In this document: piece after piece, positions 1 through 64,000 of the stretch | How the letters are laid out: every line of letters begins with the position of its first letter | How positions within the stretch are numbered: the stretch's first letter is position 1 | Virus record (IMG/VR): IMGVR_UViG_3300046665_000548 | Location: 248,001-312,000 of that record | Length of the DNA stretch: 64,000 nucleotides | Strand: one strand, 5' to 3' | Program-made: the position numbers and the translations under genes | Notes under the pieces: model-generated | Databases searched by the model: none | Told to the model about the DNA's origin: nothing | Seen by the model: only the letters and a program-made list of their open reading frames with translations

Positions 1-214
1 AAAAGGGGTGCATCGTTCGAGTTTCTTGGATGACGTGTTTGCTCACGAACACAGGAGGTTTGGTCCCGGTCTCGAAAAACCAATCGATCAACTCGGAGTC
101 GAGCTTGCAGTGAACCTCCCGCTGTAGACCGTCGCCGCATCCGAAAGAGACGATGTTCTCTTCCATGACATGGGGGAAATCTTTATACGGAATTTCGACT
201 ACGAGTTCGTGCAT
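1..214 (-). CDS. hypothetical protein, 3' end runs off the window
   Basis: Open frame MHELVVEIPYKDFPHVMEEN... read by hand from ATG at 214, directly downstream of the tRNA. Confidence 0.45.
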   Translation of the reverse strand, partial: MHELVVEIPYKDFPHVMEENIVSFGCGDGLQREVHCKLDSELIDWFFETGTKPPVFVSKHVIQETRTMHPF

Positions 215-227
215 GACCTTGGATTGT

Positions 228-317
228 TGGCGGAGCAGGAGGGATTCGAACCCTCGGTACGGTTACCCGTACAACACCTTTCCAGGGTGTCACAATCGGC
301 CACTCTGTCACCGCTCC
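228..317 (-). tRNA. tRNA-Ser(GGA), CCA encoded
   Basis: GGAGCGG acceptor, anticodon arm ACACC-CTGGAAA-GGTGT, long variable arm, GGTTCGAATCC T-arm, 3' GCCA. Confidence 0.95.
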
Positions 318-377
318 ATATGCATTCATTTAGCTTGGCATTTTGGTGAATGCAATTTTCTTAACCCCGCTTACCTA

Positions 378-536
378 TCAGCGAGAAGGGCAACGGCGTT
401 GTTCAATCTTTTGTCGCAACTGGTGAACGAGCGCATGTTGTGCGCACAACTCAGGCTCAGTCGAGTCCCACCCATATTTGGTAATCATTTTCGACAGCTT
501 AGTAAGCTCGTTTCTCAGTTTGTCTTCATCTGTCAT
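378..536 (-). CDS. small hypothetical protein
   Basis: MTDEDKLRNELTKLSK..., starts just after the stop of the 433-aa ORF. Confidence 0.4.
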   Translation of the reverse strand: MTDEDKLRNELTKLSKMITKYGWDSTEPELCAQHALVHQLRQKIEQRRCPSR

Positions 537-541
537 CTTGA

Positions 542-1843
542 TCACGCAATGAGTTGATTTCTGGCGGCAGGATCGCTTAAGAAAATCGGTTCGCCAAGTA
601 AGTTTTCTTCGGCCTCCGAGAGACCTTGAACACGCCAATCACGACCAGACGTGAAAATCGCTTTGGTTAGCGGCATCGGCGGCAAATATTCACCTAAAGA
701 GTCGAAGATCAGATTCGCCACGACAGGTCGAATATCACGAAGGCGAGCTTCCCGTTCAGGCCGTTCGAGGTTTACGTAACCGTGCTCGGAAAGGTGCGCG
801 ATGATCCCGGCCTCAAGACTTCCCATCTTCTGCTTCTTTTGCGGCAGATACGGAACAAGCCACTCCTGCTCGTACGCGATGGGCGCAACCGAATAGGCGT
901 TGCCGGTCTTGAGGATTTCGTCTTCCTCGTTTGCTTTGATGTGCAGGATGATGCTCGACACGTGATCCATCAACGGCACACCCGGCGTGTAGATGCACAG
1001 GTTGCACAGATGAATATCATCTTGTTTTGTAAAGACTGAAAGTTTAGCCCCACCATGCGAGGACAGAATTTTTCCTGTCTTCTCGATCTCGTATGTACAG
1101 TGCTTGCCTTCGATCCTAATCTTGTCACCGCTCAGGAACAGACGAGTGGTCGCCTTGCCGAGTAATTTTTCGCTCATCGCCACTGAACGACGAACCACCT
1201 TTCGATCCTGTTTGATCTGCTGGCGAATATAAGCGGACGCCTTTTCTACGTCTTGCTCTCGATAGGCCAAATCATTTGCGCCCGGCTCAGCGCCCAGGCT
1301 GCGACGAAGCTCATCAAGCGCGACAACTTGGTTCTGCCGACGACTCTCATAAAGATCGTTCGAAATCTTGAGCGCACGATCCAGACCGGGCACGGAATAG
1401 CCCTCCAGATCGTTATAGGCGCGCACACAGCCGCGTTTGAGAACGCTGAGGCTGTTCCATAGCCCGAAGCGCTGATCGACCTTACGGAGCGCCGCATCGG
1501 TCACCTCGGTCAAACCGAAATCGACTATCGATGACGAGATATGGCGAATAATCTCTTCGACTTGCGAGCCGGTCGATTCATAGACGGCTCGCGACGCAGC
1601 GAGGCGTTCTTCTGGCTTCTCCGCGCGCCACTTAACTAAACGCTCTTCGCAATACAGACCCATATCGGCAAGCGTGTGTATGTGCGCGCGGTGTTTCTTC
1701 CGCCGCCTACCCTCGGGATAGCCGTCGATGTACTGGTTCACGTCCTCCGCATGATACATGAAGTACCAATGCGTGTCGTTCGCGATGTGCAAGCACTCGA
1801 CGGAACAGTCTAGGAAATATTGGATATCCGGTGCTGCTGGCAT
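542..1843 (-). CDS. hypothetical protein (433 aa)
   Basis: Long ORF abutting the upstream ORF; no motif recognised. Confidence 0.75.
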   Translation of the reverse strand: MPAAPDIQYFLDCSVECLHIANDTHWYFMYHAEDVNQYIDGYPEGRRRKKHRAHIHTLADMGLYCEERLVKWRAEKPEERLAASRAVYESTGSQVEEIIRHISSSIVDFGLTEVTDAALRKVDQRFGLWNSLSVLKRGCVRAYNDLEGYSVPGLDRALKISNDLYESRRQNQVVALDELRRSLGAEPGANDLAYREQDVEKASAYIRQQIKQDRKVVRRSVAMSEKLLGKATTRLFLSGDKIRIEGKHCTYEIEKTGKILSSHGGAKLSVFTKQDDIHLCNLCIYTPGVPLMDHVSSIILHIKANEEDEILKTGNAYSVAPIAYEQEWLVPYLPQKKQKMGSLEAGIIAHLSEHGYVNLERPEREARLRDIRPVVANLIFDSLGEYLPPMPLTKAIFTSGRDWRVQGLSEAEENLLGEPIFLSDPAARNQLIA

Positions 1844-2238
1844 CAGCCGCCCTTAAACTGCTGAACCCCAACGGACGAGCCCGAGGCGGCCTCGTTCGCG
1901 CTCGCCGCTAAATGCGTCGTAACGTGAACCTCGTCCGTATCGCGGCGAGAGAACTCGATCTTGCCAGACTCAAAGAGCTTCTGAATATCATGATCAGCAA
2001 CGTTAATACGATACCGCTGAAGGTCATCCATGTCCTTCAGCCGCTTCCGGGAGACCTTGGTCCCCTTCACGTTCACCATGAAGAACCGGACACCCTCGTC
2101 CATCTTCTTTTGGATGATCCCCCGCATGGTCTCGTCCTGGTCCGAGTCCCAGGAAATCTCTACGTCGCCAAGCTGATTCATCAGAATGAGCGTGCGCTGC
2201 CCAGAATTTACTTGCATGAATGCTCCTCTTGTAAACAA
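1843..2238 (-). CDS. hypothetical protein
   Basis: 131-aa ORF whose stop overlaps the start of the 433-aa ORF. Confidence 0.7.
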   Translation of the reverse strand: MFTRGAFMQVNSGQRTLILMNQLGDVEISWDSDQDETMRGIIQKKMDEGVRFFMVNVKGTKVSRKRLKDMDDLQRYRINVADHDIQKLFESGKIEFSRRDTDEVHVTTHLAASANEAASGSSVGVQQFKGG

Positions 2239-2274
2239 CAGGATAGCTCAACCCCAAGCAACACTCAAGCGGGG

Positions 2275-2280
2275 TAAATA
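2275..2280 (+). promoter_or_regulatory. late promoter motif TAAATA
   Basis: TAAATA 4 nt before ATG 2285; T4-type late promoter core (TATAAATA). Confidence 0.6.
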
Positions 2281-2284
2281 TGCG

Positions 2285-2917
2285 ATGAAGATGCGTGGCC
2301 TTATCGACCTGATCGAAAACCAGAACACCCTGCACCTACCGGATATCGAGGTAGGCGATGAAGTAATGGTGGGTAAGTTCAAAAATCGCAAAGCAACAGT
2401 CAAGGGCTTCGCAAAGGACGACCACAATCAACCAGTCCTGAAAACAGACAAGGGCGATCAGAAGCTGTTCAAGCCGAGAATTAAGAAATTGAGCGAAGAG
2501 GAAGATGACGAGTCCAAACAACTCGCTCAACGGTTGGTTAATCAAACTTGGAATCTTAACGACGAATTATTTTCGCATCTCTTGTCTTGGGATCGTATCG
2601 TAAAGAGCCCATACGGTGCCTCGTTCTATGACACGTTTGACAAAACGTGGGATAACACGCCGACTGGCTCCCAGCGTATTGCCGACCATTGGGATTTCTT
2701 TAGCAAAGGAGCTTATCACTGCCAAAGCGAGCTACCTAACGGTCGTCGCGCGGGCAACCGCTGGGCTTGCGGGACTTGGGACGGAAATATCTATCAGATA
2801 ACGCTAATCGACCGTGTATCTGGATTAGTAGCCAAGTCAGTAAAGCATGACGGTGCCGCTCGTTTCGAACAAGCCCTTCAATATATTCGATCCGGGCGGA
2901 CGATTGATCTAAAATAA
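2285..2917 (+). CDS. hypothetical, probable late/virion-internal protein
   Basis: Starts MKMRGLIDLIE right after TAAATA. Confidence 0.7.
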   Translation: MKMRGLIDLIENQNTLHLPDIEVGDEVMVGKFKNRKATVKGFAKDDHNQPVLKTDKGDQKLFKPRIKKLSEEEDDESKQLAQRLVNQTWNLNDELFSHLLSWDRIVKSPYGASFYDTFDKTWDNTPTGSQRIADHWDFFSKGAYHCQSELPNGRRAGNRWACGTWDGNIYQITLIDRVSGLVAKSVKHDGAARFEQALQYIRSGRTIDLK

Positions 2918-2919
2918 AC

Positions 2920-3084
2920 CTACCGCTCACCTCCCTCTCGGCTCCGAGCAATGCGCTCGATCTGCTCAATGGCCTCACGCATCTGCCGACACTGAGACAA
3001 GATGTTCGACGCCCAGTCGCGGTCGCTCATATTTTCAGCAAGAGCCGCGATAAGACGCGCCTTTGGATCAATTGATTCCGACAT
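2920..3084 (-). CDS. small hypothetical protein (54 aa)
   Basis: Read by hand: MSESIDPKARLIAALAENMSDRDWASNILSQCRQMREAIEQIERIARSREGGER; below the ORF-track cutoff. Confidence 0.5.
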   Translation of the reverse strand: MSESIDPKARLIAALAENMSDRDWASNILSQCRQMREAIEQIERIARSREGGER

Positions 3085-3167
3085 AACGTGTTTCCTGTGG
3101 GTAACCCAAAAACTTCCATATTATGAACGCATTTAGAAGTTGGCCTTTCGGTGGGCAATGTCGCCCA

Positions 3168-3431
3168 ATGAAGATCGAAGAAATGGAATGCATCATGAAT
3201 TGTCGCTCACTGACAACTGCCTTCGTTTTCGTCTTCGCTTCAAGTATCAATGCTTCGGCCCAGAACGACAACGTACGGCGAGGCCGAAATACTATTACTC
3301 CTAATACCAGCAGGGTCGTATATTACCCGCGCCCATATCTTGTCGATATGACTCCACGCTACATGCTGACCAATAACGACTGCTCTGACAACGTTCGCGT
3401 GAATATGTGCACCTCAGGCGGAGGCAATTAA
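3168..3431 (+). CDS. possible exported small protein
   Basis: Hydrophobic stretch ending ASA-Q resembles a signal peptide; start uncertain. Confidence 0.35.
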   Translation: MKIEEMECIMNCRSLTTAFVFVFASSINASAQNDNVRRGRNTITPNTSRVVYYPRPYLVDMTPRYMLTNNDCSDNVRVNMCTSGGGN

Positions 3432-3470
3432 CGCATAGTACGAGGGGGTCGTGGATCAACCATGGCCCCT

Positions 3471-3752
3471 TCAGAATCCAAGGACCTCTACGGAACGATT
3501 CGTCTGATAGTAACGCCCACAAGCGCGCATACGCTTCGCCTCTTGAGTGCCCTGCTGGATCATGACGAGCGCGAGAGATACGCCGATGACCTTCAACGCG
3601 ATTAGGTCGGTCGATGCCGCGCCAATGCCCCAGATCACTGCGAGAGACATCAGTTCGAATTGTCGCCAACGATACTCGCGTATCCTGAGACCGTGGTCTA
3701 GGTCGCGAAGGAAATTGTCACGTCTGCGCACGATGTGCCTTTCTAACACCAA
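3471..3752 (-). CDS. hypothetical membrane protein
   Basis: 93-aa ORF with two hydrophobic segments, overlaps the upstream stop. Confidence 0.55.
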   Translation of the reverse strand: MVLERHIVRRRDNFLRDLDHGLRIREYRWRQFELMSLAVIWGIGAASTDLIALKVIGVSLALVMIQQGTQEAKRMRACGRYYQTNRSVEVLGF

Positions 3753-3982
3753 AACGTTTTGAACAGAACCGCGTCCCGTTCGGATCGAAAACCGAGACTA
3801 TAGTGAGTGTCCCTGCCATCGATGATTACGTTCATTGTTGGAATATAACCAAACTGGTCAACCGCCCAATCAATAATACTGTCCTTCAAACCGAAAGAAA
3901 AGGCTCGTTTCTCTTTGTGATATCCAACTTCGGCCAACTCGGTACCATACGGCACACGTATGTGGAAGGATTTGTCTGTCAC
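3743..3982 (-). CDS. hypothetical protein, F-x(3-4)-DA-xx-FK paralog family
   Basis: C-terminus FRSERDAVLFKTFWC. Confidence 0.7.
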   Translation of the reverse strand: MTDKSFHIRVPYGTELAEVGYHKEKRAFSFGLKDSIIDWAVDQFGYIPTMNVIIDGRDTHYSLGFRSERDAVLFKTFWC

Positions 3983-4035
3983 TTTTTACGGTTTCTTCCT
4001 GCAAATGTTTGGTCTGGCTATACTATTACTTGTAG

Positions 4036-4108
4036 CTCGGGAAGTAGGACTCGAACCCACATTTTCTGGAGTCAACATCCAGCATCCTACCAATTAGACG
4101 ATTCCCGA
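4036..4108 (-). tRNA. tRNA-Gln(TTG), atypical (G33, no CCA)
   Basis: TCGGGAA/TTCCCGA acceptor, anticodon arm CTGGA-TGTTGAC-TCCAG, GGTTCGAGTCC; 3' GCTA. Confidence 0.8.
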
Positions 4109-4115
4109 ATAAGAC

Positions 4116-4190
4116 TGGCTGGGGCGGGAGGGATCGAACCTCCGAATGCGGGAATCAAAATCCCGTGCCTTACCGCTTGGCGACGCCCCA
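4116..4190 (-). tRNA. tRNA-Gln(TTG), CCA encoded
   Basis: TGGGGCG acceptor, CGGGA-TTTTGAT-TCCCG, 3' GCCA. Confidence 0.95.
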
Positions 4191-4202
4191 ATAGTCTTAA
4201 AG

Positions 4203-4287
<85 letters not shown>

Positions 4288-4291
4288 GCGG

Positions 4292-4434
4292 TGTCTAAGG
4301 GAGGAATCGAACCTCCGTTGTAGTTGATGCTGTGAGGCTCCTTCGGTTTCTTTCCGGACTTCCGCCGACGATCACGCCACAACTATCAATCTACGCCGGT
4401 TCGCCCGGTGCGTATGCCACTCCGCCACATAGAC
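4292..4434 (-). ncRNA. tRNA-Leu-like RNA with stunted anticodon arm and ~75-nt variable arm
   Basis: GTCTATG/CTTAGAC acceptor, Leu-type D arm GGCGGAGTGGCATACGC, T arm GGAGGTTCGATTCCTCC, inserted stem-loop at 4320-4394. Confidence 0.7.
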
Positions 4435-4436
4435 AA

Positions 4437-4524
4437 TGGTGTGGATACTCGGATTCGAACCGAGACGAGGTTTACCTCGGTAGGTTCTGAGCCTACTGCG
4501 TCTACCAGATTCCGCCATATCCAC
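4437..4524 (-). tRNA. tRNA-Leu(CAG), CCA encoded
   Basis: GTAGG-CTCAGAA-CCTAC, long variable arm, ACCA. Confidence 0.95.
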
Positions 4525-4535
4525 AAACAATATTT

Positions 4536-4621
4536 TGGTGCGCCAAACAGGATTTGAACCTGTACGCTCTTTCGAGCACGGGCCTCTCATGCCCGCGTGT
4601 CTACCCTTCCACCGTCAGCGC
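4536..4621 (-). tRNA. tRNA-Leu(GAG), CCA encoded
   Basis: CGGGC-ATGAGAG-GCCCG, long variable arm, ACCA. Confidence 0.93.
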
Positions 4622-4634
4622 GAGATGTACTTTG

Positions 4635-4705
4635 ATGGAGGCCCTGGATTCGAACCAGAACTAACAGGGTCAGCACCTGTCCTTCTACCGTTAAAGTAGC
4701 CTCCA
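4635..4705 (-). tRNA. tRNA-Gln(CTG), atypical (G33, no CCA, extended acceptor stem)
   Basis: TGGAGGC/GCCTCCA acceptor, ACAGG-TGCTGAC-CCTGT, GGTTCGAATCC. Confidence 0.75.
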
Positions 4706-4731
4706 TCAAAGTACACCAAAGATGAGATTAG

Positions 4732-4804
4732 CTAGGGGAGTAGGGCTCGAACCTACGACCGCCTGAATCAGAATCAGGAGCGCTACCAACTGCGCCATCC
4801 CCCA
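4732..4804 (-). tRNA. tRNA-Gln(CTG), no CCA, extended acceptor stem
   Basis: TGGGGGA/TCCCCTA, CCTGA-TTCTGAT-TCAGG, GGTTCGAGCCC. Confidence 0.9.
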
Positions 4805-4816
4805 GCTAATCTCACC

Positions 4817-5101
4817 TCAAACTTTCACACCTCCTTTCCTCATCTTCTTCAACTCTGCTTTCGATAGTTCTTTTTCCACGATGTATCGCATCGGGTCGCC
4901 GTCTTCGTCGTCAACGACCGAGAATCCGGCCGCTTTGAAAGTCCTTGGGATGTTCACCGAACAGGTGCAGTAATCCCAAATTCTACTGTCGTTCTTCTCG
5001 TAACCGTCCCGAAAGACGACCCGATCTAGACCTCCCACGAGCTTCCCGATTTGTCGGGGCGTCGTGTAGATGTGTTGTCGAAAACCTACGCTGGTGCACA
5101 T
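4817..5101 (-). CDS. hypothetical protein, first gene after the Leu/Gln attenuator
   Basis: MCTSVGFRQH... with GGAGA SD; stop lies just before tRNA-Gln. Confidence 0.7.
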   Translation of the reverse strand: MCTSVGFRQHIYTTPRQIGKLVGGLDRVVFRDGYEKNDSRIWDYCTCSVNIPRTFKAAGFSVVDDEDGDPMRYIVEKELSKAELKKMRKGGVKV

Positions 5102-5117
5102 TGCATTTCTCCAAAAC

Positions 5118-5148
5118 AAAAGGCCCCCAGGATTTCTCCGGGAGCCTT
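5118..5148 (-). terminator. second intrinsic terminator of the Leu/Gln leader
   Basis: AAGGCTCCCGGA-GAAA-TCCTGGGGGCCTTTTG. Confidence 0.7.
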
Positions 5149-5161
5149 ACATGCGAACATG

Positions 5162-5191
5162 AAAAAGGCCCTGCCGGAGTTCCGGAGGGCC
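5162..5191 (-). terminator. attenuator terminator of the Leu/Gln tRNA operon
   Basis: GGCCCT-CCGG-AACT-CCGG-C-AGGGCC-TTTTT; 5' arm complementary to leader segment GAGGGCCAACC. Confidence 0.85.
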
Positions 5192-5219
5192 ACCTTTGGT
5201 TCAGTTGCTAGTCACAGCA

Positions 5220-5282
5220 TCACTGCACGCGGGGTTGGCCCTCGTTGGTAAGTTGCAGTTGCTGGAGTAGGTTCTTGAACAT
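5220..5282 (-). CDS. Leu/Gln-rich attenuator leader peptide MFKNLLQQLQLTNEGQPRVQ
   Basis: Codons 5-11 are CTA CTC CAG CAA CTG CAA CTT; ATG directly after the promoter; followed by antiterminator/terminator. Confidence 0.8.
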   Translation of the reverse strand: MFKNLLQQLQLTNEGQPRVQ

Positions 5283-5287
5283 GGTTT

Positions 5288-5318
5288 TATTTATCTCAGA
5301 CTTATGTTGCGCCGTCAA
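5288..5318 (-). promoter_or_regulatory. promoter of the Leu/Gln leader (TTGACG-N17-GATAAA overlapping TAAATA)
   Basis: Minus strand TTGACG GCGCAACATAAGTCTGA GATAAATA AAACC ATG. Confidence 0.7.
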
Positions 5319-5323
5319 TAAGA

Positions 5324-5355
5324 AAAAACGAGGAGAAGACTTGCTTCTCCTCGTC
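5324..5355 (-). terminator. intrinsic terminator of the candidate structured RNA
   Basis: CGAGGAGAAG-CAAGT-CTTCTCCTCG-TTTTTT. Confidence 0.85.
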
Positions 5356-5606
5356 GTGAGTTACTTTTACCAGCAATACAGCCAAGGCCACCGTGGCAGC
5401 CCACGTCCTCGGTTACGATCCGCCAGACTAGGGGTAACGATCCCCATTCCGGGTGGCGACGAGAAATCCATCCTGTCGCTGTATTGTTGGTAAAAGTAAT
5501 AGAAAGCGGGAGGGCTGCGTTGCGATACATCTGACACGGGCACACTGCCGACTAGCCAAATGCACGACTGCCCAGGTGTTCCCTCCCGCCAGTAGTCTTC
5601 AAAATA
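5330..5606 (-). ncRNA. candidate structured ncRNA of about 280 nt, unknown class
   Basis: Own TAAATA (5613-5618) and terminator; GCGGGAGGG/CCCTCCCGC domain; 22-bp near-perfect stem TTACTTTTACCAACAATACAGC/GCTGTATTGCTGGTAAAAGTAA closing a multibranch loop. Confidence 0.65.
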
Positions 5607-5628
5607 CCAGATTATTTACTGGCGTCAA

Positions 5629-6114
5629 CTAAATCTTTTCGATGGTGAAAGTCAGGTAGGGACCGGAGTCTTCGATATGAGCCTCGTATCCGAACTGGTG
5701 AATTTGAGAGGCGAAACGCTGGAGCAAACGTGAGTAGAGCCCGGCCTTGCCAGTGCCGTCGTCCACTCCGCTCTTCTGTCCGGTGAAGTAGATCACGTCT
5801 GGAGCATGTTCGCCAACGAGATCGCGCAACGCTTGGATGAAGGTCGAGAATACTTTGATGGATGACGATCCCGCAGCGCCGGTTGCTTTGTACGGATCGT
5901 GTCTTGCTGTTGAGGCGAGTTCTGGGGAGGCGCGGTCGGTATCGACGCGGAATTTGCAATCCCAATTTTTCAGATAACGTATGAACACGAATTCCAGCGG
6001 CGTGTCGCCAACCTGCGCTTTGCCGACCCATTTGGAGTCAGTCTTCTGCCAAGTAATCGGAAGACTTTCATTGAAACTTTCATAGAGATCGATGATCGCA
6101 CGCATTTCCATCAT
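5629..6114 (-). CDS. hypothetical, probable virion-internal protein
   Basis: TAAATATCCGC-ATG (motif at 6120-6125); N-terminus MMEMRAIIDLYE. Confidence 0.75.
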   Translation of the reverse strand: MMEMRAIIDLYESFNESLPITWQKTDSKWVGKAQVGDTPLEFVFIRYLKNWDCKFRVDTDRASPELASTARHDPYKATGAAGSSSIKVFSTFIQALRDLVGEHAPDVIYFTGQKSGVDDGTGKAGLYSRLLQRFASQIHQFGYEAHIEDSGPYLTFTIEKI

Positions 6115-6207
6115 GCGGATATTTATTTGAGCAGGCCATGCATGTATTCCTATCACGGGCGTTGATCTTATTGGTGTAAATAAAAGACCTTCTTAACAGG
6201 GAGCAAC

Positions 6208-7011
6208 ATGCTCAAGCGTATCGCGTTTTTTCTTTCATTACTTTTCATATCACCTACGTTTGCAGCATCTCAGCTTGTAAATGACACCTACTCTCCAACA
6301 GTGAAGATTAAGCAGGGCAAAAGCAACGGATCGGGCACAGTTATCTTTTCGTTTGGCCGAACCTACGTACTGACTAATTTTCACGTGGTCAGCACCGTAT
6401 CAGCGAAGGACGATAAAACAACTGACGTTTTGCCCTTCGAGAAGATCGATGTCATCACGTACAAATACGAAAACATCGACAATATCGAAGAGACTACATT
6501 TCAGGGCAAGGTCGTTCTGTTCAACCGGAAGATGGACCTCGCACTAGTTGAGGTTGTTGGTGCGATAGGACTGCCGGTCGCTCGCATCGACTTCAAGATG
6601 AGACCTGATATTGGCGAGAATGTATTCGCGGTGGGTAGTGGCCTCGGACATACGCCATTCATGACGGATGGACTACTAAGCCGCACCAAACCCAATGATG
6701 GATATCCGTACTATCTTTCTACATCTCCGATTGTACCCGGCAATTCCGGTGGCGGTCTTTACATGAAGTGCGGTGACAACCTGAGTCGTTTCTGCCTCAT
6801 TGGTGTTCCATCTCGTGTGCTCATGATCGACAAGGGAGTGCCGATCCCTCACATGGGATTTTCTGTTCGCCTACAGACCGTCGCTAAGTTTCTGCTCGAC
6901 TCGAATTACGAGTTCATCATCAATCCATGGTTGGTCAACAAGACTGCGAGGCCAGTTGTTGATGCGGTTGATGAAGACGAGCCGGAAGCCGACGAAGATG
7001 ATGCCGACTAA
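6208..7011 (+). CDS. trypsin-like (S1) serine protease with signal peptide
   Basis: GSGT, LTNFHVV (His), MDLAL (Asp), PGNSGGGL (Ser); N-terminal hydrophobic signal; TAAATA at 6177 and GGGAG SD. Confidence 0.9.
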   Translation: MLKRIAFFLSLLFISPTFAASQLVNDTYSPTVKIKQGKSNGSGTVIFSFGRTYVLTNFHVVSTVSAKDDKTTDVLPFEKIDVITYKYENIDNIEETTFQGKVVLFNRKMDLALVEVVGAIGLPVARIDFKMRPDIGENVFAVGSGLGHTPFMTDGLLSRTKPNDGYPYYLSTSPIVPGNSGGGLYMKCGDNLSRFCLIGVPSRVLMIDKGVPIPHMGFSVRLQTVAKFLLDSNYEFIINPWLVNKTARPVVDAVDEDEPEADEDDAD

Positions 7012-7027
7012 TCCGAAATGGTCATCA

Positions 7028-7058
7028 TAAATACACCGAACAACAACTCGGTGTATTT
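7028..7058 (+). promoter_or_regulatory. late promoter embedded in an 11-bp hairpin abutting the lysin start codon
   Basis: TAAATA 7028-7033; stem AAATACACCGA (7029-7039) / TCGGTGTATTT (7048-7058); ATG at 7060. Confidence 0.7.
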
Positions 7059-7059
7059 C

Positions 7060-7212
7060 ATGGCCTTTATCAACACTCTGTTTAACTTGTGGCCTCATGG
7101 AGACGATAAGATTCCAGGGCTCCGAGATGGCATTGCAGCCTCGGCTGACGACGTATTTCGAAAGTACAACATTCATTCAAACCTGATCATTGCGCACGTG
7201 ATGGCGCAATGA
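7060..7212 (+). CDS. GH19 endolysin N-terminal fragment
   Basis: Ends ...LIIAHVMAQ-stop exactly where the GH19 motif AQ-x-x-HE should continue. Confidence 0.65.
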   Translation: MAFINTLFNLWPHGDDKIPGLRDGIAASADDVFRKYNIHSNLIIAHVMAQ

Positions 7213-7685
7213 TCAGTCACGAATGCGGGGCCGGTAGCGAGATTGAGGAAAACCTCAACTACAGCGCACAGCGCATGACGCAGGTATGGCCGAGCCGCTT
7301 TCCTACAACGACCATTGCCGCTCCGTATGCGCACAACGCCAGAGCGTTGGCCAATAAGGTCTACAACGGTCGCATGGGCAATCGTATCGGCACCGATGAT
7401 GGCTGGAATTTCCGAGGCCGGGGTGCTGCACAGACAACTGGCCGCGAAGGCTACGAGCGTCTTGCGAAGGCGACTGGCCTGGATGTGCTCAACGATCCGG
7501 ATATCGTAACTGATCCGAAATTCTTTCTCGAATGCGGCGTTGCTGATTTCATCAACTGTGGTTGCTTGCCTTATGCGGAGCGCGATGACGTTGTTGGCGT
7601 CACCAAGCATTTGAATGGCGGAACTGTTGGTTTGGCCGAGCGCAAAGCATGGCTGGCAAAGTGGAAGGCAGCGTATCACCTATGA
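7209..7685 (+). CDS. GH19 (chitinase/lysozyme-like) endolysin catalytic part
   Basis: SHECG, EENLNYS, FRGRGAAQTTGREGY, TKHLNGG motifs. Confidence 0.85.
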   Translation: MISHECGAGSEIEENLNYSAQRMTQVWPSRFPTTTIAAPYAHNARALANKVYNGRMGNRIGTDDGWNFRGRGAAQTTGREGYERLAKATGLDVLNDPDIVTDPKFFLECGVADFINCGCLPYAERDDVVGVTKHLNGGTVGLAERKAWLAKWKAAYHL

Positions 7686-8191
7686 CAAATTGGCCCAAAG
7701 ACAATCAAGAAGCTCGTAATGCTTTCTATGGCGATCCCGCTAAAGGTCAGATCGACGCACAGCTTGTAAAGGTCGTACCGCCGTTCAAGATGTACTACGA
7801 CAAGAAGCCGATCAAAAGCATCATGTTTCACAAGAAGTGCGCTGGGGCTCTCCTGGCTGCTTTCAACGAAATCTGGGACTACTACGGCCACGATCAGGCT
7901 AAGATCGATGAAATCGGCGTCTCCGACTATGCTGGTGCGTACAATCATCGTCTCGTGCGCGGTTCAACAACGAAGTGGTCTAATCACGCGTATGGTGCGG
8001 CTATCGACCTGAATGCGGACGAGAACGGTCTCAACCAGAAGGGCAATATGCCTCAGCCGGTTATCGATGCATTTACTCGTCAGGGCGCAATGTGGGGAGG
8101 TTGGTACAAAGGCCGCCTGGACCCGATGCACTTTGAGTTCGTAGACAACGGCGGACGTGAGCCGAAGAATCCTCCGCCAGAGAAACCCTAA
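7682..8191 (+). CDS. M15-family peptidoglycan endopeptidase
   Basis: GAYNHR...SNHAYGAAID...DPMHFE zinc-binding motifs; ATGA overlap with the upstream gene. Confidence 0.85.
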   Translation: MTNWPKDNQEARNAFYGDPAKGQIDAQLVKVVPPFKMYYDKKPIKSIMFHKKCAGALLAAFNEIWDYYGHDQAKIDEIGVSDYAGAYNHRLVRGSTTKWSNHAYGAAIDLNADENGLNQKGNMPQPVIDAFTRQGAMWGGWYKGRLDPMHFEFVDNGGREPKNPPPEKP

Positions 8192-8721
8192 TGTCGATTC
8201 GTCGCTACATCTCGCTCGTGGAAAACGCGAATCGTCATCCGCTCGAATGGTTTGGCGACGAATCCAATTATAACATCAAGAGCCAACGAGCATGGGCCGA
8301 AGGCGGAGAAGACGAAGAAGGGACAGAAAATGGACCTTCATTGTTTCCGAGCGGCGGCCAGTGGTTCATCTGTACGGATTGGGCCGATTATGTCCGTCGA
8401 GCCTATGGAAAACGAGCAAAGCTTTTCGGTTTTTCCTGCGAAGATAACCCCGCCCCTGGACTGGAATACTTCGACGGTCATGATTTCGCGCTAGTGGATG
8501 ACCGATACATTGTCGATGGCTGGTTGCCCAACGTTGAAGGGCTCCATCATAGCGCGGTGATCGACTTGAAGGACCCTAAAGAGAAAGAGATTGTCGCGAA
8601 ATTTTATGGCAATCCGAAACTCTGGGATCGTAATATTGGACGTGAAAAACAAATTGATAAAGAGACCCCAGAACAGCGTGCCAAAGCTATGCGGGGAGTG
8701 GGGTCTTTTCCGGAGTTCTGA
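8191..8721 (+). CDS. possible transglutaminase/papain-fold protein, probable virion-internal
   Basis: CTDWA...GHDFA...YIVD candidate Cys-His-Asp triad; N-terminus MSIRRYISLVE. Confidence 0.5.
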   Translation: MSIRRYISLVENANRHPLEWFGDESNYNIKSQRAWAEGGEDEEGTENGPSLFPSGGQWFICTDWADYVRRAYGKRAKLFGFSCEDNPAPGLEYFDGHDFALVDDRYIVDGWLPNVEGLHHSAVIDLKDPKEKEIVAKFYGNPKLWDRNIGREKQIDKETPEQRAKAMRGVGSFPEF

Positions 8722-9449
8722 TGTTTGACAAATTGATTGGTGCTACGCTCCGCTTTCCTTTTGATTACGCACAGATGGGCGAGGAAATACTCTCTTGCCG
8801 AAGCGCATGGAAGCCTGCACGGGCTCGCGCATTCCAGGTTATAGATGGCCTTGCCGGAACACTACCATTTCGTTCCGAGAGCATCGAGAATTACAAGCGA
8901 CTTCCCTATGTCGAAGAAGGCATGGAACCCGTTCAGGGTACAATCGGTTCGCCTCATCGTTTCTACCTGAGACGAAATCCCCGAACATGGTCTGACGATC
9001 AATTCGCGACCATGAAAGCCGCCCCGCATTCCGATTTCATGTGGGTACCAGAGGCGATGGAGCGTTGCAGCTACACTCGAAATTGTATCGCAAGCCTGCC
9101 ATTCAAATCAGTCGGAGTCGTATTTGCGTTCGTTCTCGAAAACAGCTTCTTGCCCACGCATCGCGACTACGCTTGGAGCACAGAACTAGACGGCGAGTAC
9201 GATAAGAGCAAGAGCCTTGGATTGAGCCTGATCCCGGAGACCGGTGGTATCGGCACTCAGATTTGGCATCCTGGTGATGAGAAGGTTTACCAGATCAACG
9301 GTAATGCTACGTTGTTCGATGACGCAATGTGGCACGGTACTAAGATTCCCGCAGGAGGATCGCGCCGTATCATCATCAGAGTGTTTGGTGAAATGGATTG
9401 GGAACAATTGGAAAACTATATCGTCAAGAATACGATCATAAGCCTGTAA
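8721..9449 (+). CDS. 2OG-Fe(II) oxygenase (Asp/Asn beta-hydroxylase-like)
   Basis: LPTHRD ... FDDAMWHGT ... RRIIIR (HxD...H...R). Confidence 0.65.
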   Translation: MFDKLIGATLRFPFDYAQMGEEILSCRSAWKPARARAFQVIDGLAGTLPFRSESIENYKRLPYVEEGMEPVQGTIGSPHRFYLRRNPRTWSDDQFATMKAAPHSDFMWVPEAMERCSYTRNCIASLPFKSVGVVFAFVLENSFLPTHRDYAWSTELDGEYDKSKSLGLSLIPETGGIGTQIWHPGDEKVYQINGNATLFDDAMWHGTKIPAGGSRRIIIRVFGEMDWEQLENYIVKNTIISL

Positions 9450-9452
9450 CAC

Positions 9453-10214
9453 TCAGATATAGAAGACCGCTCCCTGGCAACTTTTGACCATGAGGTCAGC
9501 GTCTTCTTTGAAACCAGCGATCAATTCGCCAAGTTCACGTTGGCCATTTTGATCGAAATACTGCATGTTCCGCAGTCCAACATCCCCCGTCAGAAAATAC
9601 TGCGTGGCCATTTCAATGTTTACTTCACTTGAATCGAGACGTTTGCTCACTGCGGATCGCATGGTCAGAATATCTTGAATATTCCACGGACAGTCTTTTG
9701 CGTTGCTATATTTTTCATGGTTCTGCTGTACAAAATAGTTGATGTCTCTGACTGGTAGCTTATCGCCGCCTTGGCTCATGGCGTGGACTAGTCGATGGAT
9801 CATTATCCACGACGTAGGCGGAAATTGATCATCGTCCGAAAAATTATCGCCCATTACGAAATGGATGCTGGTTGGGTCTGAAAACAAATTGTCATCAATA
9901 TCTGTTTGCAAATCTTGGATGCTTTCGGCCGCTTGTGGGCTGAACTTAGCCATCTTCTGAAGGAGTGATTTATCGAGGCGGCCCTCAGGGAATTTCTCAC
10001 CGAACCGATCCAGTCCAGGAATATTCACGACGTAGATGTATAGATTGAACGGCACGTTCGCGAGCTTCTTCTTATAGACCTGCTTGCGGATTGATTTCTG
10101 AATATGAGCACGGTCGTTCTGGCTGAACGAGCCTTCGTCATCCAAAGGATTGCCGTGCGTGGTGATATCCGCGAGCGGTGCTTCAATCAGATTGATGAGT
10201 TTGCGCATATTCAT
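9453..10214 (-). CDS. hypothetical, probable virion-internal protein
   Basis: TAAATATCCGT-ATG (motif at 10220-10225); N-terminus MNMRKLINLIE. Confidence 0.75.
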   Translation of the reverse strand: MNMRKLINLIEAPLADITTHGNPLDDEGSFSQNDRAHIQKSIRKQVYKKKLANVPFNLYIYVVNIPGLDRFGEKFPEGRLDKSLLQKMAKFSPQAAESIQDLQTDIDDNLFSDPTSIHFVMGDNFSDDDQFPPTSWIMIHRLVHAMSQGGDKLPVRDINYFVQQNHEKYSNAKDCPWNIQDILTMRSAVSKRLDSSEVNIEMATQYFLTGDVGLRNMQYFDQNGQRELGELIAGFKEDADLMVKSCQGAVFYI

Positions 10215-10231
10215 ACGGATATTTATTGCAG

Positions 10232-10318
10232 CGGACAAGGTGGGATTCGAACCCACGGCACCCTTACGGGTGCGGCACGCTTCCAACGTGCTGGATTAAG
10301 CCTCTCTCCCACCTGTCC
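10232..10318 (-). tRNA. tRNA-Ser(GGA), no CCA
   Basis: GCACG-TTGGAAG-CGTGC, long variable arm, discriminator G. Confidence 0.92.
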
Positions 10319-10323
10319 AAGGG

Positions 10324-10415
10324 TGGCGGATGGTGTAGGATTTGAACCCACGGGACCCTTTCGGGTCCGCTCCGCTTCGAACGGAGTGCATTAAGCCAGA
10401 CTCTGCCAACCATCC
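10324..10415 (-). tRNA. tRNA-Ser(CGA), CCA encoded
   Basis: CTCCG-TTCGAAG-CGGAG, long variable arm, GCCA. Confidence 0.95.
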
Positions 10416-10426
10416 TAACTGAATTC

Positions 10427-10532
10427 TTTACGGTGTGGGATTCGAACCCACGGGCGGCGGAGTATAGGTCCATCAGCACCACTCCCCGCTCTATCTTCTG
10501 GAGTCAACCTTAATCCACTCGGTCAACCGTAA
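10427..10532 (-). ncRNA. tRNA-Ser-like RNA with degenerate anticodon arm and enlarged variable arm
   Basis: TTACGGT/ACCGTAA acceptor, D arm GACCGAGTGGATTAAGGT, T arm GTGGGTTCGAATCCCAC, 36-nt arm at 10454-10489. Confidence 0.7.
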
Positions 10533-10538
10533 CGAAAC

Positions 10539-10628
10539 TGGTGGAAACGGTGGGATTCGAACCCACGGAGCCCTTTCGGGCTCGGGACTTTAGCAAAGTC
10601 CTGGGATAAGCCTCTCCCCCACATTTCC
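10539..10628 (-). tRNA. tRNA-Ser(GCT), CCA encoded
   Basis: GGACT-TTGCTAA-AGTCC, long variable arm, ACCA (discriminator A rather than the usual G). Confidence 0.93.
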
Positions 10629-10639
10629 AATGTGCTTTG

Positions 10640-10728
10640 CGGAAGCGGTGGGATTCGAACCCACGGGACCCTTCCGGGTCCTTCGGTTTTCAAGACCGAC
10701 GCGTTCAGCCGGGCTCCGCCACACTTCC
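10640..10728 (-). tRNA. tRNA-Ser(TGA), no CCA, extended acceptor stem
   Basis: TCGGT-CTTGAAA-ACCGA, long variable arm. Confidence 0.93.
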
Positions 10729-10739
10729 GCGAAGCACAT

Positions 10740-10979
10740 CTAGACGTTCTCTATCTCCTCCCTATGGTCGATACACGCTTGAACCTGCTCGACGGTTAAG
10801 TCCCAATTCTCCGCCAAGTCTTCAACGGTGTCACCGTCGAACAAATAGCTGTTCCTTATTAGTTCTGGCCATATGCGGCGGCCGATCAATGTCGTCCGGC
10901 CGCCGCAACGTCCTGGCACCTTCTCGAAGAACTGTCCGATCCGGACGGCCTCCTTGTCGGGTTTCTCGAACTTAGCCAC
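10740..10979 (-). CDS. DUF433-like (VapB45 antitoxin-type HTH) protein
   Basis: PGRCGGRTTLIGRRI...GDTVEDLAENWDLTVEQVQACI; GTG start at 10979 chosen to minimise overlap (frame open to 11039). Confidence 0.65.
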   Translation of the reverse strand: MAKFEKPDKEAVRIGQFFEKVPGRCGGRTTLIGRRIWPELIRNSYLFDGDTVEDLAENWDLTVEQVQACIDHREEIENV

Positions 10980-11235
10980 TAAACCAACTGCTCCAAGTCG
11001 ATGTGTCTGGCGGAACAGGATTTCTCCGCCATTCCTCATGAGCCTTCAGGTACCGTTCGCTCAGCTTGTCTTCAGGCCCGTATACGCTGCCATCCTGATC
11101 GGCATCGTTTGACCCTGTACAGGCTAGCTCGTGGTCTGTGGCCTTCGGGCACCGCTTGTTGCCGCAAGTCTTGCAGACAACAAAGAACTGGTAACCGGGC
11201 CAGCAAGCGCGGCAATTACAACGTCTTTCTGTCAA
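10972..11235 (-). CDS. Cys-rich hypothetical protein
   Basis: CNCRAC...CKTCGNKRCPKATDHELACTGSN. Confidence 0.7.
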   Translation of the reverse strand: MTERRCNCRACWPGYQFFVVCKTCGNKRCPKATDHELACTGSNDADQDGSVYGPEDKLSERYLKAHEEWRRNPVPPDTSTWSSWFSG

Positions 11236-11465
11236 GCTCTCGCCTCCGTGGCTTCCTGTAACGTGCTAAGGTGCTTCCTGATCCAACGCATGAGATGCAT
11301 CGACTTCTCTTCATCGTTCAGCGTTGCGCCCTCGACATCTACTATCGGGACGGGAAACTCTAAACCAGAATCGTTCGTCTGGTAATACAGGACACCGGCC
11401 CTGTAAAACTTAAATCGAGACATCCCCTTCACGTGGTCAGTCACCTTAGTCATCGCTACACTCAT
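11232..11465 (-). CDS. hypothetical protein, first gene after the Ser attenuator
   Basis: AAAGGTGA SD; FPVPIVD...MRWIRK. Confidence 0.75.
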   Translation of the reverse strand: MSVAMTKVTDHVKGMSRFKFYRAGVLYYQTNDSGLEFPVPIVDVEGATLNDEEKSMHLMRWIRKHLSTLQEATEARA

Positions 11466-11505
11466 TTCACCTTTCTGTTGGACCTTGTTTCTTTTCCGGG
11501 CAAAG

Positions 11506-11537
11506 AAAAACCCCGCTCAGATTTTCATCTGGCGGGG
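11506..11537 (-). terminator. attenuator terminator of the Ser tRNA operon
   Basis: CCCCGC-CAGAT-GAAA-ATCTG-A-GCGGGG-TTTTT; 5' arm GGACCCCG complementary to leader CGGGGTCC. Confidence 0.85.
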
Positions 11538-11567
11538 TCCGTTGACCGAGATGTTTCAGCGCACGCG

Positions 11568-11639
11568 CTATCGCATCACCGATCCGGGGACCCCGGAGGC
11601 GCTAGATGACGACGATGACTGGCTGAAGAAATGGGTCAT
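11568..11639 (-). CDS. Ser-rich attenuator leader peptide MTHFFSQSSSSSSASGVPGSVMR
   Basis: 9 Ser codons (AGC TCA TCG TCG TCA TCT AGC TCC TCG); ATG directly after the promoter; followed by antiterminator/terminator. Confidence 0.82.
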   Translation of the reverse strand: MTHFFSQSSSSSSASGVPGSVMR

Positions 11640-11646
11640 GATGGTG

Positions 11647-11677
11647 TATTTATATCGGAGGTTGGTTTTGCTGTCAA
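11647..11677 (-). promoter_or_regulatory. promoter of the Ser leader (TTGACA-N17-TATAAA, containing full TATAAATA)
   Basis: Minus strand TTGACA GCAAAACCAACCTCCGA TATAAATA CACCATC ATG. Confidence 0.8.
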
Positions 11678-11840
11678 TCAAAAAGTGGAGTCCAGAAAGT
11701 TTCGCGAGCCTTGCGCATATGTTCTCTGCCGTATTCGCTCTCAGAGGCAGAAAACAATTGCAGGCGTCGCACGGCAATGAAACGCGATTGTGACCAAATT
11801 GTCGGCCGGAAGCTACGTCGGAAAAGACGCAATATCTTTC

Positions 11841-12047
11841 TCATGTCGGCACTGGAGAAGCGATGGCCTGCTTCAGGTCAGACAAATATCTCTCGAAAGC
11901 GTCTATTACGGACGGCTCAAGAAATACTTGGTTCGTTTTGTGAATGCCGTTGCTAGAGTACAATTCGACTTGATAACCATCAAATTTGGCGTATAGACCA
12001 TCACCGAGATAACGATCTTCTTCCATCAATTCGTCTATCTGCGACAT
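11841..12047 (-). CDS. hypothetical protein
   Basis: 68-aa ORF in a minus-strand run. Confidence 0.7.
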   Translation of the reverse strand: MSQIDELMEEDRYLGDGLYAKFDGYQVELYSSNGIHKTNQVFLEPSVIDAFERYLSDLKQAIASPVPT

Positions 12048-12071
12048 AGTTAAATCTTCTCGATGTTGGGA

Positions 12072-12533
12072 TTAATTTCGGTCATCTAGAGCCTCGCCCT
12101 CGATTTCCTGGAGCGACGCGCGGCGGAGATATCCACAGTACCATTCTTCATCATCGTCGTCGCCCCACGACGACCCTCGGTAATAGACACCGTAGATGTC
12201 TTCGAGAACGTAGACCCCAGCCAGTTCAATATCCAGGTCAAAGAATTCGTTCAACGCATAGTCGCAGCCAACGCCTTCGTTGAGCCACATGACAGCGCTG
12301 TCGCCATCCCAATCTAGAACCTCGAATTGTTCGCCGTCGTCTTCGGCAGACGGATCGAACCAGAACAGGATACGGCCCTTGTCTGCATATGTCGGTAGTT
12401 TTGGTTCTGGTTCTGGCGGCGATTCGCTATCCAAATAAGCCATCATGTCATCTAAATTGTTAAACGTCGCTTCTGGCGGTTCAGCCTCCAGCTTCAATAA
12501 CAATTTGACCATTTTCGGATTATACTTGGTCAC
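12072..12533 (-). CDS. acidic hypothetical protein
   Basis: GTG start overlapping the upstream TGA. Confidence 0.65.
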   Translation of the reverse strand: MTKYNPKMVKLLLKLEAEPPEATFNNLDDMMAYLDSESPPEPEPKLPTYADKGRILFWFDPSAEDDGEQFEVLDWDGDSAVMWLNEGVGCDYALNEFFDLDIELAGVYVLEDIYGVYYRGSSWGDDDDEEWYCGYLRRASLQEIEGEALDDRN

Positions 12534-12775
12534 TGAACCGTTTCTTTGATCAGGTAAGAGCCGGTGTGACCGAAACGGACTCCCCACTGCAAATCGGCAT
12601 CTTCTTCGACACCGGTCTTGCGGTCGAAAGTCCACCCACCTGCAAAGCCATCGTCGGCAGAGTTACACGTGATCAAGTCCTCACTGACCTTTACCACTTC
12701 CATTCTCATCGGAAGTTTTCCACCCAGCATGCGGGTGATTACGTCGCCAACTTTGAGGTCAGAAAAATCGTCCAC
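12530..12775 (-). CDS. hypothetical protein
   Basis: 81-aa ORF in the operon. Confidence 0.7.
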   Translation of the reverse strand: MDDFSDLKVGDVITRMLGGKLPMRMEVVKVSEDLITCNSADDGFAGGWTFDRKTGVEEDADLQWGVRFGHTGSYLIKETVQ

Positions 12776-12787
12776 GTCTAGCTCCGT

Positions 12788-13639
12788 TTATCCGAGTTGA
12801 AGAAGAGGATAATCGTCTCGGTGGACGATCAGCAGATCGTTGTCGCGATGTTGAATATCCCGTGAGAGCGTTATCTTCGCATCAGTCCACTGGCCACTAT
12901 TCGGATCGGGGGTTAGAAACAAGTACCCCAGCCTCTGGCTGATGCCGACAATTGGGCTCTGGTCCCACGGGGTCTCGGTGCCGCCCGGAATGAATGCCGC
13001 CGTCACTTCTCGTTTCCAAAGACGTGCCAGCCAGATGCCGATGCTACCGCCATCGACCAGATAGTTCTTGAATTGCTTCACGAGCTTCTGCGATTCGACG
13101 CTGTATTCGTCCAGCGGGTCGCGCAGGAGAACGTAGCCTTGCAGCGGAGGCGATGACATCTTTGTGGGGAGCCGTCGCGCCGCCTCGAAATTGGTGATCC
13201 GGTGGCATCCCATCGATCCCGGACGAAAACCGAAAATCTCGCCCGTGTTCACGTCCCCAATATAGGCCGCGACGCATTCTCCCTTGTGAATCAACGCGAT
13301 CATCGTGCCGATGCCATGAGATTGTCCACGCACGAACGCCCGCGTGCCGTCTACCGGATCGATGGTGAAATAGGTTTCGCCGGGCTCGCTTACGCCCTCT
13401 TCCGAGATAATCCCAAAGCTTGGGAAGCATTCCCGGAGGGATCGAACGTAGATGTCCTGGGCCTTAAGATCGGCCGAGGTCAATACGTCGTTCATTTCAC
13501 CTTCGACATCCGTGTAGCCTTGTTTGGCGTGGGATTCGAAAGAGATACGTTCAGCCTGGATCACGCCGAGCGCACGGCGTACCAGTTCTTTCATGATGAT
13601 GCCAACTGCGTGGCCGTTGAGCTTTTCGTCAAAAATCAT
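12788..13639 (-). CDS. inositol monophosphatase / CysQ (PAP phosphatase) family protein
   Basis: DVLTSADLKAQ, IISEE, IDPVDGT metal-binding motifs. Confidence 0.85.
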   Translation of the reverse strand: MIFDEKLNGHAVGIIMKELVRRALGVIQAERISFESHAKQGYTDVEGEMNDVLTSADLKAQDIYVRSLRECFPSFGIISEEGVSEPGETYFTIDPVDGTRAFVRGQSHGIGTMIALIHKGECVAAYIGDVNTGEIFGFRPGSMGCHRITNFEAARRLPTKMSSPPLQGYVLLRDPLDEYSVESQKLVKQFKNYLVDGGSIGIWLARLWKREVTAAFIPGGTETPWDQSPIVGISQRLGYLFLTPDPNSGQWTDAKITLSRDIQHRDNDLLIVHRDDYPLLQLG

Positions 13640-13667
13640 TCTATGCCTCTTTACTGAGGTATAGCAG

Positions 13668-14051
13668 TTACTTTAGGTTCTGCAAGTAGTTCCGTGCCGC
13701 CTGATGTACGGACACGTCCGGGGTTCTAGTGCAGTAATTCGCGACAATATCCAGAACGGTCTGTTCTGCAACCTTGTCCAAGTAATTTTTACCCGTCATA
13801 AGCACGGAAATTTCGTTGGCTCCTGTCGCGAAACCGAGGATGTACTGACGGATGTCTGGTTTCGTACGGTTCGCCAGATAGGTGCGACATGAAGTTGTGG
13901 AACCCACACCCATTGCGTGGGCTGCGAACGTCGGCAAAAGGAAGAAGATTGTCAGAGCGGCAATAACGATAGCGATACGCCAAAAATGAACGAGACGAAG
14001 CATTGTTCTCCAGGAAATTTGAGTATGGGACATACTAGGCGATTCGCTCAT
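13668..14051 (-). CDS. exported HdeA/Rap1a-like protein
   Basis: Signal-like hydrophobic segment, SCxxY...YILGF...C...P pattern. Confidence 0.5.
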   Translation of the reverse strand: MSESPSMSHTQISWRTMLRLVHFWRIAIVIAALTIFFLLPTFAAHAMGVGSTTSCRTYLANRTKPDIRQYILGFATGANEISVLMTGKNYLDKVAEQTVLDIVANYCTRTPDVSVHQAARNYLQNLK

Positions 14052-14083
14052 CTCTTGGCTCTAAAAAGAGTTATCACTTCTCC

Positions 14084-14089
14084 TAAATA
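14084..14089 (+). promoter_or_regulatory. late promoter motif TAAATA
   Basis: TAAATA-ATCG-ATG, no room for an SD. Confidence 0.65.
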
Positions 14090-14093
14090 ATCG

Positions 14094-15707
14094 ATGGCCT
14101 ACATTCTTGATTCGCGCGGCACTGGCGGCGCTATTATTACACTTGGAGAGACACTGACGTTCCCGGTCGCCTTCGGCAGACCGGAGCTTGATGCGCAGCC
14201 TCCAGTGGGATCACTGCGCTACAACCCAGAAACAACCGAACTGGAACTCTATCGTTCGGACGGTCTGGGTGGCCACGAATGGCGTATTGTTGAACGCATC
14301 TCGCTAGATACTTCCACTATCTTGCCAAAAACGGGCGGTACTGTTCTTGGTAATATGACTATGACGGGTGACTCCCGTATATTCCTGCCATCTGGCAGCA
14401 TCAGCGCCCCATCGCTGTCTTTTGTGGGCGCGACACAGACCGGTTTCTCGACAGACGAGAATAACGTTCTGCTTACATCCGTAAACGGCGTTCAGGTCGC
14501 CAAATTCGACATCAATCTTGCGACCCTCAACGTGCCTATGCAGGCGACTACAGCGACTTTCGAAACCATCACCGCCGCGACGCTAAACGTAGCAAGATTG
14601 AATACCTACCTGCCTCGGGAAATTTCAGGGTTCTTCCCAGGTCCGTTTGAGGCTGGACAGGTTATTTTCAGACAGGTCATCGCTCATAGAGTTTTAATCA
14701 GCGACGGCTGGGGTGGCTCGGTCGCGTTCGTTCAAGGGATGCCTCTCGGTATCGGGGGCGCGTCCTTTAGAATCGACAAAATTTCTAGCAACATTCGAAC
14801 GACAATCGGCGTTCTTTCATTCGCGGCGGTGTCGGTGTTTGGGACCTTTTGGTCTCCGCCTGGAGGAGAGTTTCAACTCGACGGTGGTGACATCATTGAG
14901 ATCGTCGTCGCGCAGCCGGATGTCATAACGGGGCTGTCATTCTCACTACTGACGCGTGTTCCTGTCTCGGTGAACGTTGCTCCGACCGACATCAGCATTA
15001 GTCCGAGCGTCGTTGAAGAACGCGCCCGCCCAGGCACTGTGGTTGGAATCATTTCAGTATCCGACACGGACAGCACCACCTTCAATTATCAAATGCTTGA
15101 CTCGGCAGATGATCGCTTTGCTATTATTGGTAATCAAATCGTAGTAGGCGATAACCTACTGGATTGGAGCATCAATTCGTCGCATTCCATTAGAATTCGC
15201 GCTATTGATGAAGACGGTCTGGCTTACGACAAGACATTCTCCATCACCGTACGCAACATCGTTGACATGTCCGCGTATGATCCGATCCGCCCTGTGGTTT
15301 CTACCAGTACAGTTGATGCTTTGGCGACACTAACGTCTGCTCAAAGCATCGGGTTGACTACATGGGAAGCATCTGCGGCTGCTATAGCATCGGTATCCGC
15401 TTCTATTCAGCTTCCACCTATTTCTGCCGCTTCTCTCGGTATCGCGCTTGTTAGCACCGCAATCACTCAGGACGCCGGAGACGTAACATCAATCGCCAGC
15501 GTATCCGATATCGTAATGATGACTGGTAATATGACCACGACCAACATTTCTGCGGAGTCTGAGGCTAATATATACGTTGAAATGAACGCCATCGAAACGC
15601 TCGAAAATTTTGATGGTGATGGAGAAAGTGACGCCATAGTAGAGGCAGATACCGTAACGTTGATCTCAGGAGTGGGTACGAACGGACTTGCTGAGTTGCC
15701 GACCTGA
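14094..15707 (+). CDS. virion fibre/structural protein with cadherin-like domain (paralog 1)
   Basis: APTDISI...GTVVGIISVSDTD...RFAIIGNQ...IRAIDEDG...FSITV; N-terminus shared with 15798 and 20953. Confidence 0.75.
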   Translation: MAYILDSRGTGGAIITLGETLTFPVAFGRPELDAQPPVGSLRYNPETTELELYRSDGLGGHEWRIVERISLDTSTILPKTGGTVLGNMTMTGDSRIFLPSGSISAPSLSFVGATQTGFSTDENNVLLTSVNGVQVAKFDINLATLNVPMQATTATFETITAATLNVARLNTYLPREISGFFPGPFEAGQVIFRQVIAHRVLISDGWGGSVAFVQGMPLGIGGASFRIDKISSNIRTTIGVLSFAAVSVFGTFWSPPGGEFQLDGGDIIEIVVAQPDVITGLSFSLLTRVPVSVNVAPTDISISPSVVEERARPGTVVGIISVSDTDSTTFNYQMLDSADDRFAIIGNQIVVGDNLLDWSINSSHSIRIRAIDEDGLAYDKTFSITVRNIVDMSAYDPIRPVVSTSTVDALATLTSAQSIGLTTWEASAAAIASVSASIQLPPISAASLGIALVSTAITQDAGDVTSIASVSDIVMMTGNMTTTNISAESEANIYVEMNAIETLENFDGDGESDAIVEADTVTLISGVGTNGLAELPT

Positions 15708-15797
15708 TTCGCTCACCGGCCATAGATATTATCAGTCTGGTACTGGTTATGCATATCAAACCGAACGGCTAAATACCCACACACGTGTGGAAGTATA

Positions 15798-18700
15798 ATG
15801 GCCGAAATTATTGATGCCCGCGCTTCGGGTGGAGCTATCTTACTACTTGGCGACGCGCTCACACTGCCGATCTCATCGGCGGTGAGTACAAGCGCGAAGC
15901 CGCTTGGATCGATTCGCTTCAATCCAGACCTCCAAGAGATAGAGGTCTATCGTTTGGCCGACGCGTCATACGCTTGGAAGACGCTGGACCGCTTTGAGTT
16001 AGATACTGCCGGTTTCTATCCTGCGAGCGGTGGGCCGATGAACGGTGGCATCTCGTTTGGGAATAGCGGAAATCTATACGCCACCTACGGAACTGCGCTA
16101 GAACCGGCGATTTCTTTCGCTTCTAACACCAATACTGGTATTTCTGGTACCAATCTGGGTAATATTCAATTTTCCGCGAAGGGTAGTCTTACGTTCAAGG
16201 CCAGCCAAAGCGCAGTGGAGTTTACTACATCTCTCCAGGCACCTGCTGCGACCATTACTACGGTCACCACGACGACCCTAAACGCGACCTCGGTCAATAC
16301 GTTTGTTCCGAGAGAGATTTCATTCTCATACATCGGTGGTTTTACACCTCTTAAGGTCATATACCGGTTTATCGTTGCACGTCGTCTGCTTGTGCCTCAG
16401 TATTGGGCTGGGTCCATTGCGACTCTTGGAACCCCAGCGTCTTCGACAGCTAGATTTCAAATTCGTCGTGTTCGAAGCAACATCAGTGATACTATCGGGA
16501 CGATAACGTTCGAGGCAGATTCTACTATCGGTACGTTTTCTGCCTCGGACTCTTTTACCCTGCATGGTGCAGATCGTCTTGAAATTGTCGCGCCGCCAAT
16601 CTCAAATGACGACTACTCAGACATCAGTGTTACGTTGGCGATGGCTACGCCGCTGTCTGCCGATCTATCTCCGATAGATATCACCTTCGCACCATCCAAC
16701 GTGCTGACAGGAAACTTCTGGCCGCAAGGTTCGGTTGTCGGCATGGTATCGACCATTGATACGGATAGTACCAATTTCAACTATGCTCTTCTCGATACTG
16801 CGAAGCAGCAGTTTCAGATTGTTGGAAATATCATTCAGGTCGGATCGGCTCCGTTCAAGGGTGGTCAGTTTTCGGTCCAAGCCACCGACGACGATGGTCT
16901 GACAATTACAAAGAATTTCTCCGTAACTGTTCCTCCTCGGGCGGGAACGGGTGCAGCAACTGCCGGGCCGTATATCTCTGGCGCGTTTTCTTTTACTACC
17001 GTTTCTGCGTCAATCGTCAGAGAGATCAATCCGTTCCCGTCAACATCCTCCGGTAAGGTATCGATTGTCGGCGCGGCGGAGGACAGTCTCGGTCTGAGCA
17101 TCATAACTGCCGCCATGGGACCAATCGTGAAACTTTCGCCGTTCACGACGACCTCGACGTTCCTCCTTGGCCTTTATGATCATTCGTCCTTTATCGGTGA
17201 ATTCGTTAACACAATCGCTGGCGATGCTCCGGCTGGCCTGACTGCCGCCTCGGTTATTAATGCGATTGTGGCAAGCGGAAGCGGCTTTGTAACTGTAGGC
17301 TCTGACGCCAACTCCAATATCGAAAACTTTGAACCATCATCGCTATCCAATACCTTTATCGTTTCGCCTGCTAACAACTCTATGCTCGCAGTGGTTTCTA
17401 CAAGCACAAGCGCATCGGTGGTGTCGAAGGCGAGCGCCAGTAACACTATCGGTGCGTTCAGCCAATCCATCATGTTCGATGCTCTGGCGCATCTGTCCGC
17501 AAGTTCTGTCCTCGCGCCGATTTCTGCAAGCGGAACTGGATTTGTGAATGCGAAGGCCAATTCAAGCGCGACCATCAGTAATTTTGCTGCTAGCGGAACA
17601 GCTACAAATACTGCCTCATTGACACCTGTCACTATGTTTGACGCAAGTCCTGCGCTGAACGCTGATGACTCCAACGCACTTACGGCGTTTCGTGTCATCA
17701 GCAATGTTACCGCTGCTAATTTGTCGCAAATGCGGGTAACATTGCAAACAGGTTCAACAGGATCACTGTCGCTCAAACAGGCATCCATTGCCAAGTGGGA
17801 CAGCAGTTCGCCCTCGGAGAGCGGGTCACAGCTAGCTAATACGTTAGCGTCGCCCATTCGGCTAACCTACGGCGCGCATTTCGGTGCATTGGCTAGTGCG
17901 CCTGGGTTCCTAGCTTCGGATTGGCTGGATGTTACATCGTTGAACCTAGCGCCCGGTGACAAGGTAGTCGTCAGTTACGACACCAAGGATACCGGATCGC
18001 AGAAATACAACAACTCGTCCACGAATGCCCGCACGTTTTACAAGCCGGGTTCGGCGGAATCGGCGGATGTTTCCGATATGGCTGGGTTGGGCTTCACCTC
18101 ACTGCCGACCATCAATTACGCTGTCGCCAAGATCGAAACCCGTAACGGGCTTGATTATACGACAGCCGTTGATATTCCGTTGACCTTCAACGATCCGATG
18201 TTCACCGGAATGACAGAACTGACAGCCACGGTGGGTTTGACGAGCGGTCAGACGTTATCGCATACCAGTATTATCGAACAAAGCGGCGGTTCTACGATCT
18301 TCGCACCCGGCGCTAACACGATCTCTTACTGCCGTGTTAGTTCCCGAGAATGCGTTCGTATCACAGACGGCGTTCTGAACATCGATCATTGCTATTTCGA
18401 AGCCTTCGGTATCGATGACGATCACGCGGACGTATTGCAAGCGTACTCTCCGGGCACGCGCGGTGCAGCAGTGACGATCAAAAACTCGTATATTCGCGCG
18501 GGTACCGTAGCTGCTACGGCTGGCATGTTCGTTGCGGATAATTGGGGCGGCAGCATCACGTTTGAAGATGTTGTCGTTCACGGTGGCCCATTCGGCGTGC
18601 GCTTGATGGCGGACGGTGCAGGTGCCGATCTAACTATTTCGTTCAAGAATGTCTATTTCGTTGTGCCGTTCGGTGCGGCACCATTCTCATTTGAAAATTA

Positions 18701-18803
18701 CGGCGGCGGTGTGCACACAATCACGCAATGGGTTAACGTGCGTGCTGCCAGCATCATGGACGATAAGCTCATCATAGGCGACCTGATACCTCAGCCGTTA
18801 TAA
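15798..18803 (+). CDS. virion fibre/structural protein with cadherin-like domain and C-terminal beta-helix-like region (paralog 2)
   Basis: Shared N-terminus; cadherin-like module; C-terminal IDDDHADVLQ...ITFEDVVVHGG; TAAATA at 15770. Confidence 0.75.
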   Translation: MAEIIDARASGGAILLLGDALTLPISSAVSTSAKPLGSIRFNPDLQEIEVYRLADASYAWKTLDRFELDTAGFYPASGGPMNGGISFGNSGNLYATYGTALEPAISFASNTNTGISGTNLGNIQFSAKGSLTFKASQSAVEFTTSLQAPAATITTVTTTTLNATSVNTFVPREISFSYIGGFTPLKVIYRFIVARRLLVPQYWAGSIATLGTPASSTARFQIRRVRSNISDTIGTITFEADSTIGTFSASDSFTLHGADRLEIVAPPISNDDYSDISVTLAMATPLSADLSPIDITFAPSNVLTGNFWPQGSVVGMVSTIDTDSTNFNYALLDTAKQQFQIVGNIIQVGSAPFKGGQFSVQATDDDGLTITKNFSVTVPPRAGTGAATAGPYISGAFSFTTVSASIVREINPFPSTSSGKVSIVGAAEDSLGLSIITAAMGPIVKLSPFTTTSTFLLGLYDHSSFIGEFVNTIAGDAPAGLTAASVINAIVASGSGFVTVGSDANSNIENFEPSSLSNTFIVSPANNSMLAVVSTSTSASVVSKASASNTIGAFSQSIMFDALAHLSASSVLAPISASGTGFVNAKANSSATISNFAASGTATNTASLTPVTMFDASPALNADDSNALTAFRVISNVTAANLSQMRVTLQTGSTGSLSLKQASIAKWDSSSPSESGSQLANTLASPIRLTYGAHFGALASAPGFLASDWLDVTSLNLAPGDKVVVSYDTKDTGSQKYNNSSTNARTFYKPGSAESADVSDMAGLGFTSLPTINYAVAKIETRNGLDYTTAVDIPLTFNDPMFTGMTELTATVGLTSGQTLSHTSIIEQSGGSTIFAPGANTISYCRVSSRECVRITDGVLNIDHCYFEAFGIDDDHADVLQAYSPGTRGAAVTIKNSYIRAGTVAATAGMFVADNWGGSITFEDVVVHGGPFGVRLMADGAGADLTISFKNVYFVVPFGAAPFSFENYGGGVHTITQWVNVRAASIMDDKLIIGDLIPQPL

Positions 18804-18846
18804 TCGCGAGACACTAATAAATAGAGCGAGTTTCTGGGAGTAAACA

Positions 18847-19644
18847 ATGTCTATCACCACACTTGCAATCAAGGATGGCCTCGGTGCCAATCGTGTAATT
18901 ACCGCCATCGACGTGGCTGGAGATGGCTCTGGTCCATTTCTCCCGGTTCATGGCCTAGCTAATTCAGTCGGAACGGCCATCGACCCTGCTACAAGCGCTA
19001 AGCAGGATTCCTTAATTGCACTGCTGCCAACTAGCATCGGTCAAAAAACGACTGCTGCATCGCTATCAGTTACTCTTTCTTCGAACCACAGCGTTATAGC
19101 GGTTAGCGCGACCGCTCTTCCGCTTCCGTCAGGTGCAGCTACAAGCGCCAAACAGGACAGCCTATTTGCTCTTTTCCCGACCAGCATTGGTCAGAAAGCC
19201 GCTGCTGGCTCACTATCCGTGGTCATTGCATCTGACCAAGGTATAATCGGCGTCTCAGCTTCTAGTCTTCCGCTACCAACCGGTGCAGCAACTGCCGCAA
19301 AGCAAGACACTCTTCTTGCTGCGGTACAGGCAGGAATTCCCGTAACGGCAACGCCAAGTGCAGATCAAGACCCAATCTTCGATCACACTAATGGCACCAA
19401 AACGAGCGTAACTGCATCGGCTACGGTTATCACGCCTCCTACTGGATGTAGATTTGTTCGTATTCACACTGATGTAGATGTTTTCGTGAACACGGCTGGA
19501 AACGCAGCAGTGGATGACGGAACATCGATCCGAATTGTTGCAAACTCTTCAGAAGTCATTCCGGTAGTAGCTGGAGTTGCGGTTAGGGCACTTTCATCAA
19601 GCGGAACGGCTATTGTTCGCTGCACGCCGCTAAAGGTCCGGTAA
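18847..19644 (+). CDS. virion structural protein with ATSAKQD repeats
   Basis: Three AT(S/A)AKQD repeats; TAAATA at 18818 and GGGAG SD. Confidence 0.7.
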   Translation: MSITTLAIKDGLGANRVITAIDVAGDGSGPFLPVHGLANSVGTAIDPATSAKQDSLIALLPTSIGQKTTAASLSVTLSSNHSVIAVSATALPLPSGAATSAKQDSLFALFPTSIGQKAAAGSLSVVIASDQGIIGVSASSLPLPTGAATAAKQDTLLAAVQAGIPVTATPSADQDPIFDHTNGTKTSVTASATVITPPTGCRFVRIHTDVDVFVNTAGNAAVDDGTSIRIVANSSEVIPVVAGVAVRALSSSGTAIVRCTPLKVR

Positions 19645-20885
19645 TGATTCTCGGACCTGCATCGTTAAAGCTGGTCGGTGCGCCAAGAGCGTTTTCGCAT
19701 GTTGGTCGCGCTTTTCTTCCACCTACAATACCGACCCTACTGCCGCTGAATAGTCGCATCGTTTATTTTGGCGACAGTATAACGGCAAACCGAGGTTTTC
19801 CCGGTTATGCTGATTGGTCTCAGTTCACTTCTCGTGGTAAATTTTACGGCAAAGCAGTAGGATCGAACGGCTTAGGGCCAACTGGCTGGAACCAAGGTGT
19901 TGTGGGTAATACCACAGCAATGCTAATTACTCGCATACAGAACGTTATCGATGAAGCTCCAAAGCTGGTTGTTCTATTAGTCGGAACTAACGATATTGGA
20001 GCGGGTGGTCTTTCGGCGTCAACTATCACGACTAACCTGCGCACGATTATTAATGCCCTTAAAGCTGCGGGTATCAAGGTTCTGGTTATCACCATTCTGC
20101 CGCGTATTGCCGCAGGTTGGGGTCAGACGCAGAACGACACAAAGACTGCGGTCAACAACTGGATCAAAGCACAGACCGATATCGATTGGCTCGATAGTGA
20201 ACTGTATGTCACTAATCCGGCAACGCAACTGCAAGCCGATGGTACCCATCCAAATGGTGCAGGCGCTCAACCGCTAGGTATAGCTGTTGGCAACAAGATA
20301 ATGACTTATGCCGCCGCGACAGATATTCTTTACGATCCGTTGGCTGCCGCACCTTCTGAAAACCTTTATCTCAATCCGTTCTTTACGGGCAGCACTACAA
20401 TTGCCAGTGGGCAGGTCGCAACTTCTTGGAGCTACTTCCCTGCGGCTAACGGTTTGACAAGAGTTAACAGCAAAACTACTCTGGATGGTAGCGCGGCACA
20501 AAAGCTGGTTCTTTCCGGCACTGCTACTGCCAACGTAGCTGACAACTTTAGTCAGAACATCACTCCACCCGGTGGTTTGGCTGGTGAATTGTACGAAGCA
20601 TGGATGGAAGTTCAGTTCAACCGTATCACCGGTATAGCTGGATTCGCTCTGAGCGCAGGCACTAATACGCAAGGCTCCGTCGCCATGAGTATAACTTCGC
20701 AGGATACTAGCGGTGGTCTGACTGTTCCGTTCACGGGTGTTCTACGTGCGCCCCCATCTGTGTTAGCTACGAATGGAGCTACTTTTAGTTCGCGAATGTC
20801 ACTTATTCCAATTAATGGCGCAGTAGTTGACGCTGAAATGATTATCACCCGTGCAGGTTATCGCAAAGTACCTGCTTTACAATAG
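19644..20885 (+). CDS. SGNH/GDSL hydrolase, probably virion-associated
   Basis: FGDSIT, NQGVVG, GTNDI, DGTHPN blocks. Confidence 0.85.
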   Translation: MILGPASLKLVGAPRAFSHVGRAFLPPTIPTLLPLNSRIVYFGDSITANRGFPGYADWSQFTSRGKFYGKAVGSNGLGPTGWNQGVVGNTTAMLITRIQNVIDEAPKLVVLLVGTNDIGAGGLSASTITTNLRTIINALKAAGIKVLVITILPRIAAGWGQTQNDTKTAVNNWIKAQTDIDWLDSELYVTNPATQLQADGTHPNGAGAQPLGIAVGNKIMTYAAATDILYDPLAAAPSENLYLNPFFTGSTTIASGQVATSWSYFPAANGLTRVNSKTTLDGSAAQKLVLSGTATANVADNFSQNITPPGGLAGELYEAWMEVQFNRITGIAGFALSAGTNTQGSVAMSITSQDTSGGLTVPFTGVLRAPPSVLATNGATFSSRMSLIPINGAVVDAEMIITRAGYRKVPALQ

Positions 20886-20952
20886 TACATTAAGCACACC
20901 TTTCGCGACACTAGAGATTACGTCTAAATACATCAGATAGTTCTGGTGAATA

Positions 20953-23799
20953 ATGGGCAATATTCTTGATGGTCGCGGAAAAGGCGGCGTCGTATTTCTT
21001 GGTGATTACGTCACGCTTCCGACAGCCTCGGGAGCGCCCGATGGTCTTCTGCCTCCGCTCGGCTCCATCCGCTTCAATCCTTTGATTGAAGAGGTTGAGG
21101 TTTTCCGAGACGATCAGAAAAACGGATACGAGTGGCGTCTTCTCAACGCCCAGACATTCGACATCGCTAAGTTCTATTCGAAGAATGGCGGGCCTATTTC
21201 TGGTAACATGACGCTTTCCAGTGCCCTCCTGGCATCGGCGGGGTCACAGAATTCACCATCGATATCCTTTACCTTCAGTCAAGGCACTGGTCTCTCGACC
21301 GCTGGCGGAGCGCTTCGTTTGAGCGCTAACGGCTCTCTAGTTGCCACGATGACGACCAACAGCATTACGATTACTCCTAACGTTGTGGGTCATGCGGCTT
21401 CTTTCGGTACCCTAAATGCGACAACAATCAACGCTGAGGTTGTCAGTCCCGTCCCGTTTGAGAGTGCCTTCTTTGCTCCTGGAGCGTTTAGAGATGGCGC
21501 GCTCATTCATCGAATGCCAGCCACACACGTTCTGAGTTTCCCATCTGCCCTTGCCGGATCACAGGCTTTCGCTGGTGTGGCTCCACTCAGCAACGCGTCG
21601 GTTACAATAACGAAGGTTGGTTCAAGTGGCGTTCAGGTTGATGTCGGCTCAATAACATGGTCTGCTGGAAATCGAGTTGGCCTATTCACGTGTCCCGATC
21701 CGTTCACTATGATCGCGGGCGAGTCTCTTGTGTTCGTCACAAGTAATTCTTTTGATGATCTTATCAGCGACATCTCGGTGACCATCGCAGGGCAATCAAT
21801 CTACAGACTTGATAACGCACCAACAGACATCGTACTCAGCGGACCACAAGCGGTTGACGAATACTCCGCACCGGGAACATACGTCGCGACGATTAACGCC
21901 ATCGACGCGGATGATACTCAGTTCAGTTACAGCCTTATCGGTCAAAACTCCAAAGACAGACGATTTGATGTCGTTGGCAATCAGATCGTGTGGAGCACGC
22001 TCACGCGCAGTACGGCGTCAAGCGGTTGGCCTGGAGTCTATCGACCTGTCACGGTGCGAGCGACCGATCCATACGGCAAGTACATACAGAAGACCTTCCA
22101 GATTTTGGAGAAGGACGCTATTTTTGGTGTCCGGGATGGCGACATTAACGTACTCGGGGTGATCTCGAATATGTATAATTTCGGTATCGTAGCCTCGGTT
22201 GGTCCTGTCTCGCTAGCTTCCGGTGAGAATTCGTTCCCCGTTCCGACTCAAGAAGCCACTGCGAATTCGTTCTTGTCTGTCCTTCAGACATTGACTATCC
22301 CAGCCATTGATACCGAAGGCTCTGGTTTCGTTACAGTTGCAAGCGCCAATACGTCGCTCGTCGGTGATGTTCTGTCTGATACTGGCGGCACGATTGAAAA
22401 CCTCGGCGTGGCGGCAGACGACATTGATCAATTCACGTCTGATATGAATTTCGCCATCTACACGGCGGCTTCCGCAGGTCAGTCGGTGGACGAATTTTCC
22501 ATCGATGGTTCCGCCAACGGTTTGGCGTCATCCGCCACGACAATGGCCCTGCCAGACTTTACCGGCACATCGAGCGCACTGCTTATCCTCACAGCAACTG
22601 GTGTGGATGAAATCGGTCCGTTCTTGGCAGCAGAGTACATCGGTTCTGGAAGCAATCAGATTGCCGCTATTGCGATTACGTCAAGCCAAGGCTACGTCGA
22701 TCTCATCAAAGGTCAAAGCGCAAGAAACATTGGAGATGTTTGGTCATCGGCCTCTACTACCACGGCGCTCGCGCAAATCGTTGCGAACACGTCGGCGGAT
22801 CAATTCGTCTCTGTTACTGAAGAAGACACCATTGGCGGCCTAATCGGCGTATCCGTATTTGATAATTTTGATGATACCGGAGTTGGTCTAATCCAGGTCT
22901 CAAGTTCATCTGTAACACTAGCTCCAAACTTTGCAGCTACGTCGTCGGGTGAAATTTCTAACGAAGCCCGCGCCACGAGGGGTATTGGGCTGTTCAGTAA
23001 TACGTCCTCGGTTCAAAGTCTCGTCGCGCTTGTCGGCACCGACACTGTTGATGCGTTCACGCAATTTGCGGATCAAAAAACGCGCGGCCTCGCGACCAAT
23101 AGTATCGGTATGTTCTCGTTTCCCGTTCGCGCCAACTACGCTTCTTTCTCAGAAACGCTTTTCAATCCGTCATCTTCTGTCAACATCACTACAAACGCTG
23201 TCGTAGAGCCACTAAACGGGGCACAGAGCGCCGCCCGTATCAACGAAACCAATGATAGTGCTCCCGATTATCACAGTGTTACTAACAACTCCTGGTCTTC
23301 CGGTCTTATTACGAAGACGCCAGTTACTTTCTCGATTTACGGCCAATCAACCGGTTCAAATGCTCGCGGTGTGCTGACCAGAATCGTCGGTAGCAATGGA
23401 TCGTCTATGTATATCGCGTACGATCTCACCAACGGTACAGTTGTTATTTCTGGTGCCTCTACGGGCTCATTTAGTTACAGCACCACCACGGTGACCGCCG
23501 TCAATGGTTGGTATCGCATCTCTTTGACAGGAAACTTCGATGGTCCGGCCGAAAGCCTGAGCGGCGAATTTTACATCATCAAACCAGATGCTCCGCAGCC
23601 TAATCTTTACCAAGGCTCTGTAGGAAACGGTATCAGTCTTTGGGGTGCACAACTCGAATACACGACTTCCCCAAGCGTATATCTCCCGGCTCAAGGCAGT
23701 GGGTCTTCATACGATTATATCTTGCGCTCGATTAGCCAAGCAACGATCTCGGAGAATATTACTCCGTTCAGTATTGTGGCAACCGCTCACGCAGTCTGA
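20953..23799 (+). CDS. virion fibre/structural protein with cadherin-like domain (paralog 3)
   Basis: Shared N-terminus; APTDIVL...DADD...RFDVVGNQ; C-terminal NGWYRIS...LWGAQLE; TAAATA at 20925. Confidence 0.75.
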   Translation: MGNILDGRGKGGVVFLGDYVTLPTASGAPDGLLPPLGSIRFNPLIEEVEVFRDDQKNGYEWRLLNAQTFDIAKFYSKNGGPISGNMTLSSALLASAGSQNSPSISFTFSQGTGLSTAGGALRLSANGSLVATMTTNSITITPNVVGHAASFGTLNATTINAEVVSPVPFESAFFAPGAFRDGALIHRMPATHVLSFPSALAGSQAFAGVAPLSNASVTITKVGSSGVQVDVGSITWSAGNRVGLFTCPDPFTMIAGESLVFVTSNSFDDLISDISVTIAGQSIYRLDNAPTDIVLSGPQAVDEYSAPGTYVATINAIDADDTQFSYSLIGQNSKDRRFDVVGNQIVWSTLTRSTASSGWPGVYRPVTVRATDPYGKYIQKTFQILEKDAIFGVRDGDINVLGVISNMYNFGIVASVGPVSLASGENSFPVPTQEATANSFLSVLQTLTIPAIDTEGSGFVTVASANTSLVGDVLSDTGGTIENLGVAADDIDQFTSDMNFAIYTAASAGQSVDEFSIDGSANGLASSATTMALPDFTGTSSALLILTATGVDEIGPFLAAEYIGSGSNQIAAIAITSSQGYVDLIKGQSARNIGDVWSSASTTTALAQIVANTSADQFVSVTEEDTIGGLIGVSVFDNFDDTGVGLIQVSSSSVTLAPNFAATSSGEISNEARATRGIGLFSNTSSVQSLVALVGTDTVDAFTQFADQKTRGLATNSIGMFSFPVRANYASFSETLFNPSSSVNITTNAVVEPLNGAQSAARINETNDSAPDYHSVTNNSWSSGLITKTPVTFSIYGQSTGSNARGVLTRIVGSNGSSMYIAYDLTNGTVVISGASTGSFSYSTTTVTAVNGWYRISLTGNFDGPAESLSGEFYIIKPDAPQPNLYQGSVGNGISLWGAQLEYTTSPSVYLPAQGSGSSYDYILRSISQATISENITPFSIVATAHAV

Positions 23800-23839
23800 T
23801 CTCCGATAAATACCCGAAACAAATTGACGGGTGTTTAGT

Positions 23840-24208
23840 ATGTTCGGTATTACTACTTATATCTATATTGCTATTGGTGTTGCCATCGCAGGTCTTGCTG
23901 GTGCGCTCTGGTTTGTAAATCATGAGAACGGAAAGCTTCATGAACAGATCGGCCAGCAAGAGATCGTGGTGAAAGAGTTGAAGGCTACCGTTACTGCTTT
24001 GCAAGAAGACGCGAAGCGCACGAAAGAAAACACGGAGACCCTGTTTAACAACACGAACAAGCTTCGTGATGATTTCAATAAGGCAACTCGTGTGATCATC
24101 GACCATAACTTTGGGTCAATTGGCTCAAAACATCCCCGCATGCTGGAGGACCGCGCTAACAAGGCAACGCGCGACCTCCTGAAGCGACTTGAGGAGTCAT
24201 CACGATGA
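23840..24208 (+). CDS. probable inner-membrane spanin (Rz-like)
   Basis: One N-terminal TM segment then coiled coil; overlaps a lipoprotein gene; TAAATA at 23807. Confidence 0.65.
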   Translation: MFGITTYIYIAIGVAIAGLAGALWFVNHENGKLHEQIGQQEIVVKELKATVTALQEDAKRTKENTETLFNNTNKLRDDFNKATRVIIDHNFGSIGSKHPRMLEDRANKATRDLLKRLEESSR

Positions 24209-24573
24209 AACTGATCCAAGCCCTGGTGATATTAGCTCCATTGTTTTTGGCCGGATGCCAGACCACCTATACGCCGATTTCGGTTGGTCTTGATGCTCCT
24301 GCGATCCCGAAAGCAGCCCCTATCACGACACATCCCTTCCAGTGGAAGGTCTACAACCAAGCTGATCTTCAGAAGCTTTTGATCGAGTTGCAGAACCGTC
24401 CCAAGACTGATTACGCGATTTTCGTGCTGACGCCAGATGGCTATAAAGCATTATCGCTGAACGTGCTTGAGATGGAACGTTACATTAAGGAACAACGTGA
24501 AATCATTGCCTATCTTACTAATACATTGGAAGGCCGGGCTCCGGCTCCGGAGATCAAGAAGCGCGGAAAATGA
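24205..24573 (+). CDS. probable outer-membrane spanin lipoprotein (Rz1-like)
   Basis: Lipobox LFLAGC, Pro-rich segment after the Cys. Confidence 0.65.
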   Translation: MKLIQALVILAPLFLAGCQTTYTPISVGLDAPAIPKAAPITTHPFQWKVYNQADLQKLLIELQNRPKTDYAIFVLTPDGYKALSLNVLEMERYIKEQREIIAYLTNTLEGRAPAPEIKKRGK

Positions 24574-25421
24574 GTGATCCATACGCCGTTCTTGGTGTCG
24601 CGAAAGATGCCACAGACGAGCAAATTAAGACTGCTTATCGCAAGCTAGCCCTCCAATACCATCCTGACAGGAATTCCGGTAACAAGGAATCCGAGGAGAA
24701 GTTCAAAGAGGTTTCCAACGCGTATGAGACGCTGAAGGACCCCAACAAGCGCTCTGCGTTCGATGGCGGACAAGGGCAGCCATTTGGTGGCGGCCCGCGT
24801 CGCACCGCTAATGGTGGTTTCGAATGGAACATCAATGCTGGCGCTGGTGAATTCAACTTTGATGATTTCATGGGTGCTTTCTCTGCCCATCGCCGTCAAC
24901 GAAACAATGATCTTCAAGTTCGATGCGCAATCTCGCTTGAGGATGCATTCACTGGCAAACAGCTAGACATCAACATCCGTGCTCCTTCGGGCAGCAAGAA
25001 CACTACAGTATCTATTCCTGCTGGCGTTGATTCGGGAAATCGTCTGATCGTTCGCGGCCAAGGCGAAAGCATCTACGCGGGTCTTCCGCCAGGGGACCTG
25101 TACGTGGACATCATCGTAAATCCTCACGACAAATACCGTCGTGTGGCCCAGAACCTCGTAGTTTTGGAAGAAGTCGATGCGTTCGACGCCATGCTGGGGA
25201 TCGATGTTGAGGTCGAAACCATCGACAAGCAGAAGATCAAGGTTACGCTTCCGCCAGGGACACAGGCTGGACAAAAACTTCGTTGTGCTGGACGCGGCAT
25301 GCCTATCTTGAATATGGATGGGCGAGGCGATCTTATCGTAGAGATTGCAGTGCGCGTACCGTCTTTGACGGACGAGCAACGCGCGATGGTCCAAAAGCTG
25401 AAGGAAATGTCCCCCAAATGA
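24570..25421 (+). CDS. dnaJ: DnaJ-class (type II, CbpA-like) co-chaperone
   Basis: J domain with HPD, G/F-rich linker, C-terminal domain, no zinc finger. Confidence 0.92.
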   Translation: MSDPYAVLGVAKDATDEQIKTAYRKLALQYHPDRNSGNKESEEKFKEVSNAYETLKDPNKRSAFDGGQGQPFGGGPRRTANGGFEWNINAGAGEFNFDDFMGAFSAHRRQRNNDLQVRCAISLEDAFTGKQLDINIRAPSGSKNTTVSIPAGVDSGNRLIVRGQGESIYAGLPPGDLYVDIIVNPHDKYRRVAQNLVVLEEVDAFDAMLGIDVEVETIDKQKIKVTLPPGTQAGQKLRCAGRGMPILNMDGRGDLIVEIAVRVPSLTDEQRAMVQKLKEMSPK

Positions 25422-25585
25422 TTCCACGGTATTTCACCGCTTTCGCTCTAGTCGGTCTTTTTATTGGACTGGCTCTTCGTAAGCGCCCCTATAAGCAGAC
25501 GCTCCGTCAGACCAATTCAGGCCAAGTGGCGATGCCCATTCCAGAGCCAATTCGTCGCGAAGACGGGCGCTATTCCAGCCACTAA
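25418..25585 (+). CDS. small membrane protein
   Basis: ATGA overlap; one hydrophobic segment. Confidence 0.5.
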   Translation: MIPRYFTAFALVGLFIGLALRKRPYKQTLRQTNSGQVAMPIPEPIRREDGRYSSH

Positions 25586-25714
25586 GGTCATTGGCATTTA
25601 TGGGTTGACTTGCGGGTCAACCCAAGCCAAAAGGTGACCGTTGTCCGAAACCATTTTTGGTTCTTAATCACGAGAAACTTGAAATAGTATCGTCCATCGA
25701 GTTATCATTTTCAC

Positions 25715-28036
25715 ATGGCTCAATCTTTTGCTGAGTCTGATTTTTCGAGGCTTTATTTCATGAGCAACAAGGCGCAAGATTCTTCACGCCAGGAACTTGT
25801 TAATACAATCTATCGCGCAGCAGGTATTGCCCAAGAGTACGGGCATGAGTTTGTCACACTAGAGCATCTTCTTTCCGCGCTCATGGAGCAGGCGGAAGTC
25901 AAGGATTTGCTGACCATTCTCAACGTCAATCAGGAGTCGATTTCTGACGCGCTGACGACGTTCTTTTCGAGCCCCTTCATTGAGGTGACGAACACAGTTC
26001 CGTCTCCGACGAAGAGCTTCGATGAGGTGATCACACGATGTGTGGGCTCGGCACTATTCTCGGCAACACCAATTGCTACGCCGACCGGACTGCTGATCCA
26101 CTTGCTTCAGCATCCTTCGGACGACAGCCACGCGGTCACCATTCTGCTCCAGCACGGCCTTACTGCGCTGATGCTGAAGAAGCATTTGAGCCACGGCACC
26201 GCCAACGTTGGAGCCGCGCAGCCTGGGGATATGACCGGCGCTCCTGGCGCTGAGCAAGCCAACCCAATCAATACTCGCGAAGACGCCGAGAAGCTTCTCG
26301 ACAAGTATTGCGTAAACCTGAACAAGTCGGCTTTGGATTCCCGCATCGATCCGCTGATCGGACGTGCCGATGAAGTCGGACATATTGTTCAGATCGTCGC
26401 TCGTCGCACGAAGAACAACGTCGTGCTGGTTGGTGAGCCGGGTGTCGGTAAGACCGCCATTGCTGAAGGCTTGGCTCTGAAGATCGTTCGGAAGGAAGTT
26501 CCAACTGCAATCGAGGATTCCACTGTCTATTCGCTGGACATCGGCAACCTCGTCGCTGGAACACGCTTCCGTGGTGATTTCGAAGAGCGTATGAAGCAGG
26601 TCCTCAAGGCGCTGGAATTCATTCCGAACGCCATCCTGTTCATTGACGAAATCCACACCATCATGGGTGCTGGCGCTGGCTCGCAGGGATCGCTCGACGT
26701 AGCTAACCTGCTGAAGCCTGCTCTGGCGAAGGGCACGTTGCGCTGCATCGGCTCTACCACTCTGGAAGAATACCGCAAGCACTTCGAAAAGGATCGCGCT
26801 CTCCTGCGTCGCTTCAAGCGCGTAGACGTGAACGAACCGTCTCCGGAAGACTCCAAGCTCATCCTGCGTGGTCTTCGTGAGGTCTACGAGAAGTTCCACG
26901 GCATCACCTTTACGGATGAGGCTCTGGATAAGGCCGTCGAGCTTACGCACCGCTACGTCACGAACGCTTATCTGCCTGACAAGGCGATTGACGTGATGGA
27001 TAATGCTGGCGCTCGTCAGCGGGTCGCACCGGAAGCAGATCGCAAGCTGGTACTCGGTGTTCCCGAGATCGAGTTCGAGGTATCCAAGGTCGCCAAGATT
27101 CCGGCAACCGAGGTACAAGAGGACGAAGCCGAAAAGCTCGGTCGTCTGGAAATCGACCTCAAGTCTGCCGTGTTTGGCCAAGACCCTGCTGTCACCGCAC
27201 TGGTAAGCGCGATGTTCGTGGCGCGGGCTGGACTTCGCGAAGAGAACAAGCCTTCGGGATCGTATCTCTTCACTGGTCCGACCGGCGTTGGCAAGACCGA
27301 GGTGGCTCGCCAGTTGGCGAAAACACTCGGCGTGCCTCTCTTGAAGTACGACATGTCAGAGTACATGGAGAAGCATTCGGTCGCGAAGCTCATCGGTTCT
27401 CCTCCGGGCTACGTCGGTTACGGCGAAGGTGGAGCGGGCAACGGCAAGCTGACAAATGACGTGGACTCGTCTCCATATTGCGTGCTGCTGCTCGATGAAA
27501 TCGAAAAGGCACACCCAGACGTGTTCAACCTGCTGCTCCAGGTTATGGATGACGGCAGACTGACAAACTCGGCTGGCAAGAGCGTTTCGTTCCGAAACGT
27601 GGTCCTGATCATGACTTCGAATGCGGGTGCCAAGGAAGGCCAGAAGAAGAAGATCGGTTTCGGCAGCCAGGATAATTCCGCTGCTTCGGATACTGTAGTG
27701 AACGACATGTTCACGCCGGAATTCCGTAACCGTCTCGACGCGACTGTTCGCTTCGACCGCTTGAAGCCAGAGAACATCACGCTTGTGGTTGAGAAATTCC
27801 TCAATCAGCTTCGTGATATGGCCTCCCGTCGCAACGTCACCATTAAGGTGACCGATCCCGCGATGAAGTGGTTGGCCGAAAAGGGTTATGATCCGGATAT
27901 GGGCGCACGTCCGCTCGCTCGGGTTATCAACGACAACATCAAGGTGCCATTGAGCCGCCTGATGGTGATCGGACGACTGAAGGACGGCGGCGAAGCTGCC
28001 GTGCGTTTGAGTGATGACACTCTCATTGTAGAGTGA
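25715..28036 (+). CDS. clpA: ATP-dependent Clp protease ATP-binding subunit ClpA
   Basis: Clp N domain, GEPGVGKT and GPTGVGKT Walker A motifs, no ClpB middle domain, IGF loop; start may be 25760. Confidence 0.92.
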
Positions 28037-28041
28037 TACAA

Positions 28042-28070
28042 AATCGGGGCAGGGTTTTCCTGCCCCGATT
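28042..28070 (+). terminator. hairpin after clpA
   Basis: AATCGGGGCAGG-GTTTT-CCTGCCCCGATT, 12-bp stem. Confidence 0.7.
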
Positions 28071-28131
28071 ACTCTGAAGTTACTACTTTTATACTTCCAG
28101 TTTTTTCATCTATTGTTTGCGAGTACCGACC

Positions 28132-28521
28132 ATGATCGATGAGGACGACCTCTATTGTGAGGGCACATCCGCCTATCCGGACGCTTTCCTAGACCATCTC
28201 GCAGAATTAGCCGACCAAGAGTTCGACACTACGGTGCCGTTCGACCTCGGCCGCTCTGTGTCCTTCAACCCATATGTGTTTGGCAGCCTCGGTGACGGTC
28301 CTAATATTGGCCGCTGGGCTCGCTTCAACGGAGGAACTGTCAAGAGTGCCGTGGACGGCACTGACATTGAACTAGCGCCTGCTATTGGACAGATTGTTGG
28401 CGACCTTTTCGGTCGTGTGATCATTTTTGCCGAAGAAAGCTACTACATTGGGTGGCTTCGGACAGTCGATTTTGAGTACCTAACAGTTTTTGAGGCTAAT
28501 ACTACATCATGGATAAACTGA
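28132..28521 (+). CDS. hypothetical protein
   Basis: ORF in a plus-strand run. Confidence 0.6.
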   Translation: MIDEDDLYCEGTSAYPDAFLDHLAELADQEFDTTVPFDLGRSVSFNPYVFGSLGDGPNIGRWARFNGGTVKSAVDGTDIELAPAIGQIVGDLFGRVIIFAEESYYIGWLRTVDFEYLTVFEANTTSWIN

Positions 28522-29153
28522 GGGATTCCCTCCGCGAGCATTCGTACGTCAACTACATTCCTCTTACAAAATTGTTCTTTCGAAAGTACGCATACAAGGT
28601 TGAAGTTCATTTAGAACGGTACCTTAGCAAGAGAGAAGCTAACTGTTTTGAGTTCACGCGATTTCCCAGTCGTCGTTGGGCCTACGGAGCGGATGTAGCG
28701 GCTGCCGCTTGTGAGGAGATAGCAGGAACGTACAAGACACGCCGCCAGGGTGCATTCTGTTCGTTCTATTTCGAAACCGAAAACGACGCGCTCACATTTG
28801 TAGAGACGAGCAAGCCGTTTATTACTGAAATCGTTGCTCCTATGAGCGACGAGGAACGAACTACCCTAATCGATGACGCAACCGTGCGTATTCGGAAAAC
28901 TCTGTTCTGGGGGAAGTACCGATGGATGGTGCGTCTCCGATGGATGAGAGAAGACGAATGGGATAGTTTAATAGAACTGGCCGAGGGGGCTTACCCGACG
29001 CCTGAAGGTCAAGAGATTCCCCGCTGCACATTGCAAGGCGGGTATCCTCTAAGAGCATTTTTTAACGATCAGAACGACATGCTCCAATTTCGGATCATGG
29101 CCTCTGAGAATGTATTTCAAATTGAAAAAGCAGTATTGCGAGAAGAGATTTAA
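28509..29153 (+). CDS. hypothetical protein, distant member of the F-x-D-xx-F paralog family
   Basis: FYFETENDALTF and FFNDQNDMLQFRIM. Confidence 0.7.
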   Translation: MDKLRDSLREHSYVNYIPLTKLFFRKYAYKVEVHLERYLSKREANCFEFTRFPSRRWAYGADVAAAACEEIAGTYKTRRQGAFCSFYFETENDALTFVETSKPFITEIVAPMSDEERTTLIDDATVRIRKTLFWGKYRWMVRLRWMREDEWDSLIELAEGAYPTPEGQEIPRCTLQGGYPLRAFFNDQNDMLQFRIMASENVFQIEKAVLREEI

Positions 29154-29154
29154 T

Positions 29155-29505
29155 ATGATCAACAAAGATTTGTTCACTGCATTGGTTAGCGCAAATATTG
29201 TCAAAGAAGGTACCGAGATCGAAGCCTTCTACAAGGGTAAGGACTTGGCGGGACACAACAGTATCCCATCCCGTGGCACCTTTGTGATCGTTGAAACCGC
29301 TGAATCAACCACTGGATATGATTTTGTCTGCGCAAGCGTGGTTGACGGCTCTCGTCGTACCATCCCGAGCCAGGATATCATCATCATTGATGGCATGGAG
29401 CCTGCGCGTATCGCCAGCACCTACGGTCTTTCCACGTCTGGTCAGGCCGTTAAGCAGGGCAAGCGCCGTGGTCGTCGCCCGAAGCATCTGCGTGATGCGG
29501 CATGA
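29155..29505 (+). CDS. hypothetical protein with basic C-terminus
   Basis: GMEPARIA...GKRRGRRPK. Confidence 0.75.
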   Translation: MINKDLFTALVSANIVKEGTEIEAFYKGKDLAGHNSIPSRGTFVIVETAESTTGYDFVCASVVDGSRRTIPSQDIIIIDGMEPARIASTYGLSTSGQAVKQGKRRGRRPKHLRDAA

Positions 29506-29687
29506 CGGTAGCTCAACTAATCGCCGCCCTGAGCGAAGCAAGAGACCCTAACTCGACCGTCTACGTCGGTGGATGCGGGGTAGAGCAATTGTCCATCGCC
29601 CGCGTCATCGAGCCCACTGACGAGAAAAAGCTAGAAGAAGAAAACGTCTATCGTGAGTGTGTCGTTATAGTATGGGATGCGGCTTAA
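29502..29687 (+). CDS. small hypothetical protein
   Basis: ATGA overlap. Confidence 0.6.
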   Translation: MTVAQLIAALSEARDPNSTVYVGGCGVEQLSIARVIEPTDEKKLEEENVYRECVVIVWDAA

Positions 29688-29801
29688 AGAGTGAGGTTAA
29701 ACAACCATTTATGGCGAAAGCATAACTACTTCATCATGTGTGTTACTAGATAGCCGAACTTGAGTCTCCTCTGGTTCGGCAGGACCTTCAGGAGACTTAT
29801 T

Positions 29802-30200
29802 ATGCGGAACGCTTTCGACGTGTTTTGCCGCGCCTGTGTATCATGGGCTGGCTCACCAATGGCTTTTCTTTGGGCCTTCCTCACTGTCATTCTATGGGCT
29901 CTAACTGGTCCTCATTTTGGTTGGTCGGATTCCCACTCCCTCTTCATCAACACCTGTACTACAATCGTGACGTTCCTAATGGTGTTCGTGCTTCAGAACT
30001 CACAGAACCGCGACACCGATTTGCTTCAGGCGAAGATCGATGCGATGCTTCGCATGCAGGGTCAGATGATGATCAAGATGATGAAGCTGGAAGAAACGAC
30101 AGAGGAAGAAATGGATGATCTCCAGGAACAGCACAAGAAGCTTCTCGCTGAGGTGCAGCGTCTAACGCGTTCCCCTATTCGACATAAAAAGGCAGCTTGA
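29802..30200 (+). CDS. low-affinity iron permease (Fet4-like) family membrane protein
   Basis: FGWSDSHSLFINTCTTIVTFLMVFVLQNSQNRD...QAKID signature; AGGAG SD. Confidence 0.8.
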   Translation: MRNAFDVFCRACVSWAGSPMAFLWAFLTVILWALTGPHFGWSDSHSLFINTCTTIVTFLMVFVLQNSQNRDTDLLQAKIDAMLRMQGQMMIKMMKLEETTEEEMDDLQEQHKKLLAEVQRLTRSPIRHKKAA

Positions 30201-30604
30201 TGTTTACTCTGAAGGGTTACTTCAAAATCGATTTTGGCAATCTGATAAGCAAGCTCAATGGGACCGCTGAGAAATTTACAGATTCTGTAACCGATCTCGG
30301 GATGCAGTTTTCGAAAAAATTGCTCGTTATCGAAACGAAGGATAGCGAAGACGGCTCTACATTTCGGTTCGTCAAAGCATTAGAGACGGATGACAAATGG
30401 TTGCTGAGAGTAACCATGCTGCGCTCAGATGGCGAACCATCGTACAGCCTTCGGTTCCATGATATGAAGATCGTGAAGCACGATGTTGCTCTTGGCAACA
30501 CGATCTCTCAAACGTTGTTCAATGGAATTGGCGTGACATACGATAAACCACCCGTAAATCACACCATTCATTTGTCGTTTGGTAGCTACGATATCGAAGA
30601 TTAG
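30197..30604 (+). CDS. hypothetical protein
   Basis: 135-aa ORF overlapping the upstream stop. Confidence 0.65.
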   Translation: MMFTLKGYFKIDFGNLISKLNGTAEKFTDSVTDLGMQFSKKLLVIETKDSEDGSTFRFVKALETDDKWLLRVTMLRSDGEPSYSLRFHDMKIVKHDVALGNTISQTLFNGIGVTYDKPPVNHTIHLSFGSYDIED

Positions 30605-30774
30605 TCTTCGACGCGTTGAACTTCGACAACTGCCGAGGAATCGCCAACCATTTCCTGAGCCATTGCTTCGATGCCAGCAACAAAATCGTCGCTAACGATG
30701 GAATCGGTGGCCGTTCCGTCACGGACGAGCTTGGAAACGGTAATGAGGACGGTCTCTGTAACGATCTTTGCCAT
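30601..30774 (-). CDS. small hypothetical protein (57 aa)
   Basis: Read by hand: MAKIVTETVLITVSKLVRD...; GGAG SD; TAAATA at 30802-30807. Confidence 0.65.
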   Translation of the reverse strand: MAKIVTETVLITVSKLVRDGTATDSIVSDDFVAGIEAMAQEMVGDSSAVVEVQRVED

Positions 30775-30804
30775 GGGACTTACTCCAATAAAGTATACTT
30801 TTAT

Positions 30805-31059
30805 TTATCCTTCCGCGTTGTGGTAGCGCAGGTAGAAAAACAAACAATCACGTTGATTCCGAAACCAAAATCGACCCATCGTGTGATACCAGACGCCGCT
30901 TGGTTCGCCTTCTTCCAACCAAAACTCACGTGGCTCGGCCGTCCGACCGAACATTTCCCTTGTTTTCTCATAGATCACCCAACCGAAGTCGCAGCCTGTC
31001 ATGCTGACTCCAAACGGAAAAACGTCCCTCGGCGGCAAAAAATTAAGTTCGATACTCAC
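30805..31059 (-). CDS. hypothetical protein, F-x(3-4)-D-xx-F paralog family
   Basis: C-terminus WFRNQRDCLFFYLRY; GTG start assumed. Confidence 0.65.
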   Translation of the reverse strand: MSIELNFLPPRDVFPFGVSMTGCDFGWVIYEKTREMFGRTAEPREFWLEEGEPSGVWYHTMGRFWFRNQRDCLFFYLRYHNAEG

Positions 31060-31070
31060 TAAATATCTCC

Positions 31071-31478
31071 ATGGCCCTTCGTAGCATAATGTTGCTTGGC
31101 AACACACAAGACAAGATGTCCGACATCGGTGAACCGTTCCGAGCCGATGGCTGGTATGGACATGGCGAACATCTATACACGGTCGCTATTCACGTTGCTA
31201 GATTCCAGGGAACAGTATTCATTGAGGGATCGCTTGTTGCGGAGCCTACGGATGCTGACTGGTTTAACGTGGTCGAGCCAATAGAGTTTGGAAGCGGAGA
31301 CGAACCGGCCGGTTACAGATCGGCAGAGACCCTAGCGCAGGGAATAACGTTCAAGGCCAACGTCGCTTGGATCAGGGCGCGTATGGATCGCCCAGACTTC
31401 TCCGACATCTATCCGGAAGACGGAAACCTTGCGGCGACCCTTTGGGGTATCGTGGATCGCATTCTGATCAACGCTTAA
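31071..31478 (+). CDS. late hypothetical/structural protein
   Basis: TAAATA-TCTCC-ATG. Confidence 0.75.
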   Translation: MALRSIMLLGNTQDKMSDIGEPFRADGWYGHGEHLYTVAIHVARFQGTVFIEGSLVAEPTDADWFNVVEPIEFGSGDEPAGYRSAETLAQGITFKANVAWIRARMDRPDFSDIYPEDGNLAATLWGIVDRILINA

Positions 31479-31511
31479 CGCTAAATATCTGAAATATTGG
31501 GCAAAGCAATC

Positions 31512-32150
31512 ATGATGCATCCGGTCAACATAGTTCGTTTTATTGCGCTGTCGGCAGACGACGAGCTTGAAAAGAAAGTCGTGAAAGACTGGTACAACTG
31601 CGTTTGCGAGAACGCCCCTTCGGGCGTGACCATATCGGTACCGAACGTTGACAACGGCGGCACGCCTAGAACGGTTTCTCTGGTGCATCGCGAAACTGAA
31701 GGTTCCCACCACTATATTGTACCTTTGACCCGCGATTTGAACGAGAAAGAGGCCGAGAAGGTCATCAACGCTTGGGAGAGCGAACATCCAGATATGGAGT
31801 TCGACATTCGAGTCAGCGCATCTATGCCCGAACGCCTGGACCAGCAGCACCCAATGGTGACTGTCGAGCAGGACCGATATCTGGCTATGTGCACCCAGTG
31901 GGCAAAGCGCCAACACGAAGAGTGGTTCAAGGATCGCGCCGATAATGGTTGGCGTTATGGCCCGACATTCAGCATCTCGAACAAGATGCACCCGCTCATG
32001 ATGCCGTGGGAGCAACTGCCGGACAAATACCGAAAGATCGATCTGGAGGCTCCCCAGAAGCTCCTAGACCTACTCAACGATCAGGGTTACGCGGTTATCA
32101 GCAAAGGTGAGCTTGAAGCGATCATGAAGCTCATGCGAAACTTCGTCTGA
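31512..32150 (+). CDS. RyR-domain protein
   Basis: AKRQHEEW...GWRYG...HPLMMPWEQLP...D RyR repeat; TAAATA at 31482. Confidence 0.75.
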   Translation: MMHPVNIVRFIALSADDELEKKVVKDWYNCVCENAPSGVTISVPNVDNGGTPRTVSLVHRETEGSHHYIVPLTRDLNEKEAEKVINAWESEHPDMEFDIRVSASMPERLDQQHPMVTVEQDRYLAMCTQWAKRQHEEWFKDRADNGWRYGPTFSISNKMHPLMMPWEQLPDKYRKIDLEAPQKLLDLLNDQGYAVISKGELEAIMKLMRNFV

Positions 32151-33037
32151 TGCGCTGGTCTGAGCTTTTAGCAGAAGCCGCGCAAACCGTGCGTGTCTAC
32201 CATGGCACCGATGCCGCATTTAAGAAGTTCGGTGATCAGTTTCGTGGTTCGAGTCACGGCAACACGCCTTCGAACAAAGCAGGATTTCATTTCTCAGACA
32301 GTCCCGAGGTGGCCAAGACCTTTGGAAACAGCGTCCTTCAATGTGATGTGACCTTCCAGCGCCCGTATGTGGTTGACGCCAAGGGCCAAAATTATTCCCA
32401 ATTCAAGCACCGTCTCAATGACATCCTGGATCGCTTAGATCGGTCGAAGTACGACGGGATCATTCTGAAGAATTACCTGGACGCTGGAAAACATGGCGGT
32501 GATTACCTGTTAAGTAATCACTACATTCCGTTCTCGTCAGGTCAAATCAAAGTAGTACCGAATAAGTCTTCGCCACAGAAAGTGTCCGAACGGCTCGCTC
32601 AAGAGATAGTGCATCACAACCCATCGGCTGGAGCTATCAAAGCACTGACAAAGGGCGGACCGCAGCGTTTCGTAATCTCCAAGGACGGCGACCTATACGT
32701 GGGCGATGCCTATCGATTCACTCATCAGCAGATTTTTCCCGCCATGATGGCGACGGCTGTGAGGGGATATTTCTATTTCAAGGATGGCGAGTTCGTCTAC
32801 AGGACGATGGGACCATTCGATAACATTCCCCGTGACCACGATATGCTTCGCATGTTCGAAAGAAGTGGAATTCATCCCATGAAGGCGGATGCCGAGGTGG
32901 ATGAAAGCTTTATGGACAAAGTGAGCAGCAAAATAACCGCGAACATCAAACCCAATAAGGTCACGCCGCAGCGCGGTCGGTCTATGCCGGGCAGTGATCC
33001 ATTAAAAAATCCCACTCGTCGTAAGCGCTACATGTAA
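32150..33037 (+). CDS. ADP-ribosyltransferase-fold protein, probably virion-packaged
   Basis: VYHGT...GFHFSDSPEVAKTFG H-type ART motifs; N-terminus MRWSELLAE. Confidence 0.6.
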   Translation: MRWSELLAEAAQTVRVYHGTDAAFKKFGDQFRGSSHGNTPSNKAGFHFSDSPEVAKTFGNSVLQCDVTFQRPYVVDAKGQNYSQFKHRLNDILDRLDRSKYDGIILKNYLDAGKHGGDYLLSNHYIPFSSGQIKVVPNKSSPQKVSERLAQEIVHHNPSAGAIKALTKGGPQRFVISKDGDLYVGDAYRFTHQQIFPAMMATAVRGYFYFKDGEFVYRTMGPFDNIPRDHDMLRMFERSGIHPMKADAEVDESFMDKVSSKITANIKPNKVTPQRGRSMPGSDPLKNPTRRKRYM

Positions 33038-33074
33038 ATCGACAATCTCGAAAGCTTTTTGTAAAGCTATTAGG

Positions 33075-33350
33075 ATGTCGCTTAACACTGATTACTTTGC
33101 GCATGAAACATTATTCTTAGTTCGCGTCAGACCAGTAGTATCTGAAATGCGCGATATGCTCCAGTTTTGTTATGAGAATGTTTCTCAAGACTGGAATTAC
33201 TATCCGCGCTTCATTCCAATGCATGGCACCTACGGCGAACCATCTATTGATCCGGCCTACTTTTGGTTCGCTGATAGTAAGGACATGATATTGTTTCGGC
33301 TTCGCTTCGACAGTTCAGCGGCATCAACTACACAGGATGCCAACCCATGA
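33075..33350 (+). CDS. hypothetical protein, F-x(3-4)-D-xx-F paralog family
   Basis: FWFADSKDMILFRLRF. Confidence 0.7.
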   Translation: MSLNTDYFAHETLFLVRVRPVVSEMRDMLQFCYENVSQDWNYYPRFIPMHGTYGEPSIDPAYFWFADSKDMILFRLRFDSSAASTTQDANP

Positions 33351-33538
33351 AGATTATCAAGCAAGGCAAGAGATACCGTCCCCCAATCGTGGTGACTTGC
33401 TCTGAATGTGATGCGCAGATCGAGGTCGATCAAAACGATTGGAAGAGCGGTACTTACGGGGGCGAAAAGGTTGTGTCGTGTCCGTGCTGCCAAGCATGTA
33501 TCGTAAAGCCGGGAACCGAATATACTGGCGATTTCTGA
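33347..33538 (+). CDS. zinc-ribbon protein
   Basis: CSEC...CPCC. Confidence 0.65.
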   Translation: MKIIKQGKRYRPPIVVTCSECDAQIEVDQNDWKSGTYGGEKVVSCPCCQACIVKPGTEYTGDF

Positions 33539-33561
33539 TTTTTTCGGGGTATACTGTCGTT

Positions 33562-34947
33562 ATGACAGCACTCGACATCATCAAGCAGCTTTTGGCCACA
33601 TCGAGCCGAAACGACAAAGAACAGATTCTATACAACGCATTCATGAGCGGACAACGAGATTTCTTCGTTGGAGCCCGCTTGGCTTGCGATCCTCTCATTT
33701 CGTTTGGCGTCGCGAAGGTGCCGAAGATCGATGAGGATGACGGCGCGCAGGGAAGCTTGGATTTCAATGACTTCCTCGTATTGGCCAATCGTCTCCGCAA
33801 ACGTGAGCTAACCGGTCACGCCGCGCGTGATGCCATCCTGGCCGCGCTGGACCGCTCTCATGTCGAAACCTGGAATCTATTCTATCGCCGTGTCCTGCTG
33901 AAAGACTTGAATGTCGGCGTAGAGACCAGCACGATCAACAAGGTCTTGAAGAAGTTATCCGATGCTCACCCGGAAGCTTCCGAATACATGATCCCCGTCT
34001 TCATGGCGCAAATGGCCAAGGACGGGCGCGACCCGGCCAATGAAAAGCATCTGCGCGGCAAGAAGATGCTCGACTATAAGCTGGACGGTGTGCGGTTGCT
34101 TAGCGTGCTCGACAAAGAGTCGAATACGGTCACCCAGTACGTGGGCCGCAACGGTAATTTGAACGAGAATTTCACTGAGGTTCGCGAAGCCTTGGCGAAG
34201 CTGATGGAGCAACTTCCTGGGTCAGTTGTGCTCGACGGAGAGATCATCTCTGAGGAGGGCTTCCAGAAGCTGATGAAGCAGATCAACCGGGACCAGGATT
34301 CGAAGGACACCAAGCGCACTCGCCTTGCTCTGTTCGACATCATCCCGCTCTCGGATTTCAAAAGTGGCTTTTGCAAAACGCCACTGCGCGAACGCCACAA
34401 CGTGCTGTCTCAACTACAAACATCAGGAATGATGAATGCAACCTCTGGTGACTACGTTTATGTGGTACCAAAGGTGGAAGTCGATCTCGACGCTCCTGGC
34501 GGTTGGGACGAAGCCCTGCGGATCACCGAAGAAGCTATCGCGGCGGGTTACGAAGAAGCCGTCATGTATAAGGACCCCGAGGCCGGGTATGAATGCGGCA
34601 AGCGATCCAAGAACTGGCTCAAGCGCAAGCCTTTTATTGAGGTAAGTCTTGAGGTTGTCGAAATCATCAAGGGCGACGATGATGGCAAGTACAGCGAGTT
34701 CATGGGACGGATGCGCTGCCGTGGCATCGATAACGCCTTCCCCGGCAAGCTGATCGACGTGAAGGTCGGCGGTGGCTTTACTGACGAACAACGGGTTGAC
34801 TTCTGGCAACGAAAAGACGAATTAATCGGTATGATTGCCGAAATTCGGGCTGACGCTCTATCGCTGGATGAAGATGGGGTGACGTATTCGCTTCGCTTCC
34901 CGCGTTGGAAGGGCTGGCGGGGCACCCAGAAGGGCGAGAAACTGTAA
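33562..34947 (+). CDS. lig: ATP-dependent DNA ligase
   Basis: DYKLDGVR (KxDG), VLDGEI, FDII, WLKRK, VGGGFTD, LRFPR. Confidence 0.95.
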   Translation: MTALDIIKQLLATSSRNDKEQILYNAFMSGQRDFFVGARLACDPLISFGVAKVPKIDEDDGAQGSLDFNDFLVLANRLRKRELTGHAARDAILAALDRSHVETWNLFYRRVLLKDLNVGVETSTINKVLKKLSDAHPEASEYMIPVFMAQMAKDGRDPANEKHLRGKKMLDYKLDGVRLLSVLDKESNTVTQYVGRNGNLNENFTEVREALAKLMEQLPGSVVLDGEIISEEGFQKLMKQINRDQDSKDTKRTRLALFDIIPLSDFKSGFCKTPLRERHNVLSQLQTSGMMNATSGDYVYVVPKVEVDLDAPGGWDEALRITEEAIAAGYEEAVMYKDPEAGYECGKRSKNWLKRKPFIEVSLEVVEIIKGDDDGKYSEFMGRMRCRGIDNAFPGKLIDVKVGGGFTDEQRVDFWQRKDELIGMIAEIRADALSLDEDGVTYSLRFPRWKGWRGTQKGEKL

Positions 34948-34956
34948 GGAGCGCTT

Positions 34957-35544
34957 GTGGGTAAGTTACTAGCATACCCGATAGATTTCTCTTCTTATGA
35001 TCGAGCACGCAGCGAGTCCAAACCGGGATTAGACCCGGAATGGTATTTCACGCGCGACATTTACGTCGGCTCAACCTCATCGGGCTCCCACTCGACATGG
35101 GATGTCTCCAGCACATTTCCGTTTTCAGTTGCGATCCATTCTGATGTGTTGAGCGCAAGAAACGATTGGCCGAAAGATGCTGCTCATGAACGATCCCGTA
35201 AGCTCAAAGTAGAAATTCGCACGTTCATTGAGATGGAAATATCCAATACGGTGATCCGGACCGACCAATCGACGCATTACACTTTCGTGTGGCCGCCCGC
35301 GAAAGATAGGAAAGAAGCTGTTATTCGAGACGTGAGTCACGGCTATTGCGTATTCAATTTCGTTACCGAACCCGACGCCATACTCTTCAAGCTCCGGTTC
35401 GCTGACTATGTGAGTGGAATATCCGAATTTCATCCAGATTATCAGCCTGACGGGGAATCGTTTACTGCTAAGTCCGAGTGGGAAGCCAGGACAGCGATAC
35501 AGGAGAAGTGGGGATATGCGGCAGTCCCAAGGCAGAAATGGTAG
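34957..35544 (+). CDS. hypothetical protein, paralog family
   Basis: FNFVTEPDAILFKLRF; GGAG SD, GTG start. Confidence 0.75.
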   Translation: MGKLLAYPIDFSSYDRARSESKPGLDPEWYFTRDIYVGSTSSGSHSTWDVSSTFPFSVAIHSDVLSARNDWPKDAAHERSRKLKVEIRTFIEMEISNTVIRTDQSTHYTFVWPPAKDRKEAVIRDVSHGYCVFNFVTEPDAILFKLRFADYVSGISEFHPDYQPDGESFTAKSEWEARTAIQEKWGYAAVPRQKW

Positions 35545-35668
35545 GAGACGCGTTCTAACGGCCACCGAAGCGATTCTGGCCGGATCGAACACCTTGTCGT
35601 TGGAAGACCAATCACGGCCTCACCGCGTCCCTCTGTGGCCGCTAGAGCCATCCTAGAGGAAATCTCTG

Positions 35669-36043
35669 ATGTCCACAGAAGCAACTTTGACTGATACTCC
35701 GGAGATCATCACGTTGAACTACGACTGGTATCATCTCCAGATGCTGGTGTTCGTGTCTTACGATGAAACGCAAGAAGAAGGAGATACTGCATCGGCGTCA
35801 CTGATGAGCGCTGCCGAGACCGATGGAATCGTTCCAGACCCCGATTGTTGGCGGATGGAGGGAAGCGGTTGGTTCATAGTGCTGCGCGAGGACATCCGTA
35901 AATGGTTGTTGGACAACCTAGGACCATATTCGCTGAATGGGGAATACGTCGCGCTTAGCCTCCCCAAAGATACAGGCAGTCAAGTTGCCCTTCGCTTCAA
36001 GAGCCACAGAAACGCAATCGCGTTCAAGATGACGTGGTTCTAA
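35669..36043 (+). CDS. hypothetical protein, paralog family
   Basis: LRFKSHRNAIAFKMTWF. Confidence 0.75.
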   Translation: MSTEATLTDTPEIITLNYDWYHLQMLVFVSYDETQEEGDTASASLMSAAETDGIVPDPDCWRMEGSGWFIVLREDIRKWLLDNLGPYSLNGEYVALSLPKDTGSQVALRFKSHRNAIAFKMTWF

Positions 36044-36342
36044 TGCCTATAGATTCGCCAGCCAGCGTCAGCCTATGGGGAGACTTTCCCGATTGGTTTG
36101 ACAGGGCCAAATCCGAATATCCGCATATCGTAAAGTTCGAACCAAAAGACGACAACACCATTTTTGAAGCCTACGCGTGGTGCAAGGACCGTCTGGGATA
36201 TCCTGCACGTATGGATGATTTGCAACGTCCTCTTATACGACCCGAGGGGGTATGGCTGACGTTTGGCCTGAAAACTCATAATCCGCAAATTTGGTTTCGC
36301 GACGAAAAGGATGCTAGTCTGTTTCGAGTATTTTTTGGATGA
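36043..36342 (+). CDS. hypothetical protein, paralog family
   Basis: IWFRDEKDASLFRVFFG; TAATG overlap. Confidence 0.75.
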   Translation: MPIDSPASVSLWGDFPDWFDRAKSEYPHIVKFEPKDDNTIFEAYAWCKDRLGYPARMDDLQRPLIRPEGVWLTFGLKTHNPQIWFRDEKDASLFRVFFG

Positions 36343-36350
36343 TTTGAAAT

Positions 36351-36728
36351 ATGGATATTCGTAACAAGTGGCTGGCCGCCTTGAGGTCAGGAAATTATAA
36401 GAAAGGCAAGTTACGCCTTCGCGATTCGAGTAATCGGTTCTGTGTGCTCGGCGTTCTCTGTGACGTGGTAGACCCAGACCGTTGGGCGCTTCCGGCTCCG
36501 CGCACGCCTCCCTACCCGTGGTATTCGTTCGGTCTCGGCTTCGATGCCAATCTTCCCCCTGATGTGATCGAAATAGCGGGGCTGCGGTCAAAGAACGCGC
36601 ACTTGATCGGGGCTCCTATCGACTTCGTTTACAGCAATTTGAGCGCGGTTAACGACCGTATGAAGCTGACGTTTGAAGAAATGGCCGATATTATCGAAGC
36701 TCGCTCCGACGACATCTTCGTGAAATGA
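36351..36728 (+). CDS. hypothetical protein
   Basis: KWLAALRSG.Y...FCVLGVLCD...ND...TF.E.AD.IE pattern. Confidence 0.75.
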   Translation: MDIRNKWLAALRSGNYKKGKLRLRDSSNRFCVLGVLCDVVDPDRWALPAPRTPPYPWYSFGLGFDANLPPDVIEIAGLRSKNAHLIGAPIDFVYSNLSAVNDRMKLTFEEMADIIEARSDDIFVK

Positions 36729-36760
36729 AAAAAGGCCCAGCGAGCGCTCGCCGGGCCTTC
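36728..36760. terminator. bidirectional terminator
   Basis: AAAAAA-GGCCC...GGGCC-TTC between convergent transcripts. Confidence 0.7.
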
Positions 36761-36770
36761 TCTGTTTCAA

Positions 36771-36838
36771 TGGCTGGGCCGGATTCGAACCAACGACCAT
36801 CCGTTTCACGGATTGCTCTACCGCTGAGCTACCAAACC
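36771..36838 (-). ncRNA. tRNA-Phe(GAA)-like pseudo-tRNA with shortened anticodon arm
   Basis: D arm GCTCAGCGGTAGAGC, ATCCG-TGAAA-CGGAT, T arm GTTGGTTCGAATCCGGC; imperfect acceptor, no CCA. Confidence 0.6.
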
Positions 36839-37068
36839 TCAGGATGTCTTTTTGAGGATCACCCCGTAACATCCAAGTGAGTCGCTAACTCGCGCCGCCC
36901 GAAGCGGAATTGGAGGCGTCTGACAAACGCAACTTCAAACTAACACTTCCACGCAAATTGTCAAGCCAATCGAATTAATTTTGACAATTCTTCCACCCCG
37001 AACATATGGTTCGGACATCCGGAGTTGGTCCGGACTGTTTTGCAAACAACACACAAGGTATTTGATCA

Positions 37069-37326
37069 ATGTCATTTGATAATCTGTCGTCCGACGACAA
37101 GCAGAAGCTGAACTCGTTCATGGACGCTGGTATGAAGGTTCTCCAGGAAGTTGCAGACCTCAAGGAAGGTCTCCGCGACACCGCAAAGAATCTGGCCGAA
37201 GAATTCGAAACCAAGCCGGGCGTTCTCATGAAGGCTCTGTCCGCTGCGTTCAAGGCGAACATCGAAGAGCAGAAGGAAGGTCTCGAAGCTGTTGAGACGA
37301 TCCTCCAGGTTACCGGCCGCGCTTAA
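37069..37326 (+). CDS. small dsDNA-binding protein (T4 DsbA / GapR-like)
   Basis: Helical, length ~85 aa and charge pattern as in this family. Confidence 0.55.
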   Translation: MSFDNLSSDDKQKLNSFMDAGMKVLQEVADLKEGLRDTAKNLAEEFETKPGVLMKALSAAFKANIEEQKEGLEAVETILQVTGRA

Positions 37327-37529
37327 TGCCCCGTTGGGCATTACCTGCTTTCATCATCTTCTTTGGCGGCTTAATAGCCACCTTTCTCGTTTTGATCTTT
37401 ACGCAAAATAGTAAGGTCAACGAGGTCTGTTCAAGCCACGGAATGGACACCATAGGAGGAGGGCACGCGCCCTACCTCTGCGTGGACAAGACTGATGGTA
37501 GAGTTTACTCTTGGCAGTATATGAAATAA
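37326..37529 (+). CDS. small membrane protein
   Basis: One TM segment, TAATG overlap, followed by a terminator. Confidence 0.6.
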   Translation: MPRWALPAFIIFFGGLIATFLVLIFTQNSKVNEVCSSHGMDTIGGGHAPYLCVDKTDGRVYSWQYMK

Positions 37530-37532
37530 GTT

Positions 37533-37558
37533 GGGCGGCTTCGGCCGCCCTTCTTTTT
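37533..37558 (+). terminator. intrinsic terminator
   Basis: GGGCGGC-TTCG-GCCGCCC-TTCTTTTT. Confidence 0.85.
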
Positions 37559-37567
37559 GTGTAACAC

Positions 37568-38002
37568 ATGCTCGGTATCAGACCTCCCCCTGAACTGCAT
37601 CCAAACATCCGCTACGTCGATAAGGTATCGGTTGTGAACGCAATTGGCGACTGGGGGCCTCCCCCGGTAGTCAAACTGCGAAGTCGTGGTTCGTTCACGC
37701 ACGCCTGCTGGGTCGGTTCGGTTGATGGCGAAATATTCGACACTGACGTACGAACGCCGTTTCAACCGTTAGCCCCAATAGCGCGCAAACGGCGCATGAT
37801 TAAACAGATCGAAGACTGGTCTAAAGATAACCTAGCAGAGCCTTATCTGATTCATCACATGAGCGGCGCTTGGTGCTTTCGTATTCTTCTCATGACTGAG
37901 ATGGACGCCTTCCGCTTCAAGATGAGATGGGGCGGCGAACAATTCGCCCACGTTGAATTCAGAGAACCAGAACTCATCGAGACCCGTCGAATAAGGGGTT
38001 GA
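37568..38002 (+). CDS. hypothetical protein, paralog family
   Basis: MTEMDAFRFKMRWG. Confidence 0.7.
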   Translation: MLGIRPPPELHPNIRYVDKVSVVNAIGDWGPPPVVKLRSRGSFTHACWVGSVDGEIFDTDVRTPFQPLAPIARKRRMIKQIEDWSKDNLAEPYLIHHMSGAWCFRILLMTEMDAFRFKMRWGGEQFAHVEFREPELIETRRIRG

Positions 38003-38081
38003 TCGCTTTTTGAAAGTGGCTTTCGGTAGACATTTTGAGCTATATTGATTTCATACTAAGACGATTTTTTAAGGTGATGAT

Positions 38082-40871
38082 TTGTACATTGACGCCATCT
38101 ACGACAGGCAAAAAGACGTTGTAAAAGTAGTTGAACGGATTAAGGGGGAGCGGGTCTATAACGAAATTGCCCCGGAGCACGTCTTCTACTTCGAACACCC
38201 ATCGGGCACTCACCAAACCATTTTTGGCGATAGTTGCAAAAAGTTCGTCTCGCGCAGCGGCAAGAATTTTCGTCGCGATGTCGCGAAGATGGGCGCGACG
38301 CGTCGCATTTTCGAATCCGATATCAATCCGATCTTCCGTACCCTAGCGGACAACTATCGCGGCGTAGAAACGCCGAAGATGAATGTCGCCTTCTTCGACA
38401 TCGAGGTTGAGTTCTCGCTCGATAAGGGTTTTGCGCCGGTCGAAGACCCGTTCAATCGCGTCAACGCTATTTCGGTCTATTGTAGCTGGCTGAATAAGCT
38501 GGTCTGTCTTGTACTGTGCCCGCCGACATTCACGACTGATGAAGCCGAAGCCGTTGTATCGTCGTTCGATGATACATTCCTGTTCGATGATGAAGGCGAG
38601 CTTCTTAAGTGCTTCATGAACATCATCGAAGACGCCGATATCACATCGACGTGGAATGGCGATTACTTCGACTGGCCCTATCTGGTAAATCGCATCACAC
38701 GTACGCTTGGTGAAGACTACACCCGCGCGTTCTGCCTTTGGGATCAGAAGCCGATCAAGAAAGTCGCTCCGGACAAATTCGGCAATGAGCGCCTGACGTT
38801 TGAATTCCCAGGCCGTCCTCATCTCGACTATCTGCGTCTGTACCAGAAGCACAATCCACAGCAGCTTCACTCGTATCGTCTCGACTACGTTGGCGAGATC
38901 GAGACTGGCGAGAACAAGGTAGCCTACGAAGGCACGCTCGATGAACTTTGGAAGAAAGATTTTCGACGCTTCATCGAATACTCTCGCCAAGATACGATGC
39001 TTCTGCCGAAGATCGATGACAAGAAGAAGTTCATCGAACTGTCCAACCAGATCGCACACGGCAACTGCGTTCTGTTCAAGACAACCCTTGGTTCGGTCGC
39101 ACTGGTCGAACAGGCAATCATCCTGGAAATGCACGACCTCGGCTTCATCGTCCCGGATAGGAAGCGGACGACTGACGAGCGGGCGGGCATCGATACGGAC
39201 GATGATGACGAGGATGATGGACGTACGCCAGTTGTGGGCGCGTACGTAGCTGACCCGAAAATCGGACTGCACGATGAATTCGCGTGCTGTGACATCAACT
39301 CGCTGTATCCATCTGCGATCCGCGCCCTAAACATGAGCCCAGAAACGATCTGGGGACAGTTTAGATCGGACGAGACGACCACGTACATCGCTGGAAAGGT
39401 TCTTGAACTTGGTGAGGCCAAGCGCGCGCAGGCGTGGGATGGTATCTTCCACAGCTTCGAGTACGGGCACGTGGCGGCGCGCGATGGCGCTGCGCTGACT
39501 GTAGACCTGGAGGACGGCACCCAGCGCACGATGAGTGGCCGGGATTGGTACGACTACATCTTCAATCCGAAGAACCATCTGTGTGTCACTGCTAACGGCA
39601 CGATCTTCCGCACCGACAAAGACGGAATGATCCCGATGCTGCTCGCCAAGTGGTACGCCGAGCGTAAGCAGATGCAGAAGGAAGAAGAGAAATTCTACGA
39701 CCTTGCCGAGGCCGAAACCGATCCCGCCAAGAAGGCCGAATACAAGGCCCTCAATGTGTTCTGGAACCAACGACAGCAGGCTCGCAAGATTTTGCTGAAC
39801 TCGCTCTACGGTGCTCTACTGAACGAAGGCTTGCGCTTCTACGACGAACGCCTTGGTCAGTCAGTTACCCTGACCGGCCGCAGTATTGTTCGACACATGA
39901 ACGCCAAGGTCAATGAAGTCATTACTGGAAAGTATGACTACAAGGGCGACAGCATCATCTATGCGGATACCGACTCGTGCTATTTCAGCGCCTATCACCT
40001 GCTGAAGGATCACCCCGACTACGCAGACTTTGTTTGGTCGCGAGAGAATATCATCGATCTCTACAACATGATCGCTGACGTGGTGAACGACTCGTTCCCC
40101 GAGTTTATGCGGCGCACGTTCAATACAACGCTGGAGCGCGGCGGCGTTATCGCGGCTGGACGCGAGCTAGTAGCGAGCAGGGGTTTGTTCATCAAGAAGA
40201 AGAAATACGCCTGTCTGATGTACGACAAGGACAACAAGCGTCTCGACAAGGACGGCAAGCCGGGCAAGCTCAAGGCCATGGGTCTTGATCTTAAGCGCGC
40301 CGACACTCCCAAGTTCATGCAAACGTTCCTGGAGACCTTGTTGATGTCGTTGTTGACTGGCAAGGATCAGCAGGAGATGTTCGATGCGATCCGTGAGTTT
40401 CGGCGTCTGTTCGTTGAACGTCCAGGCTGGGAGAAGGGTACGCCCAAAGCGGTCAAGGCGATGTCCAAGTACGGCAACGAGTTCGCTCAGTCTCACGCCA
40501 CCAAGGCAACGGACAGCATGAAGAAGGGTCAGAAGGGCAGTAAGGTCAATATGCCGGGCCACGTTCGCGCAGCGCTGAACTGGAATCATCTTTGCGAGAC
40601 CTTTGGGGACCGTTATTCCATGCGGATCGGTGACGGATCGAAAGTCATCGTGTGTAAACTAAAAACCAATGTACTTAAGATGGATTCGGTGGCATATCCG
40701 ATTGACGAACCCCATATTCCGGAATGGTTCAAGGAACTGCCTTTCGACCACGAACTGATGGAAGAGACGATCATCGATAACAAGCTTGAAAACCTTGTAG
40801 GCGTGTTGAACTGGGACCTGTCTCAAACCAAAGACGTTGCTGCTGAAGACTTCTTTGTATTTTCAAAGTAA
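38082..40871 (+). CDS. family B DNA polymerase (T4 gp43-like)
   Basis: Exonuclease FFDIE and WNGDYFD; polymerase DINSLYPS, KILLNSLYG, YADTDS. Confidence 0.97.
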   Translation: MYIDAIYDRQKDVVKVVERIKGERVYNEIAPEHVFYFEHPSGTHQTIFGDSCKKFVSRSGKNFRRDVAKMGATRRIFESDINPIFRTLADNYRGVETPKMNVAFFDIEVEFSLDKGFAPVEDPFNRVNAISVYCSWLNKLVCLVLCPPTFTTDEAEAVVSSFDDTFLFDDEGELLKCFMNIIEDADITSTWNGDYFDWPYLVNRITRTLGEDYTRAFCLWDQKPIKKVAPDKFGNERLTFEFPGRPHLDYLRLYQKHNPQQLHSYRLDYVGEIETGENKVAYEGTLDELWKKDFRRFIEYSRQDTMLLPKIDDKKKFIELSNQIAHGNCVLFKTTLGSVALVEQAIILEMHDLGFIVPDRKRTTDERAGIDTDDDDEDDGRTPVVGAYVADPKIGLHDEFACCDINSLYPSAIRALNMSPETIWGQFRSDETTTYIAGKVLELGEAKRAQAWDGIFHSFEYGHVAARDGAALTVDLEDGTQRTMSGRDWYDYIFNPKNHLCVTANGTIFRTDKDGMIPMLLAKWYAERKQMQKEEEKFYDLAEAETDPAKKAEYKALNVFWNQRQQARKILLNSLYGALLNEGLRFYDERLGQSVTLTGRSIVRHMNAKVNEVITGKYDYKGDSIIYADTDSCYFSAYHLLKDHPDYADFVWSRENIIDLYNMIADVVNDSFPEFMRRTFNTTLERGGVIAAGRELVASRGLFIKKKKYACLMYDKDNKRLDKDGKPGKLKAMGLDLKRADTPKFMQTFLETLLMSLLTGKDQQEMFDAIREFRRLFVERPGWEKGTPKAVKAMSKYGNEFAQSHATKATDSMKKGQKGSKVNMPGHVRAALNWNHLCETFGDRYSMRIGDGSKVIVCKLKTNVLKMDSVAYPIDEPHIPEWFKELPFDHELMEETIIDNKLENLVGVLNWDLSQTKDVAAEDFFVFSK

Positions 40872-40928
40872 GGTATATTGCATGACTAAGGCTAGATTCG
40901 CTGGGGCCATTTCGGTCCTCCTACTTGG

Positions 40929-41249
40929 ATGGGTCGCCATGATGAGCATTATCGCGTTCATGGCGCTCAAGGGATCAACGAGCATGCTCCCGTTCTAACG
41001 AATGGTTTAGGAATGATCGAAGAGACGATCTACCGTTTCACGCTAACGTCGGCCGATACGAATCTCGTTAAGAACGGGAACGGTATTCGTATGCGGTTGC
41101 GTCTTCCGATAGAAGACTGGCTCAATGCGAACGGCCACACAAAGCAGATCGAATACGGGCTAAACGCTATCGTTGTGGAGTTCACGGACGCCAAGGCTGC
41201 CTTGCATTTCAAAATGAGATTCGTGGAAGGGGACGACTCGTTCTCATGA
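40929..41249 (+). CDS. hypothetical protein, paralog family
   Basis: VEFTDAKAALHFKMRF; start uncertain. Confidence 0.6.
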   Translation: MGRHDEHYRVHGAQGINEHAPVLTNGLGMIEETIYRFTLTSADTNLVKNGNGIRMRLRLPIEDWLNANGHTKQIEYGLNAIVVEFTDAKAALHFKMRFVEGDDSFS

Positions 41250-41488
41250 AAATCAGTCCCCTGCCGTTGATGAGGTCTGATGTCCCTATACAACCCGTTC
41301 TGAGACACACCGTTGAGGTATCTGATAATTCCAATAGTAAGCTGGAAATCCTAGACTGGGTTCAGAACCACGTCGTTGGCGCATACGCTTCTACTTACGT
41401 TTTGAACGAAATAACATGTGTTGTTCGATACGCGTACCGCTTCGAACTCGAAGATGACGCGTTTCGTTTCAAGCTATGGTGGGGGTAG
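41246..41488 (+). CDS. hypothetical protein, paralog family
   Basis: YRFELEDDAFRFKLWWG. Confidence 0.75.
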   Translation: MKISPLPLMRSDVPIQPVLRHTVEVSDNSNSKLEILDWVQNHVVGAYASTYVLNEITCVVRYAYRFELEDDAFRFKLWWG

Positions 41489-41686
41489 ATGCCTCTGCGT
41501 AAATCTTACCAAGTTTTCATATCCGATTACTCAAACAACGAGAAAGCGATACGAGATTGGGTGTCCGAACACGTTTTGGGTGCTCATGAGATTACTATGC
41601 GAATGTACGCACCTGCCGATTGGCGCGTCGCGTACCTGTTCAAGTTAGAAGACGATGCCTTCCGGTTCAAACTCTGGTGGGGTTGA
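41489..41686 (+). CDS. hypothetical protein, paralog family (tandem duplicate)
   Basis: YLFKLEDDAFRFKLWWG; C-terminus identical to the previous ORF. Confidence 0.75.
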   Translation: MPLRKSYQVFISDYSNNEKAIRDWVSEHVLGAHEITMRMYAPADWRVAYLFKLEDDAFRFKLWWG

Positions 41687-41809
41687 AACGACTTCTTATC
41701 CAAACTGACGCGCACTAATCAGCGCTCATATCGCGTCTCCAGACCCCAGTAAATACCTGAGAGATGAGGTACATAGGATAATTTGTTGTGAATTTACCAT
41801 CCGGCTCAT

Positions 41810-42070
41810 ATGGGCTACGTCGTGCAATGCTATTCCTCTGACGTAGAGCAGCACCATAGTTTTGAGATCGTATTCTGGGAAGATGAACGTCTTCTAGAAA
41901 TACGCAAGTACATTAGTGACGGATGCTGTGTGGCGGTGCTGAAGCCAGAGATCGTTGGGTGGTTGGCCCAGTATGACGATAAGGCCGAAGTCCTTGAAGA
42001 CTGGTACGGTTGCACGATCAACATCTACGACGACACGGTAGCGATGCTGTTCAAGATGTGGTGGATGTAA
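41810..42070 (+). CDS. hypothetical protein, paralog family
   Basis: INIYDDTVAMLFKMWWM. Confidence 0.7.
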   Translation: MGYVVQCYSSDVEQHHSFEIVFWEDERLLEIRKYISDGCCVAVLKPEIVGWLAQYDDKAEVLEDWYGCTINIYDDTVAMLFKMWWM

Positions 42071-42078
42071 ATACGTGC

Positions 42079-42672
42079 ATGAACGACCGCAACGCGGACA
42101 TGCGCCATATCCTCTCACAAATTCAAACAGTCCAGCAGAGTCTGGAACGCCAACCTCTCGCTGAAGATGCGAATATCGATTTGTCGGTTGCCCAGAATAA
42201 TTTGAAACAGTCCCTTCCAGGAAACGGATTGGAGACGGTTCGGCACTACATTAGAGCCGAAGCTGGTCTCGATCCATACGGCGGCCAAGACCCTGAAGAC
42301 TTCGATTCTTTATTGAACGATTGGTGCGAGGACGCAGTATATCAGGTTGCGGGGAAGCTTCGTTCTATGATCCGAGGAGAGCATCTTCGAGCGTGGCGAG
42401 AGATCACTGCGGGCGAGAATTGGACGCCAGAACAGCAGCACCCTGGCATCTATTGGTCATGGGACGAAAACGCCGCCGAAGCCCACTGGGGCGGGCATGA
42501 TCATGAAGGCCACGGTCCAGTAACTTGGAAGATGGAAGCTCTCCTGACTACATCGCAGATCGATTGGCCGGTAACGCTTACCATGAACGCTAATCCGGAC
42601 TATGAAGAAGAGAAAGAAGTTCGAATACTACCAAACACTCCTGTTCAGATCGTTCGATACTGGCGCGATTAA
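42079..42672 (+). CDS. hypothetical, probable virion-internal protein
   Basis: TAAATA-CGTGC-ATG; N-terminal MRHILSQIQ...PLAE. Confidence 0.7.
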   Translation: MNDRNADMRHILSQIQTVQQSLERQPLAEDANIDLSVAQNNLKQSLPGNGLETVRHYIRAEAGLDPYGGQDPEDFDSLLNDWCEDAVYQVAGKLRSMIRGEHLRAWREITAGENWTPEQQHPGIYWSWDENAAEAHWGGHDHEGHGPVTWKMEALLTTSQIDWPVTLTMNANPDYEEEKEVRILPNTPVQIVRYWRD

Positions 42673-43046
42673 CGTTTCCTAAACCGGTCCATATCGATCT
42701 TGGTTTTCAACTGGTGGCAGCCGCCGCAGAGCAAAACTAGATTGTCCGGCATCCAACATGTCGAGTCACCATTGGCCTCAAATAGCGGCCTGATATGATC
42801 GACTTCAAACCATCCCTGACGATCCTGGACCCCGCATTCCTGACAGGTATAGGCGTCTCGCTTTAACACGAACGTTCGTGCGTCGGTTGGGTTGTTCATG
42901 ATCCGCCATGTGTCGGCACATTCTTGATGCCAGTGCTTGCGTTTATTGACCTTTCCGCCCTCAATGATGTCTTCTCCGCAGAAGCGACAGGTCCCGCGCA
43001 AGCATAGCCAGGACTTCGGTTTGGGTGGTTTCCGATGATTTGCCAT
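42669..43046 (-). CDS. HNH endonuclease
   Basis: CQECG...EVDHIRPL...DNLVLLCGGCHQLKT. Confidence 0.88.
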   Translation of the reverse strand: MANHRKPPKPKSWLCLRGTCRFCGEDIIEGGKVNKRKHWHQECADTWRIMNNPTDARTFVLKRDAYTCQECGVQDRQGWFEVDHIRPLFEANGDSTCWMPDNLVLLCGGCHQLKTKIDMDRFRKR

Positions 43047-43121
43047 CGGATATTTACCTCGAAAAATATTGATAGCTCTGATCGTTTGGGCTTAAATGGA
43101 TCATACTTAAAGGACAATTTC

Positions 43122-43853
43122 ATGCGCGATACATTGGTTGATTTGGTCAAGCAGACGGCAGGTCTGATCGACACGATCAAAATCACAGGCACCCCTACCG
43201 AGACCCGTTTCCAGGCAGTTGATGAAAACAAGACAGTATTCATCGAAGGTTTGATGAAGGAGGCGATCCCTGAGTTCGAAGGCGAATTCGGTATCACCAA
43301 CTTGAACCTTCTCAAGGGCCTACTAGAATTCTCCAGCTACCGGACCGATCAGGCAAGCTTCAGTGTGAAGCGCCGATCCTGGAAAGAAACCAGCACGGTT
43401 GAGCAGTTTGAGTTTCGCGATGCCAATGGCGTCGGCTCTAACTTCCGCGCCATGAGCCCCGATCTTGTACCGGAGCAGGCCGAAATTCGCAGTCTTCCTT
43501 GGGATGTTACGTTCGTCCCCAACAAGGGTAAGCTGGCCGAGTTTGCACAGCTTGCGAAGCTTTATTCCGAAGTCAACAAGACGTTCGGTGCGACCACCGA
43601 TGGAAGCAACCTCTTGTTCTTCATTGGCGAAGAGAACTCTTCCACTCACCGTGGCAGCATGGTGTTCGAGAGCGGCGTGACCGGTGCTTTGCGCGGCGAT
43701 CTCCTCTGGACGACATCCCAGTTCCTCCAGGTCATGAACCTTGCTGGGGACAAAGTATCTGAATTGAAAATTACAAGTCGTGGCGTGCTGAACGTGGCGG
43801 TTGAAACGCCCCATGCCACGATCAACTATTACCTGCGCGCATCGCGCGGGTGA
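43122..43853 (+). CDS. probable DNA polymerase sliding clamp (gp45-like)
   Basis: 243 aa, alternating alpha/beta pattern, near the polymerase; resemblance to jumbo-phage clamps is from recall only. Confidence 0.55.
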   Translation: MRDTLVDLVKQTAGLIDTIKITGTPTETRFQAVDENKTVFIEGLMKEAIPEFEGEFGITNLNLLKGLLEFSSYRTDQASFSVKRRSWKETSTVEQFEFRDANGVGSNFRAMSPDLVPEQAEIRSLPWDVTFVPNKGKLAEFAQLAKLYSEVNKTFGATTDGSNLLFFIGEENSSTHRGSMVFESGVTGALRGDLLWTTSQFLQVMNLAGDKVSELKITSRGVLNVAVETPHATINYYLRASRG

Positions 43854-44006
43854 TCGCCCTGACTTGCCGGATATCCAGAAACCGGAGGTGATTATTCAAG
43901 CGCACGCGCGCAGCGAGTTGGGGAAGACGTATGGAAGCCCTTCACAGTGGACATGCGCAACCGGGGGAGGGGCCGACAAAGCTCCTCCCCATTTATTTGG
44001 AACAAC

Positions 44007-44312
44007 ATGAAACATTTTCTACTAGATATTTGGCTAGAGGTTGAGGCACGGTTTCCATACCGGGTTAAAGTACCTTCCCTTCTCCCTCAACCGAACGAAG
44101 ATTTTGTCTGTTTATCGCCGTTCAATTCCGAAGCGTTCGCATGGTGCAGGGACCATTTTGGAGATCATTGTACGGCTGAACGTCTAAAGGTGAAAGATAT
44201 CTACCAAGATCAGTTCTCTCTCATCGAAGATTCAATTTGGGATGTGAGCGGCGCAACGTTTATGTTCAAGAATGAGAAAGACGCTTTGATTTTCAAGTTG
44301 TGGTTTGGTTAG
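44007..44312 (+). CDS. hypothetical protein, paralog family
   Basis: FMFKNEKDALIFKLWFG. Confidence 0.75.
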   Translation: MKHFLLDIWLEVEARFPYRVKVPSLLPQPNEDFVCLSPFNSEAFAWCRDHFGDHCTAERLKVKDIYQDQFSLIEDSIWDVSGATFMFKNEKDALIFKLWFG

Positions 44313-44323
44313 AGGAGAAATCG

Positions 44324-45034
44324 ATGTTGCCTGTTTACTGCCCATTGAACGTTGAATTTGATCGCGATGGGCTGCGTGATGAACTTTTGGCAACAGAGGA
44401 ATCATGGCTGGACACGCCCATTCACATCTATGAGTGCAAGAATCCAGATCGTTACTTTCTTGTAGCACCTCGCGAATACTACGACGATTTGACCAACTAC
44501 TACATGACTGACCAAGATAAGTTGGTTATTGTTCCGCGCAAGTATCCGTCTTGGCGTTGTTACAACCTCACCCATATTCCGAATAATGCCAAGGGCAATA
44601 AGAGACGGTCTGTCTCTACCGGATCAGGTCTCATTCACTGGCGCTTCGAGCCACATGAGTGGGAATGGCGCGACATCAATCTCCCGATCTTAAAAGACAT
44701 CACGCAGCAGTTGGGTTATACTCAAGTAACAATCGCTCGTATCATGAGTATTGCGGAAGGTGGGTTTGCGCCCGCACACGTTGATGCACAGAAAGACGAA
44801 TGGCAAACCGGAATGGTGAGCACGACCATCATGGTTGACGACGGCGGCGCGCAGATGAAATTCAAAGTGGGCGACGATATCCACGAAACGGAAAGCTCAG
44901 TTTTCTTCTACAAGGATAGCTATCCTCACGGAGTTCCCGTTCTATCGTCGCGTCGTCTAATGGTTCGAATTGTCGGCATAGTTGATATGGATCGATACAA
45001 GAGCCTTCTCGATCTGTCACGTGCGGTTTATTAA
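44324..45034 (+). CDS. 2OG-Fe(II) oxygenase (Asp/Asn beta-hydroxylase-like)
   Basis: FAPAHVD...DSYPHGV...RRLMVR; GAGGAG SD. Confidence 0.65.
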   Translation: MLPVYCPLNVEFDRDGLRDELLATEESWLDTPIHIYECKNPDRYFLVAPREYYDDLTNYYMTDQDKLVIVPRKYPSWRCYNLTHIPNNAKGNKRRSVSTGSGLIHWRFEPHEWEWRDINLPILKDITQQLGYTQVTIARIMSIAEGGFAPAHVDAQKDEWQTGMVSTTIMVDDGGAQMKFKVGDDIHETESSVFFYKDSYPHGVPVLSSRRLMVRIVGIVDMDRYKSLLDLSRAVY

Positions 45035-45059
45035 ATATTTGCTCATTAGGGGATTTTCT

Positions 45060-45749
45060 ATGACTAAACTAATTCCGTTCAACTGGCTTCCCGCAGCCTG
45101 GGGCCTCAAGGGTCGCACTTATGAAGAAGCCAAGGCCAATTACTATCTTGAGGGCGAAGAGCTTGTGCGTGCTCTGATCGATATCCGCGAGGATGATCCG
45201 ACGAAGCGGCGTATTGCGCATCTCAGCCTCGACTATACCTCGGGCAAGATCGACCTGTATGAATTTGATTTGAAGAAGCTTCAGATCAACGGTGGTGGTG
45301 AAGATCAGCGAGAGCTTCTGAAGATCGAACTCGCGCACGGCAAGATCAACAACTACGACCACGATATCAAGCGCGCTGAACTGGATTTCGCCGCTGGTAC
45401 CGATCTGGATATCGCGAAAGCCGATATCGATTTGGCCTACGATAAGATCACCAAGCGCGAGTATGAGAAGCAGGTCGCTACCCTGAAGAAAGAGCCATGG
45501 GTCGGCATTGTCAGCGAAGGATACGATCCGAAGCTTGGCGTTAACGGCTGGTACTGTGAGTTCGACTGGAACGAGTTCTGGATCGAATATCTTCGTCTGA
45601 ACGGTTATGTTGGTCTCAACGATGACGAAATCCATCAAGCGTGGTTCCAGGACATCTGTCGTTCGGTCGCTTCCGAAGGCGAGGAACAGCAAGAGGGCGC
45701 TGAAATCGTTCCGTTCTCGGGTCGTCTAGTAAATCATCTGCCGCGCTAA
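45060..45749 (+). CDS. hypothetical protein
   Basis: KEPWV...EFDWNE...NGYVG motifs; TAAATA at 45032. Confidence 0.75.
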   Translation: MTKLIPFNWLPAAWGLKGRTYEEAKANYYLEGEELVRALIDIREDDPTKRRIAHLSLDYTSGKIDLYEFDLKKLQINGGGEDQRELLKIELAHGKINNYDHDIKRAELDFAAGTDLDIAKADIDLAYDKITKREYEKQVATLKKEPWVGIVSEGYDPKLGVNGWYCEFDWNEFWIEYLRLNGYVGLNDDEIHQAWFQDICRSVASEGEEQQEGAEIVPFSGRLVNHLPR

Positions 45750-45767
45750 ACTATTGGGAATACTGAA

Positions 45768-46925
45768 TTGAAAATCGCCGTCATCGGTGCGGGAATTACG
45801 GGCGTAACGACCGCTTATTCACTGGCTCGCAGAGGATGCGAGGTTACTGTTTACGACAAGCACGACTATGCGGGAATGCAAACATCTTTTGCTAACGGCG
45901 GTCAGTTCAGTGTCAGCAATAGCGAGGTGTGGACGACTTGGGGGAACGTCAGAAAGGGAGCCAAATGGCTGCTAAAGAAAGACGCTCCTCTTTTGATCCG
46001 TCCTACCCCGTCATGGTCAAAACTCAAATGGCTTGGCGAGTTCCTGTGGAACACCGCCACCGGCCGATATGAGGCAGACACCCAAGAGACGATCACTTTG
46101 GGTCTGCGAGCGCGCGAACTCTACCAGGACATTGCGCGGCAAGAGGGATTGCAGTTCGACCTCGTTCGAAAGGGCATCCTTCATTTCTATCGTGACGAGA
46201 CCTATTTCGAAGCGGCCAAACATGCCGTGGATACCGTCTACAAGGGCCTAGAACGGCGCGTGGTGAGCCGGTACGAAATAGAACGTATTGAGCCGTCTCT
46301 GAACACTGAGGGCATTATTGGTGGCGTCTACACGCCTGACGATATGAGCGGCGACACTCACAAGCTATGCACGGAATTGCGTACGCGACTTGCAGAACAT
46401 TACGGAGTTGAGTTTCATTTCGGGCATGAACTGACCGAACAGCAATTGATCAATGTTGGTAATCGACATGATCACGTCGTGATCTGTGCTGGCGTGGATA
46501 GCGCCCGTCTGTCGAAGGCGATTGGCGACCCACTGAACATCTATCCCGTTAAAGGATACAGCATCAGCATTCCAACACGGTCTGCTTCGCACTTGAGCTT
46601 CCTGGATGATCAGGCCAAGATTGTTTGTTCTCATCTTGGGGATCGTGTTCGCGTGGCTGGAACGGCGGAGCTTGATGGACTTAACTACGACATCCGCATG
46701 GACCGCATCGCTCCTCTTCTGAACTGGGCCAAATTTAACCTCAAGACATCAACCGAACATGCGGTGCCGTGGGCGGGTCTACGTCCGATGACGCCAAGCT
46801 TGCTGCCGGTCGTGCGCAAGGCAAAGGCGGACCGTTTCTGGTTCAATACCGGTCACGGTCACCTCGGACTGACGCTCAGCGCGGCTACTGCTGAAATCAT
46901 TGCGGAGCAGATCACGGGGCTATAG
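45768..46925 (+). CDS. dadA: D-amino acid dehydrogenase (FAD)
   Basis: GAGITG, TSFANGGQFSVS, IYPVKGYS, WAGLRPMTP, NTGHGHLGLT. Confidence 0.9.
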   Translation: MKIAVIGAGITGVTTAYSLARRGCEVTVYDKHDYAGMQTSFANGGQFSVSNSEVWTTWGNVRKGAKWLLKKDAPLLIRPTPSWSKLKWLGEFLWNTATGRYEADTQETITLGLRARELYQDIARQEGLQFDLVRKGILHFYRDETYFEAAKHAVDTVYKGLERRVVSRYEIERIEPSLNTEGIIGGVYTPDDMSGDTHKLCTELRTRLAEHYGVEFHFGHELTEQQLINVGNRHDHVVICAGVDSARLSKAIGDPLNIYPVKGYSISIPTRSASHLSFLDDQAKIVCSHLGDRVRVAGTAELDGLNYDIRMDRIAPLLNWAKFNLKTSTEHAVPWAGLRPMTPSLLPVVRKAKADRFWFNTGHGHLGLTLSAATAEIIAEQITGL

Positions 46926-46994
46926 TGGAGTTGCGAAGTTCCACTGACTGCGATATTACGCGATCAAGTAATCGCATCTAGGAGAACCAGTTCA

Positions 46995-47501
46995 ATGGCT
47001 CTGAGACTAGGCACCAACCTTTATCAGGATTGGGCAAACGCATCTACTTTACTGGAATCCGGTAAGGAATTCGACATGGAGAAAACGATTTTCCTAACCG
47101 GTTTCAAGATCGAGAGCGAGATTGTCGGTTACCATTTCCAGATTTGGAAAAGGTGTTACCCGGACGTTCTAGACTATGCCTTCATCACAAGCTGCACCCC
47201 CGTGCAACCTCGTCTTACGTTCAACTCCGAAGAATCCAAGGATGCGTTTCTCCATTGGTGGGACGATCTGGACCGTCATTTTCCCGAGGGCTTCAAAAAA
47301 GAGATGCATATCTACCCGACCCTGCCTCACAACAAGGTTGTTAACGGTACTATTGTGCCGTGTATGGACAAAAATAAGGCTTGGGCATGGATAGTCACGA
47401 AATGCAAGGGATTCGTGTGGTTCATTGATAATCGCCTGTTATTCGAAAGCGATTCGGACGTTGTGATGTACAAGATGGATTTCTTGCAACCAGAAGATTG
47501 A
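46995..47501 (+). CDS. hypothetical protein, paralog family (two modules)
   Basis: LTFNSEESKDAF and LLFESDSDVVMYKM. Confidence 0.7.
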   Translation: MALRLGTNLYQDWANASTLLESGKEFDMEKTIFLTGFKIESEIVGYHFQIWKRCYPDVLDYAFITSCTPVQPRLTFNSEESKDAFLHWWDDLDRHFPEGFKKEMHIYPTLPHNKVVNGTIVPCMDKNKAWAWIVTKCKGFVWFIDNRLLFESDSDVVMYKMDFLQPED

Positions 47502-47531
47502 CGGACAGCGATTTTCTGGTATTCTGGTTCA

Positions 47532-48137
47532 ATGGACAAGTTTGCAAAGCGACGCGTCAGTCTCCGTTACTGGCTTCTCGGGAAGGGCTATTTGAAGGCC
47601 CTTCAAGCGATGGAGTTCGCGGCCGAGTACCACAAGGGCACCCGCAAGGACGGGGTGACGCCGGAATTCGATCATCAAATCAGCATCGCCCATTACGTTA
47701 GGACGCTCCTGCCGTCTTTAGAATTCGCTGAGGAAACGCTATGCGTGATTTTCCTCCACGATGTGTCCGAGGACTATCATGTCTCGCGGGAAGAGATCGA
47801 GCGTCGGTTCGGCACGAGGGTAGCCGATGCGGTGTGGCGGATGACCAAGACCTGGAGGGGCGACAAGAAGGACGAAGCCCGTCTGTTCGAGGAAATGGCT
47901 GAATGCCCGCTGTCGTCAATCGCGAAGGGTGCGGATCGTATCCATAACCTGCAATCGATGGTCGGCGTCTTCACGCCTGCGAAGCAGAAGACCTACATGG
48001 GCGAGGTTACGGACCTTTTCCTGCCGATGCTCAAGAAGGCTCGCAAGTTGTTTCCGCAACAGGAAGCCGCCTACGAGAACATCAAGCACATGCTCACGAG
48101 CCAGCTTGAGCTTTTCGAAGCGATCCACGCCTCTTAA
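47532..48137 (+). CDS. HD-domain (p)ppGpp hydrolase-like protein (small alarmone hydrolase type)
   Basis: H-x3-RKDG-x2-P...H...LHDVSED...AKGADRIHNL; no synthetase domain. Confidence 0.8.
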   Translation: MDKFAKRRVSLRYWLLGKGYLKALQAMEFAAEYHKGTRKDGVTPEFDHQISIAHYVRTLLPSLEFAEETLCVIFLHDVSEDYHVSREEIERRFGTRVADAVWRMTKTWRGDKKDEARLFEEMAECPLSSIAKGADRIHNLQSMVGVFTPAKQKTYMGEVTDLFLPMLKKARKLFPQQEAAYENIKHMLTSQLELFEAIHAS

Positions 48138-48175
48138 TATTGAAGGCGTGGAACGACTCCTGATACGCAAGATGG

Positions 48176-48784
48176 ATGTACTCTCATCCATTTCCCCACG
48201 ATAAACTTACTAAACTTCAACGGAAACTTTACCACGGCAAACTTAGCGATCACCGCGTTGCGCAAGTCGGCGCTGATGATTTTCTCGTCCTAGAGGGCGT
48301 ATACGACAAGGATCAGCACTGGCTATCGTTTATGACCGGGGCGCTATTCCTTACTGGTAAGGAAGACTATTCGCAAATTGACCGCGAGCTTTTTAGGGGT
48401 TTTCGCGGGTATAGGCATGACATCTATCGGTATAGAGTTCGGCAGGCTATCGCGGCTCCAGTTAAGGTAGAGAAAGAATATCGCAAGCTCGTAAATTACG
48501 ACATACCGGAGCAATTACCTCTTCCGTTCTATGAAGCCCGCAAACTGACCGCTACGGAATTCAAGATTCTTCAAGACAATGGCTTTCCAGGTTTTGATAG
48601 AGACGAGAACGGAAAAATCTTCAAGTTCAAGGTGAAGATGGCTGGCTGGAAGCTCAGAGGTGAGCGGAAGGATGCGCGTGAATGGTGTGAGGAAATGTGT
48701 CACGGAAGATATTACGTGACGACGACATACGCGTATTTCGCACTCGCTCATGACGCGCTATTGGCGAAGCTGGCGTTCGGCTGA
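48176..48784 (+). CDS. hypothetical protein, paralog family
   Basis: AYFALAHDALLAKLAFG. Confidence 0.7.
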   Translation: MYSHPFPHDKLTKLQRKLYHGKLSDHRVAQVGADDFLVLEGVYDKDQHWLSFMTGALFLTGKEDYSQIDRELFRGFRGYRHDIYRYRVRQAIAAPVKVEKEYRKLVNYDIPEQLPLPFYEARKLTATEFKILQDNGFPGFDRDENGKIFKFKVKMAGWKLRGERKDAREWCEEMCHGRYYVTTTYAYFALAHDALLAKLAFG

Positions 48785-49161
48785 TGGGATTGCACGGGTG
48801 GAAGCGGAGAAAACGTCTCCCATACACATCGGAAGCTGAAACCAAACGGCTGATCGACCAGTTCGATGAGACCAAGGTTCGGCGTCTTCCTGAGGCAACC
48901 AGACCGCGAACGTATTTAGAGGCACAGGAGTTCTACAAGAGTTTCGAATGGCAAACATGTCGAATAGATTTTTTGAGAGGGAAAGATCGTATTTGCGCCG
49001 ATTGCAAAGTAGATATGACGTATTCGCCTCAATTGGTGAACGTTGACCACAAGTACCCTCTCAGGCTATTCTGGAACAATCGTGTAGATCACAGCAATCT
49101 TCAAATACTGTGCTGTGATTGCAACGAGAAAAAAGGTAATCAGGTTCGGCTTCTATTATGA
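48784..49161 (+). CDS. HNH endonuclease
   Basis: CADC...NVDHKYPL...NLQILCCDCNEKKG. Confidence 0.88.
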   Translation: MGLHGWKRRKRLPYTSEAETKRLIDQFDETKVRRLPEATRPRTYLEAQEFYKSFEWQTCRIDFLRGKDRICADCKVDMTYSPQLVNVDHKYPLRLFWNNRVDHSNLQILCCDCNEKKGNQVRLLL

Positions 49162-49604
49162 GTGATTGGTTCAAGACAACTGGAGTCATCCGATACGACC
49201 CGCCGCGCGGCAATATGAAGAACCGCGTCAAATGGTGGTGCGTGATCGATGCTGATGACGAGATCGCCCGGTACGCTCGTTACTGGGTGGACAAGCACGT
49301 CTTGAACCCACTGCATCTGCCCGCTAAGGGTCTCTGTCATCCCGCGTGGGGCGCTCACGTGTCCATCGTGCGGGGAGAGCATCCGCCTGCCGGTACCGAA
49401 CACTTATGGCGTCAACACGAGGGTAAGCGGGTCGAGTTCGAGTATTCGAACGAGGTCATCCAGACGGGCCAGAATCCGGACAAACCTCGTCCGGATCATT
49501 TCTGGTTTCTGCCTATCCGTTGTGATTTGGCGCTCGATATCCGCAAGGACTTCGGGCTATACACCAGCTATACCCTGCACATGACGATTGGGCGAACCTA
49601 CTAA
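49158..49604 (+). CDS. 2H phosphoesterase-family protein
   Basis: Two Hx(S/T) motifs: AHVSIVR and LHMTIG. Confidence 0.7.
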   Translation: MSDWFKTTGVIRYDPPRGNMKNRVKWWCVIDADDEIARYARYWVDKHVLNPLHLPAKGLCHPAWGAHVSIVRGEHPPAGTEHLWRQHEGKRVEFEYSNEVIQTGQNPDKPRPDHFWFLPIRCDLALDIRKDFGLYTSYTLHMTIGRTY

Positions 49605-49635
49605 GGAGGATTGCGTGGCGGAGCGTACGTTGACA

Positions 49636-49815
49636 ATGACCGATTACGAAGAGTTTGACGAAGGTCATGAAAACAAACTGCTGAAAGCGCTCGCGCAACA
49701 GCAGAGTCTGAACAAGACCCAGTTGTACAACGCCGACCCAAATTGCACCCACAACGTGGTAGCGAAATGGAGCGGTGTTGAGTGCACCAAATGTCCTGGA
49801 TGGTTCTGTTACTAG
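49636..49815 (+). CDS. small Cys-containing protein
   Basis: CTH...VECTKCPGWFCY. Confidence 0.6.
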   Translation: MTDYEEFDEGHENKLLKALAQQQSLNKTQLYNADPNCTHNVVAKWSGVECTKCPGWFCY

Positions 49816-50372
49816 CGTTGTTGCTTTGCACCGGGCGGCAGGATCAATTCGCCCGCTCGGTGTTTTTCTAACGCGGTCTCATACTTGTCCGTATAGTTGC
49901 TCAAGAACAAGCTCACACGTGGTTTTGTGTTTGCTGGTACGCTGTGTATGTGTTGCGCGTGAATCAGCGTTGGGTGAGACGGCGAGTAGGTGTGCTGCAC
50001 GACCGGATTGAGATCATCGTCGTGCCAAATGATTGGCTGCGGGTCTTCGCTAAGGTCGAAGACTAGCGCCATCTGCCGACCGCAATCGGCATCCCTGTGA
50101 GGATGCCAAGAGAAGCCGACAGGAGATTTTACAAACAGCGAGTGCGCCGAATACAGACGTATGTTGAAGCGAGAAGCTAATTCTCTGACGTACGGGTGTT
50201 CGTAGTACAGCATTCGAGCTTTGATATTCTGACGCCAATTGTGTTCCCCGTCGATCAAGTCCTCTCGTTGCCAATGATCCCAGCGGTATTCCCGCAGGAT
50301 ATCAAGCAGCCGTTCCCGGTCAAAAGTAATCTCCGGAAACTCAAGAAAGTATTCGTCGGGGTTCACTGTCAC
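49812..50372 (-). CDS. 2OG-Fe(II) oxygenase-like protein
   Basis: WHPHRD...IHAQHIHSV...PRVSL. Confidence 0.6.
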   Translation of the reverse strand: MTVNPDEYFLEFPEITFDRERLLDILREYRWDHWQREDLIDGEHNWRQNIKARMLYYEHPYVRELASRFNIRLYSAHSLFVKSPVGFSWHPHRDADCGRQMALVFDLSEDPQPIIWHDDDLNPVVQHTYSPSHPTLIHAQHIHSVPANTKPRVSLFLSNYTDKYETALEKHRAGELILPPGAKQQR

Positions 50373-51118
50373 TTACGAATTGTCCACATGTCGTCGGCAA
50401 GGTTAGGGTTCGTGACATAATCGAACGGCATGGTGAAGTAGCCCTTCTGGCCCCAAGCATCACCCCAACTATTTCGAACTATGAAACGCTTGCTTGGCAT
50501 GTCGTAACCGACCGCACATACTGCATGACCGCCAAGCATCTTTTCAGTCTTCGCAGGCATATTTAGGATGCCAGTTTTCGCCACAGCATCGCTTTCGAAC
50601 GCATCGTAGACGGAGAACCCGAACACGAACGGGAAACCATCAGCGAGACACTGGAGAGCCGAAGCGAGATCGGTGATACGGAGATAGGTCGTGATCTTGT
50701 TCTTCAATCCATCAGTGTAGCACTTCTTCACCGGTTTGGTTTTGAACTTGCTGATCGTGTACGGCCACTCCGCTTCAGAGCACGCGCCCTGAGTTGCCAG
50801 GGTCTTCACGCCATCACGAATCTCAGCACCAGCGTCGGTCTTTGTTGTGCCTTCGATGAGACGTTCGTTATAGTAGATGAACAGGCGAGAGAAAGTGGTC
50901 TGATCGTTCAACAACTTCATATGCATGAATTGAAGAGCGCCGCCAAGAGCATTGGCTGTGCAGCTACCAAGCTGTCCCTGATCGTAGACCGGTCCGAAAT
51001 GCGGACGAAGATCAACAGATTGCGGCTGAGCAGAAGTTGCATGTACTGTGTAGTGATCAAGAAATGCGTAGTCACGGTGGTCTGGCTTATCTGGACGCCA
51101 AGTATAGAGCTTAGACAT
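50369..51118 (-). CDS. papain-like (C1A) cysteine protease
   Basis: DQGQLGSCTAN, GGHAV, RNSWG; TAAATA at 51162-51167, GGAGG SD. Confidence 0.92.
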   Translation of the reverse strand: MSKLYTWRPDKPDHRDYAFLDHYTVHATSAQPQSVDLRPHFGPVYDQGQLGSCTANALGGALQFMHMKLLNDQTTFSRLFIYYNERLIEGTTKTDAGAEIRDGVKTLATQGACSEAEWPYTISKFKTKPVKKCYTDGLKNKITTYLRITDLASALQCLADGFPFVFGFSVYDAFESDAVAKTGILNMPAKTEKMLGGHAVCAVGYDMPSKRFIVRNSWGDAWGQKGYFTMPFDYVTNPNLADDMWTIRK

Positions 51119-51216
51119 AATAGTCCTCCATGGTGCGTTGTTTTGTCGCAGCACCGACGAATATTTACGGAGGAGTTGGATTGATTTACTCTGCCCTTTA
51201 ACGAGGTATTTCATAA

Positions 51217-52347
51217 ATGCGTTTTGCTATTATCGATGTTGCAAATCTTTTTCACCGATGCCAGCACGTCACCCACGGTGATGCGTTCACCAAATCCGGC
51301 ATGGCACTCCACATCATCTTCCGAAGCTTGAAGAAGTTGCATCGAGAGATGAAGGCTGATCATTTTGTCTTCTGCTCAGAGGGACGCTCTTGGCGCTTTG
51401 ACGTGTATCCGCAGTACAAAGCGGCTCGTCGTGTAGCTCGCCTGGATCAGACCGCGCGCGAGAAAGAAGAGAGCGAGATTTTCTTCGAAACTCTCAACAA
51501 GACAATCGACTATCTTGCCGAGAAAACGCGCTGCACTGTTCTTCAGAGCCAGGGCGTAGAGGCGGACGATTTCATTGCACGATGGATTCAGCTTCATCCG
51601 GATGATGAGCATGTGATCCTGTCCGGAGACTCCGATTTCATCCAGCTAATCAGCCCGACAGTATCGATCATGGACGGCGTGAATGAGCGCATGATTACCG
51701 ACAAAGGTGTGTTTGACAATAAGGGCCAGGAGTTGGTGTTCAGTGTTGACGCGGCGAAGGGCAAGCTGAAGGTCAAAGACACGATTGCGAAAGAGAAGAA
51801 GAAGCACGACACGGCCGAGAAGGATAAGAAGAAGATCGATCCTAACTATGAGCCGGTCCCGTTCAAGTATGAAGTTGAACCGGAATGGTGGAAGCGAGCA
51901 CTGTTCGTGAAGATCGTGCGCGGCGACGTTGGTGATGGCATCTTTCCGGCATATCCGGGTGTGCGTTACGAGGGTTCGTCTAAGAAGACCGGCATCCGAG
52001 AAGCTTGGGAAGATCGCAAAGAAGGCGGCTTCAACTGGAACAACTTTATGCTCCAGAAGTGGGAGAAGATCGCTGGCATGTCGGAGAACGGTGAGCCGAT
52101 CAAGAAAGAGGTTCTGGTCATGGATGAGTTCAAATTCAATGAACTCTTGATCGACCTCACAAAGCAGCCCGAAGAGATTAAAGAACTGATGGACACTGTT
52201 ATCGTCCAGGCTGTTCAGAAAGAACCCGTTTCGGGCGTAGGTATTCATTTTCTAAGGTTCTGTGCCGAGCATTCACTCGCAAACCTCACGAAGGAAGCAA
52301 CAGATCATGCGGCCTATCTCAACCGGGGTTACGCAGACAGCAAATGA
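51217..52347 (+). CDS. RNase H / 5'-3' exonuclease (T4 rnh-like)
   Basis: IDVAN...EADDFIA...SGDSDFIQL...GDVGDGI FEN-family acidic motifs. Confidence 0.88.
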   Translation: MRFAIIDVANLFHRCQHVTHGDAFTKSGMALHIIFRSLKKLHREMKADHFVFCSEGRSWRFDVYPQYKAARRVARLDQTAREKEESEIFFETLNKTIDYLAEKTRCTVLQSQGVEADDFIARWIQLHPDDEHVILSGDSDFIQLISPTVSIMDGVNERMITDKGVFDNKGQELVFSVDAAKGKLKVKDTIAKEKKKHDTAEKDKKKIDPNYEPVPFKYEVEPEWWKRALFVKIVRGDVGDGIFPAYPGVRYEGSSKKTGIREAWEDRKEGGFNWNNFMLQKWEKIAGMSENGEPIKKEVLVMDEFKFNELLIDLTKQPEEIKELMDTVIVQAVQKEPVSGVGIHFLRFCAEHSLANLTKEATDHAAYLNRGYADSK

Positions 52348-53126
52348 ATACGACGACATTCAATTTATTGAGTAAGCTTCTTGGGAGACCAGTGAAAAAT
52401 ATTCCGACAAACAATCCAGTCAAAATGCAGTCTCCTATCAACGGTGTAGCTGGACAGATTCCACCAACAGTAGGCCAATATGGCGTAATGGCACAGCAAC
52501 CAACATATCAAATTGTTAATGGTGGTGGGCTCGTGGGTGGCATTGCTCCGAATTTCGGCAATGGTGCAGGTAGTATATCTGTTTCGGGCACGATGAAATC
52601 AGACCCCGACTCCGCCATTACTGGCGTGCCAGCCGTTTATCGGATGTCGTTAGGTGATCGGAACGATGAGGAGGCCGAATCTTACTACGGCGACGATTTC
52701 AAACTCGAAGACGAGATTTTCTTAACTACCTTTGACATTAACGTTGGCAAGAATGAATTTCATTTCCTCGTATGGAAGGCCATCTGGGGTGAGACGACTC
52801 GCGACTACGGCTTCGTCATGTTGATGCCGAAACAAACGCTTCTTGCATTCACGAGCCGCGAGTCGCGAGATCAGTTCGTGTCTTGGTTTGAAGCGTATCA
52901 ACAGCGCTATCCGGACCGCAACACAAAGGATTGGCGCGTACCATCGATCCGTCAGGGCCGCACAGGTGGATGTTTTGCTGATCGCAAACCACTCTCCGAA
53001 GCAGAGGTCGTTAAGATATGGGCATGGATCATCGGACACTGCGCTGGTTCTGCCGCGTTCCTTCCGAACTTTATCTTGTTCGACAATGAGAACGACGCGG
53101 TTGCTTATCGCTTAAGATGGGGATGA
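52344..53126 (+). CDS. hypothetical protein, paralog family
   Basis: ILFDNENDAVAYRLRWG; low-complexity N-terminus. Confidence 0.7.
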   Translation: MNTTTFNLLSKLLGRPVKNIPTNNPVKMQSPINGVAGQIPPTVGQYGVMAQQPTYQIVNGGGLVGGIAPNFGNGAGSISVSGTMKSDPDSAITGVPAVYRMSLGDRNDEEAESYYGDDFKLEDEIFLTTFDINVGKNEFHFLVWKAIWGETTRDYGFVMLMPKQTLLAFTSRESRDQFVSWFEAYQQRYPDRNTKDWRVPSIRQGRTGGCFADRKPLSEAEVVKIWAWIIGHCAGSAAFLPNFILFDNENDAVAYRLRWG

Positions 53127-53172
53127 CTGGGCCTAAATACCGAATAATGATTCAATATTGGAGGAAACAACA

Positions 53173-53640
53173 ATGAAGAAAATCATTTCTGTCACGTCAG
53201 CCATCGCTCTTCTTATGTTCGTGTTTTTCGGACTTGCCGCGATATTCAGCGAATTTTCTCGCGCCTATCACAATTCGGTAAGCGTTGTTGAGGTGCAAAA
53301 CCCGCCCTATGTGCACAACGGTAATGGTCAAGATAGCCCTGTTCTAAAACCAGGAGACACGTACTTTCTGCACCTCGAAGTTATGATGAAAGCAGAGTGC
53401 CGAGTAGAGACACAGAACAAAATTGAGCGTCGGGAGGAAGGCATGACCGGCGCAATTATGTACAACTACCCGTTCATCAAAGGCATGATCAAAAACGGTC
53501 CGCGCGAGCTAGACGAAATATTCGAGGTACCATCCAAGCTACCGCCAGGAAAGTACGCGCACGTCCGAATTTCTATGTTCTATTGCAATGGTTTCGAGTG
53601 GTCGATGCAGTATCCTGACGCAAGGTTCAACATCCAATAG
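53173..53640 (+). CDS. membrane-anchored hypothetical protein
   Basis: N-terminal TM segment; TAAATA at 53134, GGAGG SD. Confidence 0.75.
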   Translation: MKKIISVTSAIALLMFVFFGLAAIFSEFSRAYHNSVSVVEVQNPPYVHNGNGQDSPVLKPGDTYFLHLEVMMKAECRVETQNKIERREEGMTGAIMYNYPFIKGMIKNGPRELDEIFEVPSKLPPGKYAHVRISMFYCNGFEWSMQYPDARFNIQ

Positions 53641-53681
53641 CCTTGACCAAAAAACGGTCAGTGAGTAAATACATCAAAGCA

Positions 53682-53768
53682 GGAGAGGTGGCTGAGAGGC
53701 CGAAAGCACCCGGTTGCTAACTGGGCGAGCCCGAAAGGGCTCCGTGGGTTCGAATCCCACCTTCTCCG
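53682..53768 (+). tRNA. tRNA-Ser(GCT), no CCA
   Basis: CCCGG-TTGCTAA-CTGGG, long variable arm, GTGGGTTCGAATCCCAC; TAAATA at 53666. Confidence 0.93.
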
Positions 53769-53803
53769 CTTTTCATATATTTTTAGATGTTGCAGGTGAT
53801 GTA

Positions 53804-54394
53804 TTGCCAAAGGCCAAAGACCGACCACTTGTGTGGTACATTCACGGCGCGAACTCGTCGCCTGTAAGCTTCAGGTACATTCGCCCCAAGCTAGTGGATC
53901 ACGAGCATTTCGAAGCAAAATACTTCGCCAATACTCCTGTGCGTGCAATCATTGATCGCCTCGTTGAAGAAGCCCAGAGCGAAACTCGCCCAATAAACAT
54001 CGTCAGTCATAGTTTGGGTGGCGTGATAGCGGTTTCAATCTCCCACCGCGTTCCGATTCGCAAGATCGTCACCATGGGTACTCCATTCGGCGGCAGCCGC
54101 GCGGCGAGCTTTCTGCGCTGGTTCACCCCTAACCAGTTGTTCAACGATATCCATCCTACCAGCGGCCCCATATCAGACATGCGCCGCAAGCCTCTCTCGT
54201 GCCCCGTGATGAGCCTCGTCAGTACAGAGGGGAACAACCCCTTCCTGATAGAGGACAACGATGGTGTGGTCACGGTGGCCTCGCAATTGGCACTGGAAGG
54301 CCCGACCTACGTGCAAATCCCCACCAATCATTTCGAAATGTTGCTCCACGAAGAAGCGACCGGTCTAATCAACGGGTTTCTTTTCGACAAATAG
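53804..54394 (+). CDS. alpha/beta hydrolase (lipase/esterase-like)
   Basis: IHGA, SHSLGG nucleophile elbow, DGVV, NHFEML; TTG start assumed. Confidence 0.85.
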   Translation: MPKAKDRPLVWYIHGANSSPVSFRYIRPKLVDHEHFEAKYFANTPVRAIIDRLVEEAQSETRPINIVSHSLGGVIAVSISHRVPIRKIVTMGTPFGGSRAASFLRWFTPNQLFNDIHPTSGPISDMRRKPLSCPVMSLVSTEGNNPFLIEDNDGVVTVASQLALEGPTYVQIPTNHFEMLLHEEATGLINGFLFDK

Positions 54395-54456
54395 GTGTTG
54401 ACTCAGGTGAGTCAGGTGACTATGTAAGGGTCGTTATCAACCCCGTGGAGTTAACC

Positions 54457-54774
54457 ATGTCTGATCTAACCGCACTGCTGGCCGACCTGGAGGCGAGCAA
54501 AGCTCGTACCGAGTCCGCCATTTCCACAGTCAAGGCGATGCTGGCCGCACAGGGCCGCGCGCAGGCCGTCTCCGCGCTTGCCGAAGGCGACCGGAACGAC
54601 TTGAACTGGAAGAATTCCGCTGGAAAGCTGACGGCCGTTGGCGTTGCATACTTGGAGAAGCGGGCCAGTGAAGGCGCTACCGCCTACGCTCTGTGTAAGG
54701 AGATGTCGATCTCCTACGCCTCTGCCGAGCGCCGCGTCGCCCGTTTCAAGCTCGCTCAGCATGGGGTCGCATAA
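54457..54774 (+). CDS. HTH-like DNA-binding protein
   Basis: GATAYALCKEMSISYASAERR; GGAG SD. Confidence 0.6.
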   Translation: MSDLTALLADLEASKARTESAISTVKAMLAAQGRAQAVSALAEGDRNDLNWKNSAGKLTAVGVAYLEKRASEGATAYALCKEMSISYASAERRVARFKLAQHGVA

Positions 54775-54775
54775 C

Positions 54776-54964
54776 ATGCAGACCTCCAACCCGAACTGGT
54801 TCAAACCCGGTCCGTCTCACCACCTTTCCGAACTCGGCGTGTCAATCTTTGAAGCGCTCGCCAAATCCGGATGGGGCATGACCGCTATCGCTCGCTTCAT
54901 GCAGATCACAACGAGTGCCGTACATCGTCGCCTATCTCTCCTACGACGTGCTGGCGCGATCTAA
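54776..54964 (+). CDS. HTH-like DNA-binding protein (paralog of the previous gene)
   Basis: GWGMTAIARFMQITTSAVHRR. Confidence 0.65.
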   Translation: MQTSNPNWFKPGPSHHLSELGVSIFEALAKSGWGMTAIARFMQITTSAVHRRLSLLRRAGAI

Positions 54965-54970
54965 GTAAAG

Positions 54971-54995
54971 AGCCCGGTATAGTGCCGGGCTTTTT
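54971..54995 (+). terminator. intrinsic terminator, followed by TTGACA-N16-TATGTT
   Basis: AGCCCGG...CCGGGCT-TTTT. Confidence 0.75.
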
Positions 54996-55030
54996 CTTGA
55001 CAAAATCAGTATAGATGGTATGTTCCGGGT

Positions 55031-55528
55031 ATGTCTTACTCTCAACCCGAATGCATTATCTTGATTGGACTTCCTGGTTGTGGAAAGTCCACGTGGCGTG
55101 CCAAGCATCTGGCCGCAACGACGAAGGAATACGTCTGTATTTCATCCGACGACATCATTGACCAGTATGCGGCCGACAATGGCGTCACCTATGCCCAGGC
55201 CATCGGCGTGATGATCAAGAAGGCCGACAAGATGGTGCAGGAGCGTTTCCGCGCCGCCGTGGCCGAGCGCAAGAACATCATTCTGGATCGCACCAACTTG
55301 TTCAAAAAGTCGCGAAACCGTTATCTGTCGAACCTACCGAAGGAATACCGACGCACGGCTGTGGTGTTTGATCTGGACGACGCCATTCGAGTCCAGCGTG
55401 TCAAGGACCGCGAGGCTGCGACCGGCAAGCATATTCCTGATGTGGTGATGGCCGACATGCGCAAGAACTATGAAGCTCCGACCACGGTGGACGGCGAGTT
55501 TCACGAGATCGTTCGTATTAACGATTAA
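55031..55528 (+). CDS. P-loop kinase (polynucleotide kinase-like)
   Basis: GLPGCGKST, ISSDD, ILDRTN, RxxxR lid. Confidence 0.85.
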   Translation: MSYSQPECIILIGLPGCGKSTWRAKHLAATTKEYVCISSDDIIDQYAADNGVTYAQAIGVMIKKADKMVQERFRAAVAERKNIILDRTNLFKKSRNRYLSNLPKEYRRTAVVFDLDDAIRVQRVKDREAATGKHIPDVVMADMRKNYEAPTTVDGEFHEIVRIND

Positions 55529-55568
55529 CCCTTGTTACGGCCTACCGTAATAAGGTTTAATCGCAACC

Positions 55569-55766
55569 TCATTCAGAACTTATCTCGAAATTACCTTTGT
55601 AGAAACGGCAAGCCAAAGCACGAGACTTAAGAGTTTGCCGCGCACGCTGCTGCATAGAGCAGCGTGAATCGTATTGTTTCTGAGTTTTGATAAGTTCTTT
55701 CAGATGAAAGCGCAGGTTTTCCGTTGCTTCCAGGGCTGTAATCGCTTGCTTCGGTGTGATCATCAT
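55569..55766 (-). CDS. hypothetical protein
   Basis: GGAGG SD. Confidence 0.55.
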   Translation of the reverse strand: MMITPKQAITALEATENLRFHLKELIKTQKQYDSRCSMQQRARQTLKSRALACRFYKGNFEISSE

Positions 55767-55821
55767 CCCAGCCTCCTTCTTCCTGATGGAAAAGAACCAG
55801 TGAGATTGAACTTATCCCTGC

Positions 55822-56004
55822 TTAATTGAGCCGTATGCAGGTTTTCCGATTGATGAAATAAGCCCCGACCCGCTGGAGTTCTCGTTTCATCACTTGGTAT
55901 TCTCCGACTGTCATGTTGTACTGACAAGCGATTTCTTGGTCGGTCATGTTCGCTTTAATTACGACGCCAGAAGAGTATCCTATCTCAATAATTGCACAAG
56001 GCAC
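55822..56004 (-). CDS. hypothetical protein
   Basis: 60-aa ORF. Confidence 0.5.
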   Translation of the reverse strand: MPCAIIEIGYSSGVVIKANMTDQEIACQYNMTVGEYQVMKRELQRVGAYFINRKTCIRLN

Positions 56005-56075
56005 AAGGCGCTCCTAAATGGGGATTTGCGCGAGAGCACACCATGCTAAAATGAAATTTAAATAACTTTAAGCGA

Positions 56076-56111
56076 AAAATTAAATGTGACCAGTTGAAAA
56101 TTAAATGTGAC
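56076..56111. repeat. 15-bp direct repeat AAAATTAAATGTGAC x2 in an AT-rich intergenic region
   Basis: Copies at 56076-56090 and 56097-56111. Confidence 0.85.
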
Positions 56112-56141
56112 GAGTTGTGCGCGTTTAGTCACCTTCATGAG

Positions 56142-56318
56142 CTATTTGCGCAACCTTTTGGCTTCTGCAACCAACGCACGCGCCTTATCCCGAAGCGTGT
56201 CGTTTGACAAACAATCTTCGAATCGTTCCAGGAACGAAGCCATCTCGTCAAAATGCGCCAACACGGGGTCCTGATTAAGGAGCCGCATGACGTGACGGTG
56301 TTCTGCATCCTTCTTCAC
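56142..56318 (-). CDS. small hypothetical protein (58 aa)
   Basis: Read by hand: GTG start overlapping the upstream TGA, VKKDAEHRHVMRLL... Confidence 0.5.
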   Translation of the reverse strand: MKKDAEHRHVMRLLNQDPVLAHFDEMASFLERFEDCLSNDTLRDKARALVAEAKRLRK

Positions 56319-56491
56319 GATACCCCACAGGAATCTTTGAGTTGCTGGATAGTCTCGGCGCGACGATTGTAGCCGTCAATGGCCTTGCCGAGATCAACAA
56401 GGCTCTTGACGATCTCGGCGTCAACGATCCCATCCAGGGGATCACTGTATATGTGCCACGTATCGGGCCACGATTTGTCGTCGTCGTTCAT
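56315..56491 (-). CDS. small hypothetical protein (58 aa)
   Basis: Read by hand: MNDDDKSWPDTWHIY..., overlaps the upstream stop. Confidence 0.5.
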   Translation of the reverse strand: MNDDDKSWPDTWHIYSDPLDGIVDAEIVKSLVDLGKAIDGYNRRAETIQQLKDSCGVS

Positions 56492-56712
56492 TTTACTGCC
56501 TGTCTGCGTCTTAATACTGTCCGAACGTCTTTGACGCTTCGTCCAGCTTCTTTAGCGACTTGTTTAATCGCTTCTTGTTCAGCGCGTTTCTTGGTTTGAT
56601 CGAGAATCCAAAGACGAACGGCGGCACAAGCCTCGGCTTCGCCTTCTTCACCTTCGTTCACGTACAGCCACTCGGCGGCAGTCGCGAATTGTTCGTCAGT
56701 GGGGCGCTTCAC
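56488..56712 (-). CDS. hypothetical protein
   Basis: GTGA-coupled ORF. Confidence 0.65.
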   Translation of the reverse strand: MKRPTDEQFATAAEWLYVNEGEEGEAEACAAVRLWILDQTKKRAEQEAIKQVAKEAGRSVKDVRTVLRRRQAVK

Positions 56713-56948
56713 GACAATGCCAGCGACAGGTGGCGCGCGACAGCCGCCTTGCAGGCTTCTTCATCGCCGCGATTCATCGACTGGATGTTCTCCTGAACAT
56801 CTTCCGGGATCGTATAATCTACCCTCTTACGGCCACGCGGACGAGCAGCCGCTGCTGCCTCGTAGGCGCGCTTACATAGGGTAGTATTGATGCGCTGGAG
56901 CCGCGTGTAAACGGTGTCCGCGCCTACCCATGCTGGTAGATTGCTCAT
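56709..56948 (-). CDS. hypothetical protein
   Basis: ATGA-coupled start MSNLPAWVG. Confidence 0.6.
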   Translation of the reverse strand: MSNLPAWVGADTVYTRLQRINTTLCKRAYEAAAAARPRGRKRVDYTIPEDVQENIQSMNRGDEEACKAAVARHLSLALS

Positions 56949-57132
56949 GACTGTGTATACCCTGTTCCGTGACACGTCGGGCACGTCCCATCTTTGGGGA
57001 AAGTATACACTTCCCACCGCCCATCACTGGGAAATATGCCATGGTGAACGAAGGCACGAAATCCCTTGGCTTCATACCTCTCCTTCTTCCAGAGCGCGAA
57101 CAGCAATGCTACTGCGTCTCGGCGTCCCACGG

Positions 57133-57444
57133 TCAAGAGCCCTCCAAGTGGTCGTCCGTCTTCGTCCTCTTTTGCTCGTTGATGCCCAGCCAGATGTCCT
57201 GCAACTCTTCCTTGATCTTGTCGAGCGCGACGAAGCGCGCCTGATGTTCGGCCTGCGCCTTGCTGAACGAATCCTTGTCCGGCTTCGGATAGTGATCCCG
57301 GCCATGTACGGTCATCGCGGCGAGCTTGTCGCGTGCAACCTTGATCGCGTCGTAAGCTTCGCGAACCTCGCGCTGCAATTCGTTGGCCGACGTGCCGTTC
57401 ATGTGGATCATGGGGATAGTGGTCTTGGGGAACGTGTCCGACAT
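57133..57444 (-). CDS. hypothetical protein
   Basis: GAGG SD; PMIHMNGTS...HGRDHYP. Confidence 0.75.
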   Translation of the reverse strand: MSDTFPKTTIPMIHMNGTSANELQREVREAYDAIKVARDKLAAMTVHGRDHYPKPDKDSFSKAQAEHQARFVALDKIKEELQDIWLGINEQKRTKTDDHLEGS

Positions 57445-57453
57445 TTGAAGACC

Positions 57454-57735
57454 TCAATAGGCGTGAGTGATGACGCAGAGCGCGACGTTGTGCTGCGGCT
57501 CGACCGGCTCATAGATGGCCTGCTCGCCGTCCCAATGGTCGGGATCGAAGCGAGGGTGCTCGGGACCAATGTGCTTGAACTCTACCACCTTACCGGTATG
57601 ATTGGACTTGACCCGAAACGTGGTGGGGAACCCGCCCCCGAACGATTCGCTGAACCCACGCAGGGTCTTGGCGCTCTTATCGAACGCGAATTCGCCGGTC
57701 GTCAGTAAAATGTCGGGGCGCTTGTTCATGAACAC
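57454..57735 (-). CDS. hypothetical protein
   Basis: ORF downstream of a TTGACA box. Confidence 0.7.
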   Translation of the reverse strand: MFMNKRPDILLTTGEFAFDKSAKTLRGFSESFGGGFPTTFRVKSNHTGKVVEFKHIGPEHPRFDPDHWDGEQAIYEPVEPQHNVALCVITHAY

Positions 57736-57778
57736 AAGCTACCACGTTTTTCCAATTTGTCAAGTCGAGAAGTTGGGG

Positions 57779-58084
57779 TTATTTACTCGCCTGATTTATT
57801 GCTGCCATACGTGCGACTTCGGCGGCATGATCTGCCAATGCCTTTTCATGAAGCTGCTGTGCGGTGAGAACACTGGCTGCCAACACGACAGCATCTCTAT
57901 CAGCAGGAATAGATTTGATCGTCGGGTCAGCCGTCATTCGCTGAATTTCAGTGTGGTAGATTTCATCCATCGCAATACTTGCACGCGCTTTCACCAAATT
58001 AGTGATCCATTCCTCGGGATCAATGGCTACTGTAGTAAGAGCTTTGTACTCTACTTCGCTGATATCGACTGAAATGAGAGGCAT
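57779..58084 (-). CDS. tail-fibre-associated small protein
   Basis: Last gene of the fibre operon; AAGGA SD. Confidence 0.7.
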   Translation of the reverse strand: MPLISVDISEVEYKALTTVAIDPEEWITNLVKARASIAMDEIYHTEIQRMTADPTIKSIPADRDAVVLAASVLTAQQLHEKALADHAAEVARMAAINQASK

Positions 58085-58095
58085 GACTTTTTCCT

Positions 58096-58656
58096 TTAGC
58101 CTAGAAGAACGCCAGTGAAACGGGTTTGTGGCGGATAGTAACGCATGGTACTGGCAGAGTTTGTGTAGAGATAATACTCCACATAGTCTCCGACAGACAA
58201 TCTATAGGTCTGACTAATTCTTCCCGTTAAATAACATCCGCCGCCGTTGCTTTGCCCATGACCTCGAATGCGATAAAAAGGTGCGTTCGAAGGGTTAAAC
58301 ATTATGTTTGAGCCGTTGACATAAAACAACGGATGGCAATAGTAATTTATGCTATTTCCGTCTTTGAGAATGTATGCTTCTCCTGTAAAGAAGTACACTC
58401 CAGCCACGGGTGCAGTGAAACGTGACAATGTAGTGTTGTAACAGCTTTGAACGTTTAATAGCGCCGAGTTTATAGTAAGCTTATTCCAAGTCACATCCGG
58501 TGGGTAAATCCAGTCTCCCGTACCAACCGCGATGAAGCAAGGCTGAGAAGGTTTTTGAATATAACCGGAAGACGTAACCTTCACGGGGGTTGAGGCGTTA
58601 CCCATGTTGAGTGTAGTAGAAATTGCTACTGTCGCGCCTCCAATATCAACACTCAT
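58096..58656 (-). CDS. C1q-like domain virion protein (paralog C)
   Basis: PCFIA...CYNTTLSRFTAPVAGVYFF. Confidence 0.75.
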   Translation of the reverse strand: MSVDIGGATVAISTTLNMGNASTPVKVTSSGYIQKPSQPCFIAVGTGDWIYPPDVTWNKLTINSALLNVQSCYNTTLSRFTAPVAGVYFFTGEAYILKDGNSINYYCHPLFYVNGSNIMFNPSNAPFYRIRGHGQSNGGGCYLTGRISQTYRLSVGDYVEYYLYTNSASTMRYYPPQTRFTGVLLG

Positions 58657-59213
58657 GCGACTAACGTCCCTGTCCATTGAGAATACGGAGGATACCAACC
58701 AACAGTAGCAGTTGAGAAAAAATGATAATATTGAACGTAGTCACCTGCTACAAGTGATATCAATTCGTTGATATCACCGTCTGCGCTGTATCCCGCAGTG
58801 ACGCTTTGAACCCGCATACGATACACGCCAGATGTAATGGGGCGGCGAGTAACCATTGAGCCATTCACCCAAAACATCGGATGAACATAATCGCTTGTTG
58901 TAGCACCGGATAAAAGATACGTCTGACCTGTGAAAAGATATAGACCTGTAACTGGTGCCGTAAACAAATACGTTGAAGTGTTGAAGCATGTTTGATAGTT
59001 CGGAGACGCCACGTTCATTGTGATAGGAGACCACGTGCCCGCACCGGGATAAACCCATGCGGCACTTGGATTTGTAGCCATGAACATTGGATGCGTGGCA
59101 TATTTCTGCAACAAGCCCGTGTTTGTGATTTTCTGTATCTGGTTTCCACCATAGATCGTGTTTAGCGCCGATCCATCGTAAGAAAGTTGCGTCCCGTTGA
59201 GATCAAAGCTCAT
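58653..59213 (-). CDS. C1q-like domain virion protein (paralog B)
   Basis: PMFMA...CFNTSTYLFTAPVTGLYLF. Confidence 0.75.
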   Translation of the reverse strand: MSFDLNGTQLSYDGSALNTIYGGNQIQKITNTGLLQKYATHPMFMATNPSAAWVYPGAGTWSPITMNVASPNYQTCFNTSTYLFTAPVTGLYLFTGQTYLLSGATTSDYVHPMFWVNGSMVTRRPITSGVYRMRVQSVTAGYSADGDINELISLVAGDYVQYYHFFSTATVGWYPPYSQWTGTLVA

Positions 59214-59773
59214 CCTACCAAAAATCCTGCAAACACTGAGTGGTTAGGGTACCACTGGCAACCACTACTAACGTTCTCTTGAAAAAAGACTTCGACATAA
59301 TCCCCAACATTCAGATACACGATATCTTCGTGCTGACTATCTGCGGAGTAACCTTGTGGGTCTGTATGACCTCTGATCGCAAAGTTGGCGTATACCGCGC
59401 CGTTGACTCCGAAAGCAACATACCAAATGTGTCCAGTAGTAGCGGGTGCTTGCTTCGTGTTGTAGCTTGAAAACATAAACATGTATGCGCCAGCGACAGG
59501 CGCAGTGAAGCGCGTAGTCGATGTACTAAAACCATTTCCCTTGTTGTAGACCGTGTTGTTGAACCAAGTATTCTTACCCCAAGCATTGAAGGCCATGTTT
59601 TGCCAGCCTGGATCAGTGCCATTCCAGCCAGCTACAAAGCCAACTTGATTTGGCAAAAGCGTTCGACCAGATGTGTCTATCTGGATGCCTGCGTTAGCGC
59701 CTGCTGCAACTGAGAATGCAATAGAGCCGTTAACGCCTCCAACCGTATATGAACCACCTACATCAATCGGCAT
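59210..59773 (-). CDS. C1q-like domain virion protein (paralog A)
   Basis: VGFVA...GFSTSTTRFTAPVAGAYMF. Confidence 0.75.
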   Translation of the reverse strand: MPIDVGGSYTVGGVNGSIAFSVAAGANAGIQIDTSGRTLLPNQVGFVAGWNGTDPGWQNMAFNAWGKNTWFNNTVYNKGNGFSTSTTRFTAPVAGAYMFMFSSYNTKQAPATTGHIWYVAFGVNGAVYANFAIRGHTDPQGYSADSQHEDIVYLNVGDYVEVFFQENVSSGCQWYPNHSVFAGFLVG

Positions 59774-60068
59774 CTGCGTCTTTCTTTGGAGGTGCATCCT
59801 TTGGATCGACCTCAATCAAAGCAAACTTGAACACCTTGCCCGTCTTGTTGTTGTACAGAAATAGATCGTCGTGTCCTTCAACGATTGTGTAGTCACCGAT
59901 TCCGTTGCTCATACTCAAATCGCTTGTGTAGATGATACCCCAACGTGCAGCCGCACTACCAAGATTGTTAGTACCAGATACGCCCGGTTTAAGATTTCCG
60001 GAAAGAATAGCGTCGCCATCAAACGAGAACATGTTGGCTATCTGTGAGAGAATACGATTGATACTCAT
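59763..60068 (-). CDS. tail-fibre-associated protein
   Basis: LGSAAARWGIIYTSDL...GDYTIVEGHDDLFLYNN. Confidence 0.7.
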   Translation of the reverse strand: MSINRILSQIANMFSFDGDAILSGNLKPGVSGTNNLGSAAARWGIIYTSDLSMSNGIGDYTIVEGHDDLFLYNNKTGKVFKFALIEVDPKDAPPKKDADAD

Positions 60069-60069
60069 C

Positions 60070-61221
60070 TTAGAACCTCGAACTTATTCGGAATACGCCG
60101 GTAGAAGTATCTATAATACGTTGCGGTTGCGGTGGGGTCATAGTAGAACCAAACCCGGAAACAAATACACCTATTCTCTCAGGCGTAGCATACCACCCTG
60201 AGAGTGTTGAACCTGAGGTCGCAGTGTTGTATAAGTTGTCAACTGAAACGGTACCGGTCAGTGTTATAGACGTAGCTGTTACTCTCATTACAGCAGGACA
60301 TGTAGCTCCAAAAATACCAGAGGTTGTACTTTGTGCGCCACCTACAGCCATGCCCAAAGTAGAAGCCCAAAAGAAACGTTGGCAGTAACGTTGCTCGTCT
60401 TCGGGTGGACGAATTATCAAAGGAGAACGTGCTGCACTAGGCCCGGTATTTCCCGGATGCCAGTTAGCTCCAGTGATCGCTACAACGTTGTTAGCTGTTG
60501 CAAAGAAATTCGTGGTTGAAGACGTGGCAGAAAAGTTACCGGCCTGCCATGCGTTGTTTGTGCCTTGTAGGGTTGAACCACCAACAAAGCAAAAGCCAAT
60601 GTACGCTCCAAGAGAACCTAGAGTCGTTGTCCACGTGCCAGTCACGTCGGGCGGAATTGGGATCGACACAAACGTCCAAGTACCTGCCACAACCGCAAAA
60701 TTATAAAGAAACGTGCGATTAGGAACGGCATTCTTCAACTGGAAGGTTGCCGTTCCTGAAACTGTAGCATTGACCCAGAACGTAAAGGTTGAAGGCGATC
60801 CGAGAGCATTGCCATAGCCCAACTTTGCCAAGCGAGAAGCTTCAATCGGTTGATACAGTTGAACACAATCGCCTGAAGCTGGTGAAGTTAATGCAGTCGT
60901 AGCGGTGATCTGCATTCCATTGGGGAACATGTTTCCCAACGCAGCACTACCTATTAGAGATACTTGTTGACTCTTGATGACAGCAGTATTCGCAGCGTGA
61001 ACGTACAGACCCATCCACTGATCGGCAACATACTTAATGCTTGCGCTTGTCAGTGTCGTTAACGTAGTTCCAAGGTCTTGGCTAAACTCCATGCGACCGT
61101 TGATTAACAGAGAGTCATCGCCCACCGTGAAAGCTTGCGCATTAAGGTAGGTAGCGGAGTCAAGCGTGCCTCCGTTCTTTAGAAAGTTACCAAGCTGGGC
61201 GAGTGTTGCTGCAATGGTCAT
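60070..61221 (-). CDS. tail fibre-like protein
   Basis: Carbohydrate-binding-like domain homologous to the C-terminal half of 61218..63263. Confidence 0.75.
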   Translation of the reverse strand: MTIAATLAQLGNFLKNGGTLDSATYLNAQAFTVGDDSLLINGRMEFSQDLGTTLTTLTSASIKYVADQWMGLYVHAANTAVIKSQQVSLIGSAALGNMFPNGMQITATTALTSPASGDCVQLYQPIEASRLAKLGYGNALGSPSTFTFWVNATVSGTATFQLKNAVPNRTFLYNFAVVAGTWTFVSIPIPPDVTGTWTTTLGSLGAYIGFCFVGGSTLQGTNNAWQAGNFSATSSTTNFFATANNVVAITGANWHPGNTGPSAARSPLIIRPPEDEQRYCQRFFWASTLGMAVGGAQSTTSGIFGATCPAVMRVTATSITLTGTVSVDNLYNTATSGSTLSGWYATPERIGVFVSGFGSTMTPPQPQRIIDTSTGVFRISSRF

Positions 61222-63263
61222 GCGAACCTCGCATCTACTTTAACCATAACGTCCGCAGCAGCAGATGCAGAAACCGTCTGTCTGCAACCGTCCAATGGAG
61301 TGTAGTTAGAAACTGCCATGGTTGCACCTCCAGCCGTACCGGCCGTAATAGAGAGATCAGGGCTTCTCATTTTTTGCGCTTTATACCATGCGGTGTTGTA
61401 GTAAGGAGCAGAGACATTCATTACTGTAACACCCACATATTCAAGCCAACGCTGACATATTCTCATTTCCTCATTTAGCGGCCTTTTCAACAAAGGCGAT
61501 AGCGATGAAGGAATGATATCGGTACCGGGAATCAATGTAATGCCAGTGATGTTTACCTGATTGTTAGCCGTAGCGAAAAAGTTTGTAGTCGCTGACGTAG
61601 CAATGTAGTTACCTGCCTGCCAAACATTGTTCGTACCTTGATAAGTGGTACCTGCGCCAAAAGATAAACCAAAGTACGAACCGATAGTGTTTGCGTCGGT
61701 AAGCCACGTACCTGTCACGTCACCAGGAACAAGTAGAATTTTGTATTCCCAAACGTTCGAGCTATTGACCGTAAAGTTTTGCAGATAACTGCGATTCGTT
61801 GCACTGTTTCGAATGCTGAGCGTACCTGTGCCAGTCGCTGTCGAATTGATCCAAAATCCAACCATTGCTGAATAGGCCGCAGCGTTACCGTAACCAAGCT
61901 TTAACCAATTGATACCTTCGACTTGCTGATAGAAGAAAGTCAGATCACCCGCAGCGGGAGAAGTAAAGGCAGTGGTGGCGATAGTCTGCATACTCTTCGT
62001 TATAGAATTGCCAAACCCGCCACCGGTAGGAGTAACTTGCTGACTCTTAACAACCGCAGTGTTAGCCGCGTGCACATAAGCAAAACGCCATTGATCGACT
62101 GTGTACTTTGCAGCGCCCGAACTGACATGAGTGATCTGTGTATTGGTATTCTCTTGGCTTACTTCCATAAAAGGATTGGAAAGCATCTGTAGCGCGTAGG
62201 CATTGGCCATTGAAGGAATGCTGTTTGCATTGATGCCGGAGAGCGTCCAGTAAACAATCTCAACCTTTTCGCCACCAATAAGCGCAACGGTAAGTGTGAT
62301 TGCGTTGCCGCCCGGAGCAGAAAAATCTACGCCCTTGACTTGCTTTGTGCCATTGATGAACATCATCACAGAATTTGACGTGTAGTTACCTGTGGTGTTC
62401 AGTACGGTCTGGCCCGCCGAGCCCGTCAAGATATCTTCATAGATTGTCTGCGAACTAGACGAGATCGGAGCCTGTGTGTTGTACACAACGTCAATCGTTT
62501 CGGTGACATTACAAGCGACCGCAAATACAACAGCGGTACCGGTAGTGACGATAACATCACTACCATTGCTTTGGCGTATACCATTGCGATAAACGTCAAT
62601 TGCGCCGGGGGTATAGGCGTACGTTGTAGGAAACGTAGTTTGACTAGCCGTTGGCGTAAACGTCTCGCGATACGCAGACGTGCCGGAACCACCTGGAAGG
62701 GTTAAAGTCCCTTCAATGTTCACGTTCCCCGCGACGTTCAGATTCCCGCCAACACCGGCACCGCCACCAACTACGAGCGCTCCGGTGCTTGACGATGATG
62801 AAGCCGTAGTGGCAGTGATTGACAATGCTGAAGAGAGGGTCGTTACGCCGGACACAAAAAGTTTTTTGGCGATCTCAACACCACCAGCAAACAAGGCAGC
62901 GGCAGTTGTGCCAACGCCTGTAGCTTCCGTCGTGTCTTCGAATGCATAGATTTTCTTGGCTTTAGATGCGGGAAGATCACAAAAAAGAGCTTTGATACCT
63001 GCCGTCCATACGACAGCCGCGTTACCGTTACTGCTTTCGAAAATTTGGGTTGGCGTCAGTTCGTTGGCGGCGGTGTACGTGAAGACGCCAGTCTCGAAGT
63101 CATTGCCCATGCGGCGCGTAAGCCACGTCGTATCACCGACAGACATGAACGACGAAAATGTCTTAAAGCCGTTAGGCGATGCGCCCAATACAGTAGAAAG
63201 ACCAGTGCCCGAAGCCGGTGTGGTCGCTGTCTCTTGAATACTGTCTGCTAGTTTGAATGCCAT
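61218..63263 (-). CDS. tail fibre-like protein
   Basis: MAFKLADSIQET...F(T)AG.K..FCDLPA fibre N-terminus, T-rich repeats; TAAATA-CTGGGG-ATG. Confidence 0.8.
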   Translation of the reverse strand: MAFKLADSIQETATTPASGTGLSTVLGASPNGFKTFSSFMSVGDTTWLTRRMGNDFETGVFTYTAANELTPTQIFESSNGNAAVVWTAGIKALFCDLPASKAKKIYAFEDTTEATGVGTTAAALFAGGVEIAKKLFVSGVTTLSSALSITATTASSSSSTGALVVGGGAGVGGNLNVAGNVNIEGTLTLPGGSGTSAYRETFTPTASQTTFPTTYAYTPGAIDVYRNGIRQSNGSDVIVTTGTAVVFAVACNVTETIDVVYNTQAPISSSSQTIYEDILTGSAGQTVLNTTGNYTSNSVMMFINGTKQVKGVDFSAPGGNAITLTVALIGGEKVEIVYWTLSGINANSIPSMANAYALQMLSNPFMEVSQENTNTQITHVSSGAAKYTVDQWRFAYVHAANTAVVKSQQVTPTGGGFGNSITKSMQTIATTAFTSPAAGDLTFFYQQVEGINWLKLGYGNAAAYSAMVGFWINSTATGTGTLSIRNSATNRSYLQNFTVNSSNVWEYKILLVPGDVTGTWLTDANTIGSYFGLSFGAGTTYQGTNNVWQAGNYIATSATTNFFATANNQVNITGITLIPGTDIIPSSLSPLLKRPLNEEMRICQRWLEYVGVTVMNVSAPYYNTAWYKAQKMRSPDLSITAGTAGGATMAVSNYTPLDGCRQTVSASAAADVMVKVDARFA

Positions 63264-63272
63264 CCCCAGTAT

Positions 63273-63998
63273 TTAGGATGTCACTGCGATCAAATGCGGC
63301 GACGGGAACACCATTACCGTGTTGTCACGATTTTCCATATTCAGCATGTTGACGTAGTAATCACCCTGCGGAATGCTGATGTTTAGCGGCCCTTCCTGGA
63401 CCTGCATGGTGTCCGGATATACGAACACGGTCATTTCTGGCTGTGGCCGCCATGCGCGATCCTGAATGGGTGTTCCTAGCGGAAGCTTGCTCAGCCATAT
63501 GCGCAGAGAACCATCTTGATAGGTCTGGCCGAACTTTGGCTTCATACGAAGGATACGCAGCTTTACTGGATCGTCCGTCACCTGGAGGATGAAGCACACC
63601 GCCTGACCGGCCGGGATGTCGTACTGGTTCTTGAGCAGGACCGACTGGCCAACTGGCGTAGCCATATGGAACGGATAGCTCGGTGCCTTTACGGTTGCTG
63701 AAACCTTACCGACAATGCGCGGAGCAAAATCAAGGATGATGTTCGACGCCGTTCCATGGATGTATGGACCGGCGAAGCCATCGCTGGTGAATGGCGCGAG
63801 AAGCTGCTCAACAGTGCTGGTGATGCCAACGCTACCAAACGCATCAATCGTGGCGTGGAGTGTGTTCTGGCCACGTGCACGGATCGGTGCGGGAGAGATC
63901 GCGATAGAGGTGAACGGACCAAACGTCGTAGCCTGTGCGCGGCCCTTAACGATAAGATCGAGGTTGGTGTTCTGAGATGCGCCACCGATTGTGCTCTG
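63273..63998 (-). CDS. virion structural protein, 5' end outside the window
   Basis: Frame open from the window edge (QSTIGGASQNTNL...) straight into MATPVGQ..., so the track ORF 63273..63665 is only the C-terminal part. Confidence 0.7.
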   Translation of the reverse strand, partial: QSTIGGASQNTNLDLIVKGRAQATTFGPFTSIAISPAPIRARGQNTLHATIDAFGSVGITSTVEQLLAPFTSDGFAGPYIHGTASNIILDFAPRIVGKVSATVKAPSYPFHMATPVGQSVLLKNQYDIPAGQAVCFILQVTDDPVKLRILRMKPKFGQTYQDGSLRIWLSKLPLGTPIQDRAWRPQPEMTVFVYPDTMQVQEGPLNISIPQGDYYVNMLNMENRDNTVMVFPSPHLIAVTS

Positions 63999-64000
63999 AC

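Follow-up and report, generated by a model that had tools for sequence, protein, structure and literature searches.

A predicted non-decoding tRNA-like RNA with an expanded, structured variable arm in the tRNA array of a huge phage

Introduction

The closest analogue in kind of the RNA described here is the species 1 RNA (rnaC) of phage T4, a stable RNA of 139 nt encoded inside the tRNA cluster of the phage, where its gene directly abuts tRNA genes and where species 2 RNA (rnaD) is encoded as well. The 5′ and 3′ ends of rnaC are paired beside a T-arm-like hairpin (CCGGG-UUCGAAU-CCCGG), and the molecule has long hairpins and no decoding arm. The engineered tRNA scaffolds of Ponchon and Dardel and the TMERs of the gammaherpesvirus MHV68, in which a tRNA-like element is fused to hairpins, use a non-decoding tRNA body for processing and stability, with another arm or hairpin being the active part. 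Y RNAs of the YrlA type (Rfam RF02553), which are partners of Ro60/Rsr in bacteria and phages, are modular too, combining a tRNA-mimicking module with a protein-binding helix, and the presence of a tRNA-like module in these bacterial Y RNAs has been described (PMC4201824). Finally, the tRNA-like domain of tmRNA possesses an acceptor stem and a T arm, has no anticodon arm, and has a long helix leaving its core.

The locus analyzed here resembles rnaC by analogy only: it lies within a phage tRNA cluster, it has tRNA-like termini and a T arm, and it is predicted to be non-decoding. It occupies 143 nt between two tRNA-Leu genes of an uncultured phage, and the sections below deal with its anatomy, its conservation and its possible functions.

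Results

Genome and tRNA Array

The window, i.e., the whole stretch of 64,000 nt that was analyzed, comprises bases 248,001–312,000 of a 607,744-bp phage record in IMG/VR that is judged complete. Its protein-coding genes include those for a DNA ligase, a ClpB-like ATPase and a family B DNA polymerase. Judged by this polymerase, the phage falls within a large clade of huge, uncultured phages, and its closest relatives in culture are Sinorhizobium phage Phosso, with 47% identity, and Agrobacterium phage Atu_ph07, with 44%. ARAGORN detects 57 tRNA genes and one permuted tmRNA in the whole genome. The latter (genome 576,377–576,796) carries the tag ANDNVAVSEYALAA and is situated outside the window, as are a tRNA with the four-base anticodon ggaa (genome 1,944–2,020) and two adjacent tRNA(CUA) amber-suppressor genes (genome 4,091–4,256) reported by the same program.

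According to ARAGORN, the minus-strand array reads Gln(CUG)-Gln(CUG)-Leu(GAG)-Leu(CAG)-[element]-Leu(UAG)-Gln(UUG)-Gln(UUG). The element starts 2 nt past the CCA of tRNA-Leu(CAG) and ends 4 nt short of tRNA-Leu(UAG). Its features and its two neighbors are as follows (window coordinates; basis in parentheses).

4437..4524, minus strand: upstream neighbor tRNA-Leu(CAG), CCA encoded (ARAGORN and Rfam)
4292..4434, minus strand: whole tRNA-like RNA gene, 143 nt, G1 at 4434 and A73 at 4292 (sequence; 154.6 bits with covariance model R2)
4428..4434, minus strand: 5′ strand of the acceptor stem, GUCUAUG, with its partner at 4293–4299 (sequence)
4410..4425, minus strand: D arm, 3-bp stem GCG/CGC, loop AGUGGCAUA with G18G19 (sequence; stem invariant in three of three homologs)
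4396..4408, minus strand: stub CCGG-GCGAA-CCGG at the place of the anticodon arm, 4 bp and a 5-nt GNRNA loop (sequence)
4320..4394, minus strand: expanded variable arm, an irregular helix of 75 nt (MFE z = −3.1; all five double-changed pairs lie here)
4348..4363, minus strand: 16-nt apical loop GGAAGUCCGGAAAGAA, consensus GGAAGUCCGGAAMGAA (three homologs alike bar one A/C position)
4337..4341, minus strand: GGAGC, 3′ strand of the internal loop below the apex (kept in three of three homologs)
4300..4316, minus strand: T arm GGAGG-UUCGAUU-CCUCC (invariant in three of three homologs)
4289..4299, minus strand: 3′ strand of the acceptor stem, CUUAGAC, discriminator A (4292) and 3′ CCG (4291–4289) (sequence)
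4203..4287, minus strand: downstream neighbor tRNA-Leu(UAG) (ARAGORN and Rfam)

A tRNA Body Without a Decoding Arm

The acceptor stem comprises 7 bp (GUCUAUG/CUUAGAC) with a single U.U at 6:67 and a C-G pair at 3:70. U8 and G9 follow its 5′ strand, A26 stands between the D arm and the stub, a single C joins the stub to the long arm, and AAC joins the long arm to the T arm. Hallmarks of tRNA, namely the 7-bp acceptor stem, the D arm with G18G19, the UUCRANY T loop and the discriminator base, are conserved in all three homologs that were compared. A preliminary description of this locus had claimed an acceptor stem with one mismatch, D and T arms, a discriminator A, a 3′ CCG, a reduced anticodon arm and a long interrupted helix in the variable arm; all of these are present in the sequence, the long helix spanning 75 nt (4394..4320). 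The anticodon arm of a decoding tRNA, with its 5-bp stem and 7-nt loop, is absent, the stub loops being GCGAA, GGACA, and GCGAA in the three homologs. Since the anticodon arm is truly reduced, to a stem of 4–5 bp and a 5-nt loop that follows GNRNA in every case, the RNA should be unable to decode.

Neither ARAGORN nor Rfam, the latter searched at the gathering threshold and at E ≤ 10, calls the element, and the sole Rfam signal on it, in the E ≤ 10 search, is a 17-nt match of the T arm to tmRNA with 10.7 bits. The comparison with Rfam proposed in the preliminary description yielded no family for the insert at either threshold. In a scan of the genome for T arms, that of the element was found outside every ARAGORN gene. 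Against the covariance model of the element, genuine tRNAs score 28–44 bits in end-to-end alignments that skip the arm. All five helices are recovered independently by RNAalifold. When the isolated arm is compared with shuffled sequences, its minimum free energy gives z = −3.1, −1.6, and −2.5 in the three homologs; the z-score for the whole molecule is just −1.5. A search for targets of the apical loop found its 16-nt complement no more often in the phage genome than in shuffles.

Conservation and Covariation

Relatives were reached through homologs of the neighboring proteins, which led to two further uncultured phages with the same array. One is represented by a 203,940-bp JGI contig (L083), whose family B polymerase is 93% identical at the amino acid level and whose homolog of the element lies at L083:7781-7928. 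The other is represented by Logan contigs from SRR13312979 (L089), with the homolog at L089:191-340. In both cases the homolog is placed exactly between Leu(CAG) and Leu(UAG). The three pairwise comparisons of the element give 82, 75, and 77% identity, the first two values being those of the window against its two relatives, and in the same phages the neighboring genuine tRNAs are 58–91% and the flanking proteins 52–73% identical. The 75–82% of the element is thereby on a par with the 64–91% recorded for real tRNAs beside it. Identity is distributed unevenly along the element, with 79–93% in the tRNA-like body, 78–94% in the apex and 36–73% in the arm strands.

Across the three homologs, 94% of the pair cells form standard pairs, vs. 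39–47% if the partners are slid. Five pairs are changed on both sides, every one within the arm, and 21 of 500 shuffles reach that number of double-changed pairs. As only three full sequences from one narrow lineage enter this comparison, its statistics are weak and the covariation is suggestive. The helix that closes the apex covaries from UCGG/CCGA in the window and L083 to UUAG/CUAA in L089. The apical loop and the GGAGC strand are the invariant parts of the arm, and the strand facing GGAGC varies among the homologs (UGAUCG, UGGUCG, and UAAAA). Both relatives have G-C where the window has U.U at 6:67, and the pair at 4:69 takes the form U-A or U-G. The stubs of the relatives, CCGGG-GGACA-CCCGG and CCGGG-GCGAA-CCCGG, have, by means of a 2-nt indel, one base pair more than that of the window. 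At the 3′ end both relatives encode ACCA. The preliminary description had named a lack of conservation and covariation of the insert in relatives as an argument against its proposal; in these three sequences the insert is conserved, with compensatory changes and an invariant tip.

Logan contigs of three more public runs (X1, X2, and X3) overlap the locus. The X1 contig spans the 5′ two thirds of the element, and none of the differences listed for it falls in the apical loop or in the GGAGC motif; the listed difference closest to them, a C-to-U change on the RNA strand, lies in the closing helix and would leave a U-G pair there. The X3 contig spans the 3′ two thirds. X2, a Logan contig of 125,164 bp with the array, shows at least 80% likeness over window positions 4115–4318 and 4437–4900, which take in the flanking tRNAs and the 3′ end of the element. 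In place of the inner 118 nt it has 123 letters that are beyond alignment owing to their divergence, which suggests fast evolution or exchange of the arm.

No homolog was found in 30 IMG/VR records related by their family B polymerase, nor in the cultured relatives Phosso and Atu_ph07. Exact-pattern scans of viral, metagenome and genome collections with the apex motifs or with a 5′ body pattern gave no homolog, and the 3′ body pattern matched one ordinary tRNA in these collections. A pattern combining stub and T loop returned nothing useful from the collections, and single neighbor proteins used as IMG/VR queries found nothing. In the case of the 433-aa neighbor protein, synteny is lost among more distant homologs. 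The absence of homologs from the 30 records, from both cultured phages and from the pattern scans indicates that the element family is narrow. A search of sequencing runs returned no RNA run with the element sequence, and DNA runs with parts or relatives only.

Other tRNA-like Features in the Window

A second non-canonical tRNA-like gene lies at 10427–10532 on the minus strand, between tRNA-Ser(CGA) (10324–10415) and tRNA-Ser(GCU) (10539–10628), and receives no call from ARAGORN or Rfam. Its acceptor stem comprises 7 bp (UUACGGU/ACCGUAA), its T arm is canonical, and a D arm and an extra arm of 36 nt are present, but just a 3-bp stem with a 9-nt loop takes the place of the anticodon arm. A counterpart occurs at L083:3422-3538 in another slot of the Ser array, with the D-arm region and the T loop conserved, and none occurs in L089. 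In addition, an isolated T-arm-like hairpin (ACUGG-UUCAAAC-CCGGU) is situated at 54795–54811 on the plus strand, about 1 kb from tRNA-Ser(GCU) at 53682–53769. As Rfam does not support a tRNA-like gene there, this hairpin is probably due to chance.

Discussion

On the strength of sequence comparison, the element is a real, conserved and selected non-decoding tRNA-like RNA, and not a pseudogene, an intron-bearing tRNA, a MITE or an SRP RNA. That it is as conserved as real tRNAs, with its helices paired, its tip invariant and CCA kept in the relatives, argues for a selected RNA and against a pseudogene. Its tRNA determinants are kept, the decoding loop is absent, the helices covary and the apex is invariant, a pattern that, as read from the alignment, is one of selection for structure together with a specific single-stranded sequence. 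We consider it fairly probable that the element descends from a class-II (long-arm) tRNA and functions as a small RNA that does not decode, with its activity residing in the arm and with tRNA-type processing.

Judging from its anatomy, the element is probably co-transcribed with the tRNA genes of the Gln/Leu array. Two cuts by RNase P would release it, one at the 5′ end of the element itself and one at that of the tRNA which follows, so that the RNase P site of tRNA-Leu(UAG) would define a 3′ trailer CCGC of the element. The 3′ end would then be trimmed and CCA completed where needed, and the genome search shows that the phage encodes a CCA-adding enzyme. The intact acceptor stem, T arm and elbow would provide for maturation of the tRNA type and, presumably, for stability. 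Any specific activity is most likely located in the 75-nt arm, where covarying helices seem to hold out the purine-rich loop of 16 nt and the GGAGC strand; these invariant parts would be the expected contact surface for a putative protein or RNA partner. The element might therefore be regarded as a natural “tRNA scaffold” carrying a cargo arm. The tRNA-processed carrier of an RNA module that the preliminary description had proposed is borne out insofar as a tRNA-like body is packed into the array and the arm is a conserved structured module, the processing itself being predicted. Its other suggestion, a decoy for LeuRS or tRNA nucleases, is a hypothetical role.

A different explanation, which seems possible although unlikely, is that the element, a tRNA-like RNA that does not decode, becomes aminoacylated or acts as a sponge for a synthetase. 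Its CCA would be charged, probably with leucine, by the LeuRS of the host or by a mini-LeuRS of the phage. It could then serve as an amino acid donor outside the ribosome or in the titration or regulation of the synthetase, and the long arm would keep the RNA off the ribosome or recruit an acceptor enzyme. A73, an encoded CCA and an intact elbow are consistent with such a role, and work on minimalist tRNA-Leu of E. coli reportedly found that both the anticodon and the variable arm are dispensable for bacterial LeuRS. Furthermore, the genome encodes a catalytic core of LeuRS.

L104:1481-2785 (genome 157,481–158,785, outside the window), plus strand: mini-LeuRS, 434 aa, bacterial-type LeuRS catalytic core

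The mini-LeuRS keeps the HIGH and KMSKS motifs and is devoid of the CP1 editing, Leu-specific and C-terminal domains, and its anticodon-binding domain is largely missing. A survey of 1.84 billion cluster representatives yielded one of the same architecture and length (P0149, 60% identity, from a phage-like contig). The mini-LeuRS and the element are both missing from Phosso, Atu_ph07 and three IMG/VR relatives, a parallel that speaks for charging of the element. On the other hand, the two genes are about 94 kb apart, and the phage encodes neither an L/F-transferase nor Bpt.

The leucine identity of the body also bears on this explanation. E. coli LeuRS recognizes A15:U48 and the placement of G18G19, in addition to A73 in the Leu identity set. 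In the element, AGU precedes GG in the D loop, whereas the tRNA-Leu genes of the phage itself have AAUU or AAUCU there, and the Levitt pair would be G15:C48; neither trait is of the Leu type. The label tRNA-Leu used in the preliminary description therefore stays tentative: A73, the position between two tRNA-Leu genes and the UGGCGG D stem speak for it, but the D-loop spacing and G15:C48 are Ser/Tyr-like and no close paralog exists among the 57 tRNAs of the phage. Leucylation of the element is possible on these sequence features. A bolder form, to which we assign little probability, would make the RNA a dedicated substrate of the mini-LeuRS and a private aminoacyl carrier excluded from the ribosome. 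If this were true, the tip of the arm would dock an enzyme of the phage or the host, and the amino acid would be used non-ribosomally or a tRNA-directed defense of the host would be sensed or blocked.

It is also doubtful that the element belongs, as a partner or substrate, to the Ro60/Rsr system of the phage, be it as a permuted Y-RNA-like molecule with an Rsr-binding arm or as a tRNA-like RNA handled by a repair kit of Rsr, Y RNA and RtcB, e.g., during attacks of the host on tRNAs. The genes concerned lie just left of the window.

L087:9311-10729, minus strand: rsr (TROVE/Ro60), just left of the window
L087:10760-11900, minus strand: Y-RNA-like modules upstream of rsr, recognized by repeated motifs (together with rsr, genome 245,311–247,900)

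The Y-like modules share the 5′ motif GUAGAGCAGGGUUACUU, the 3′ motif ACCCGGUUCGSCUAAUUCCG and sigma70-like promoters, and one of them, by rsr, matches the tRNA-like core of Rfam YrlA with 30.7 bits, below the threshold of 69. The arrangement of rsr with Y-like RNAs is conserved in L083 and L084. Genes for RtcB RNA ligase (genome 530,480–531,505, minus strand) and for the CCA-adding enzyme (genome 482,791–483,159, plus strand) are situated outside the window, and RtcB, the CCA-adding enzyme, Rsr and the Y RNAs, as annotated, make up a putative RNA or tRNA repair kit. For a link with Rsr speaks that rsr and several Y-RNA-like genes occur 5.6 kb from the element and on the same strand in the phage of the window and in both relatives, that YrlA contains the tRNA-like module mentioned above, and that the invariant GUCCGGAA resembles GGUCCGA, the metazoan Ro-contact string. 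However, it is the RNA adjoining rsr and not the element that Rfam YrlA matches, the element giving no YrlA match at E ≤ 10. The phage Y-like motif (..GCRGGUUACUU.. / ..CCUAAUUCCG..) is absent from the element, and the topology differs, as the ends of the element lie at the acceptor stem and not at a Ro-binding stem. The bacterial Rsr motif, GNCGAAN0-1G, is located near the 5′ end of the RNA, and YrlA loci are defined by a distance of at most 4 kb from an rsr gene of the same strand (PMC4201824). Of the three homologs of the element, two show this motif in the stub loop, so that it is not conserved across them, and the distance of 5.6 kb exceeds the 4 kb used to define YrlA loci. Identity of the element with a Y RNA of the YrlA type was rejected on these grounds.

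It is very improbable that the element is a functionless locus, be it a decaying tRNA pseudogene that acquired a hairpin or a tRNA containing an intron, for although tRNA finders do not recognize it, its distribution is narrow and ARAGORN can force an “intron tRNA” if introns are allowed, it is as conserved as the adjoining real tRNAs in phages whose flanking proteins share 52–73% identity, it shows compensatory changes, a structure-preserving indel, an invariant apex and a CCA kept in relatives, its insert is not repeated in the genome, the forced introns are of three lengths and come with three anticodons, and the 75-nt insert is far too short for a group I intron. Splicing of the insert to a normal tRNA had been envisaged in the preliminary description as a counter-argument. 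With the option -i, the solutions that ARAGORN gives for the three homologs disagree with one another (anticodon aag and an intron of 57 nt, agg and 60 nt, atc and 77 nt), so that no conserved tRNA results from any excision. Bacterial tRNA introns are group I introns of more than 200 nt with a P3–P8 core, for which 75 nt are far too short, and the intron families of Rfam do not match the element at E ≤ 10.

Two further identities were discarded. A MITE or another repeated insertion is contradicted by a blastn search (word size 7) of the 607,744-bp genome, in which the insert is unique, the locus itself being the sole match. The preliminary description had seen a likeness of the cap to domain IV of SRP RNA. 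The string GUCCGGAA.GAA.C does resemble that domain, yet no SRP family of Rfam matches at E ≤ 10, GGAA is without a closing pair (it would be C.A or C.C), and the covariation of the apex-closing helix favors another fold.

Arrays of tRNA genes in phages are normally read only as supplies for codon usage or anti-defense. The presence in such an array of a conserved member that lacks an anticodon, retains everything required for tRNA biogenesis and bears a structured arm with an invariant tip would mean that the tRNA fold also serves huge phages as a framework for RNA functions of other kinds, and the element would be a natural counterpart to engineered tRNA scaffolds. With a mini-LeuRS, Rsr and Y-like RNAs, RtcB and a CCA-adding enzyme all encoded in the same genome, the element is a concrete candidate for testing in which way the charging, repair or surveillance of tRNAs is manipulated by phages. 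It would also be a tractable relative in kind of T4 species 1 RNA, the role of which stayed unknown for decades.

The comparison with known systems sets the element apart from each of them. It has no sequence or model homology with rnaC, as covariance model R2 matches T4 tRNAs and not rnaC, and rnaC is without a D arm of the tRNA type, whereas the element keeps the five-helix layout of class-II tRNAs with a single expanded arm. In contrast to YrlA, which ends in the Rsr-binding stem and whose “acceptor” is closed, the element ends at an open acceptor stem (CCA). In the Ponchon-Dardel scaffolds the cargo replaces the anticodon arm, whereas that of the element is found at the position of the variable arm, and the MHV68 TMERs differ in that their hairpins lie 3′ of the tRNA and that they are Pol III products of a eukaryotic virus. 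The element is not a tmRNA either, as it comprises 143 nt compared with about 360–420 nt, has neither G3.U70, nor a reading frame, nor pseudoknots, and is called as a tmRNA by neither ARAGORN nor Rfam. Among the tRNA-like small RNAs of viral tRNA clusters, the element is a new variant.

Follow-up and report, generated by a model that had tools for sequence, protein, structure and literature searches.

Ribosome-mediated (leader-peptide) transcription attenuation has classically been described for amino-acid biosynthesis, transport or aminoacyl-tRNA synthetase genes. In the textbook 1:2 / 2:3 / 3:4 model of the trp operon attenuator (trpL), anti-antiterminator, antiterminator and a single terminator are mutually exclusive; the terminator is thermodynamically favoured, but the antiterminator wins kinetically when the ribosome stalls, and termination also occurs without translation. 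In the his operon attenuator (hisL) of E. coli/Salmonella, a leader peptide with a run of regulatory codons is combined with a chain of more than four segments that takes two alternating registers (A:B, C:D, E:F against B:C, D:E), so that a stall is passed along by a domino of re-pairings; only the last hairpin is a terminator. The pheST attenuator (pheM leader) and T-box riboswitches give feedback control of a component of the decoding apparatus according to the supply of one charged tRNA, the T-boxes by binding uncharged tRNA directly, without a ribosome. In constitutive tandem terminators such as rrnB T1-T2, two intrinsic terminators in series multiply termination efficiency at the unregulated ends of operons.

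A locus that appears to combine elements of these systems is located on the minus strand of a window of 64,000 nucleotides, bases 248001-312000 of the 607,744-bp virus record IMGVR_UViG_3300046665_000548. This 608-kb phage appears to switch on a cluster of seven glutamine and leucine tRNA genes only when ribosomes stall on matching codons in a tiny upstream peptide, and two transcription stop signals in a row seem wired in such a way that opening the first also opens the second. An earlier note, made from the sequence alone, had pointed to two U-tailed hairpins in tandem, in which the 3' arm of the first could pair over 7 bp, with one G-U pair, with the 5' arm of the second around a CATG-TTCG-CATG hairpin. 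What was seen there is real, and the pairing is longer than had been stated. The note had also inferred that capture of the first 5' arm by an antiterminator frees the 3' arm to disrupt the second terminator, and that one stalling event would then open two terminators, lowering basal leak; this reading is supported by most of the in silico tests that could be run, in the absence of RNA or experimental evidence. The elements, in window coordinates, are the following:

5327-5355, minus strand: upstream intrinsic terminator, found in a consensus scan, that insulates the leader promoter from transcription coming from upstream.
5289-5318, minus strand: sigma70-like promoter with TTGACG (5318-5313), a 17-nt spacer and GATAAAT (5295-5289); the ATG follows 6 nt later, so the mRNA is probably leaderless (inferred).
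5220-5282, minus strand: leader ORF MFKNLLQQLQLTNEGQPRVQ, with its ATG at 5282, the regulatory codons CUA CUC CAG CAA CUG CAA CUU at 5270-5250 and the stop at 5222-5220.
5206-5271, minus strand: predicted anti-antiterminator (pause-like) hairpin, in which the regulatory codons (about 5271-5250) pair with the stop-codon region (about 5227-5206) and enclose segment 2 in the loop.
5233-5243, minus strand: predicted antiterminator 5' strand (segment 2), GAGGGCCAACC, which pairs with GGUGGCCCUC at 5194-5185.
5162-5194, minus strand: terminator 1 (T1), hairpin 5191-5167 and U5 tract 5166-5162, with a 5' arm shared with the antiterminator.
5150-5161, minus strand: CAUG-UUCG-CAUG mini-hairpin that caps the relay helix.
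5113-5148, minus strand: terminator 2 (T2), hairpin 5148-5120 and U-rich tail to 5113.
5136-5179, minus strand: predicted relay hairpin, in which the T1 3' strand (5179-5165) pairs with the T2 5' strand (5148-5136) over 13 bp with a CA bulge, excluding both T1 and T2.
4817-5101, minus strand: 94-aa ORF of unknown function, first gene of the regulated unit, with a GGAG ribosome-binding site directly following the T2 tail.
4035-4804, minus strand: regulated tRNA cluster with Gln(CUG) x2, Leu(GAG), Leu(CAG), a tRNA-like element, Leu(UAG) and Gln(UUG) x2.

On the minus strand, T1 reads GGCCCUCCGG-AACU-CCGG(C)AGGGCC followed by UUUUU, with a predicted energy of -20.1 kcal/mol, and T2 reads AAGGCUCCCGG-AGAAAU-CCUGGGGGCCUU followed by UUGUUUU, at -19.8 kcal/mol. 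The two strong hairpins are 45 nt apart and flank the mini-hairpin. A consensus scan detected T2 and missed T1 only because T1 has one bulge, while a second scan made for this analysis found both. The GGGCCUU:AAGGCUC pairing with one G-U continues across a CA bulge into CUCCGG:CCGGAG, giving 13 bp rather than 7, and, capped by the mini-hairpin, this relay hairpin scores -22.3 kcal/mol. The mini-hairpin contributes about 4 kcal/mol, and without it the relay (-18.4 kcal/mol) would be weaker than T2. The 191-nt leader folds with z = -2.99 against shuffles. Searches against Rfam gave only sub-threshold, chance-level hits (BjrC68 at 20 bits against a cutoff of 39). Two plus-strand ORFs that overlap the element (4945-5211 and 5051-5251) were taken to be spurious, as the region is explained by the minus-strand element.

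A strict scan found 59 strong terminators in the 608-kb genome, and exactly two same-strand pairs lie within 90 nt of each other, both in tRNA-operon leaders: the pair described here and one in the leader of the Phe/Leu/Trp/Arg/Lys/Val tRNA cluster (hereafter the Phe leader). The latter has the same layout of T1, mini-hairpin (CUGC-UUU-GCAG) and T2, similar energetics and a relay of about -20 kcal/mol. Complementarity between the T1 3' arm and the T2 5' arm ranks in the top 3.3 % (this leader) and top 4.2 % (the Phe leader) of 3422 terminator pairs, although some cross-complementarity follows automatically from the resemblance of the T1 and T2 stems. This resemblance is the basis of the main rival explanation, in which T2 is simply a second, unregulated backup terminator, possibly arisen by copying of a terminator cassette, and read-through of T2 would be a fixed fraction independent of the state of T1. 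The T1 and T2 stems belong to one GCCCUCC-like family and are rich in GGCC/CCGG palindromes, so that cross-pairing comes for free. A constitutive strong T2, on the other hand, would throttle the operon even when induced, the relay is slightly more stable than T2 only because of the conserved mini-hairpin, and the three-part layout recurs in the only other tandem pair in the genome. The T2 modules of the two leaders are the most similar pair among the four hairpins (44/48 aligned positions identical), and yet own-leader relay duplexes (-21.0 and -20.4 kcal/mol) are 3.5-4.5 kcal/mol better than cross-leader ones (-16.6 and -17.1 kcal/mol). This fits selection for relay matching, but also gene conversion between T1 and T2. 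The backup reading is considered unlikely, but it is the strongest of the alternatives.

The leader is a 20-codon ORF in which codons 5-11 are seven consecutive Leu/Gln codons; 9 of the 20 codons are cognate to the downstream tRNAs, and all five tRNA species of the cluster are covered. The first tRNA starts 12 nt after the stop of the 94-aa ORF. This ORF, which in the present view is co-regulated with the Gln/Leu tRNAs, has no Pfam family and no informative hit in the protein atlas. The tRNA-like element, at 4288-4436 on the minus strand between tRNA-Leu(CAG) and tRNA-Leu(UAG), has an acceptor stem and a T arm, but a 4-bp 'anticodon' stem capped by a GCGAA pentaloop and a roughly 75-nt insertion. 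It is not called by ARAGORN or Rfam. Upstream of the insulating terminator lies a noncoding unit (5360-5628, minus strand) with its own promoter-like site (TTGACG-16-TATTTT at 5628-5601), a conserved GCGGGAGGG...CCCUCCCGC stem (5590-5513) and a long hairpin (about 5500-5360), ending at terminator 5355-5327; it has no Rfam match and may be an sRNA.

The genome carries 57 tRNA genes, and eight clusters are preceded by short ORFs enriched in the cognate residues. Besides the Gln/Leu leader, these contain VTTTVVIITTV for Ile/Thr/Val, HQHSHH for His, SQSSSSSSAS for Ser, NRNNSNN for Asn, DEREED for Asp/Glu, LYPMPCYP for Tyr/Pro/Leu/Met/Cys, and LFNKRFWRRVR for Phe/Leu/Trp/Arg/Lys/Val. In all eight, every tRNA species of the cluster has at least one cognate codon in its leader. 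Each leader ends in a U-tailed hairpin, and only the Gln/Leu and Phe leaders have two terminators. The Ser leader is located within the window (about 11677-11500, minus strand) and has the same promoter motif, the peptide MTHFFSQSSSSSSASGVPGSVMR (stop TAG) and a single terminator, followed by three small ORFs and four tRNA-Ser genes (10231-10728, minus strand) whose four anticodons are all matched by leader codons. The other six are located at genome coordinates of about 136640, 149067, 238153, 343160, 523723 and 231887 (Phe/Leu/Trp/Arg/Lys/Val, Ile/Thr/Val, His, Asn, Asp/Glu, and Tyr/Pro/Leu/Met/Cys). The motif TTGAC-N16-19-[TG]ATAAAT-N3-9-ATG has only six hits in 608 kb, and all six are tRNA-cluster leader peptides. 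With the ATG only 3-9 nt past the -10 motif, these mRNAs are probably leaderless or nearly so, which is an inference, while the Tyr/Pro/Leu/Met/Cys leader has a normal 5' UTR with a ribosome-binding site. The His and Ser leader peptides (genome about 238060 and window about 11575) both end in VMR encoded by GUGAUGCGAUA(A/G), a nucleotide motif that probably reflects a shared RNA structure rather than a peptide function. Outside the window, at genome positions 4091-4256, two adjacent tRNAs have the anticodon CUA and would act as amber suppressors; no alternative code was used here, and whether the phage recodes TAG was not examined.

That T1 and T2 would just end a small peptide or sRNA gene, with the ORF and the tRNAs having their own promoter, was considered as well. 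Transcript data are lacking, no RNA sequencing run searched holding the locus, and promoter classes of the phage other than the sigma70-like one are unknown. The matching of leader codons to tRNA species in all eight leaders argues against this reading, as do the mutually exclusive antiterminator located 4-7 codons before the stop in this leader and in the Phe leader (and, by eye, the same arrangement in the Ile/Thr/Val leader), the ribosome-binding site of the ORF abutting the T2 tail and the conserved order of elements in a relative. No promoter-like site was predicted between T2 and the tRNAs. This possibility is regarded as very unlikely.

Folding of the leader without a ribosome gave, as the lowest-energy structure, pairing of the regulatory codons with the stop-codon region, which encloses segment 2, and both T1 and T2 form. 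With the 5' part masked, segment 2 pairs with 5194-5185, at -27.3 kcal/mol including inner stems. These are predicted folds only, without available covariation. The energies indicate kinetic control: before the T2 5' arm exists, the T1 state beats the antiterminator state by 3-5 kcal/mol; once that arm is out, antiterminator plus relay wins by 8-10 kcal/mol; and after the T2 3' arm is out, T1 plus T2 wins again by 3-4 kcal/mol. The relay thus flips the antiterminator/T1 balance by about 12 kcal/mol, but, as T1 plus T2 is the more stable at full length, the bypass is purely kinetic and depends on polymerase speed and refolding rates for which no calibration was available. The host and the polymerase are unknown. 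With the antiterminator held, the relay is the lowest-energy fold until the T2 3' arm is out, after which antiterminator plus relay (-50.2 kcal/mol) and antiterminator plus T2 (-48.3 kcal/mol) differ by 1.9 kcal/mol in favour of the relay, with a direct-path barrier of about 10.8 kcal/mol. In the Phe leader, the difference is 1.4 kcal/mol the other way, with a barrier of 9.9 kcal/mol.

Co-transcriptional folding, which the earlier note had put forward as a way to probe its idea, was simulated with a coarse model built for this analysis, a master equation over local minima with direct-path barriers, a k0 of 2e5 or 2e4 per second, 50 nt/s and a moving ribosome. Without a ribosome, 100 % T1 was obtained, and an unstalled ribosome gave 100 % T1 hairpin at the T1 decision point. 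A stall at codon 11, the last Leu codon, gave about 100 % antiterminator, 100 % relay and 0 % T2, so that in the model the state of T2 follows that of T1, whereas constitutive termination at T2 had been named in advance as an outcome that would speak against the relay. Stalls at codons 7 or 9 gave mostly T1, and the few survivors lost the antiterminator and then formed T2, which suggests that T2 also filters out transient antitermination. The model is sensitive to its parameters: static ribosome masks were abandoned because a ribosome parked on the stop codon left GAGGGC free and wrongly permitted the antiterminator, a point that the moving ribosome did not settle, and the off-state logic therefore rests on assumed synchrony of ribosome and polymerase. 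Upon replacing T2 with four other terminators of the same genome, the replacement formed in three cases (0.41-1.0) and the antiterminator collapsed, while one unrelated terminator was bypassed. Breaking the mini-hairpin raised T2 formation to 7-68 % and weakened the bypass. An arm-flipped T2 was also bypassed; this control was uninformative, as the GGCC/CCGG palindromes preserve cross-pairing, and both bypasses show that complementarity is easy to get. Whether read-through rises when the cognate charged tRNA is limiting was not measured; on this point only the model is available.

The same simulations bear on a third alternative, in which the functional unit would be the long quasi-palindromic hairpin of 5191-5120 (-42 kcal/mol), with the T1 5' arm paired to the T2 3' arm and the T1 3' arm to the T2 5' arm. 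It could serve as a processing or stability element, such as an RNase III site separating the leader from the tRNA precursor in read-through transcripts, or act at the DNA level as an inverted repeat. This fold is the thermodynamic optimum of the isolated 5196-5115 segment and of the Phe leader, and a G-to-A change at 5127 seen in variants turns, as read here, a G-U pair of this helix into A-U. Co-transcriptionally, however, T1 or the antiterminator forms first, and the long hairpin was a minor species in the model (about 3 %). Both halves carry proper U tails on the minus strand only, and the antiterminator and the leader codons are not explained. This alternative is considered improbable, and it is compatible with the relay model as a later fate of read-through RNA rather than a true alternative.

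Protein searches revealed only one related lineage, from which the relative L016 was compared; DNA of the second hit was not part of the comparison. L016, with an ORF 78 % identical and in the same position, keeps the promoter hexamers, the same seven regulatory codons, T1, the mini-hairpin stem (loop UCU instead of UUCG) and T2. From the -35 hexamer to the T2 tail the two sequences align almost without change, whereas the flanks are diverged and full of insertions and deletions. The stem at 5590-5513 and the tRNA-like element (L016 4562-4730) are also present in L016. Relatives carry a 116-nt structured-looking insert between the T2 tail and the ORF start (L016 3878-3998, corresponding to window 5100-5118) that this phage lacks. 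Contigs from three metagenome runs carry C-to-U at 5141 and G-to-A at 5127 on the RNA strand, a compensatory C-G to U-A change in T2 that leaves the relay pair as G-U and preserves the margin of relay over T2 (-20.6 against -17.7 kcal/mol). This one double change is compatible with all the competing helices, and no substitution tests the relay pairs independently of the T1 and T2 stems (the relay-only positions being T1 loop C5179/U5178 against T2 loop A5137/G5136, and the mini-hairpin stem). In variants, promoter changes fall only in the spacer and at -35 base 6, which moves towards consensus, and in another run the leader stop is changed from TGA to TAA.

Further searches for relatives gave little. 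Degenerate leader patterns had no hits in viral and metagenome contigs, and neither the 94-aa protein nor the upstream-neighbour proteins had relatives in viral contigs. Phages related through DNA polymerase B (45-49 % identity, five contigs of 56-165 kb) lack the promoter/leader motif. Relatives of the radical-SAM gene next to the Phe leader sit on contigs without tRNAs; one of these, a phage-like Logan contig with no tRNA genes in the 13.7 kb retrieved, encodes RNA ligase, Thg1-like and YqeY-like proteins, which look like tRNA repair functions.

The explanation favoured here, with a probability of about 0.6, is that 5118-5194 is the output stage of a leader-peptide attenuator controlling the 94-aa ORF and the seven tRNA genes. 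Host RNA polymerase would start at the sigma70-like promoter, and the transcript probably begins at or next to the AUG of the leader. If the aminoacyl-tRNAs are plentiful, or if nothing is translated, segment 2 would be covered by the moving ribosome or enclosed in the anti-antiterminator, T1 would form, and any polymerase leaking through T1 would meet a freely forming T2. If a ribosome stalls on the Leu/Gln codons, segment 2 would capture the T1 5' arm, and the freed T1 3' arm would pair with the T2 5' arm as soon as it is made, the mini-hairpin nucleating and capping this pairing. The relay would both stop the T1 3' arm from displacing the antiterminator and withhold the T2 5' arm, so that T2 cannot fold while polymerase crosses its U tract. 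One stall would therefore open both gates, while the off-state leak would be roughly the product of two terminator leaks. Of this scheme, the pairings, their energies, their conservation and the second instance in the genome rest on computation, whereas the leaderless start, ribosome timing, co-transcription of the tRNAs, and actual termination and read-through have been inferred.

A bolder reading, judged slightly more likely than not, is that a huge phage runs at least eight of its tRNA operons as decoding-capacity homeostats, with tRNA genes transcribed only when the matching aminoacyl-tRNAs run short, for example through codon-usage mismatch or host tRNA-cleaving defences. In the two largest operons, a relay-coupled pair of true terminators would give very low leak while still opening fully on a single stall. 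This would be the first case of tRNA genes under ribosome-mediated attenuation, and a new two-gate attenuator design; no paper describing leader-peptide attenuation of tRNA operons or relay-coupled tandem terminators was found. Phage-encoded tRNAs are usually treated as constitutive supplements, whereas here their transcription would be feedback-controlled, isoacceptor by isoacceptor, by the very decoding step they serve. This gives a direct and testable handle on why large phages carry tRNAs, whether for codon supply, to escape host tRNA-targeting defences, or both. The relay-coupled double terminator is a compact way to combine low basal leak with full inducibility and could be reused in synthetic attenuators. 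It also shows how duplicating a terminator inside a leader creates a coupled second gate almost for free.

In conclusion, the double terminator belongs to a well-supported attenuator, and the relay is the best explanation of the layout of T1, mini-hairpin and T2. The locus has the short ORF with a run of cognate codons, the intrinsic terminators ahead of the structural genes and the predicted mutually exclusive antiterminator and anti-antiterminator of a leader-peptide attenuator, but the genes behind it fall outside the classical scope of that family. The his attenuator is the closest system. Two alternating registers are found here too, one with anti-antiterminator, T1 and T2 and the other with antiterminator and relay, but the middle hairpin (T1) is itself a full terminator with a U5 tract directly after its stem, so that two real gates would be coupled in series. 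The regulated genes are tRNAs instead of biosynthetic enzymes, and the leader appears leaderless and would sense two amino acids through six different codons. Compared with trp, there are two terminators instead of one, and segment 2 lies 4-7 codons before the stop codon instead of after it. Compared with pheM and the T-boxes, which control aminoacyl-tRNA synthetase or amino-acid genes, the targets are tRNA genes. Compared with tandem terminators of the rrnB T1-T2 type, the pair sits in a 5' leader, has an alternative structure that competes with the second terminator (the relay at -22.3 against T2 at -19.8 kcal/mol) and, in the relay model, can be opened together.

Follow-up and report, generated by a model that had tools for sequence, protein, structure and literature searches.

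The locus and its relatives

A stretch of minus-strand DNA upstream of a phage tRNA array was read in an earlier note, made from the sequence alone, as one structured RNA of ~280 nt in two domains, with its own promoter and terminator and with repeated loops that might sponge or scaffold a protein. Our analysis confirms this reading in part. The 64,000-nt window that we analyzed spans bases 248001-312000 of an IMG/VR virus record of 607,744 bp that is judged complete. The record represents a huge phage, whose 608-kb genome carries 57 tRNA genes along with a permuted tmRNA. Features and their coordinates are given in Table 1.

On the minus strand, the flagged stretch is followed in order by a short leader ORF, two terminators, a 94-aa ORF and a tRNA array, and the earlier note had placed the RNA directly upstream of a tRNA attenuator, which we read as a probable leader-peptide attenuator of the Gln/Leu tRNAs. 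Two small proteins without a Pfam match, a trypsin-like peptidase and cell-wall hydrolase-like proteins are encoded around it.

Word searches with the neighboring proteins yielded two relatives that cover the locus: L017 (L017/L019, a Logan contig; neighbor protein 80% and peptidase 63% identical) and L018 (a 204-kb JGI contig; peptidase 52% identical). Full-length comparisons are of three sequences, namely the window, L017 and L018. A further relative, L027, starts inside the leader ORF and stops short of the RNA. Close strains are represented by alignments of DNA contigs from public runs (X1, X2 and X4) over window positions 4000-7000, and they match the window at ~94% over 4976-5358 and at ~95% over 5504-5628. 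Other searches were negative. A scan of IMG/VR with the loop motif returned only unrelated coding tandem repeats, the flanking proteins have no relatives in IMG/VR, and blastn against INPHARED phages gave no match. Scans by pattern of contigs from viruses, metagenomes and genomes produced nothing or chance coding matches (L020, L025 and L026). DNA polymerase relatives reach only 45-50% identity, and the hairpin described below is missing from three of their records; peptidase homologues at 35-38% identity occur in unrelated phages without synteny. Within the collections searched, only a narrow clade has the hairpin (window, X1, X2, X4, L017 and L018).

Guide or template RNAs (retron msr-msd, omega RNA, bridge RNA, crRNA/tracrRNA) were rejected because the adjacent gene that they require is missing: no reverse transcriptase, TnpB/IscB, IS110 recombinase or Cas gene lies beside the RNA in the window, L017 or L018.

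Table 1. Features of the RNA locus and the downstream tRNA operon (window positions unless stated otherwise).
Feature	Position	Strand	Basis or remark
Gene 5' of the flagged RNA	5629-6156		161-175 aa, no function assigned
Flagged stretch	5324-5618	minus	
P_D1, -35 box TTGACG	5628-5623	minus	consensus scan; TTGAC invariant in window, L017 and L018
P_D1, -10 box TATTTT, with TGG before it	5606-5601	minus	consensus scan
Domain 1, irregular hairpin	5589-5506	minus	fold and conservation in relatives
Helix P1, basal stem, GC-rich, 9 bp	5589-5581 / 5514-5506	minus	
5-nt bulge of domain 1	5580-5576	minus	varies at 2 of 5 positions
Helix P2 with invariant internal loops, and helix P3	5575-5560 / 5530-5515	minus	
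Variable tip of domain 1	5559-5531	minus	
U-rich tail after P1, UUUCUAUUACUUUUA	5505-5491	minus	read from sequence; possible weak termination point
Domain 2, structured cassette closed by 22-bp stem	5499-5361	minus	z = -5.3
Closing stem of domain 2	5499-5478 / 5382-5361	minus	22 bp, one mismatch; 95% complementary
11-nt loop motifs of domain 2	5443-5433 and 5421-5411	minus	direct repeat, one mismatch
Intrinsic terminator, 12 pairs	5355-5327, T run 5326-5321	minus	consensus scan; pairing probability 0.98
Terminator arms	5328-5338 / 5344-5354	minus	
Second promoter P2, TTGACG and TGA-GATAAA	5318-5313 and 5298-5290	minus	boxes invariant in three genomes
Leader ORF MFKNLLQQLQLTNEGQPRVQ, 20 codons	5282-5220	minus	
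Terminator T1	5191-5162	minus	narrower bounds 5191-5167
Terminator T2	5148-5112	minus	narrower bounds 5148-5120
94-aa ORF	4817-5101	minus	no function assigned; between T2 and first tRNA
tRNA Gln/Leu array, seven genes	4035-4804		
Other tRNA arrays with leaders	149234, 343310, 523925, 136940	plus	outside window
Other tRNA arrays with leaders	231678, 237900	minus	outside window

The flagged stretch is strongly structured and matches no known family

The 277-nt minus-strand RNA has a folding energy of -126.4 kcal/mol (z = -6.6), which none of 200 shuffled sequences equaled. When the two domains were folded separately, domain 1 gave z = -3.9 and domain 2 z = -5.3. The sequence elements named in the earlier note were all recovered at the positions in Table 1, namely the 9-bp closing stem of domain 1 (GCGGGAGGG/CCCTCCCGC), the 22-bp stem with one mismatch that closes domain 2, the two near-identical loops inside it, and the terminator hairpin with its T run.

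No match at gathering score was obtained with the Rfam 15 covariance models (those of RNase P, tmRNA, SRP, 6S, T-box, riboswitches, Y RNA, pRNA, GOLLD/ROOL and known sRNAs among them) inside 5324-5618, and no tRNA or tmRNA was called there, in agreement with the remark that RNase P, tmRNA and SRP signatures are lacking. A permissive scan at E <= 10, in which the domains were also scanned singly, gave terminator-like or chance matches of 13-19 bits, compared with thresholds of 45-80. SRP/4.5S RNA (no GGAA-loop motif, no Rfam match), a T-box (no T-box sequence, no Rfam match) and an integron attC-like site (paired RYYYAAC/GTTRRRY boxes missing) were rejected. We found no account of this phage RNA in the literature or in Rfam.

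We also considered whether the stretch is a small protein gene, either the 76-codon ORF at 5545-5315 or an ORF on the opposite strand. Open frames are present, but the ORFs across the region belong to no Pfam or PHROG family, the frame crosses the terminator, and the region they cover is deleted or replaced in relatives, with no gene called over the matching region of L017. We regard the chance of a protein gene as negligible, and the earlier statement that there is no credible ORF holds.

A conserved irregular hairpin occupies the first third of the RNA

Conservation is limited to the first third of the flagged RNA, at odds with the proposal of a single ~280-nt unit. The arms of domain 1 are identical to those of L017 at 48 of 50 positions and to those of L018 at 47 of 50, and domain 1 is ~95% identical in run X1. 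Identity is spread over both strands of the hairpin. The 5' strand of P1 matches at 9/9 positions in L017 and 8/9 in L018, its 3' strand at 9/9 in both, and each of the two core strands, CUGGGC.GUCGU.CAU and UGU.UCGCAACGCAG, at 15/16 in either relative. The tip is free to change: it measures 38 nt in the window versus 4 nt in L017 and L018, and it is identical at only 1-2 of 6-8 positions. Overall hairpin length ranges from 61 to 86 nt across genomes. This pattern suggests that domain 1 is under strong purifying selection.

The inner part of the hairpin differs from the one first proposed. The pairing ACAC-GGGCA/TGCCC-GTGT of the earlier note has its 3' half in the tip segment that is missing from L017 and L018, so it is not the conserved fold; the inner pairing that is both conserved and of minimum energy joins GUGCAU.. 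with ..AUGUAU. With the structure as we defined it, 98.6% of cells in the three genomes are paired, versus 29-55% when the partners are slid. P3 shows one double compensatory change (U-A to C-G) and four one-sided changes. This covariation is suggestive of a helix, though not statistically decisive: in one shuffling control, 165 of 500 shuffles reached the observed score, with only three full sequences to compare. In P1, covariation is lacking, and one pair of L018 is an A-C mismatch. G-U pairs favor folding of the minus strand in the window and L017, whereas in L018 the opposite strand folds slightly better (-25.1 versus -22.8), the A-C of P1 being a G-U there.

A search with a covariance model of domain 1 found a single copy in the 608-kb genome and no copy in three partial records of distant relatives. 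Domain 1 contains no repeated loops.

The hairpin follows a promoter-like site of conserved position

A consensus scan of the flagged region returned one promoter-like site, TTGACG-16-TATTTT at 5628-5601, which we call P_D1. Over three genomes its consensus reads TTGAC followed by G or A, 16 nt, TAnnTn, and then 10-11 nt to P1. The boxes and their distances are kept while the sequence between them is not: spacer identity is 6/16 with L017 and 4/16 with L018, and the linker between the -10 box and P1 is identical at 2/11 and 1/10 positions, respectively. The TAAATA (5618-5613) that the earlier note took for a promoter box falls within the non-conserved spacer. Transcription is predicted to start ~3-4 nt before the hairpin, and P_D1 is presumably the active promoter of a small RNA. 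The locus thus has a predicted promoter of its own at a conserved position, as an independent RNA gene should. It has a predicted terminator of its own as well, namely the hairpin at 5355-5327 in the window and P1 plus UUUUUCC in L018.

This terminator-like end raises the possibility that the hairpin is simply a terminator or insulator that ends the upstream gene and leaves promoter P2 and the attenuator in control, the match to a promoter being due to chance. A GC-rich stem is indeed followed by Us, and a co-directional gene ends 35-40 nt before the RNA in the window and L017. The U tract is uneven among genomes, however, being good in L018 (UUUUUCC), partial in the window and poor in L017. 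A plain terminator also needs neither invariant internal loops nor arms that are 94-96% identical amid neighbors at chance level. In L018, there is no co-directional gene upstream, but the hairpin and the -35/-10 spacing are kept; promoter and hairpin persist there with nothing else to transcribe, which favors an RNA product over a terminator of the upstream gene. We therefore consider a plain terminator improbable.

The segment behind the hairpin is exchanged among relatives

Domain 2 behaves very differently from domain 1. In L018, domain 2 and its terminator are absent, and P1 is followed by UUUUUCC and then by the next promoter. In L017, it is replaced by an unrelated module of ~108 nt with a long closing stem (z = -4.2), after which there is only a U-rich stretch. 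Close strains keep domain 1 (~95%) and the terminator (~94%) but not the sequence in between. In X1, X2 and X4, the alignment ends at the junctions 5358/5359 and 5503/5504, and the 180-250 nt beyond are unalignable; the terminator at 5355-5327 is kept in all three, as the alignments reach 5358, and is missing in L017 and L018. The 125-kb contig of X2 carries 459 nt in place of the 144 nt of the window, and only 5371-5460 is recognizable there (at least 80%). Cassette length varies: L018 has none (0 nt), L017 has ~135 nt, the window 145 nt and close strains ~450 nt. Its borders (5359-5503) are sharp; one coincides with the hairpin end plus UU, and the other lies 3 nt ahead of the terminator stem. 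No ORF was found in the cassettes of the window or L017. Domain 2 and its arms are single copy in the 608-kb genome, and a miniature inverted-repeat transposable element or other repeat family was rejected on this basis.

The earlier note had placed the function of the RNA in exactly this segment. It proposed a two-domain RNA of ~280 nt whose repeated loops would sponge or scaffold a protein. In the form considered here, these loops or the GGA motifs of domain 2 would bind a protein such as CsrA/RsmA, or an enzyme that reads a tRNA anticodon loop. Both 7-nt loops of domain 2 read AUCGU(U/A)A, which amounts to U33 plus a CGU 'anticodon', and the domain folds strongly. The 11-nt repeat is only weakly beyond chance, since 23 of 500 shuffles contained one as good, and the second repeated loop sits on a 3-bp stem with a pairing probability of 0.67. 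The GGA count is more unusual: domain 2 and the terminator contain 7 GGA motifs in 180 nt, some of them in loops or junctions, a number matched or exceeded in 5 of 500 shuffles. Part of the cassette (5371-5460) is also retained in X2, as noted above. Against these points, the repeated loops lie in the non-conserved part of the RNA and the GGA motifs are not kept in relatives: domain 2 is absent from L018, unrelated in L017, and unalignable in X1 and X4 even though their flanks are ~94-95% identical. No CsrA domain is encoded in the phage genome and, to our knowledge, the Alphaproteobacteria, the host group hinted at by other features (see below), mostly lack CsrA. With domain 2 absent or replaced in relatives, a sponge resting on repeated loops is unsupported, and we rate it as very improbable; the GGA excess barely keeps the idea alive, and for the lineage of the window only. 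The reading of the locus as a structured non-coding RNA with its own promoter and without a known family, which the same note offered, is a reasonable one.

Probable leader-peptide attenuators precede this and other tRNA arrays

The region downstream of the RNA is nearly invariant. The leader ORF, T1 and T2 hardly differ among four genomes (window, L017, L018 and L027), with the leader ORF, which is also present in L027, identical at 59/60 and 61/63 nt in relatives. The predicted start of promoter P2 coincides with the ATG of the leader ORF, which would make its transcript leaderless. Leu and Gln codons in the leader (CUA, CUC, CUG, CUU, CAG and CAA) are read by the five anticodon species of the array (UAG, GAG, CAG, CUG and UUG), and GAGGGCCA inside the leader ORF can pair with the 5' arm of T1. 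Positions 5220-5318 together with T1 and T2 are likely to constitute a ribosome-mediated attenuator of the phage tRNA operon. The 94-aa ORF lies between T2 and the first tRNA and so would be controlled by the attenuator as well. The window, L017 and L027 have this ORF; L018 lacks it, and T2 directly precedes the tRNAs there.

A genome scan revealed the same design before at least six further tRNA arrays: TTGACn...TATAAATA, an ATG mostly 3-7 nt further on (one leader is longer), a short ORF and a terminator. The leader ORFs are enriched in the amino acids of their own array's tRNAs, as illustrated by VTTTVVIITTV before Ile/Thr/Val tRNAs, NRNNSNN before Asn tRNAs, HQHSHH before His tRNAs, DEREED before Asp/Glu tRNAs, YPMPCYP before Tyr/Pro/Met/Cys tRNAs, and LFNKRFWRRVR before Phe/Leu/Trp/Arg/Lys tRNAs. 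The Ser tRNA array at 10231-10728 directly follows coding sequence and lacks a comparable element. At least seven such attenuators thus appear to control tRNA arrays. We found no description in the literature of leader-peptide control of tRNA genes, and to us these genome-wide attenuators look more interesting than the RNA itself.

The relation of the hairpin to this operon bears on its function. No domain-1-like element lies upstream of the six other leader-controlled arrays, so the attenuators do not generally include the hairpin. In a transcript running on from P_D1, the leader ORF would have no ribosome-binding site, and the untranslated leader would fold into T1, so the tRNA array is probably not fed by P_D1. 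A base-pairing sRNA directed against the leader or T1 was rejected, as its sole stretch of complementarity is tied up in the 9-bp GC stem, and there is no conserved single-stranded seed.

The main rival to an independent RNA gene is nevertheless a cis-acting one. The hairpin could be a regulated terminator or antitermination site, at which P_D1 transcripts would stop by default (at the hairpin, the cassette terminator, T1 and T2) and at which a phage or host factor bound to the internal loops would allow read-through past the attenuator into the tRNA Gln/Leu operon. Its position fits, for in all three genomes the hairpin stands beside a promoter and before three to four terminators and a tRNA array; P1 plus UUUUU in L018 resembles a terminator, and invariant internal loops would suit a protein site. 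On the other hand, promoter P2 is strong, separate and directly downstream, so that the operon needs no P_D1, the element is missing at the six other leader-controlled arrays, and the U tract is not preserved in L017. The phage genome encodes no Phage_antitermQ and no NusG domain or paralogue, which is weak evidence against this model. We judge a regulated terminator unlikely, while treating it as the leading alternative.

A proposed conserved small-RNA gene with a replaceable 3' cassette

We hypothesize that the locus is a conserved small-RNA gene with a swappable 3' cassette, and that its core acts through binding a protein. To this statement as a whole we assign a probability of roughly 0.4; the architecture alone, a conserved hairpin RNA element followed by a non-conserved cassette, appears very probable. 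The core would consist of a sigma-70-type promoter and the irregular hairpin of 61-86 nt, with its GC-rich 9-bp base and the Us behind it. L018 would represent the simplest case, in which P1 and UUUUU form the sole terminator and yield an RNA of ~75 nt. In the window, the 145-nt domain 2 and a canonical terminator are interposed between the hairpin and the next promoter, and the predicted product would be ~270 nt long, possibly with a second one of ~95 nt if the U-rich tail behind P1 acts as a weak stop. Domain 2 would be a dispensable 3' extension that is exchanged rapidly.

Two lines of reasoning bear on this hypothesis. First, constraint falls on both helix strands and on the mismatched internal loops, whereas the tip can vary and conserved single-stranded stretches are missing. 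Together these features suggest recognition of the folded RNA by a protein; the RNA would act as a folded object and not by base-pairing, a mechanism in which our own confidence is low. Second, the whole cassette of hairpin, leader and tRNAs is unusually conserved, and recent exchange could explain part of this. The chance-level spacers argue against recent exchange.

We considered two other roles for the hairpin. As a processing or stability element, its helix of ~25 bp would serve as an RNase III-type site or, as a 5' hairpin, would protect the cassette that follows, and the ~450-nt cassette of close strains could hold a small gene. In length and internal loops the helix may be likened to phage RNase III sites, it begins 3-4 nt from the predicted 5' end, and the cassette of X2 measures 459 nt. 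L018, however, has the promoter and hairpin without any cassette to protect, and the cassettes of the window and L017 contain no ORF, so we view this role as highly doubtful. In a more speculative extension of the small-RNA hypothesis, which we also think improbable, domain 1 would be a protein-binding 'handle' and the cassette an exchangeable effector RNA, such as a decoy or aptamer against host factors, in an arms race with the host. Different huge-phage lineages would then plug different structured RNAs behind the same handle, and the two anticodon-loop-like hairpins of the window would be one such payload.

The non-coding RNAs of huge phages are almost unexplored. Comparison with relatives has turned a guess from a single sequence into a defined object, with a core of ~61-86 nt, a predicted promoter and a replaceable cassette, and has removed a false lead, since conservation does not extend to the repeated loops. 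Should a protein of the host or the phage prove to bind the core, the latter would represent a new RNA family, from phages with a near-complete translation toolkit.

Comparison with known RNAs

Phage lambda provides two small RNAs of similar layout: oop RNA (77 nt, antisense) and the '6S' RNA from pR'-tR' (~194 nt), a by-product of Q antitermination. The RNA described here resembles them in having its own sigma-70-type promoter (a predicted one in our case), a length of <100-300 nt, a hairpin-plus-Us end and no ORF, and in lying just upstream of a regulated operon. It differs from oop in that, as far as the sequence tells, no opposite-strand transcription is apparent, from '6S' in that the phage has no Q homologue, and from both in that the RNA body is under strong sequence constraint. 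A parallel in domain organization is phi29 pRNA, found in small phi29-like phages, which is transcribed from its own promoter and combines an essential, conserved 5' domain with a 3' domain that is dispensable and poorly conserved. Our candidate is likewise a phage RNA with its own predicted promoter, a conserved 5' domain and a variable 3' domain. Unlike pRNA, which has an Rfam family, it has no Rfam match, and it shows no conserved loop-loop complementarity, as its tip varies.

The stable RNAs C and D of T4 (species 1 and 2) lie in a tRNA cluster and are co-transcribed and processed with the tRNAs. They resemble the present RNA in their description as small, stable, structured phage RNAs without an assigned function that adjoin tRNA genes; here, in contrast, the RNA has its own predicted promoter, and up to four terminators and a second promoter intervene before the tRNAs. 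CsrB and RsmZ share with domain 2 the GGA motifs and, in the form of its two repeated hairpin loops, repetition, but the repeats of domain 2 are few, the module is not conserved, and the phage lacks CsrA. Lambda nut/boxB, HK022 put and the RAT sites of BglG/SacY may be compared with domain 1 as conserved imperfect hairpins located after a promoter and before terminators. They differ from it in that no Q- or NusG-type partner was found here, the hairpin is itself terminator-like in L018, and it is missing at the genome's other attenuator-controlled tRNA arrays.

Further observations on the genome

The 57 tRNA genes cover nearly all amino acids and include two amber-suppressor-type tRNAs (anticodon CUA), with tRNA(CUA) at 4091-4256 of the window. 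Between tRNA-Leu(UAG) and tRNA-Leu(CAG) there is a tRNA-like gene of ~145 nt (~4290-4434, minus strand), with a homologous stretch in L018 at 5043-5209. Its acceptor stem, D arm and T arm are good, but the anticodon region holds an insert of ~57-80 nt. ARAGORN reports it with the intron option only, as a tRNA-Leu(AAG) whose unusually placed intron measures 57 nt. The gene may encode a tRNA with an intron or one that is aberrant in some other way.

The permuted tmRNA is located at 576377-576796 of the record and encodes the tag ANDNVAVSEYALAA. Permuted tmRNAs are typical of Alphaproteobacteria, and the relative L018 carries a gene for an HWE-type histidine kinase; together these features hint at an alphaproteobacterial host.

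Within window positions ~13000-26000, genes lie mostly on the minus strand up to ~13-14 kb and mostly on the plus strand beyond, and the cumulative GC skew has its minimum near 24-26 kb. A primer RNA of a replication origin was rejected as an explanation of the flagged RNA, as the skew turns near 24-26 kb, away from it. The orientation switch and the skew minimum could be signs of a replication origin or of a boundary between modules.

What the first reader, a model, noticed from the sequence alone, without database searches (positions are those of the whole stretch)
10232..11677. Second, independent attenuator: Ser-run leader heading an all-Ser tRNA operon
Seen: TTGACA-N17-TATAAATA promoter, then a 23-codon ORF MTHFFSQSSSSSSASGVPGSVMR with 9 Ser codons using five of the six synonyms (AGC, TCA, TCG, TCT, TCC). 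Leader CGGGGTCC (11588-11595) is the exact complement of GGACCCCG (11533-11540), which overlaps the 5' arm of the terminator CCCCGC..GCGGGG-TTTTT. After three small ORFs the operon ends in tRNA-Ser TGA, GCT, CGA and GGA plus a Ser-like RNA, with no other tRNA types. Inference: the same logic in a different sequence, matched to a different amino acid, makes coincidence very unlikely and points to a general phage system of demand-driven tRNA supply.
Basis: partly seen in the sequence, partly recalled or inferred. Interest (0 to 1): 0.94.

Follow-up and report, generated by a model that had tools for sequence, protein, structure and literature searches.

The report
Codon-sensing switches controlling phage tRNA genes
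A 608-kb phage places a tiny serine-rich test gene and a transcription stop signal in front of its serine tRNA genes, most likely so that the tRNAs are made when ribosomes run short of them; this is a trp-operon-style switch that I could not find described for tRNA genes.

Summary
On the minus strand there is a sigma-70-like promoter, a 23-codon ORF with 9 Ser codons and no Shine-Dalgarno, a strong intrinsic terminator, three small ORFs, four tRNA-Ser genes covering all four anticodons, a tRNA-like RNA and a 253-aa gene. It survives a ribosome parked on the Ser run and is lost when the ribosome moves on.

The same design recurs. It heads the window's Leu/Gln tRNA operon, where five consecutive leader codons are exact complements of the operon's five anticodons. 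It heads Glu and Asp/Arg/Lys/Val tRNA clusters of a second phage, and Cys/Trp/Met clusters of a third family. One variant of that family lacks both the Trp codon and the Trp tRNA.

In a relative (L167) both window leaders are 93-94% identical in DNA, against 67-74% for the tRNAs themselves. All their codon changes are nonsynonymous.

The best reading is ribosome-mediated attenuation giving feedback control of tRNA supply. There is no expression data, some controls are weak and two modules fit poorly. I found no literature precedent. I rate it a new variant of a known mechanism, of high interest.

The parts
11672..11677 (-). -35 hexamer TTGACA of the Ser-operon promoter
   Evidence: Read. Part of a motif found only twice in the window and in the contig. 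Conserved in L167.
11649..11654 (-). -10 hexamer TATAAA, 17 nt after the -35
   Evidence: Not called by the consensus scan because position 6 is A.
11568..11639 (-). Leader ORF of 23 codons plus stop, with no Shine-Dalgarno and an ATG 9 nt after the -10
   Evidence: 9 Ser of 22 codons, P = 9e-6. In L167 it shows 5 nonsynonymous and 0 synonymous codon changes.
11601..11624 (-). Sensor run, codons 6-13 (AGC CAG TCA TCG TCG TCA TCT AGC)
   Evidence: Across the whole leader ORF, Watson-Crick cognates of all four operon anticodons are present. Within this run tga, cga and gct have Watson-Crick codons, while gga is met only through the wobble codon TCT; its Watson-Crick codon TCC is codon 15, just outside. 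The run is 100% identical in L167.
11588..11595 (-). 5' strand of the antiterminator (CGGGGTCC), inside codons 15-18. It is also the 5' half of a local hairpin at 11583-11597.
11533..11540 (-). 3' strand of the antiterminator (GGACCCCG), which is the start of the terminator's 5' arm
11501..11539 (-). Intrinsic terminator: a 13-bp stem with one bulge, a GAAA loop, then TTTTTCTTTG
   Evidence: Its core motif recurs in front of phage tRNA clusters.
11232..11465 (-). ORF of 77 aa with a Shine-Dalgarno, function unknown
   Evidence: Homologues lie next to tRNA-Ser genes in other phages.
10972..11235 (-). ORF of 87 aa, Cys-rich, function unknown
   Evidence: Conserved in L167.
10740..11039 (-). ORF of 99 aa with a DUF433 domain
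   Evidence: E = 2e-9.
10639..10728 (-). tRNA-Ser (tga)
10539..10628 (-). tRNA-Ser (gct)
10425..10531 (-). tRNA-like RNA with an aberrant anticodon arm. Absent from the L167 operon.
10324..10415 (-). tRNA-Ser (cga)
10231..10318 (-). tRNA-Ser (gga)
9453..10214 (-). Gene of 253 aa, function unknown, probably the last gene of the unit
   Evidence: No fold match.
5290..5318 (-). Promoter of the sister module: TTGACG, 17 nt, GATAAA, then 7 nt to the ATG
5220..5282 (-). Leu/Gln leader ORF of 20 codons. Codons 5-9 are the exact complements of the operon's five anticodons.
5236..5243 (-). 5' strand of the Leu/Gln antiterminator (GAGGGCCA). It pairs with 5185-5192.
   Evidence: P = 0.002 against shuffles.
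5111..5192 (-). Two tandem terminators, T1 (5191-5162) and T2 (5148-5111). The 3' arm of T1 can pair with the 5' arm of T2.
4035..5101 (-). ORF of 94 aa, then tRNA Gln ctg x2, Leu gag, Leu cag, Leu tag and Gln ttg x2

Best explanation
This is a ribosome-mediated (leader-peptide) transcription attenuator that puts a phage tRNA operon under feedback control by the availability of the tRNAs it encodes.

Proposed mechanism (all steps are inferred from sequence and folding; none is experimentally shown):
1. Host RNA polymerase starts at a sigma-70-like promoter.
2. The 5' end of the transcript is translated at once, leaderless or nearly so, as a 23-codon ORF whose middle is a run of Ser codons that together call on all four Ser isoacceptors.
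3. If seryl-tRNAs are plentiful, the ribosome runs on into codons 13-19. There it melts or covers the segment CGGGGUCC. The terminator hairpin forms and transcription stops at 11510-11506.
4. If any of these tRNAs is scarce, the ribosome stalls on the run, just short of that segment. The segment then pairs with the terminator's 5' arm. The polymerase reads through into three small ORFs, four tRNA-Ser genes, a tRNA-like RNA and a 253-aa gene.

The sister module in the window does the same for Leu(CUN) and Gln tRNAs. Related modules in other phages do it for Glu, for Asp/Arg/Lys/Val and for Cys/Trp/Met.
For: Anatomy: a promoter, a short ORF, a terminator and then the tRNAs are all present.

No competing promoter:
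- The scan found only one weak 9-of-12 match between the terminator and the tRNAs.
- In the Glu, Asp/Arg/Lys/Val and Cys/Trp/Met modules the tRNA starts 7-60 nt after the terminator, so there is no room for one.

Codon match:
- Enrichment of cognate codons: P = 9e-6 (Ser), 1e-4 (Leu/Gln), 7e-3 (Asp/Arg/Lys/Val), 5e-3 (Cys/Trp/Met).
- The true pairing is the best of 120 and of 5040 permutations.
- At codon level, all 4 Ser anticodons and all 5 Leu/Gln anticodons have Watson-Crick codons in the leader. The five-codon permutation occurs once in the window against 0.009 expected.
- Cargo co-variation: the L158 leader has no Trp codon and its cluster has no tRNA-Trp.

Structure:
- Before the terminator's 3' arm exists, the minimum-energy fold pairs its 5' arm with a segment in the last codons of the ORF.
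- That pairing persists with a ribosome on or before the cognate run and drops just after it, in 8 of 8 leaders tested.
- Complementarity to the terminator arm exceeds dinucleotide shuffles (Fisher P = 6e-5).

Conservation against L167:
- The leaders are 92.6% and 94.0% identical. The tRNAs are 67-74%, the protein genes 69-88% and the flanks 56-76%.
- The leaders show 0 synonymous and 6 nonsynonymous codon changes. The neighbouring 77-aa gene shows 12 and 9.

Start signal: the spacing from the -10 to the ATG is 7 nt in three leaders of the window and L142 and in the L167 Ser leader, 6 nt in the L167 Leu/Gln leader, and 9 nt in the window Ser leader, which fits selected leaderless starts.

Contrast: lone tRNAs in the same window have the same promoter type directly upstream, with no ORF and no terminator.
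Against: - There are no expression, transcript-end or ribosome data. Translation of the ORF and use of the promoter are inferred.
- At equilibrium the full-length leader always forms the terminator, wherever the ribosome is placed. The switch must therefore be kinetic, which I could not simulate.
- The net energy gained by pairing the terminator arm is no better than with shuffled upstream sequence.
- For the Ser and Leu/Gln leaders the antiterminator is also predicted with no ribosome, and with a ribosome on the stop codon (P = 0.92 and 0.78). The 'off' state then relies on timing, on steric exclusion, or on the local hairpin 11583-11597.
- The Glu leader's enrichment is not significant (P = 0.12). 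The L153 leader shows none (P = 0.59). L159 is ambiguous.
- The first two modules were picked because they match.
- Making more tRNA would not relieve stalling caused by lack of the amino acid.
Confidence: 0.72

Rival explanations
1. The switch works as described, but it reads amino-acid starvation (uncharged tRNA), as in biosynthetic operons. The cargo that matters would be the co-transcribed proteins or a general stress response, not tRNA supply.
For: Leader-peptide attenuators sense charged tRNA, so they cannot distinguish a missing amino acid from a missing tRNA (established knowledge; trp model as summarised in PMC4007540). The Ser and Leu/Gln operons do carry protein genes.
Against: - In the Glu, Asp/Arg/Lys/Val and Cys/Trp/Met modules the tRNAs follow the terminator directly and are the only cargo.
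- Leaders use one codon per isoacceptor rather than one favoured codon.
- The leader changes with the tRNA cargo (L158).
Confidence: 0.13
2. The promoter, about 130 nt and the terminator form a separate small gene, encoding an sRNA or a micro-peptide. The tRNAs would be expressed by constitutive leakage through the terminator, and the codon match would be coincidence or composition.
For: A promoter followed by a terminator 130-170 nt later is also the signature of an sRNA gene. The leaders are conserved as RNA rather than as peptide. A clearly structured unknown RNA of this layout lies next door at 5595-5322.
Against: - The identity match to the downstream tRNAs recurs in independent modules.
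- The cognate run sits at the boundary of the antiterminator.
- The Trp codon and tRNA-Trp are lost together.
- No Rfam family matches.
Confidence: 0.08
3. The hairpin is a processing or insulating element, or an ordinary terminator of upstream transcription. The ORF and the antiterminator would be chance features.
For: The same terminator motif also occurs as an ordinary gene-end terminator in metagenomic and bacterial contigs with no tRNA nearby (L156, L163, L175-L177). GC-rich arms find partners in random sequence.
Against: - The terminator lies downstream, not upstream, of the only promoter.
- All 5 IMG/VR hits and 7 of 11 metagenome hits of the motif sit between a short ORF and tRNA genes.
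- The leaders are the best-conserved DNA of the locus.
Confidence: 0.05

Closest known systems
Leader-peptide transcription attenuators of amino-acid biosynthesis operons (trp, his, leu, thr, ilv, pheA of enterobacteria)
   Same: A promoter, a short ORF rich in the regulatory codons, mutually exclusive antiterminator and terminator hairpins, and regulatory codons placed so that a stalled ribosome spares the antiterminator (model as summarised in PMC4007540).
   Different: - The cargo is tRNA genes, not enzymes.
- Leaders are tuned to isoacceptor anticodons, and in some modules to several amino acids at once.
- There is no Shine-Dalgarno.
- The ribosome-free RNA is predicted to form the antiterminator in most modules, which is unlike trp superattenuation.
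- The system is phage-encoded.
pheST (pheM leader) attenuator of E. coli, and the leaderless leader peptides upstream of aminoacyl-tRNA synthetase genes in Deinococcus deserti (PMC4007540)
   Same: A translation-apparatus gene is controlled by a leader peptide rich in the cognate residue. In Deinococcus the leader ORF starts at the transcript's 5' end, as proposed here. The pheST statement rests on my own knowledge.
   Different: Those systems regulate the charging enzyme. Here the tRNA itself is regulated, which closes a direct feedback loop.
T-box riboswitches
   Same: Both monitor the state of a specific tRNA and switch between an antiterminator and a terminator.
   Different: A T-box binds uncharged tRNA directly, without translation. 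No T-box or other Rfam family matches the leaders.
Phage-encoded tRNAs as a counter to host tRNA-cleaving defences (PMC10264068, PMC11555353, PMC11464382)
   Same: These papers give a reason why a phage would need to replace particular tRNA species on demand.
   Different: The searches that returned them turned up no leader peptide or attenuator in front of tRNA genes; I saw only their abstracts. One computational paper on phage tRNAs contains none of the words attenuat-, leader, terminator or promoter.

Membership tests
Ribosome-mediated (leader-peptide) transcription attenuator | A short ORF begins just after the transcription start and has a usable start signal | tested here: inconclusive
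   The ORF is present. There is no Shine-Dalgarno, and the ATG lies 6-9 nt after the -10 in the window, L142 and L167 leaders, which fits leaderless initiation. Translation itself is not shown.
Ribosome-mediated (leader-peptide) transcription attenuator | The leader is enriched in codons of the regulatory amino acid | tested here: met
   9 Ser of 22 codons, P = 9e-6. The same holds in 4 of 6 other modules.
Ribosome-mediated (leader-peptide) transcription attenuator | An intrinsic terminator lies between the leader and the regulated genes | tested here: met
   A 13-bp GC-rich stem plus a T run at 11539-11501.
Ribosome-mediated (leader-peptide) transcription attenuator | An alternative antiterminator pairing uses the terminator's 5' arm | tested here: met
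   11595-11588 pairs with 11540-11533. This is the minimum-energy fold of the nascent RNA. It is better than shuffles collectively but not by the net-energy measure.
Ribosome-mediated (leader-peptide) transcription attenuator | The regulatory codons are placed so that a stalled ribosome favours the antiterminator and a moving one destroys it | tested here: met
   In the ribosome-mask folding, the pairing probability falls at or just after the cognate run in 8 of 8 leaders. The end of the run lies within 2 codons of the boundary in 4 modules. For the Ser leader the contrast is modest, and the pairing returns at the stop codon.
Ribosome-mediated (leader-peptide) transcription attenuator | There is no independent promoter for the regulated genes | tested here: met
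   The scan found only a weak 9-of-12 match at 10834-10806. In sister modules the tRNA starts 7-60 nt after the terminator. This is a consensus scan only.
Ribosome-mediated (leader-peptide) transcription attenuator | Read-through rises when the cognate charged tRNA is limiting | not testable with these tools
   This needs a reporter or an in vitro coupled assay.
T-box riboswitch | A specifier loop and the conserved T-box sequence (Rfam RF00230) | tested here: not met
   There is no match, even at E <= 1, over 10200-11700 and 4000-5700.
Independent sRNA gene | A conserved RNA bounded by a promoter and a terminator, with no coding constraint | tested here: inconclusive
   The boundaries and RNA-level conservation fit. 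The codon-to-anticodon match and its position argue for translation.

The most novel reading that the evidence does not exclude
Large phages carry portable sensor cassettes made of a promoter, a codon-coded test ORF and a shared terminator. These cassettes would measure, isoacceptor by isoacceptor, whether the cell can still decode particular codons. They would switch on replacement tRNA genes when a tRNA species is depleted, for instance by host anticodon nucleases or by phage-induced loss of host tRNA. tRNA genes would be sorted into operons by amino acid so that each operon can be given its own sensor.
Probability: 0.4. Interest if true: 0.95.

Novelty: new variant of a known kind. Interest (0 to 1): 0.88.

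Why it matters
tRNA genes are textbook examples of growth-rate and stringent control at the promoter. I found no report of a leader-peptide attenuator in front of tRNA genes in bacteria or phages (five full-text searches).

If the reading is right:
- Phages regulate their tRNAs by closed-loop, codon-specific feedback.
- This explains why these genomes sort tRNA genes into single-amino-acid operons.
- It offers a sequence rule, leader codons equal cargo anticodons, that can be tested genome-wide.
- It links phage tRNAs to the current picture of tRNA-targeting immunity.
- It provides compact natural sensors of isoacceptor availability for synthetic biology.

Tried and rejected
- Megablast of the locus against 50,697 phage records found nothing.
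- One IMG/VR scan was wasted on a mis-spaced promoter pattern and returned chance hits only. The corrected pattern showed that the motif is a generic strong sigma-70 promoter elsewhere and does not mark further modules.
- Scans for relatives of the 253-aa protein found only the source contig in IMG/VR and nothing in the metagenome contigs.
- Walking 10 kb to the left of the window found no further tRNA cluster.
- L146, which carries the same promoter type and a 13-codon ORF, has no terminator or tRNA. I rejected it as a module.
- L172 and L173 have tRNA-Ser genes around a homologue of the 77-aa ORF but no recognisable leader.
- L159 has other tRNA groups without leaders.
- The terminator motif in 185,579 bacterial and archaeal genomes gave 3 ordinary terminators with no tRNA link.
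- An exact-match scan with the Ser run found only the source contig.
- The 253-aa protein has no Pfam or PHROG family. Its model was of modest confidence (pLDDT 65) and had no fold match in the PDB.
- Paralogy between genes of the two window operons is rejected.
- Equilibrium folding of the full leader does not discriminate between ribosome positions.
- The net-stabilisation shuffle control was negative.
Full report
WHAT IS THERE. The feature lies on the minus strand. Reading 5' to 3':
- TTGACA (11677-11672), 17 nt, then TATAAA (11654-11649).
- Nine nt later, an ATG (11639-11637) opening a 23-codon ORF, MTHFFSQSSSSSSASGVPGSVMR, with stop at 11570-11568.
- A hairpin at 11539-11509 (13 bp, one bulge, GAAA loop), followed by TTTTTCTTTG.
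- Three ORFs of 77, 87 and 99 aa. The last carries DUF433.
- tRNA-Ser tga, tRNA-Ser gct, a tRNA-like RNA, tRNA-Ser cga and tRNA-Ser gga.
- Seventeen nt further, a 253-aa gene that ends where plus-strand genes begin.

The ORF has no Shine-Dalgarno. The consensus scanner called neither this promoter (its -10 ends in A) nor this terminator (its loop breaks the scanner's rule).

CONTEXT.
- The window is part of a 607,744-bp IMG/VR contig.
- It encodes phage DNA polymerase, ligase, a protease and a tail protein.
- The polymerase is 44-47% identical to those of Sinorhizobium and Agrobacterium jumbo phages.
- The motif TTGAC-N16-GA.ATAAATA.A.C occurs twice in the window and twice in the whole contig, both times in front of a leader ORF.

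THE SISTER MODULE AND THE CONTRAST CASES.
- At 5318-5111 the same layout precedes a 94-aa ORF and tRNA Gln ctg x2, Leu gag, Leu cag, Leu tag and Gln ttg x2.
- Its 20-codon leader has 4 Leu and 5 Gln codons.
- Codons 5-9 (CTA CTC CAG CAA CTG) are the Watson-Crick complements of exactly the five distinct anticodons of that operon. Such a five-codon permutation occurs once in the window, against 0.009 expected.
- In the Ser leader, 8 of the 9 Ser codons are Watson-Crick complements of the operon's four anticodons, and all four are represented.
- Three lone tRNAs of the window (Phe; Ser gga; Ser gct) have a similar promoter 9-100 nt upstream and no ORF or terminator. Ser gga and Ser gct therefore exist as one plain copy and one leader-controlled copy. 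The two copies are divergent.

RELATIVES.
(i) L167 is a syntenic contig, found through the 77-aa ORF.
- It keeps both leaders.
- From ATG to T run they are 92.6% (Ser) and 94.0% (Leu/Gln) identical to the window. This compares with 67-74% for the four tRNA-Ser genes, 69-88% for protein genes, 72-76% for promoter spacers and 56-67% for upstream DNA.
- The cognate runs are identical base for base.
- The leaders differ by 0 synonymous and 6 nonsynonymous codon changes. The 77-aa gene differs by 12 synonymous and 9 nonsynonymous.
- Selection therefore acts on the RNA and on codon identity, not on the peptide.

(ii) L142 was found through the 253-aa protein and carries two more modules.
- One has the leader MKTLFTMSFYEERSEPSKR, a terminator, and then directly tRNA-Glu ctc and tRNA-Glu ttc.
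- The other has a 30-codon leader containing the block KVVVRKD and a terminator, followed by tRNA Asp, Arg, Lys, Lys and, after a homing-endonuclease-like ORF, Val.
- The ATG lies 7 nt after the -10 in both.

(iii) The terminators of the Ser module and the Asp/Arg/Lys/Val module share a core. I searched for it as a 26-nt pattern.
- It hit four further IMG/VR loci and seven metagenome loci that lie between a short ORF and tRNA genes.
- Most belong to one phage family. Its 28-codon leader, here with a Shine-Dalgarno, carries Trp, 2 Cys and 3 internal Met, and is followed 7 nt after the terminator by tRNA Cys, Trp and Met.
- A divergent member, L158, has a leader without Trp and a cluster without tRNA-Trp.
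- Poor fits: L153 has 1 Met in 35 codons before a single tRNA with anticodon cat. L159 has a 46-codon ORF before Phe, Leu, Lys and Ser tRNAs.
- The same motif is also an ordinary terminator in four metagenome contigs and three bacterial genomes.

STATISTICS.
- Cognate-codon enrichment: Ser 9e-6, Leu/Gln 1e-4, Glu 0.12, Asp/Arg/Lys/Val 7e-3, Cys/Trp/Met 5e-3, L153 0.59, L159 0.04.
- The true assignment of leaders to tRNA sets scores best among all 120 permutations (5 modules) and all 5040 (7 modules).

MECHANISM MODELLING. I folded each leader with 27 nt around the A site held single-stranded, to stand for a ribosome.
- With the complete terminator present, the terminator always wins, as expected if the decision is kinetic.
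- With the transcript cut before the terminator's 3' arm, the minimum-energy fold pairs the terminator's 5' arm with a segment in the last 3-9 codons of the ORF.
- The pairing probability stays high while the A site is on or before the cognate run, and falls just after it, in all eight leaders tested:
  - Ser: 0.9 before the run, 0.55-0.69 on it, 0.37 at codon 13.
  - Leu/Gln: 0.87 falling to 0.44 at codon 11.
  - Glu: 0.79 falling to 0.55 at the second GAA.
  - Asp/Arg/Lys/Val: 0.75 falling to 0.03-0.09 after the block.
  - Cys/Trp/Met: 0.85 falling to 0.42.
- In the Leu/Gln leader, the freed 3' arm of the first terminator pairs with the 5' arm of the second. One event therefore disarms both.
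- The run ends within two codons of the geometric boundary in four modules, about 3e-3 under uniform placement. This is a post hoc estimate.
- Complementarity to the terminator arm beats 1000 dinucleotide shuffles, with P = 0.057, 0.002, 0.25, 0.034, 0.020 and 0.092, Fisher 6e-5.

WEAK POINTS.
- The net energy owed to pairing the arm is not better than with shuffled leaders.
- For Ser and Leu/Gln the antiterminator is also predicted without any ribosome, and with one on the stop codon. Termination in plenty must then rest on timing, on the bulk of the ribosome (which the model ignores), or on the local hairpin at 11583-11597 that sequesters the same strand.
- In the Cys/Trp/Met family the antiterminator and terminator strands never vary, so they give no covariation. 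Only a hairpin after the stop codon shows compensatory changes.
- Promoter use and translation are inferred.

COMPARISON WITH WHAT IS KNOWN.
- The logic is that of trp-, his- and leu-type attenuators.
- Leaderless leader peptides controlling aminoacyl-tRNA synthetase and biosynthesis genes are predicted in Deinococcus deserti (PMC4007540).
- No Rfam family, T-box included, matches the leaders.
- Five full-text searches found no leader-peptide or attenuator control of tRNA genes in bacteria or phages.
- Recent work shows that phage tRNAs can rescue infection from tRNA-cleaving defences (PMC10264068, PMC11555353, PMC11464382). That gives a plausible selective reason, but it is not evidence for this locus.

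VERDICT. I put 0.72 on a ribosome-mediated attenuator giving feedback control of tRNA operons. The mechanism class is known. The regulated cargo, the isoacceptor-level and multi-amino-acid coding of the leaders, and the phage setting are new.

Noticed in passing
window 5322-5628 (minus strand): A promoter-like site (5628-5601), then a 270-nt RNA predicted to fold at -126 kcal/mol (z = -7.8 against shuffles), then a strong terminator (5355-5327). It lies immediately upstream of the Leu/Gln leader promoter. No Rfam family matches. Its first part is conserved in L167 at about 10010-10085. It is an unknown structured RNA.
   Followed up: partly
L151 13124-14533 (contig about 245.3-246.7 kb, just left of the window) and window 10425-10531: The phage encodes a TROVE (Ro60-like) protein. 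The odd tRNA-like RNA inside the Ser operon gets a weak, non-significant hit to the Y-RNA-like family YrlA (E = 0.4). A phage Ro / Y-RNA pair is conceivable but not shown.
   Followed up: partly
window 11485-11793 (plus strand): The public gene call here (102 aa, opposite strand) lies across the leader ORF and the terminator. It is probably spurious. Automatic annotation hides the leader.
   Followed up: partly
window 11232-11465; L172 2492-2710; L173 862-1080; L169 576-794: Homologues of the 77-aa ORF sit between tRNA-Ser genes in an unrelated tRNA array (L172, L173) and just before a tRNA-Trp (L169). This suggests a tRNA-linked function for this small protein.
   Followed up: partly
window 10231-10728 against L167 6621-7013: The four tRNA-Ser genes are only 67-74% identical between the two related phages. 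The leader in front of them is 93% identical. These tRNAs evolve unusually fast.
   Followed up: partly
L155 982-1055; L157 3148-3219: Suppressor-like tRNAs were called with anticodon tca (inside the Cys/Met/Trp cluster) and with anticodon tta. They hint at stop-codon reassignment in that phage family.
   Followed up: no
L142 4956-5630; L159 12956-13570: Homing-endonuclease-like ORFs (DUF559/MTES_1575 in L142; a Cys-rich ORF whose family I did not test in L159) are inserted inside tRNA clusters. In L142 the insertion splits tRNA-Val from the Asp/Arg/Lys group.
   Followed up: no
window 10740-11039: A DUF433 protein is co-transcribed with the tRNA-Ser genes. From memory, DUF433 proteins are often partners of PIN-like nucleases. 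I did not test this.
   Followed up: no
L159 11807-12010 (441-kb contig Ga0315284_10000005): Another very large phage has a 46-codon ORF, a 10-bp antiterminator-like complement (GGTGGGGTTT / AAACCCCACC) and the same terminator core, 240 nt before tRNA Phe, Leu and Leu. It may be a further, looser member.
   Followed up: partly
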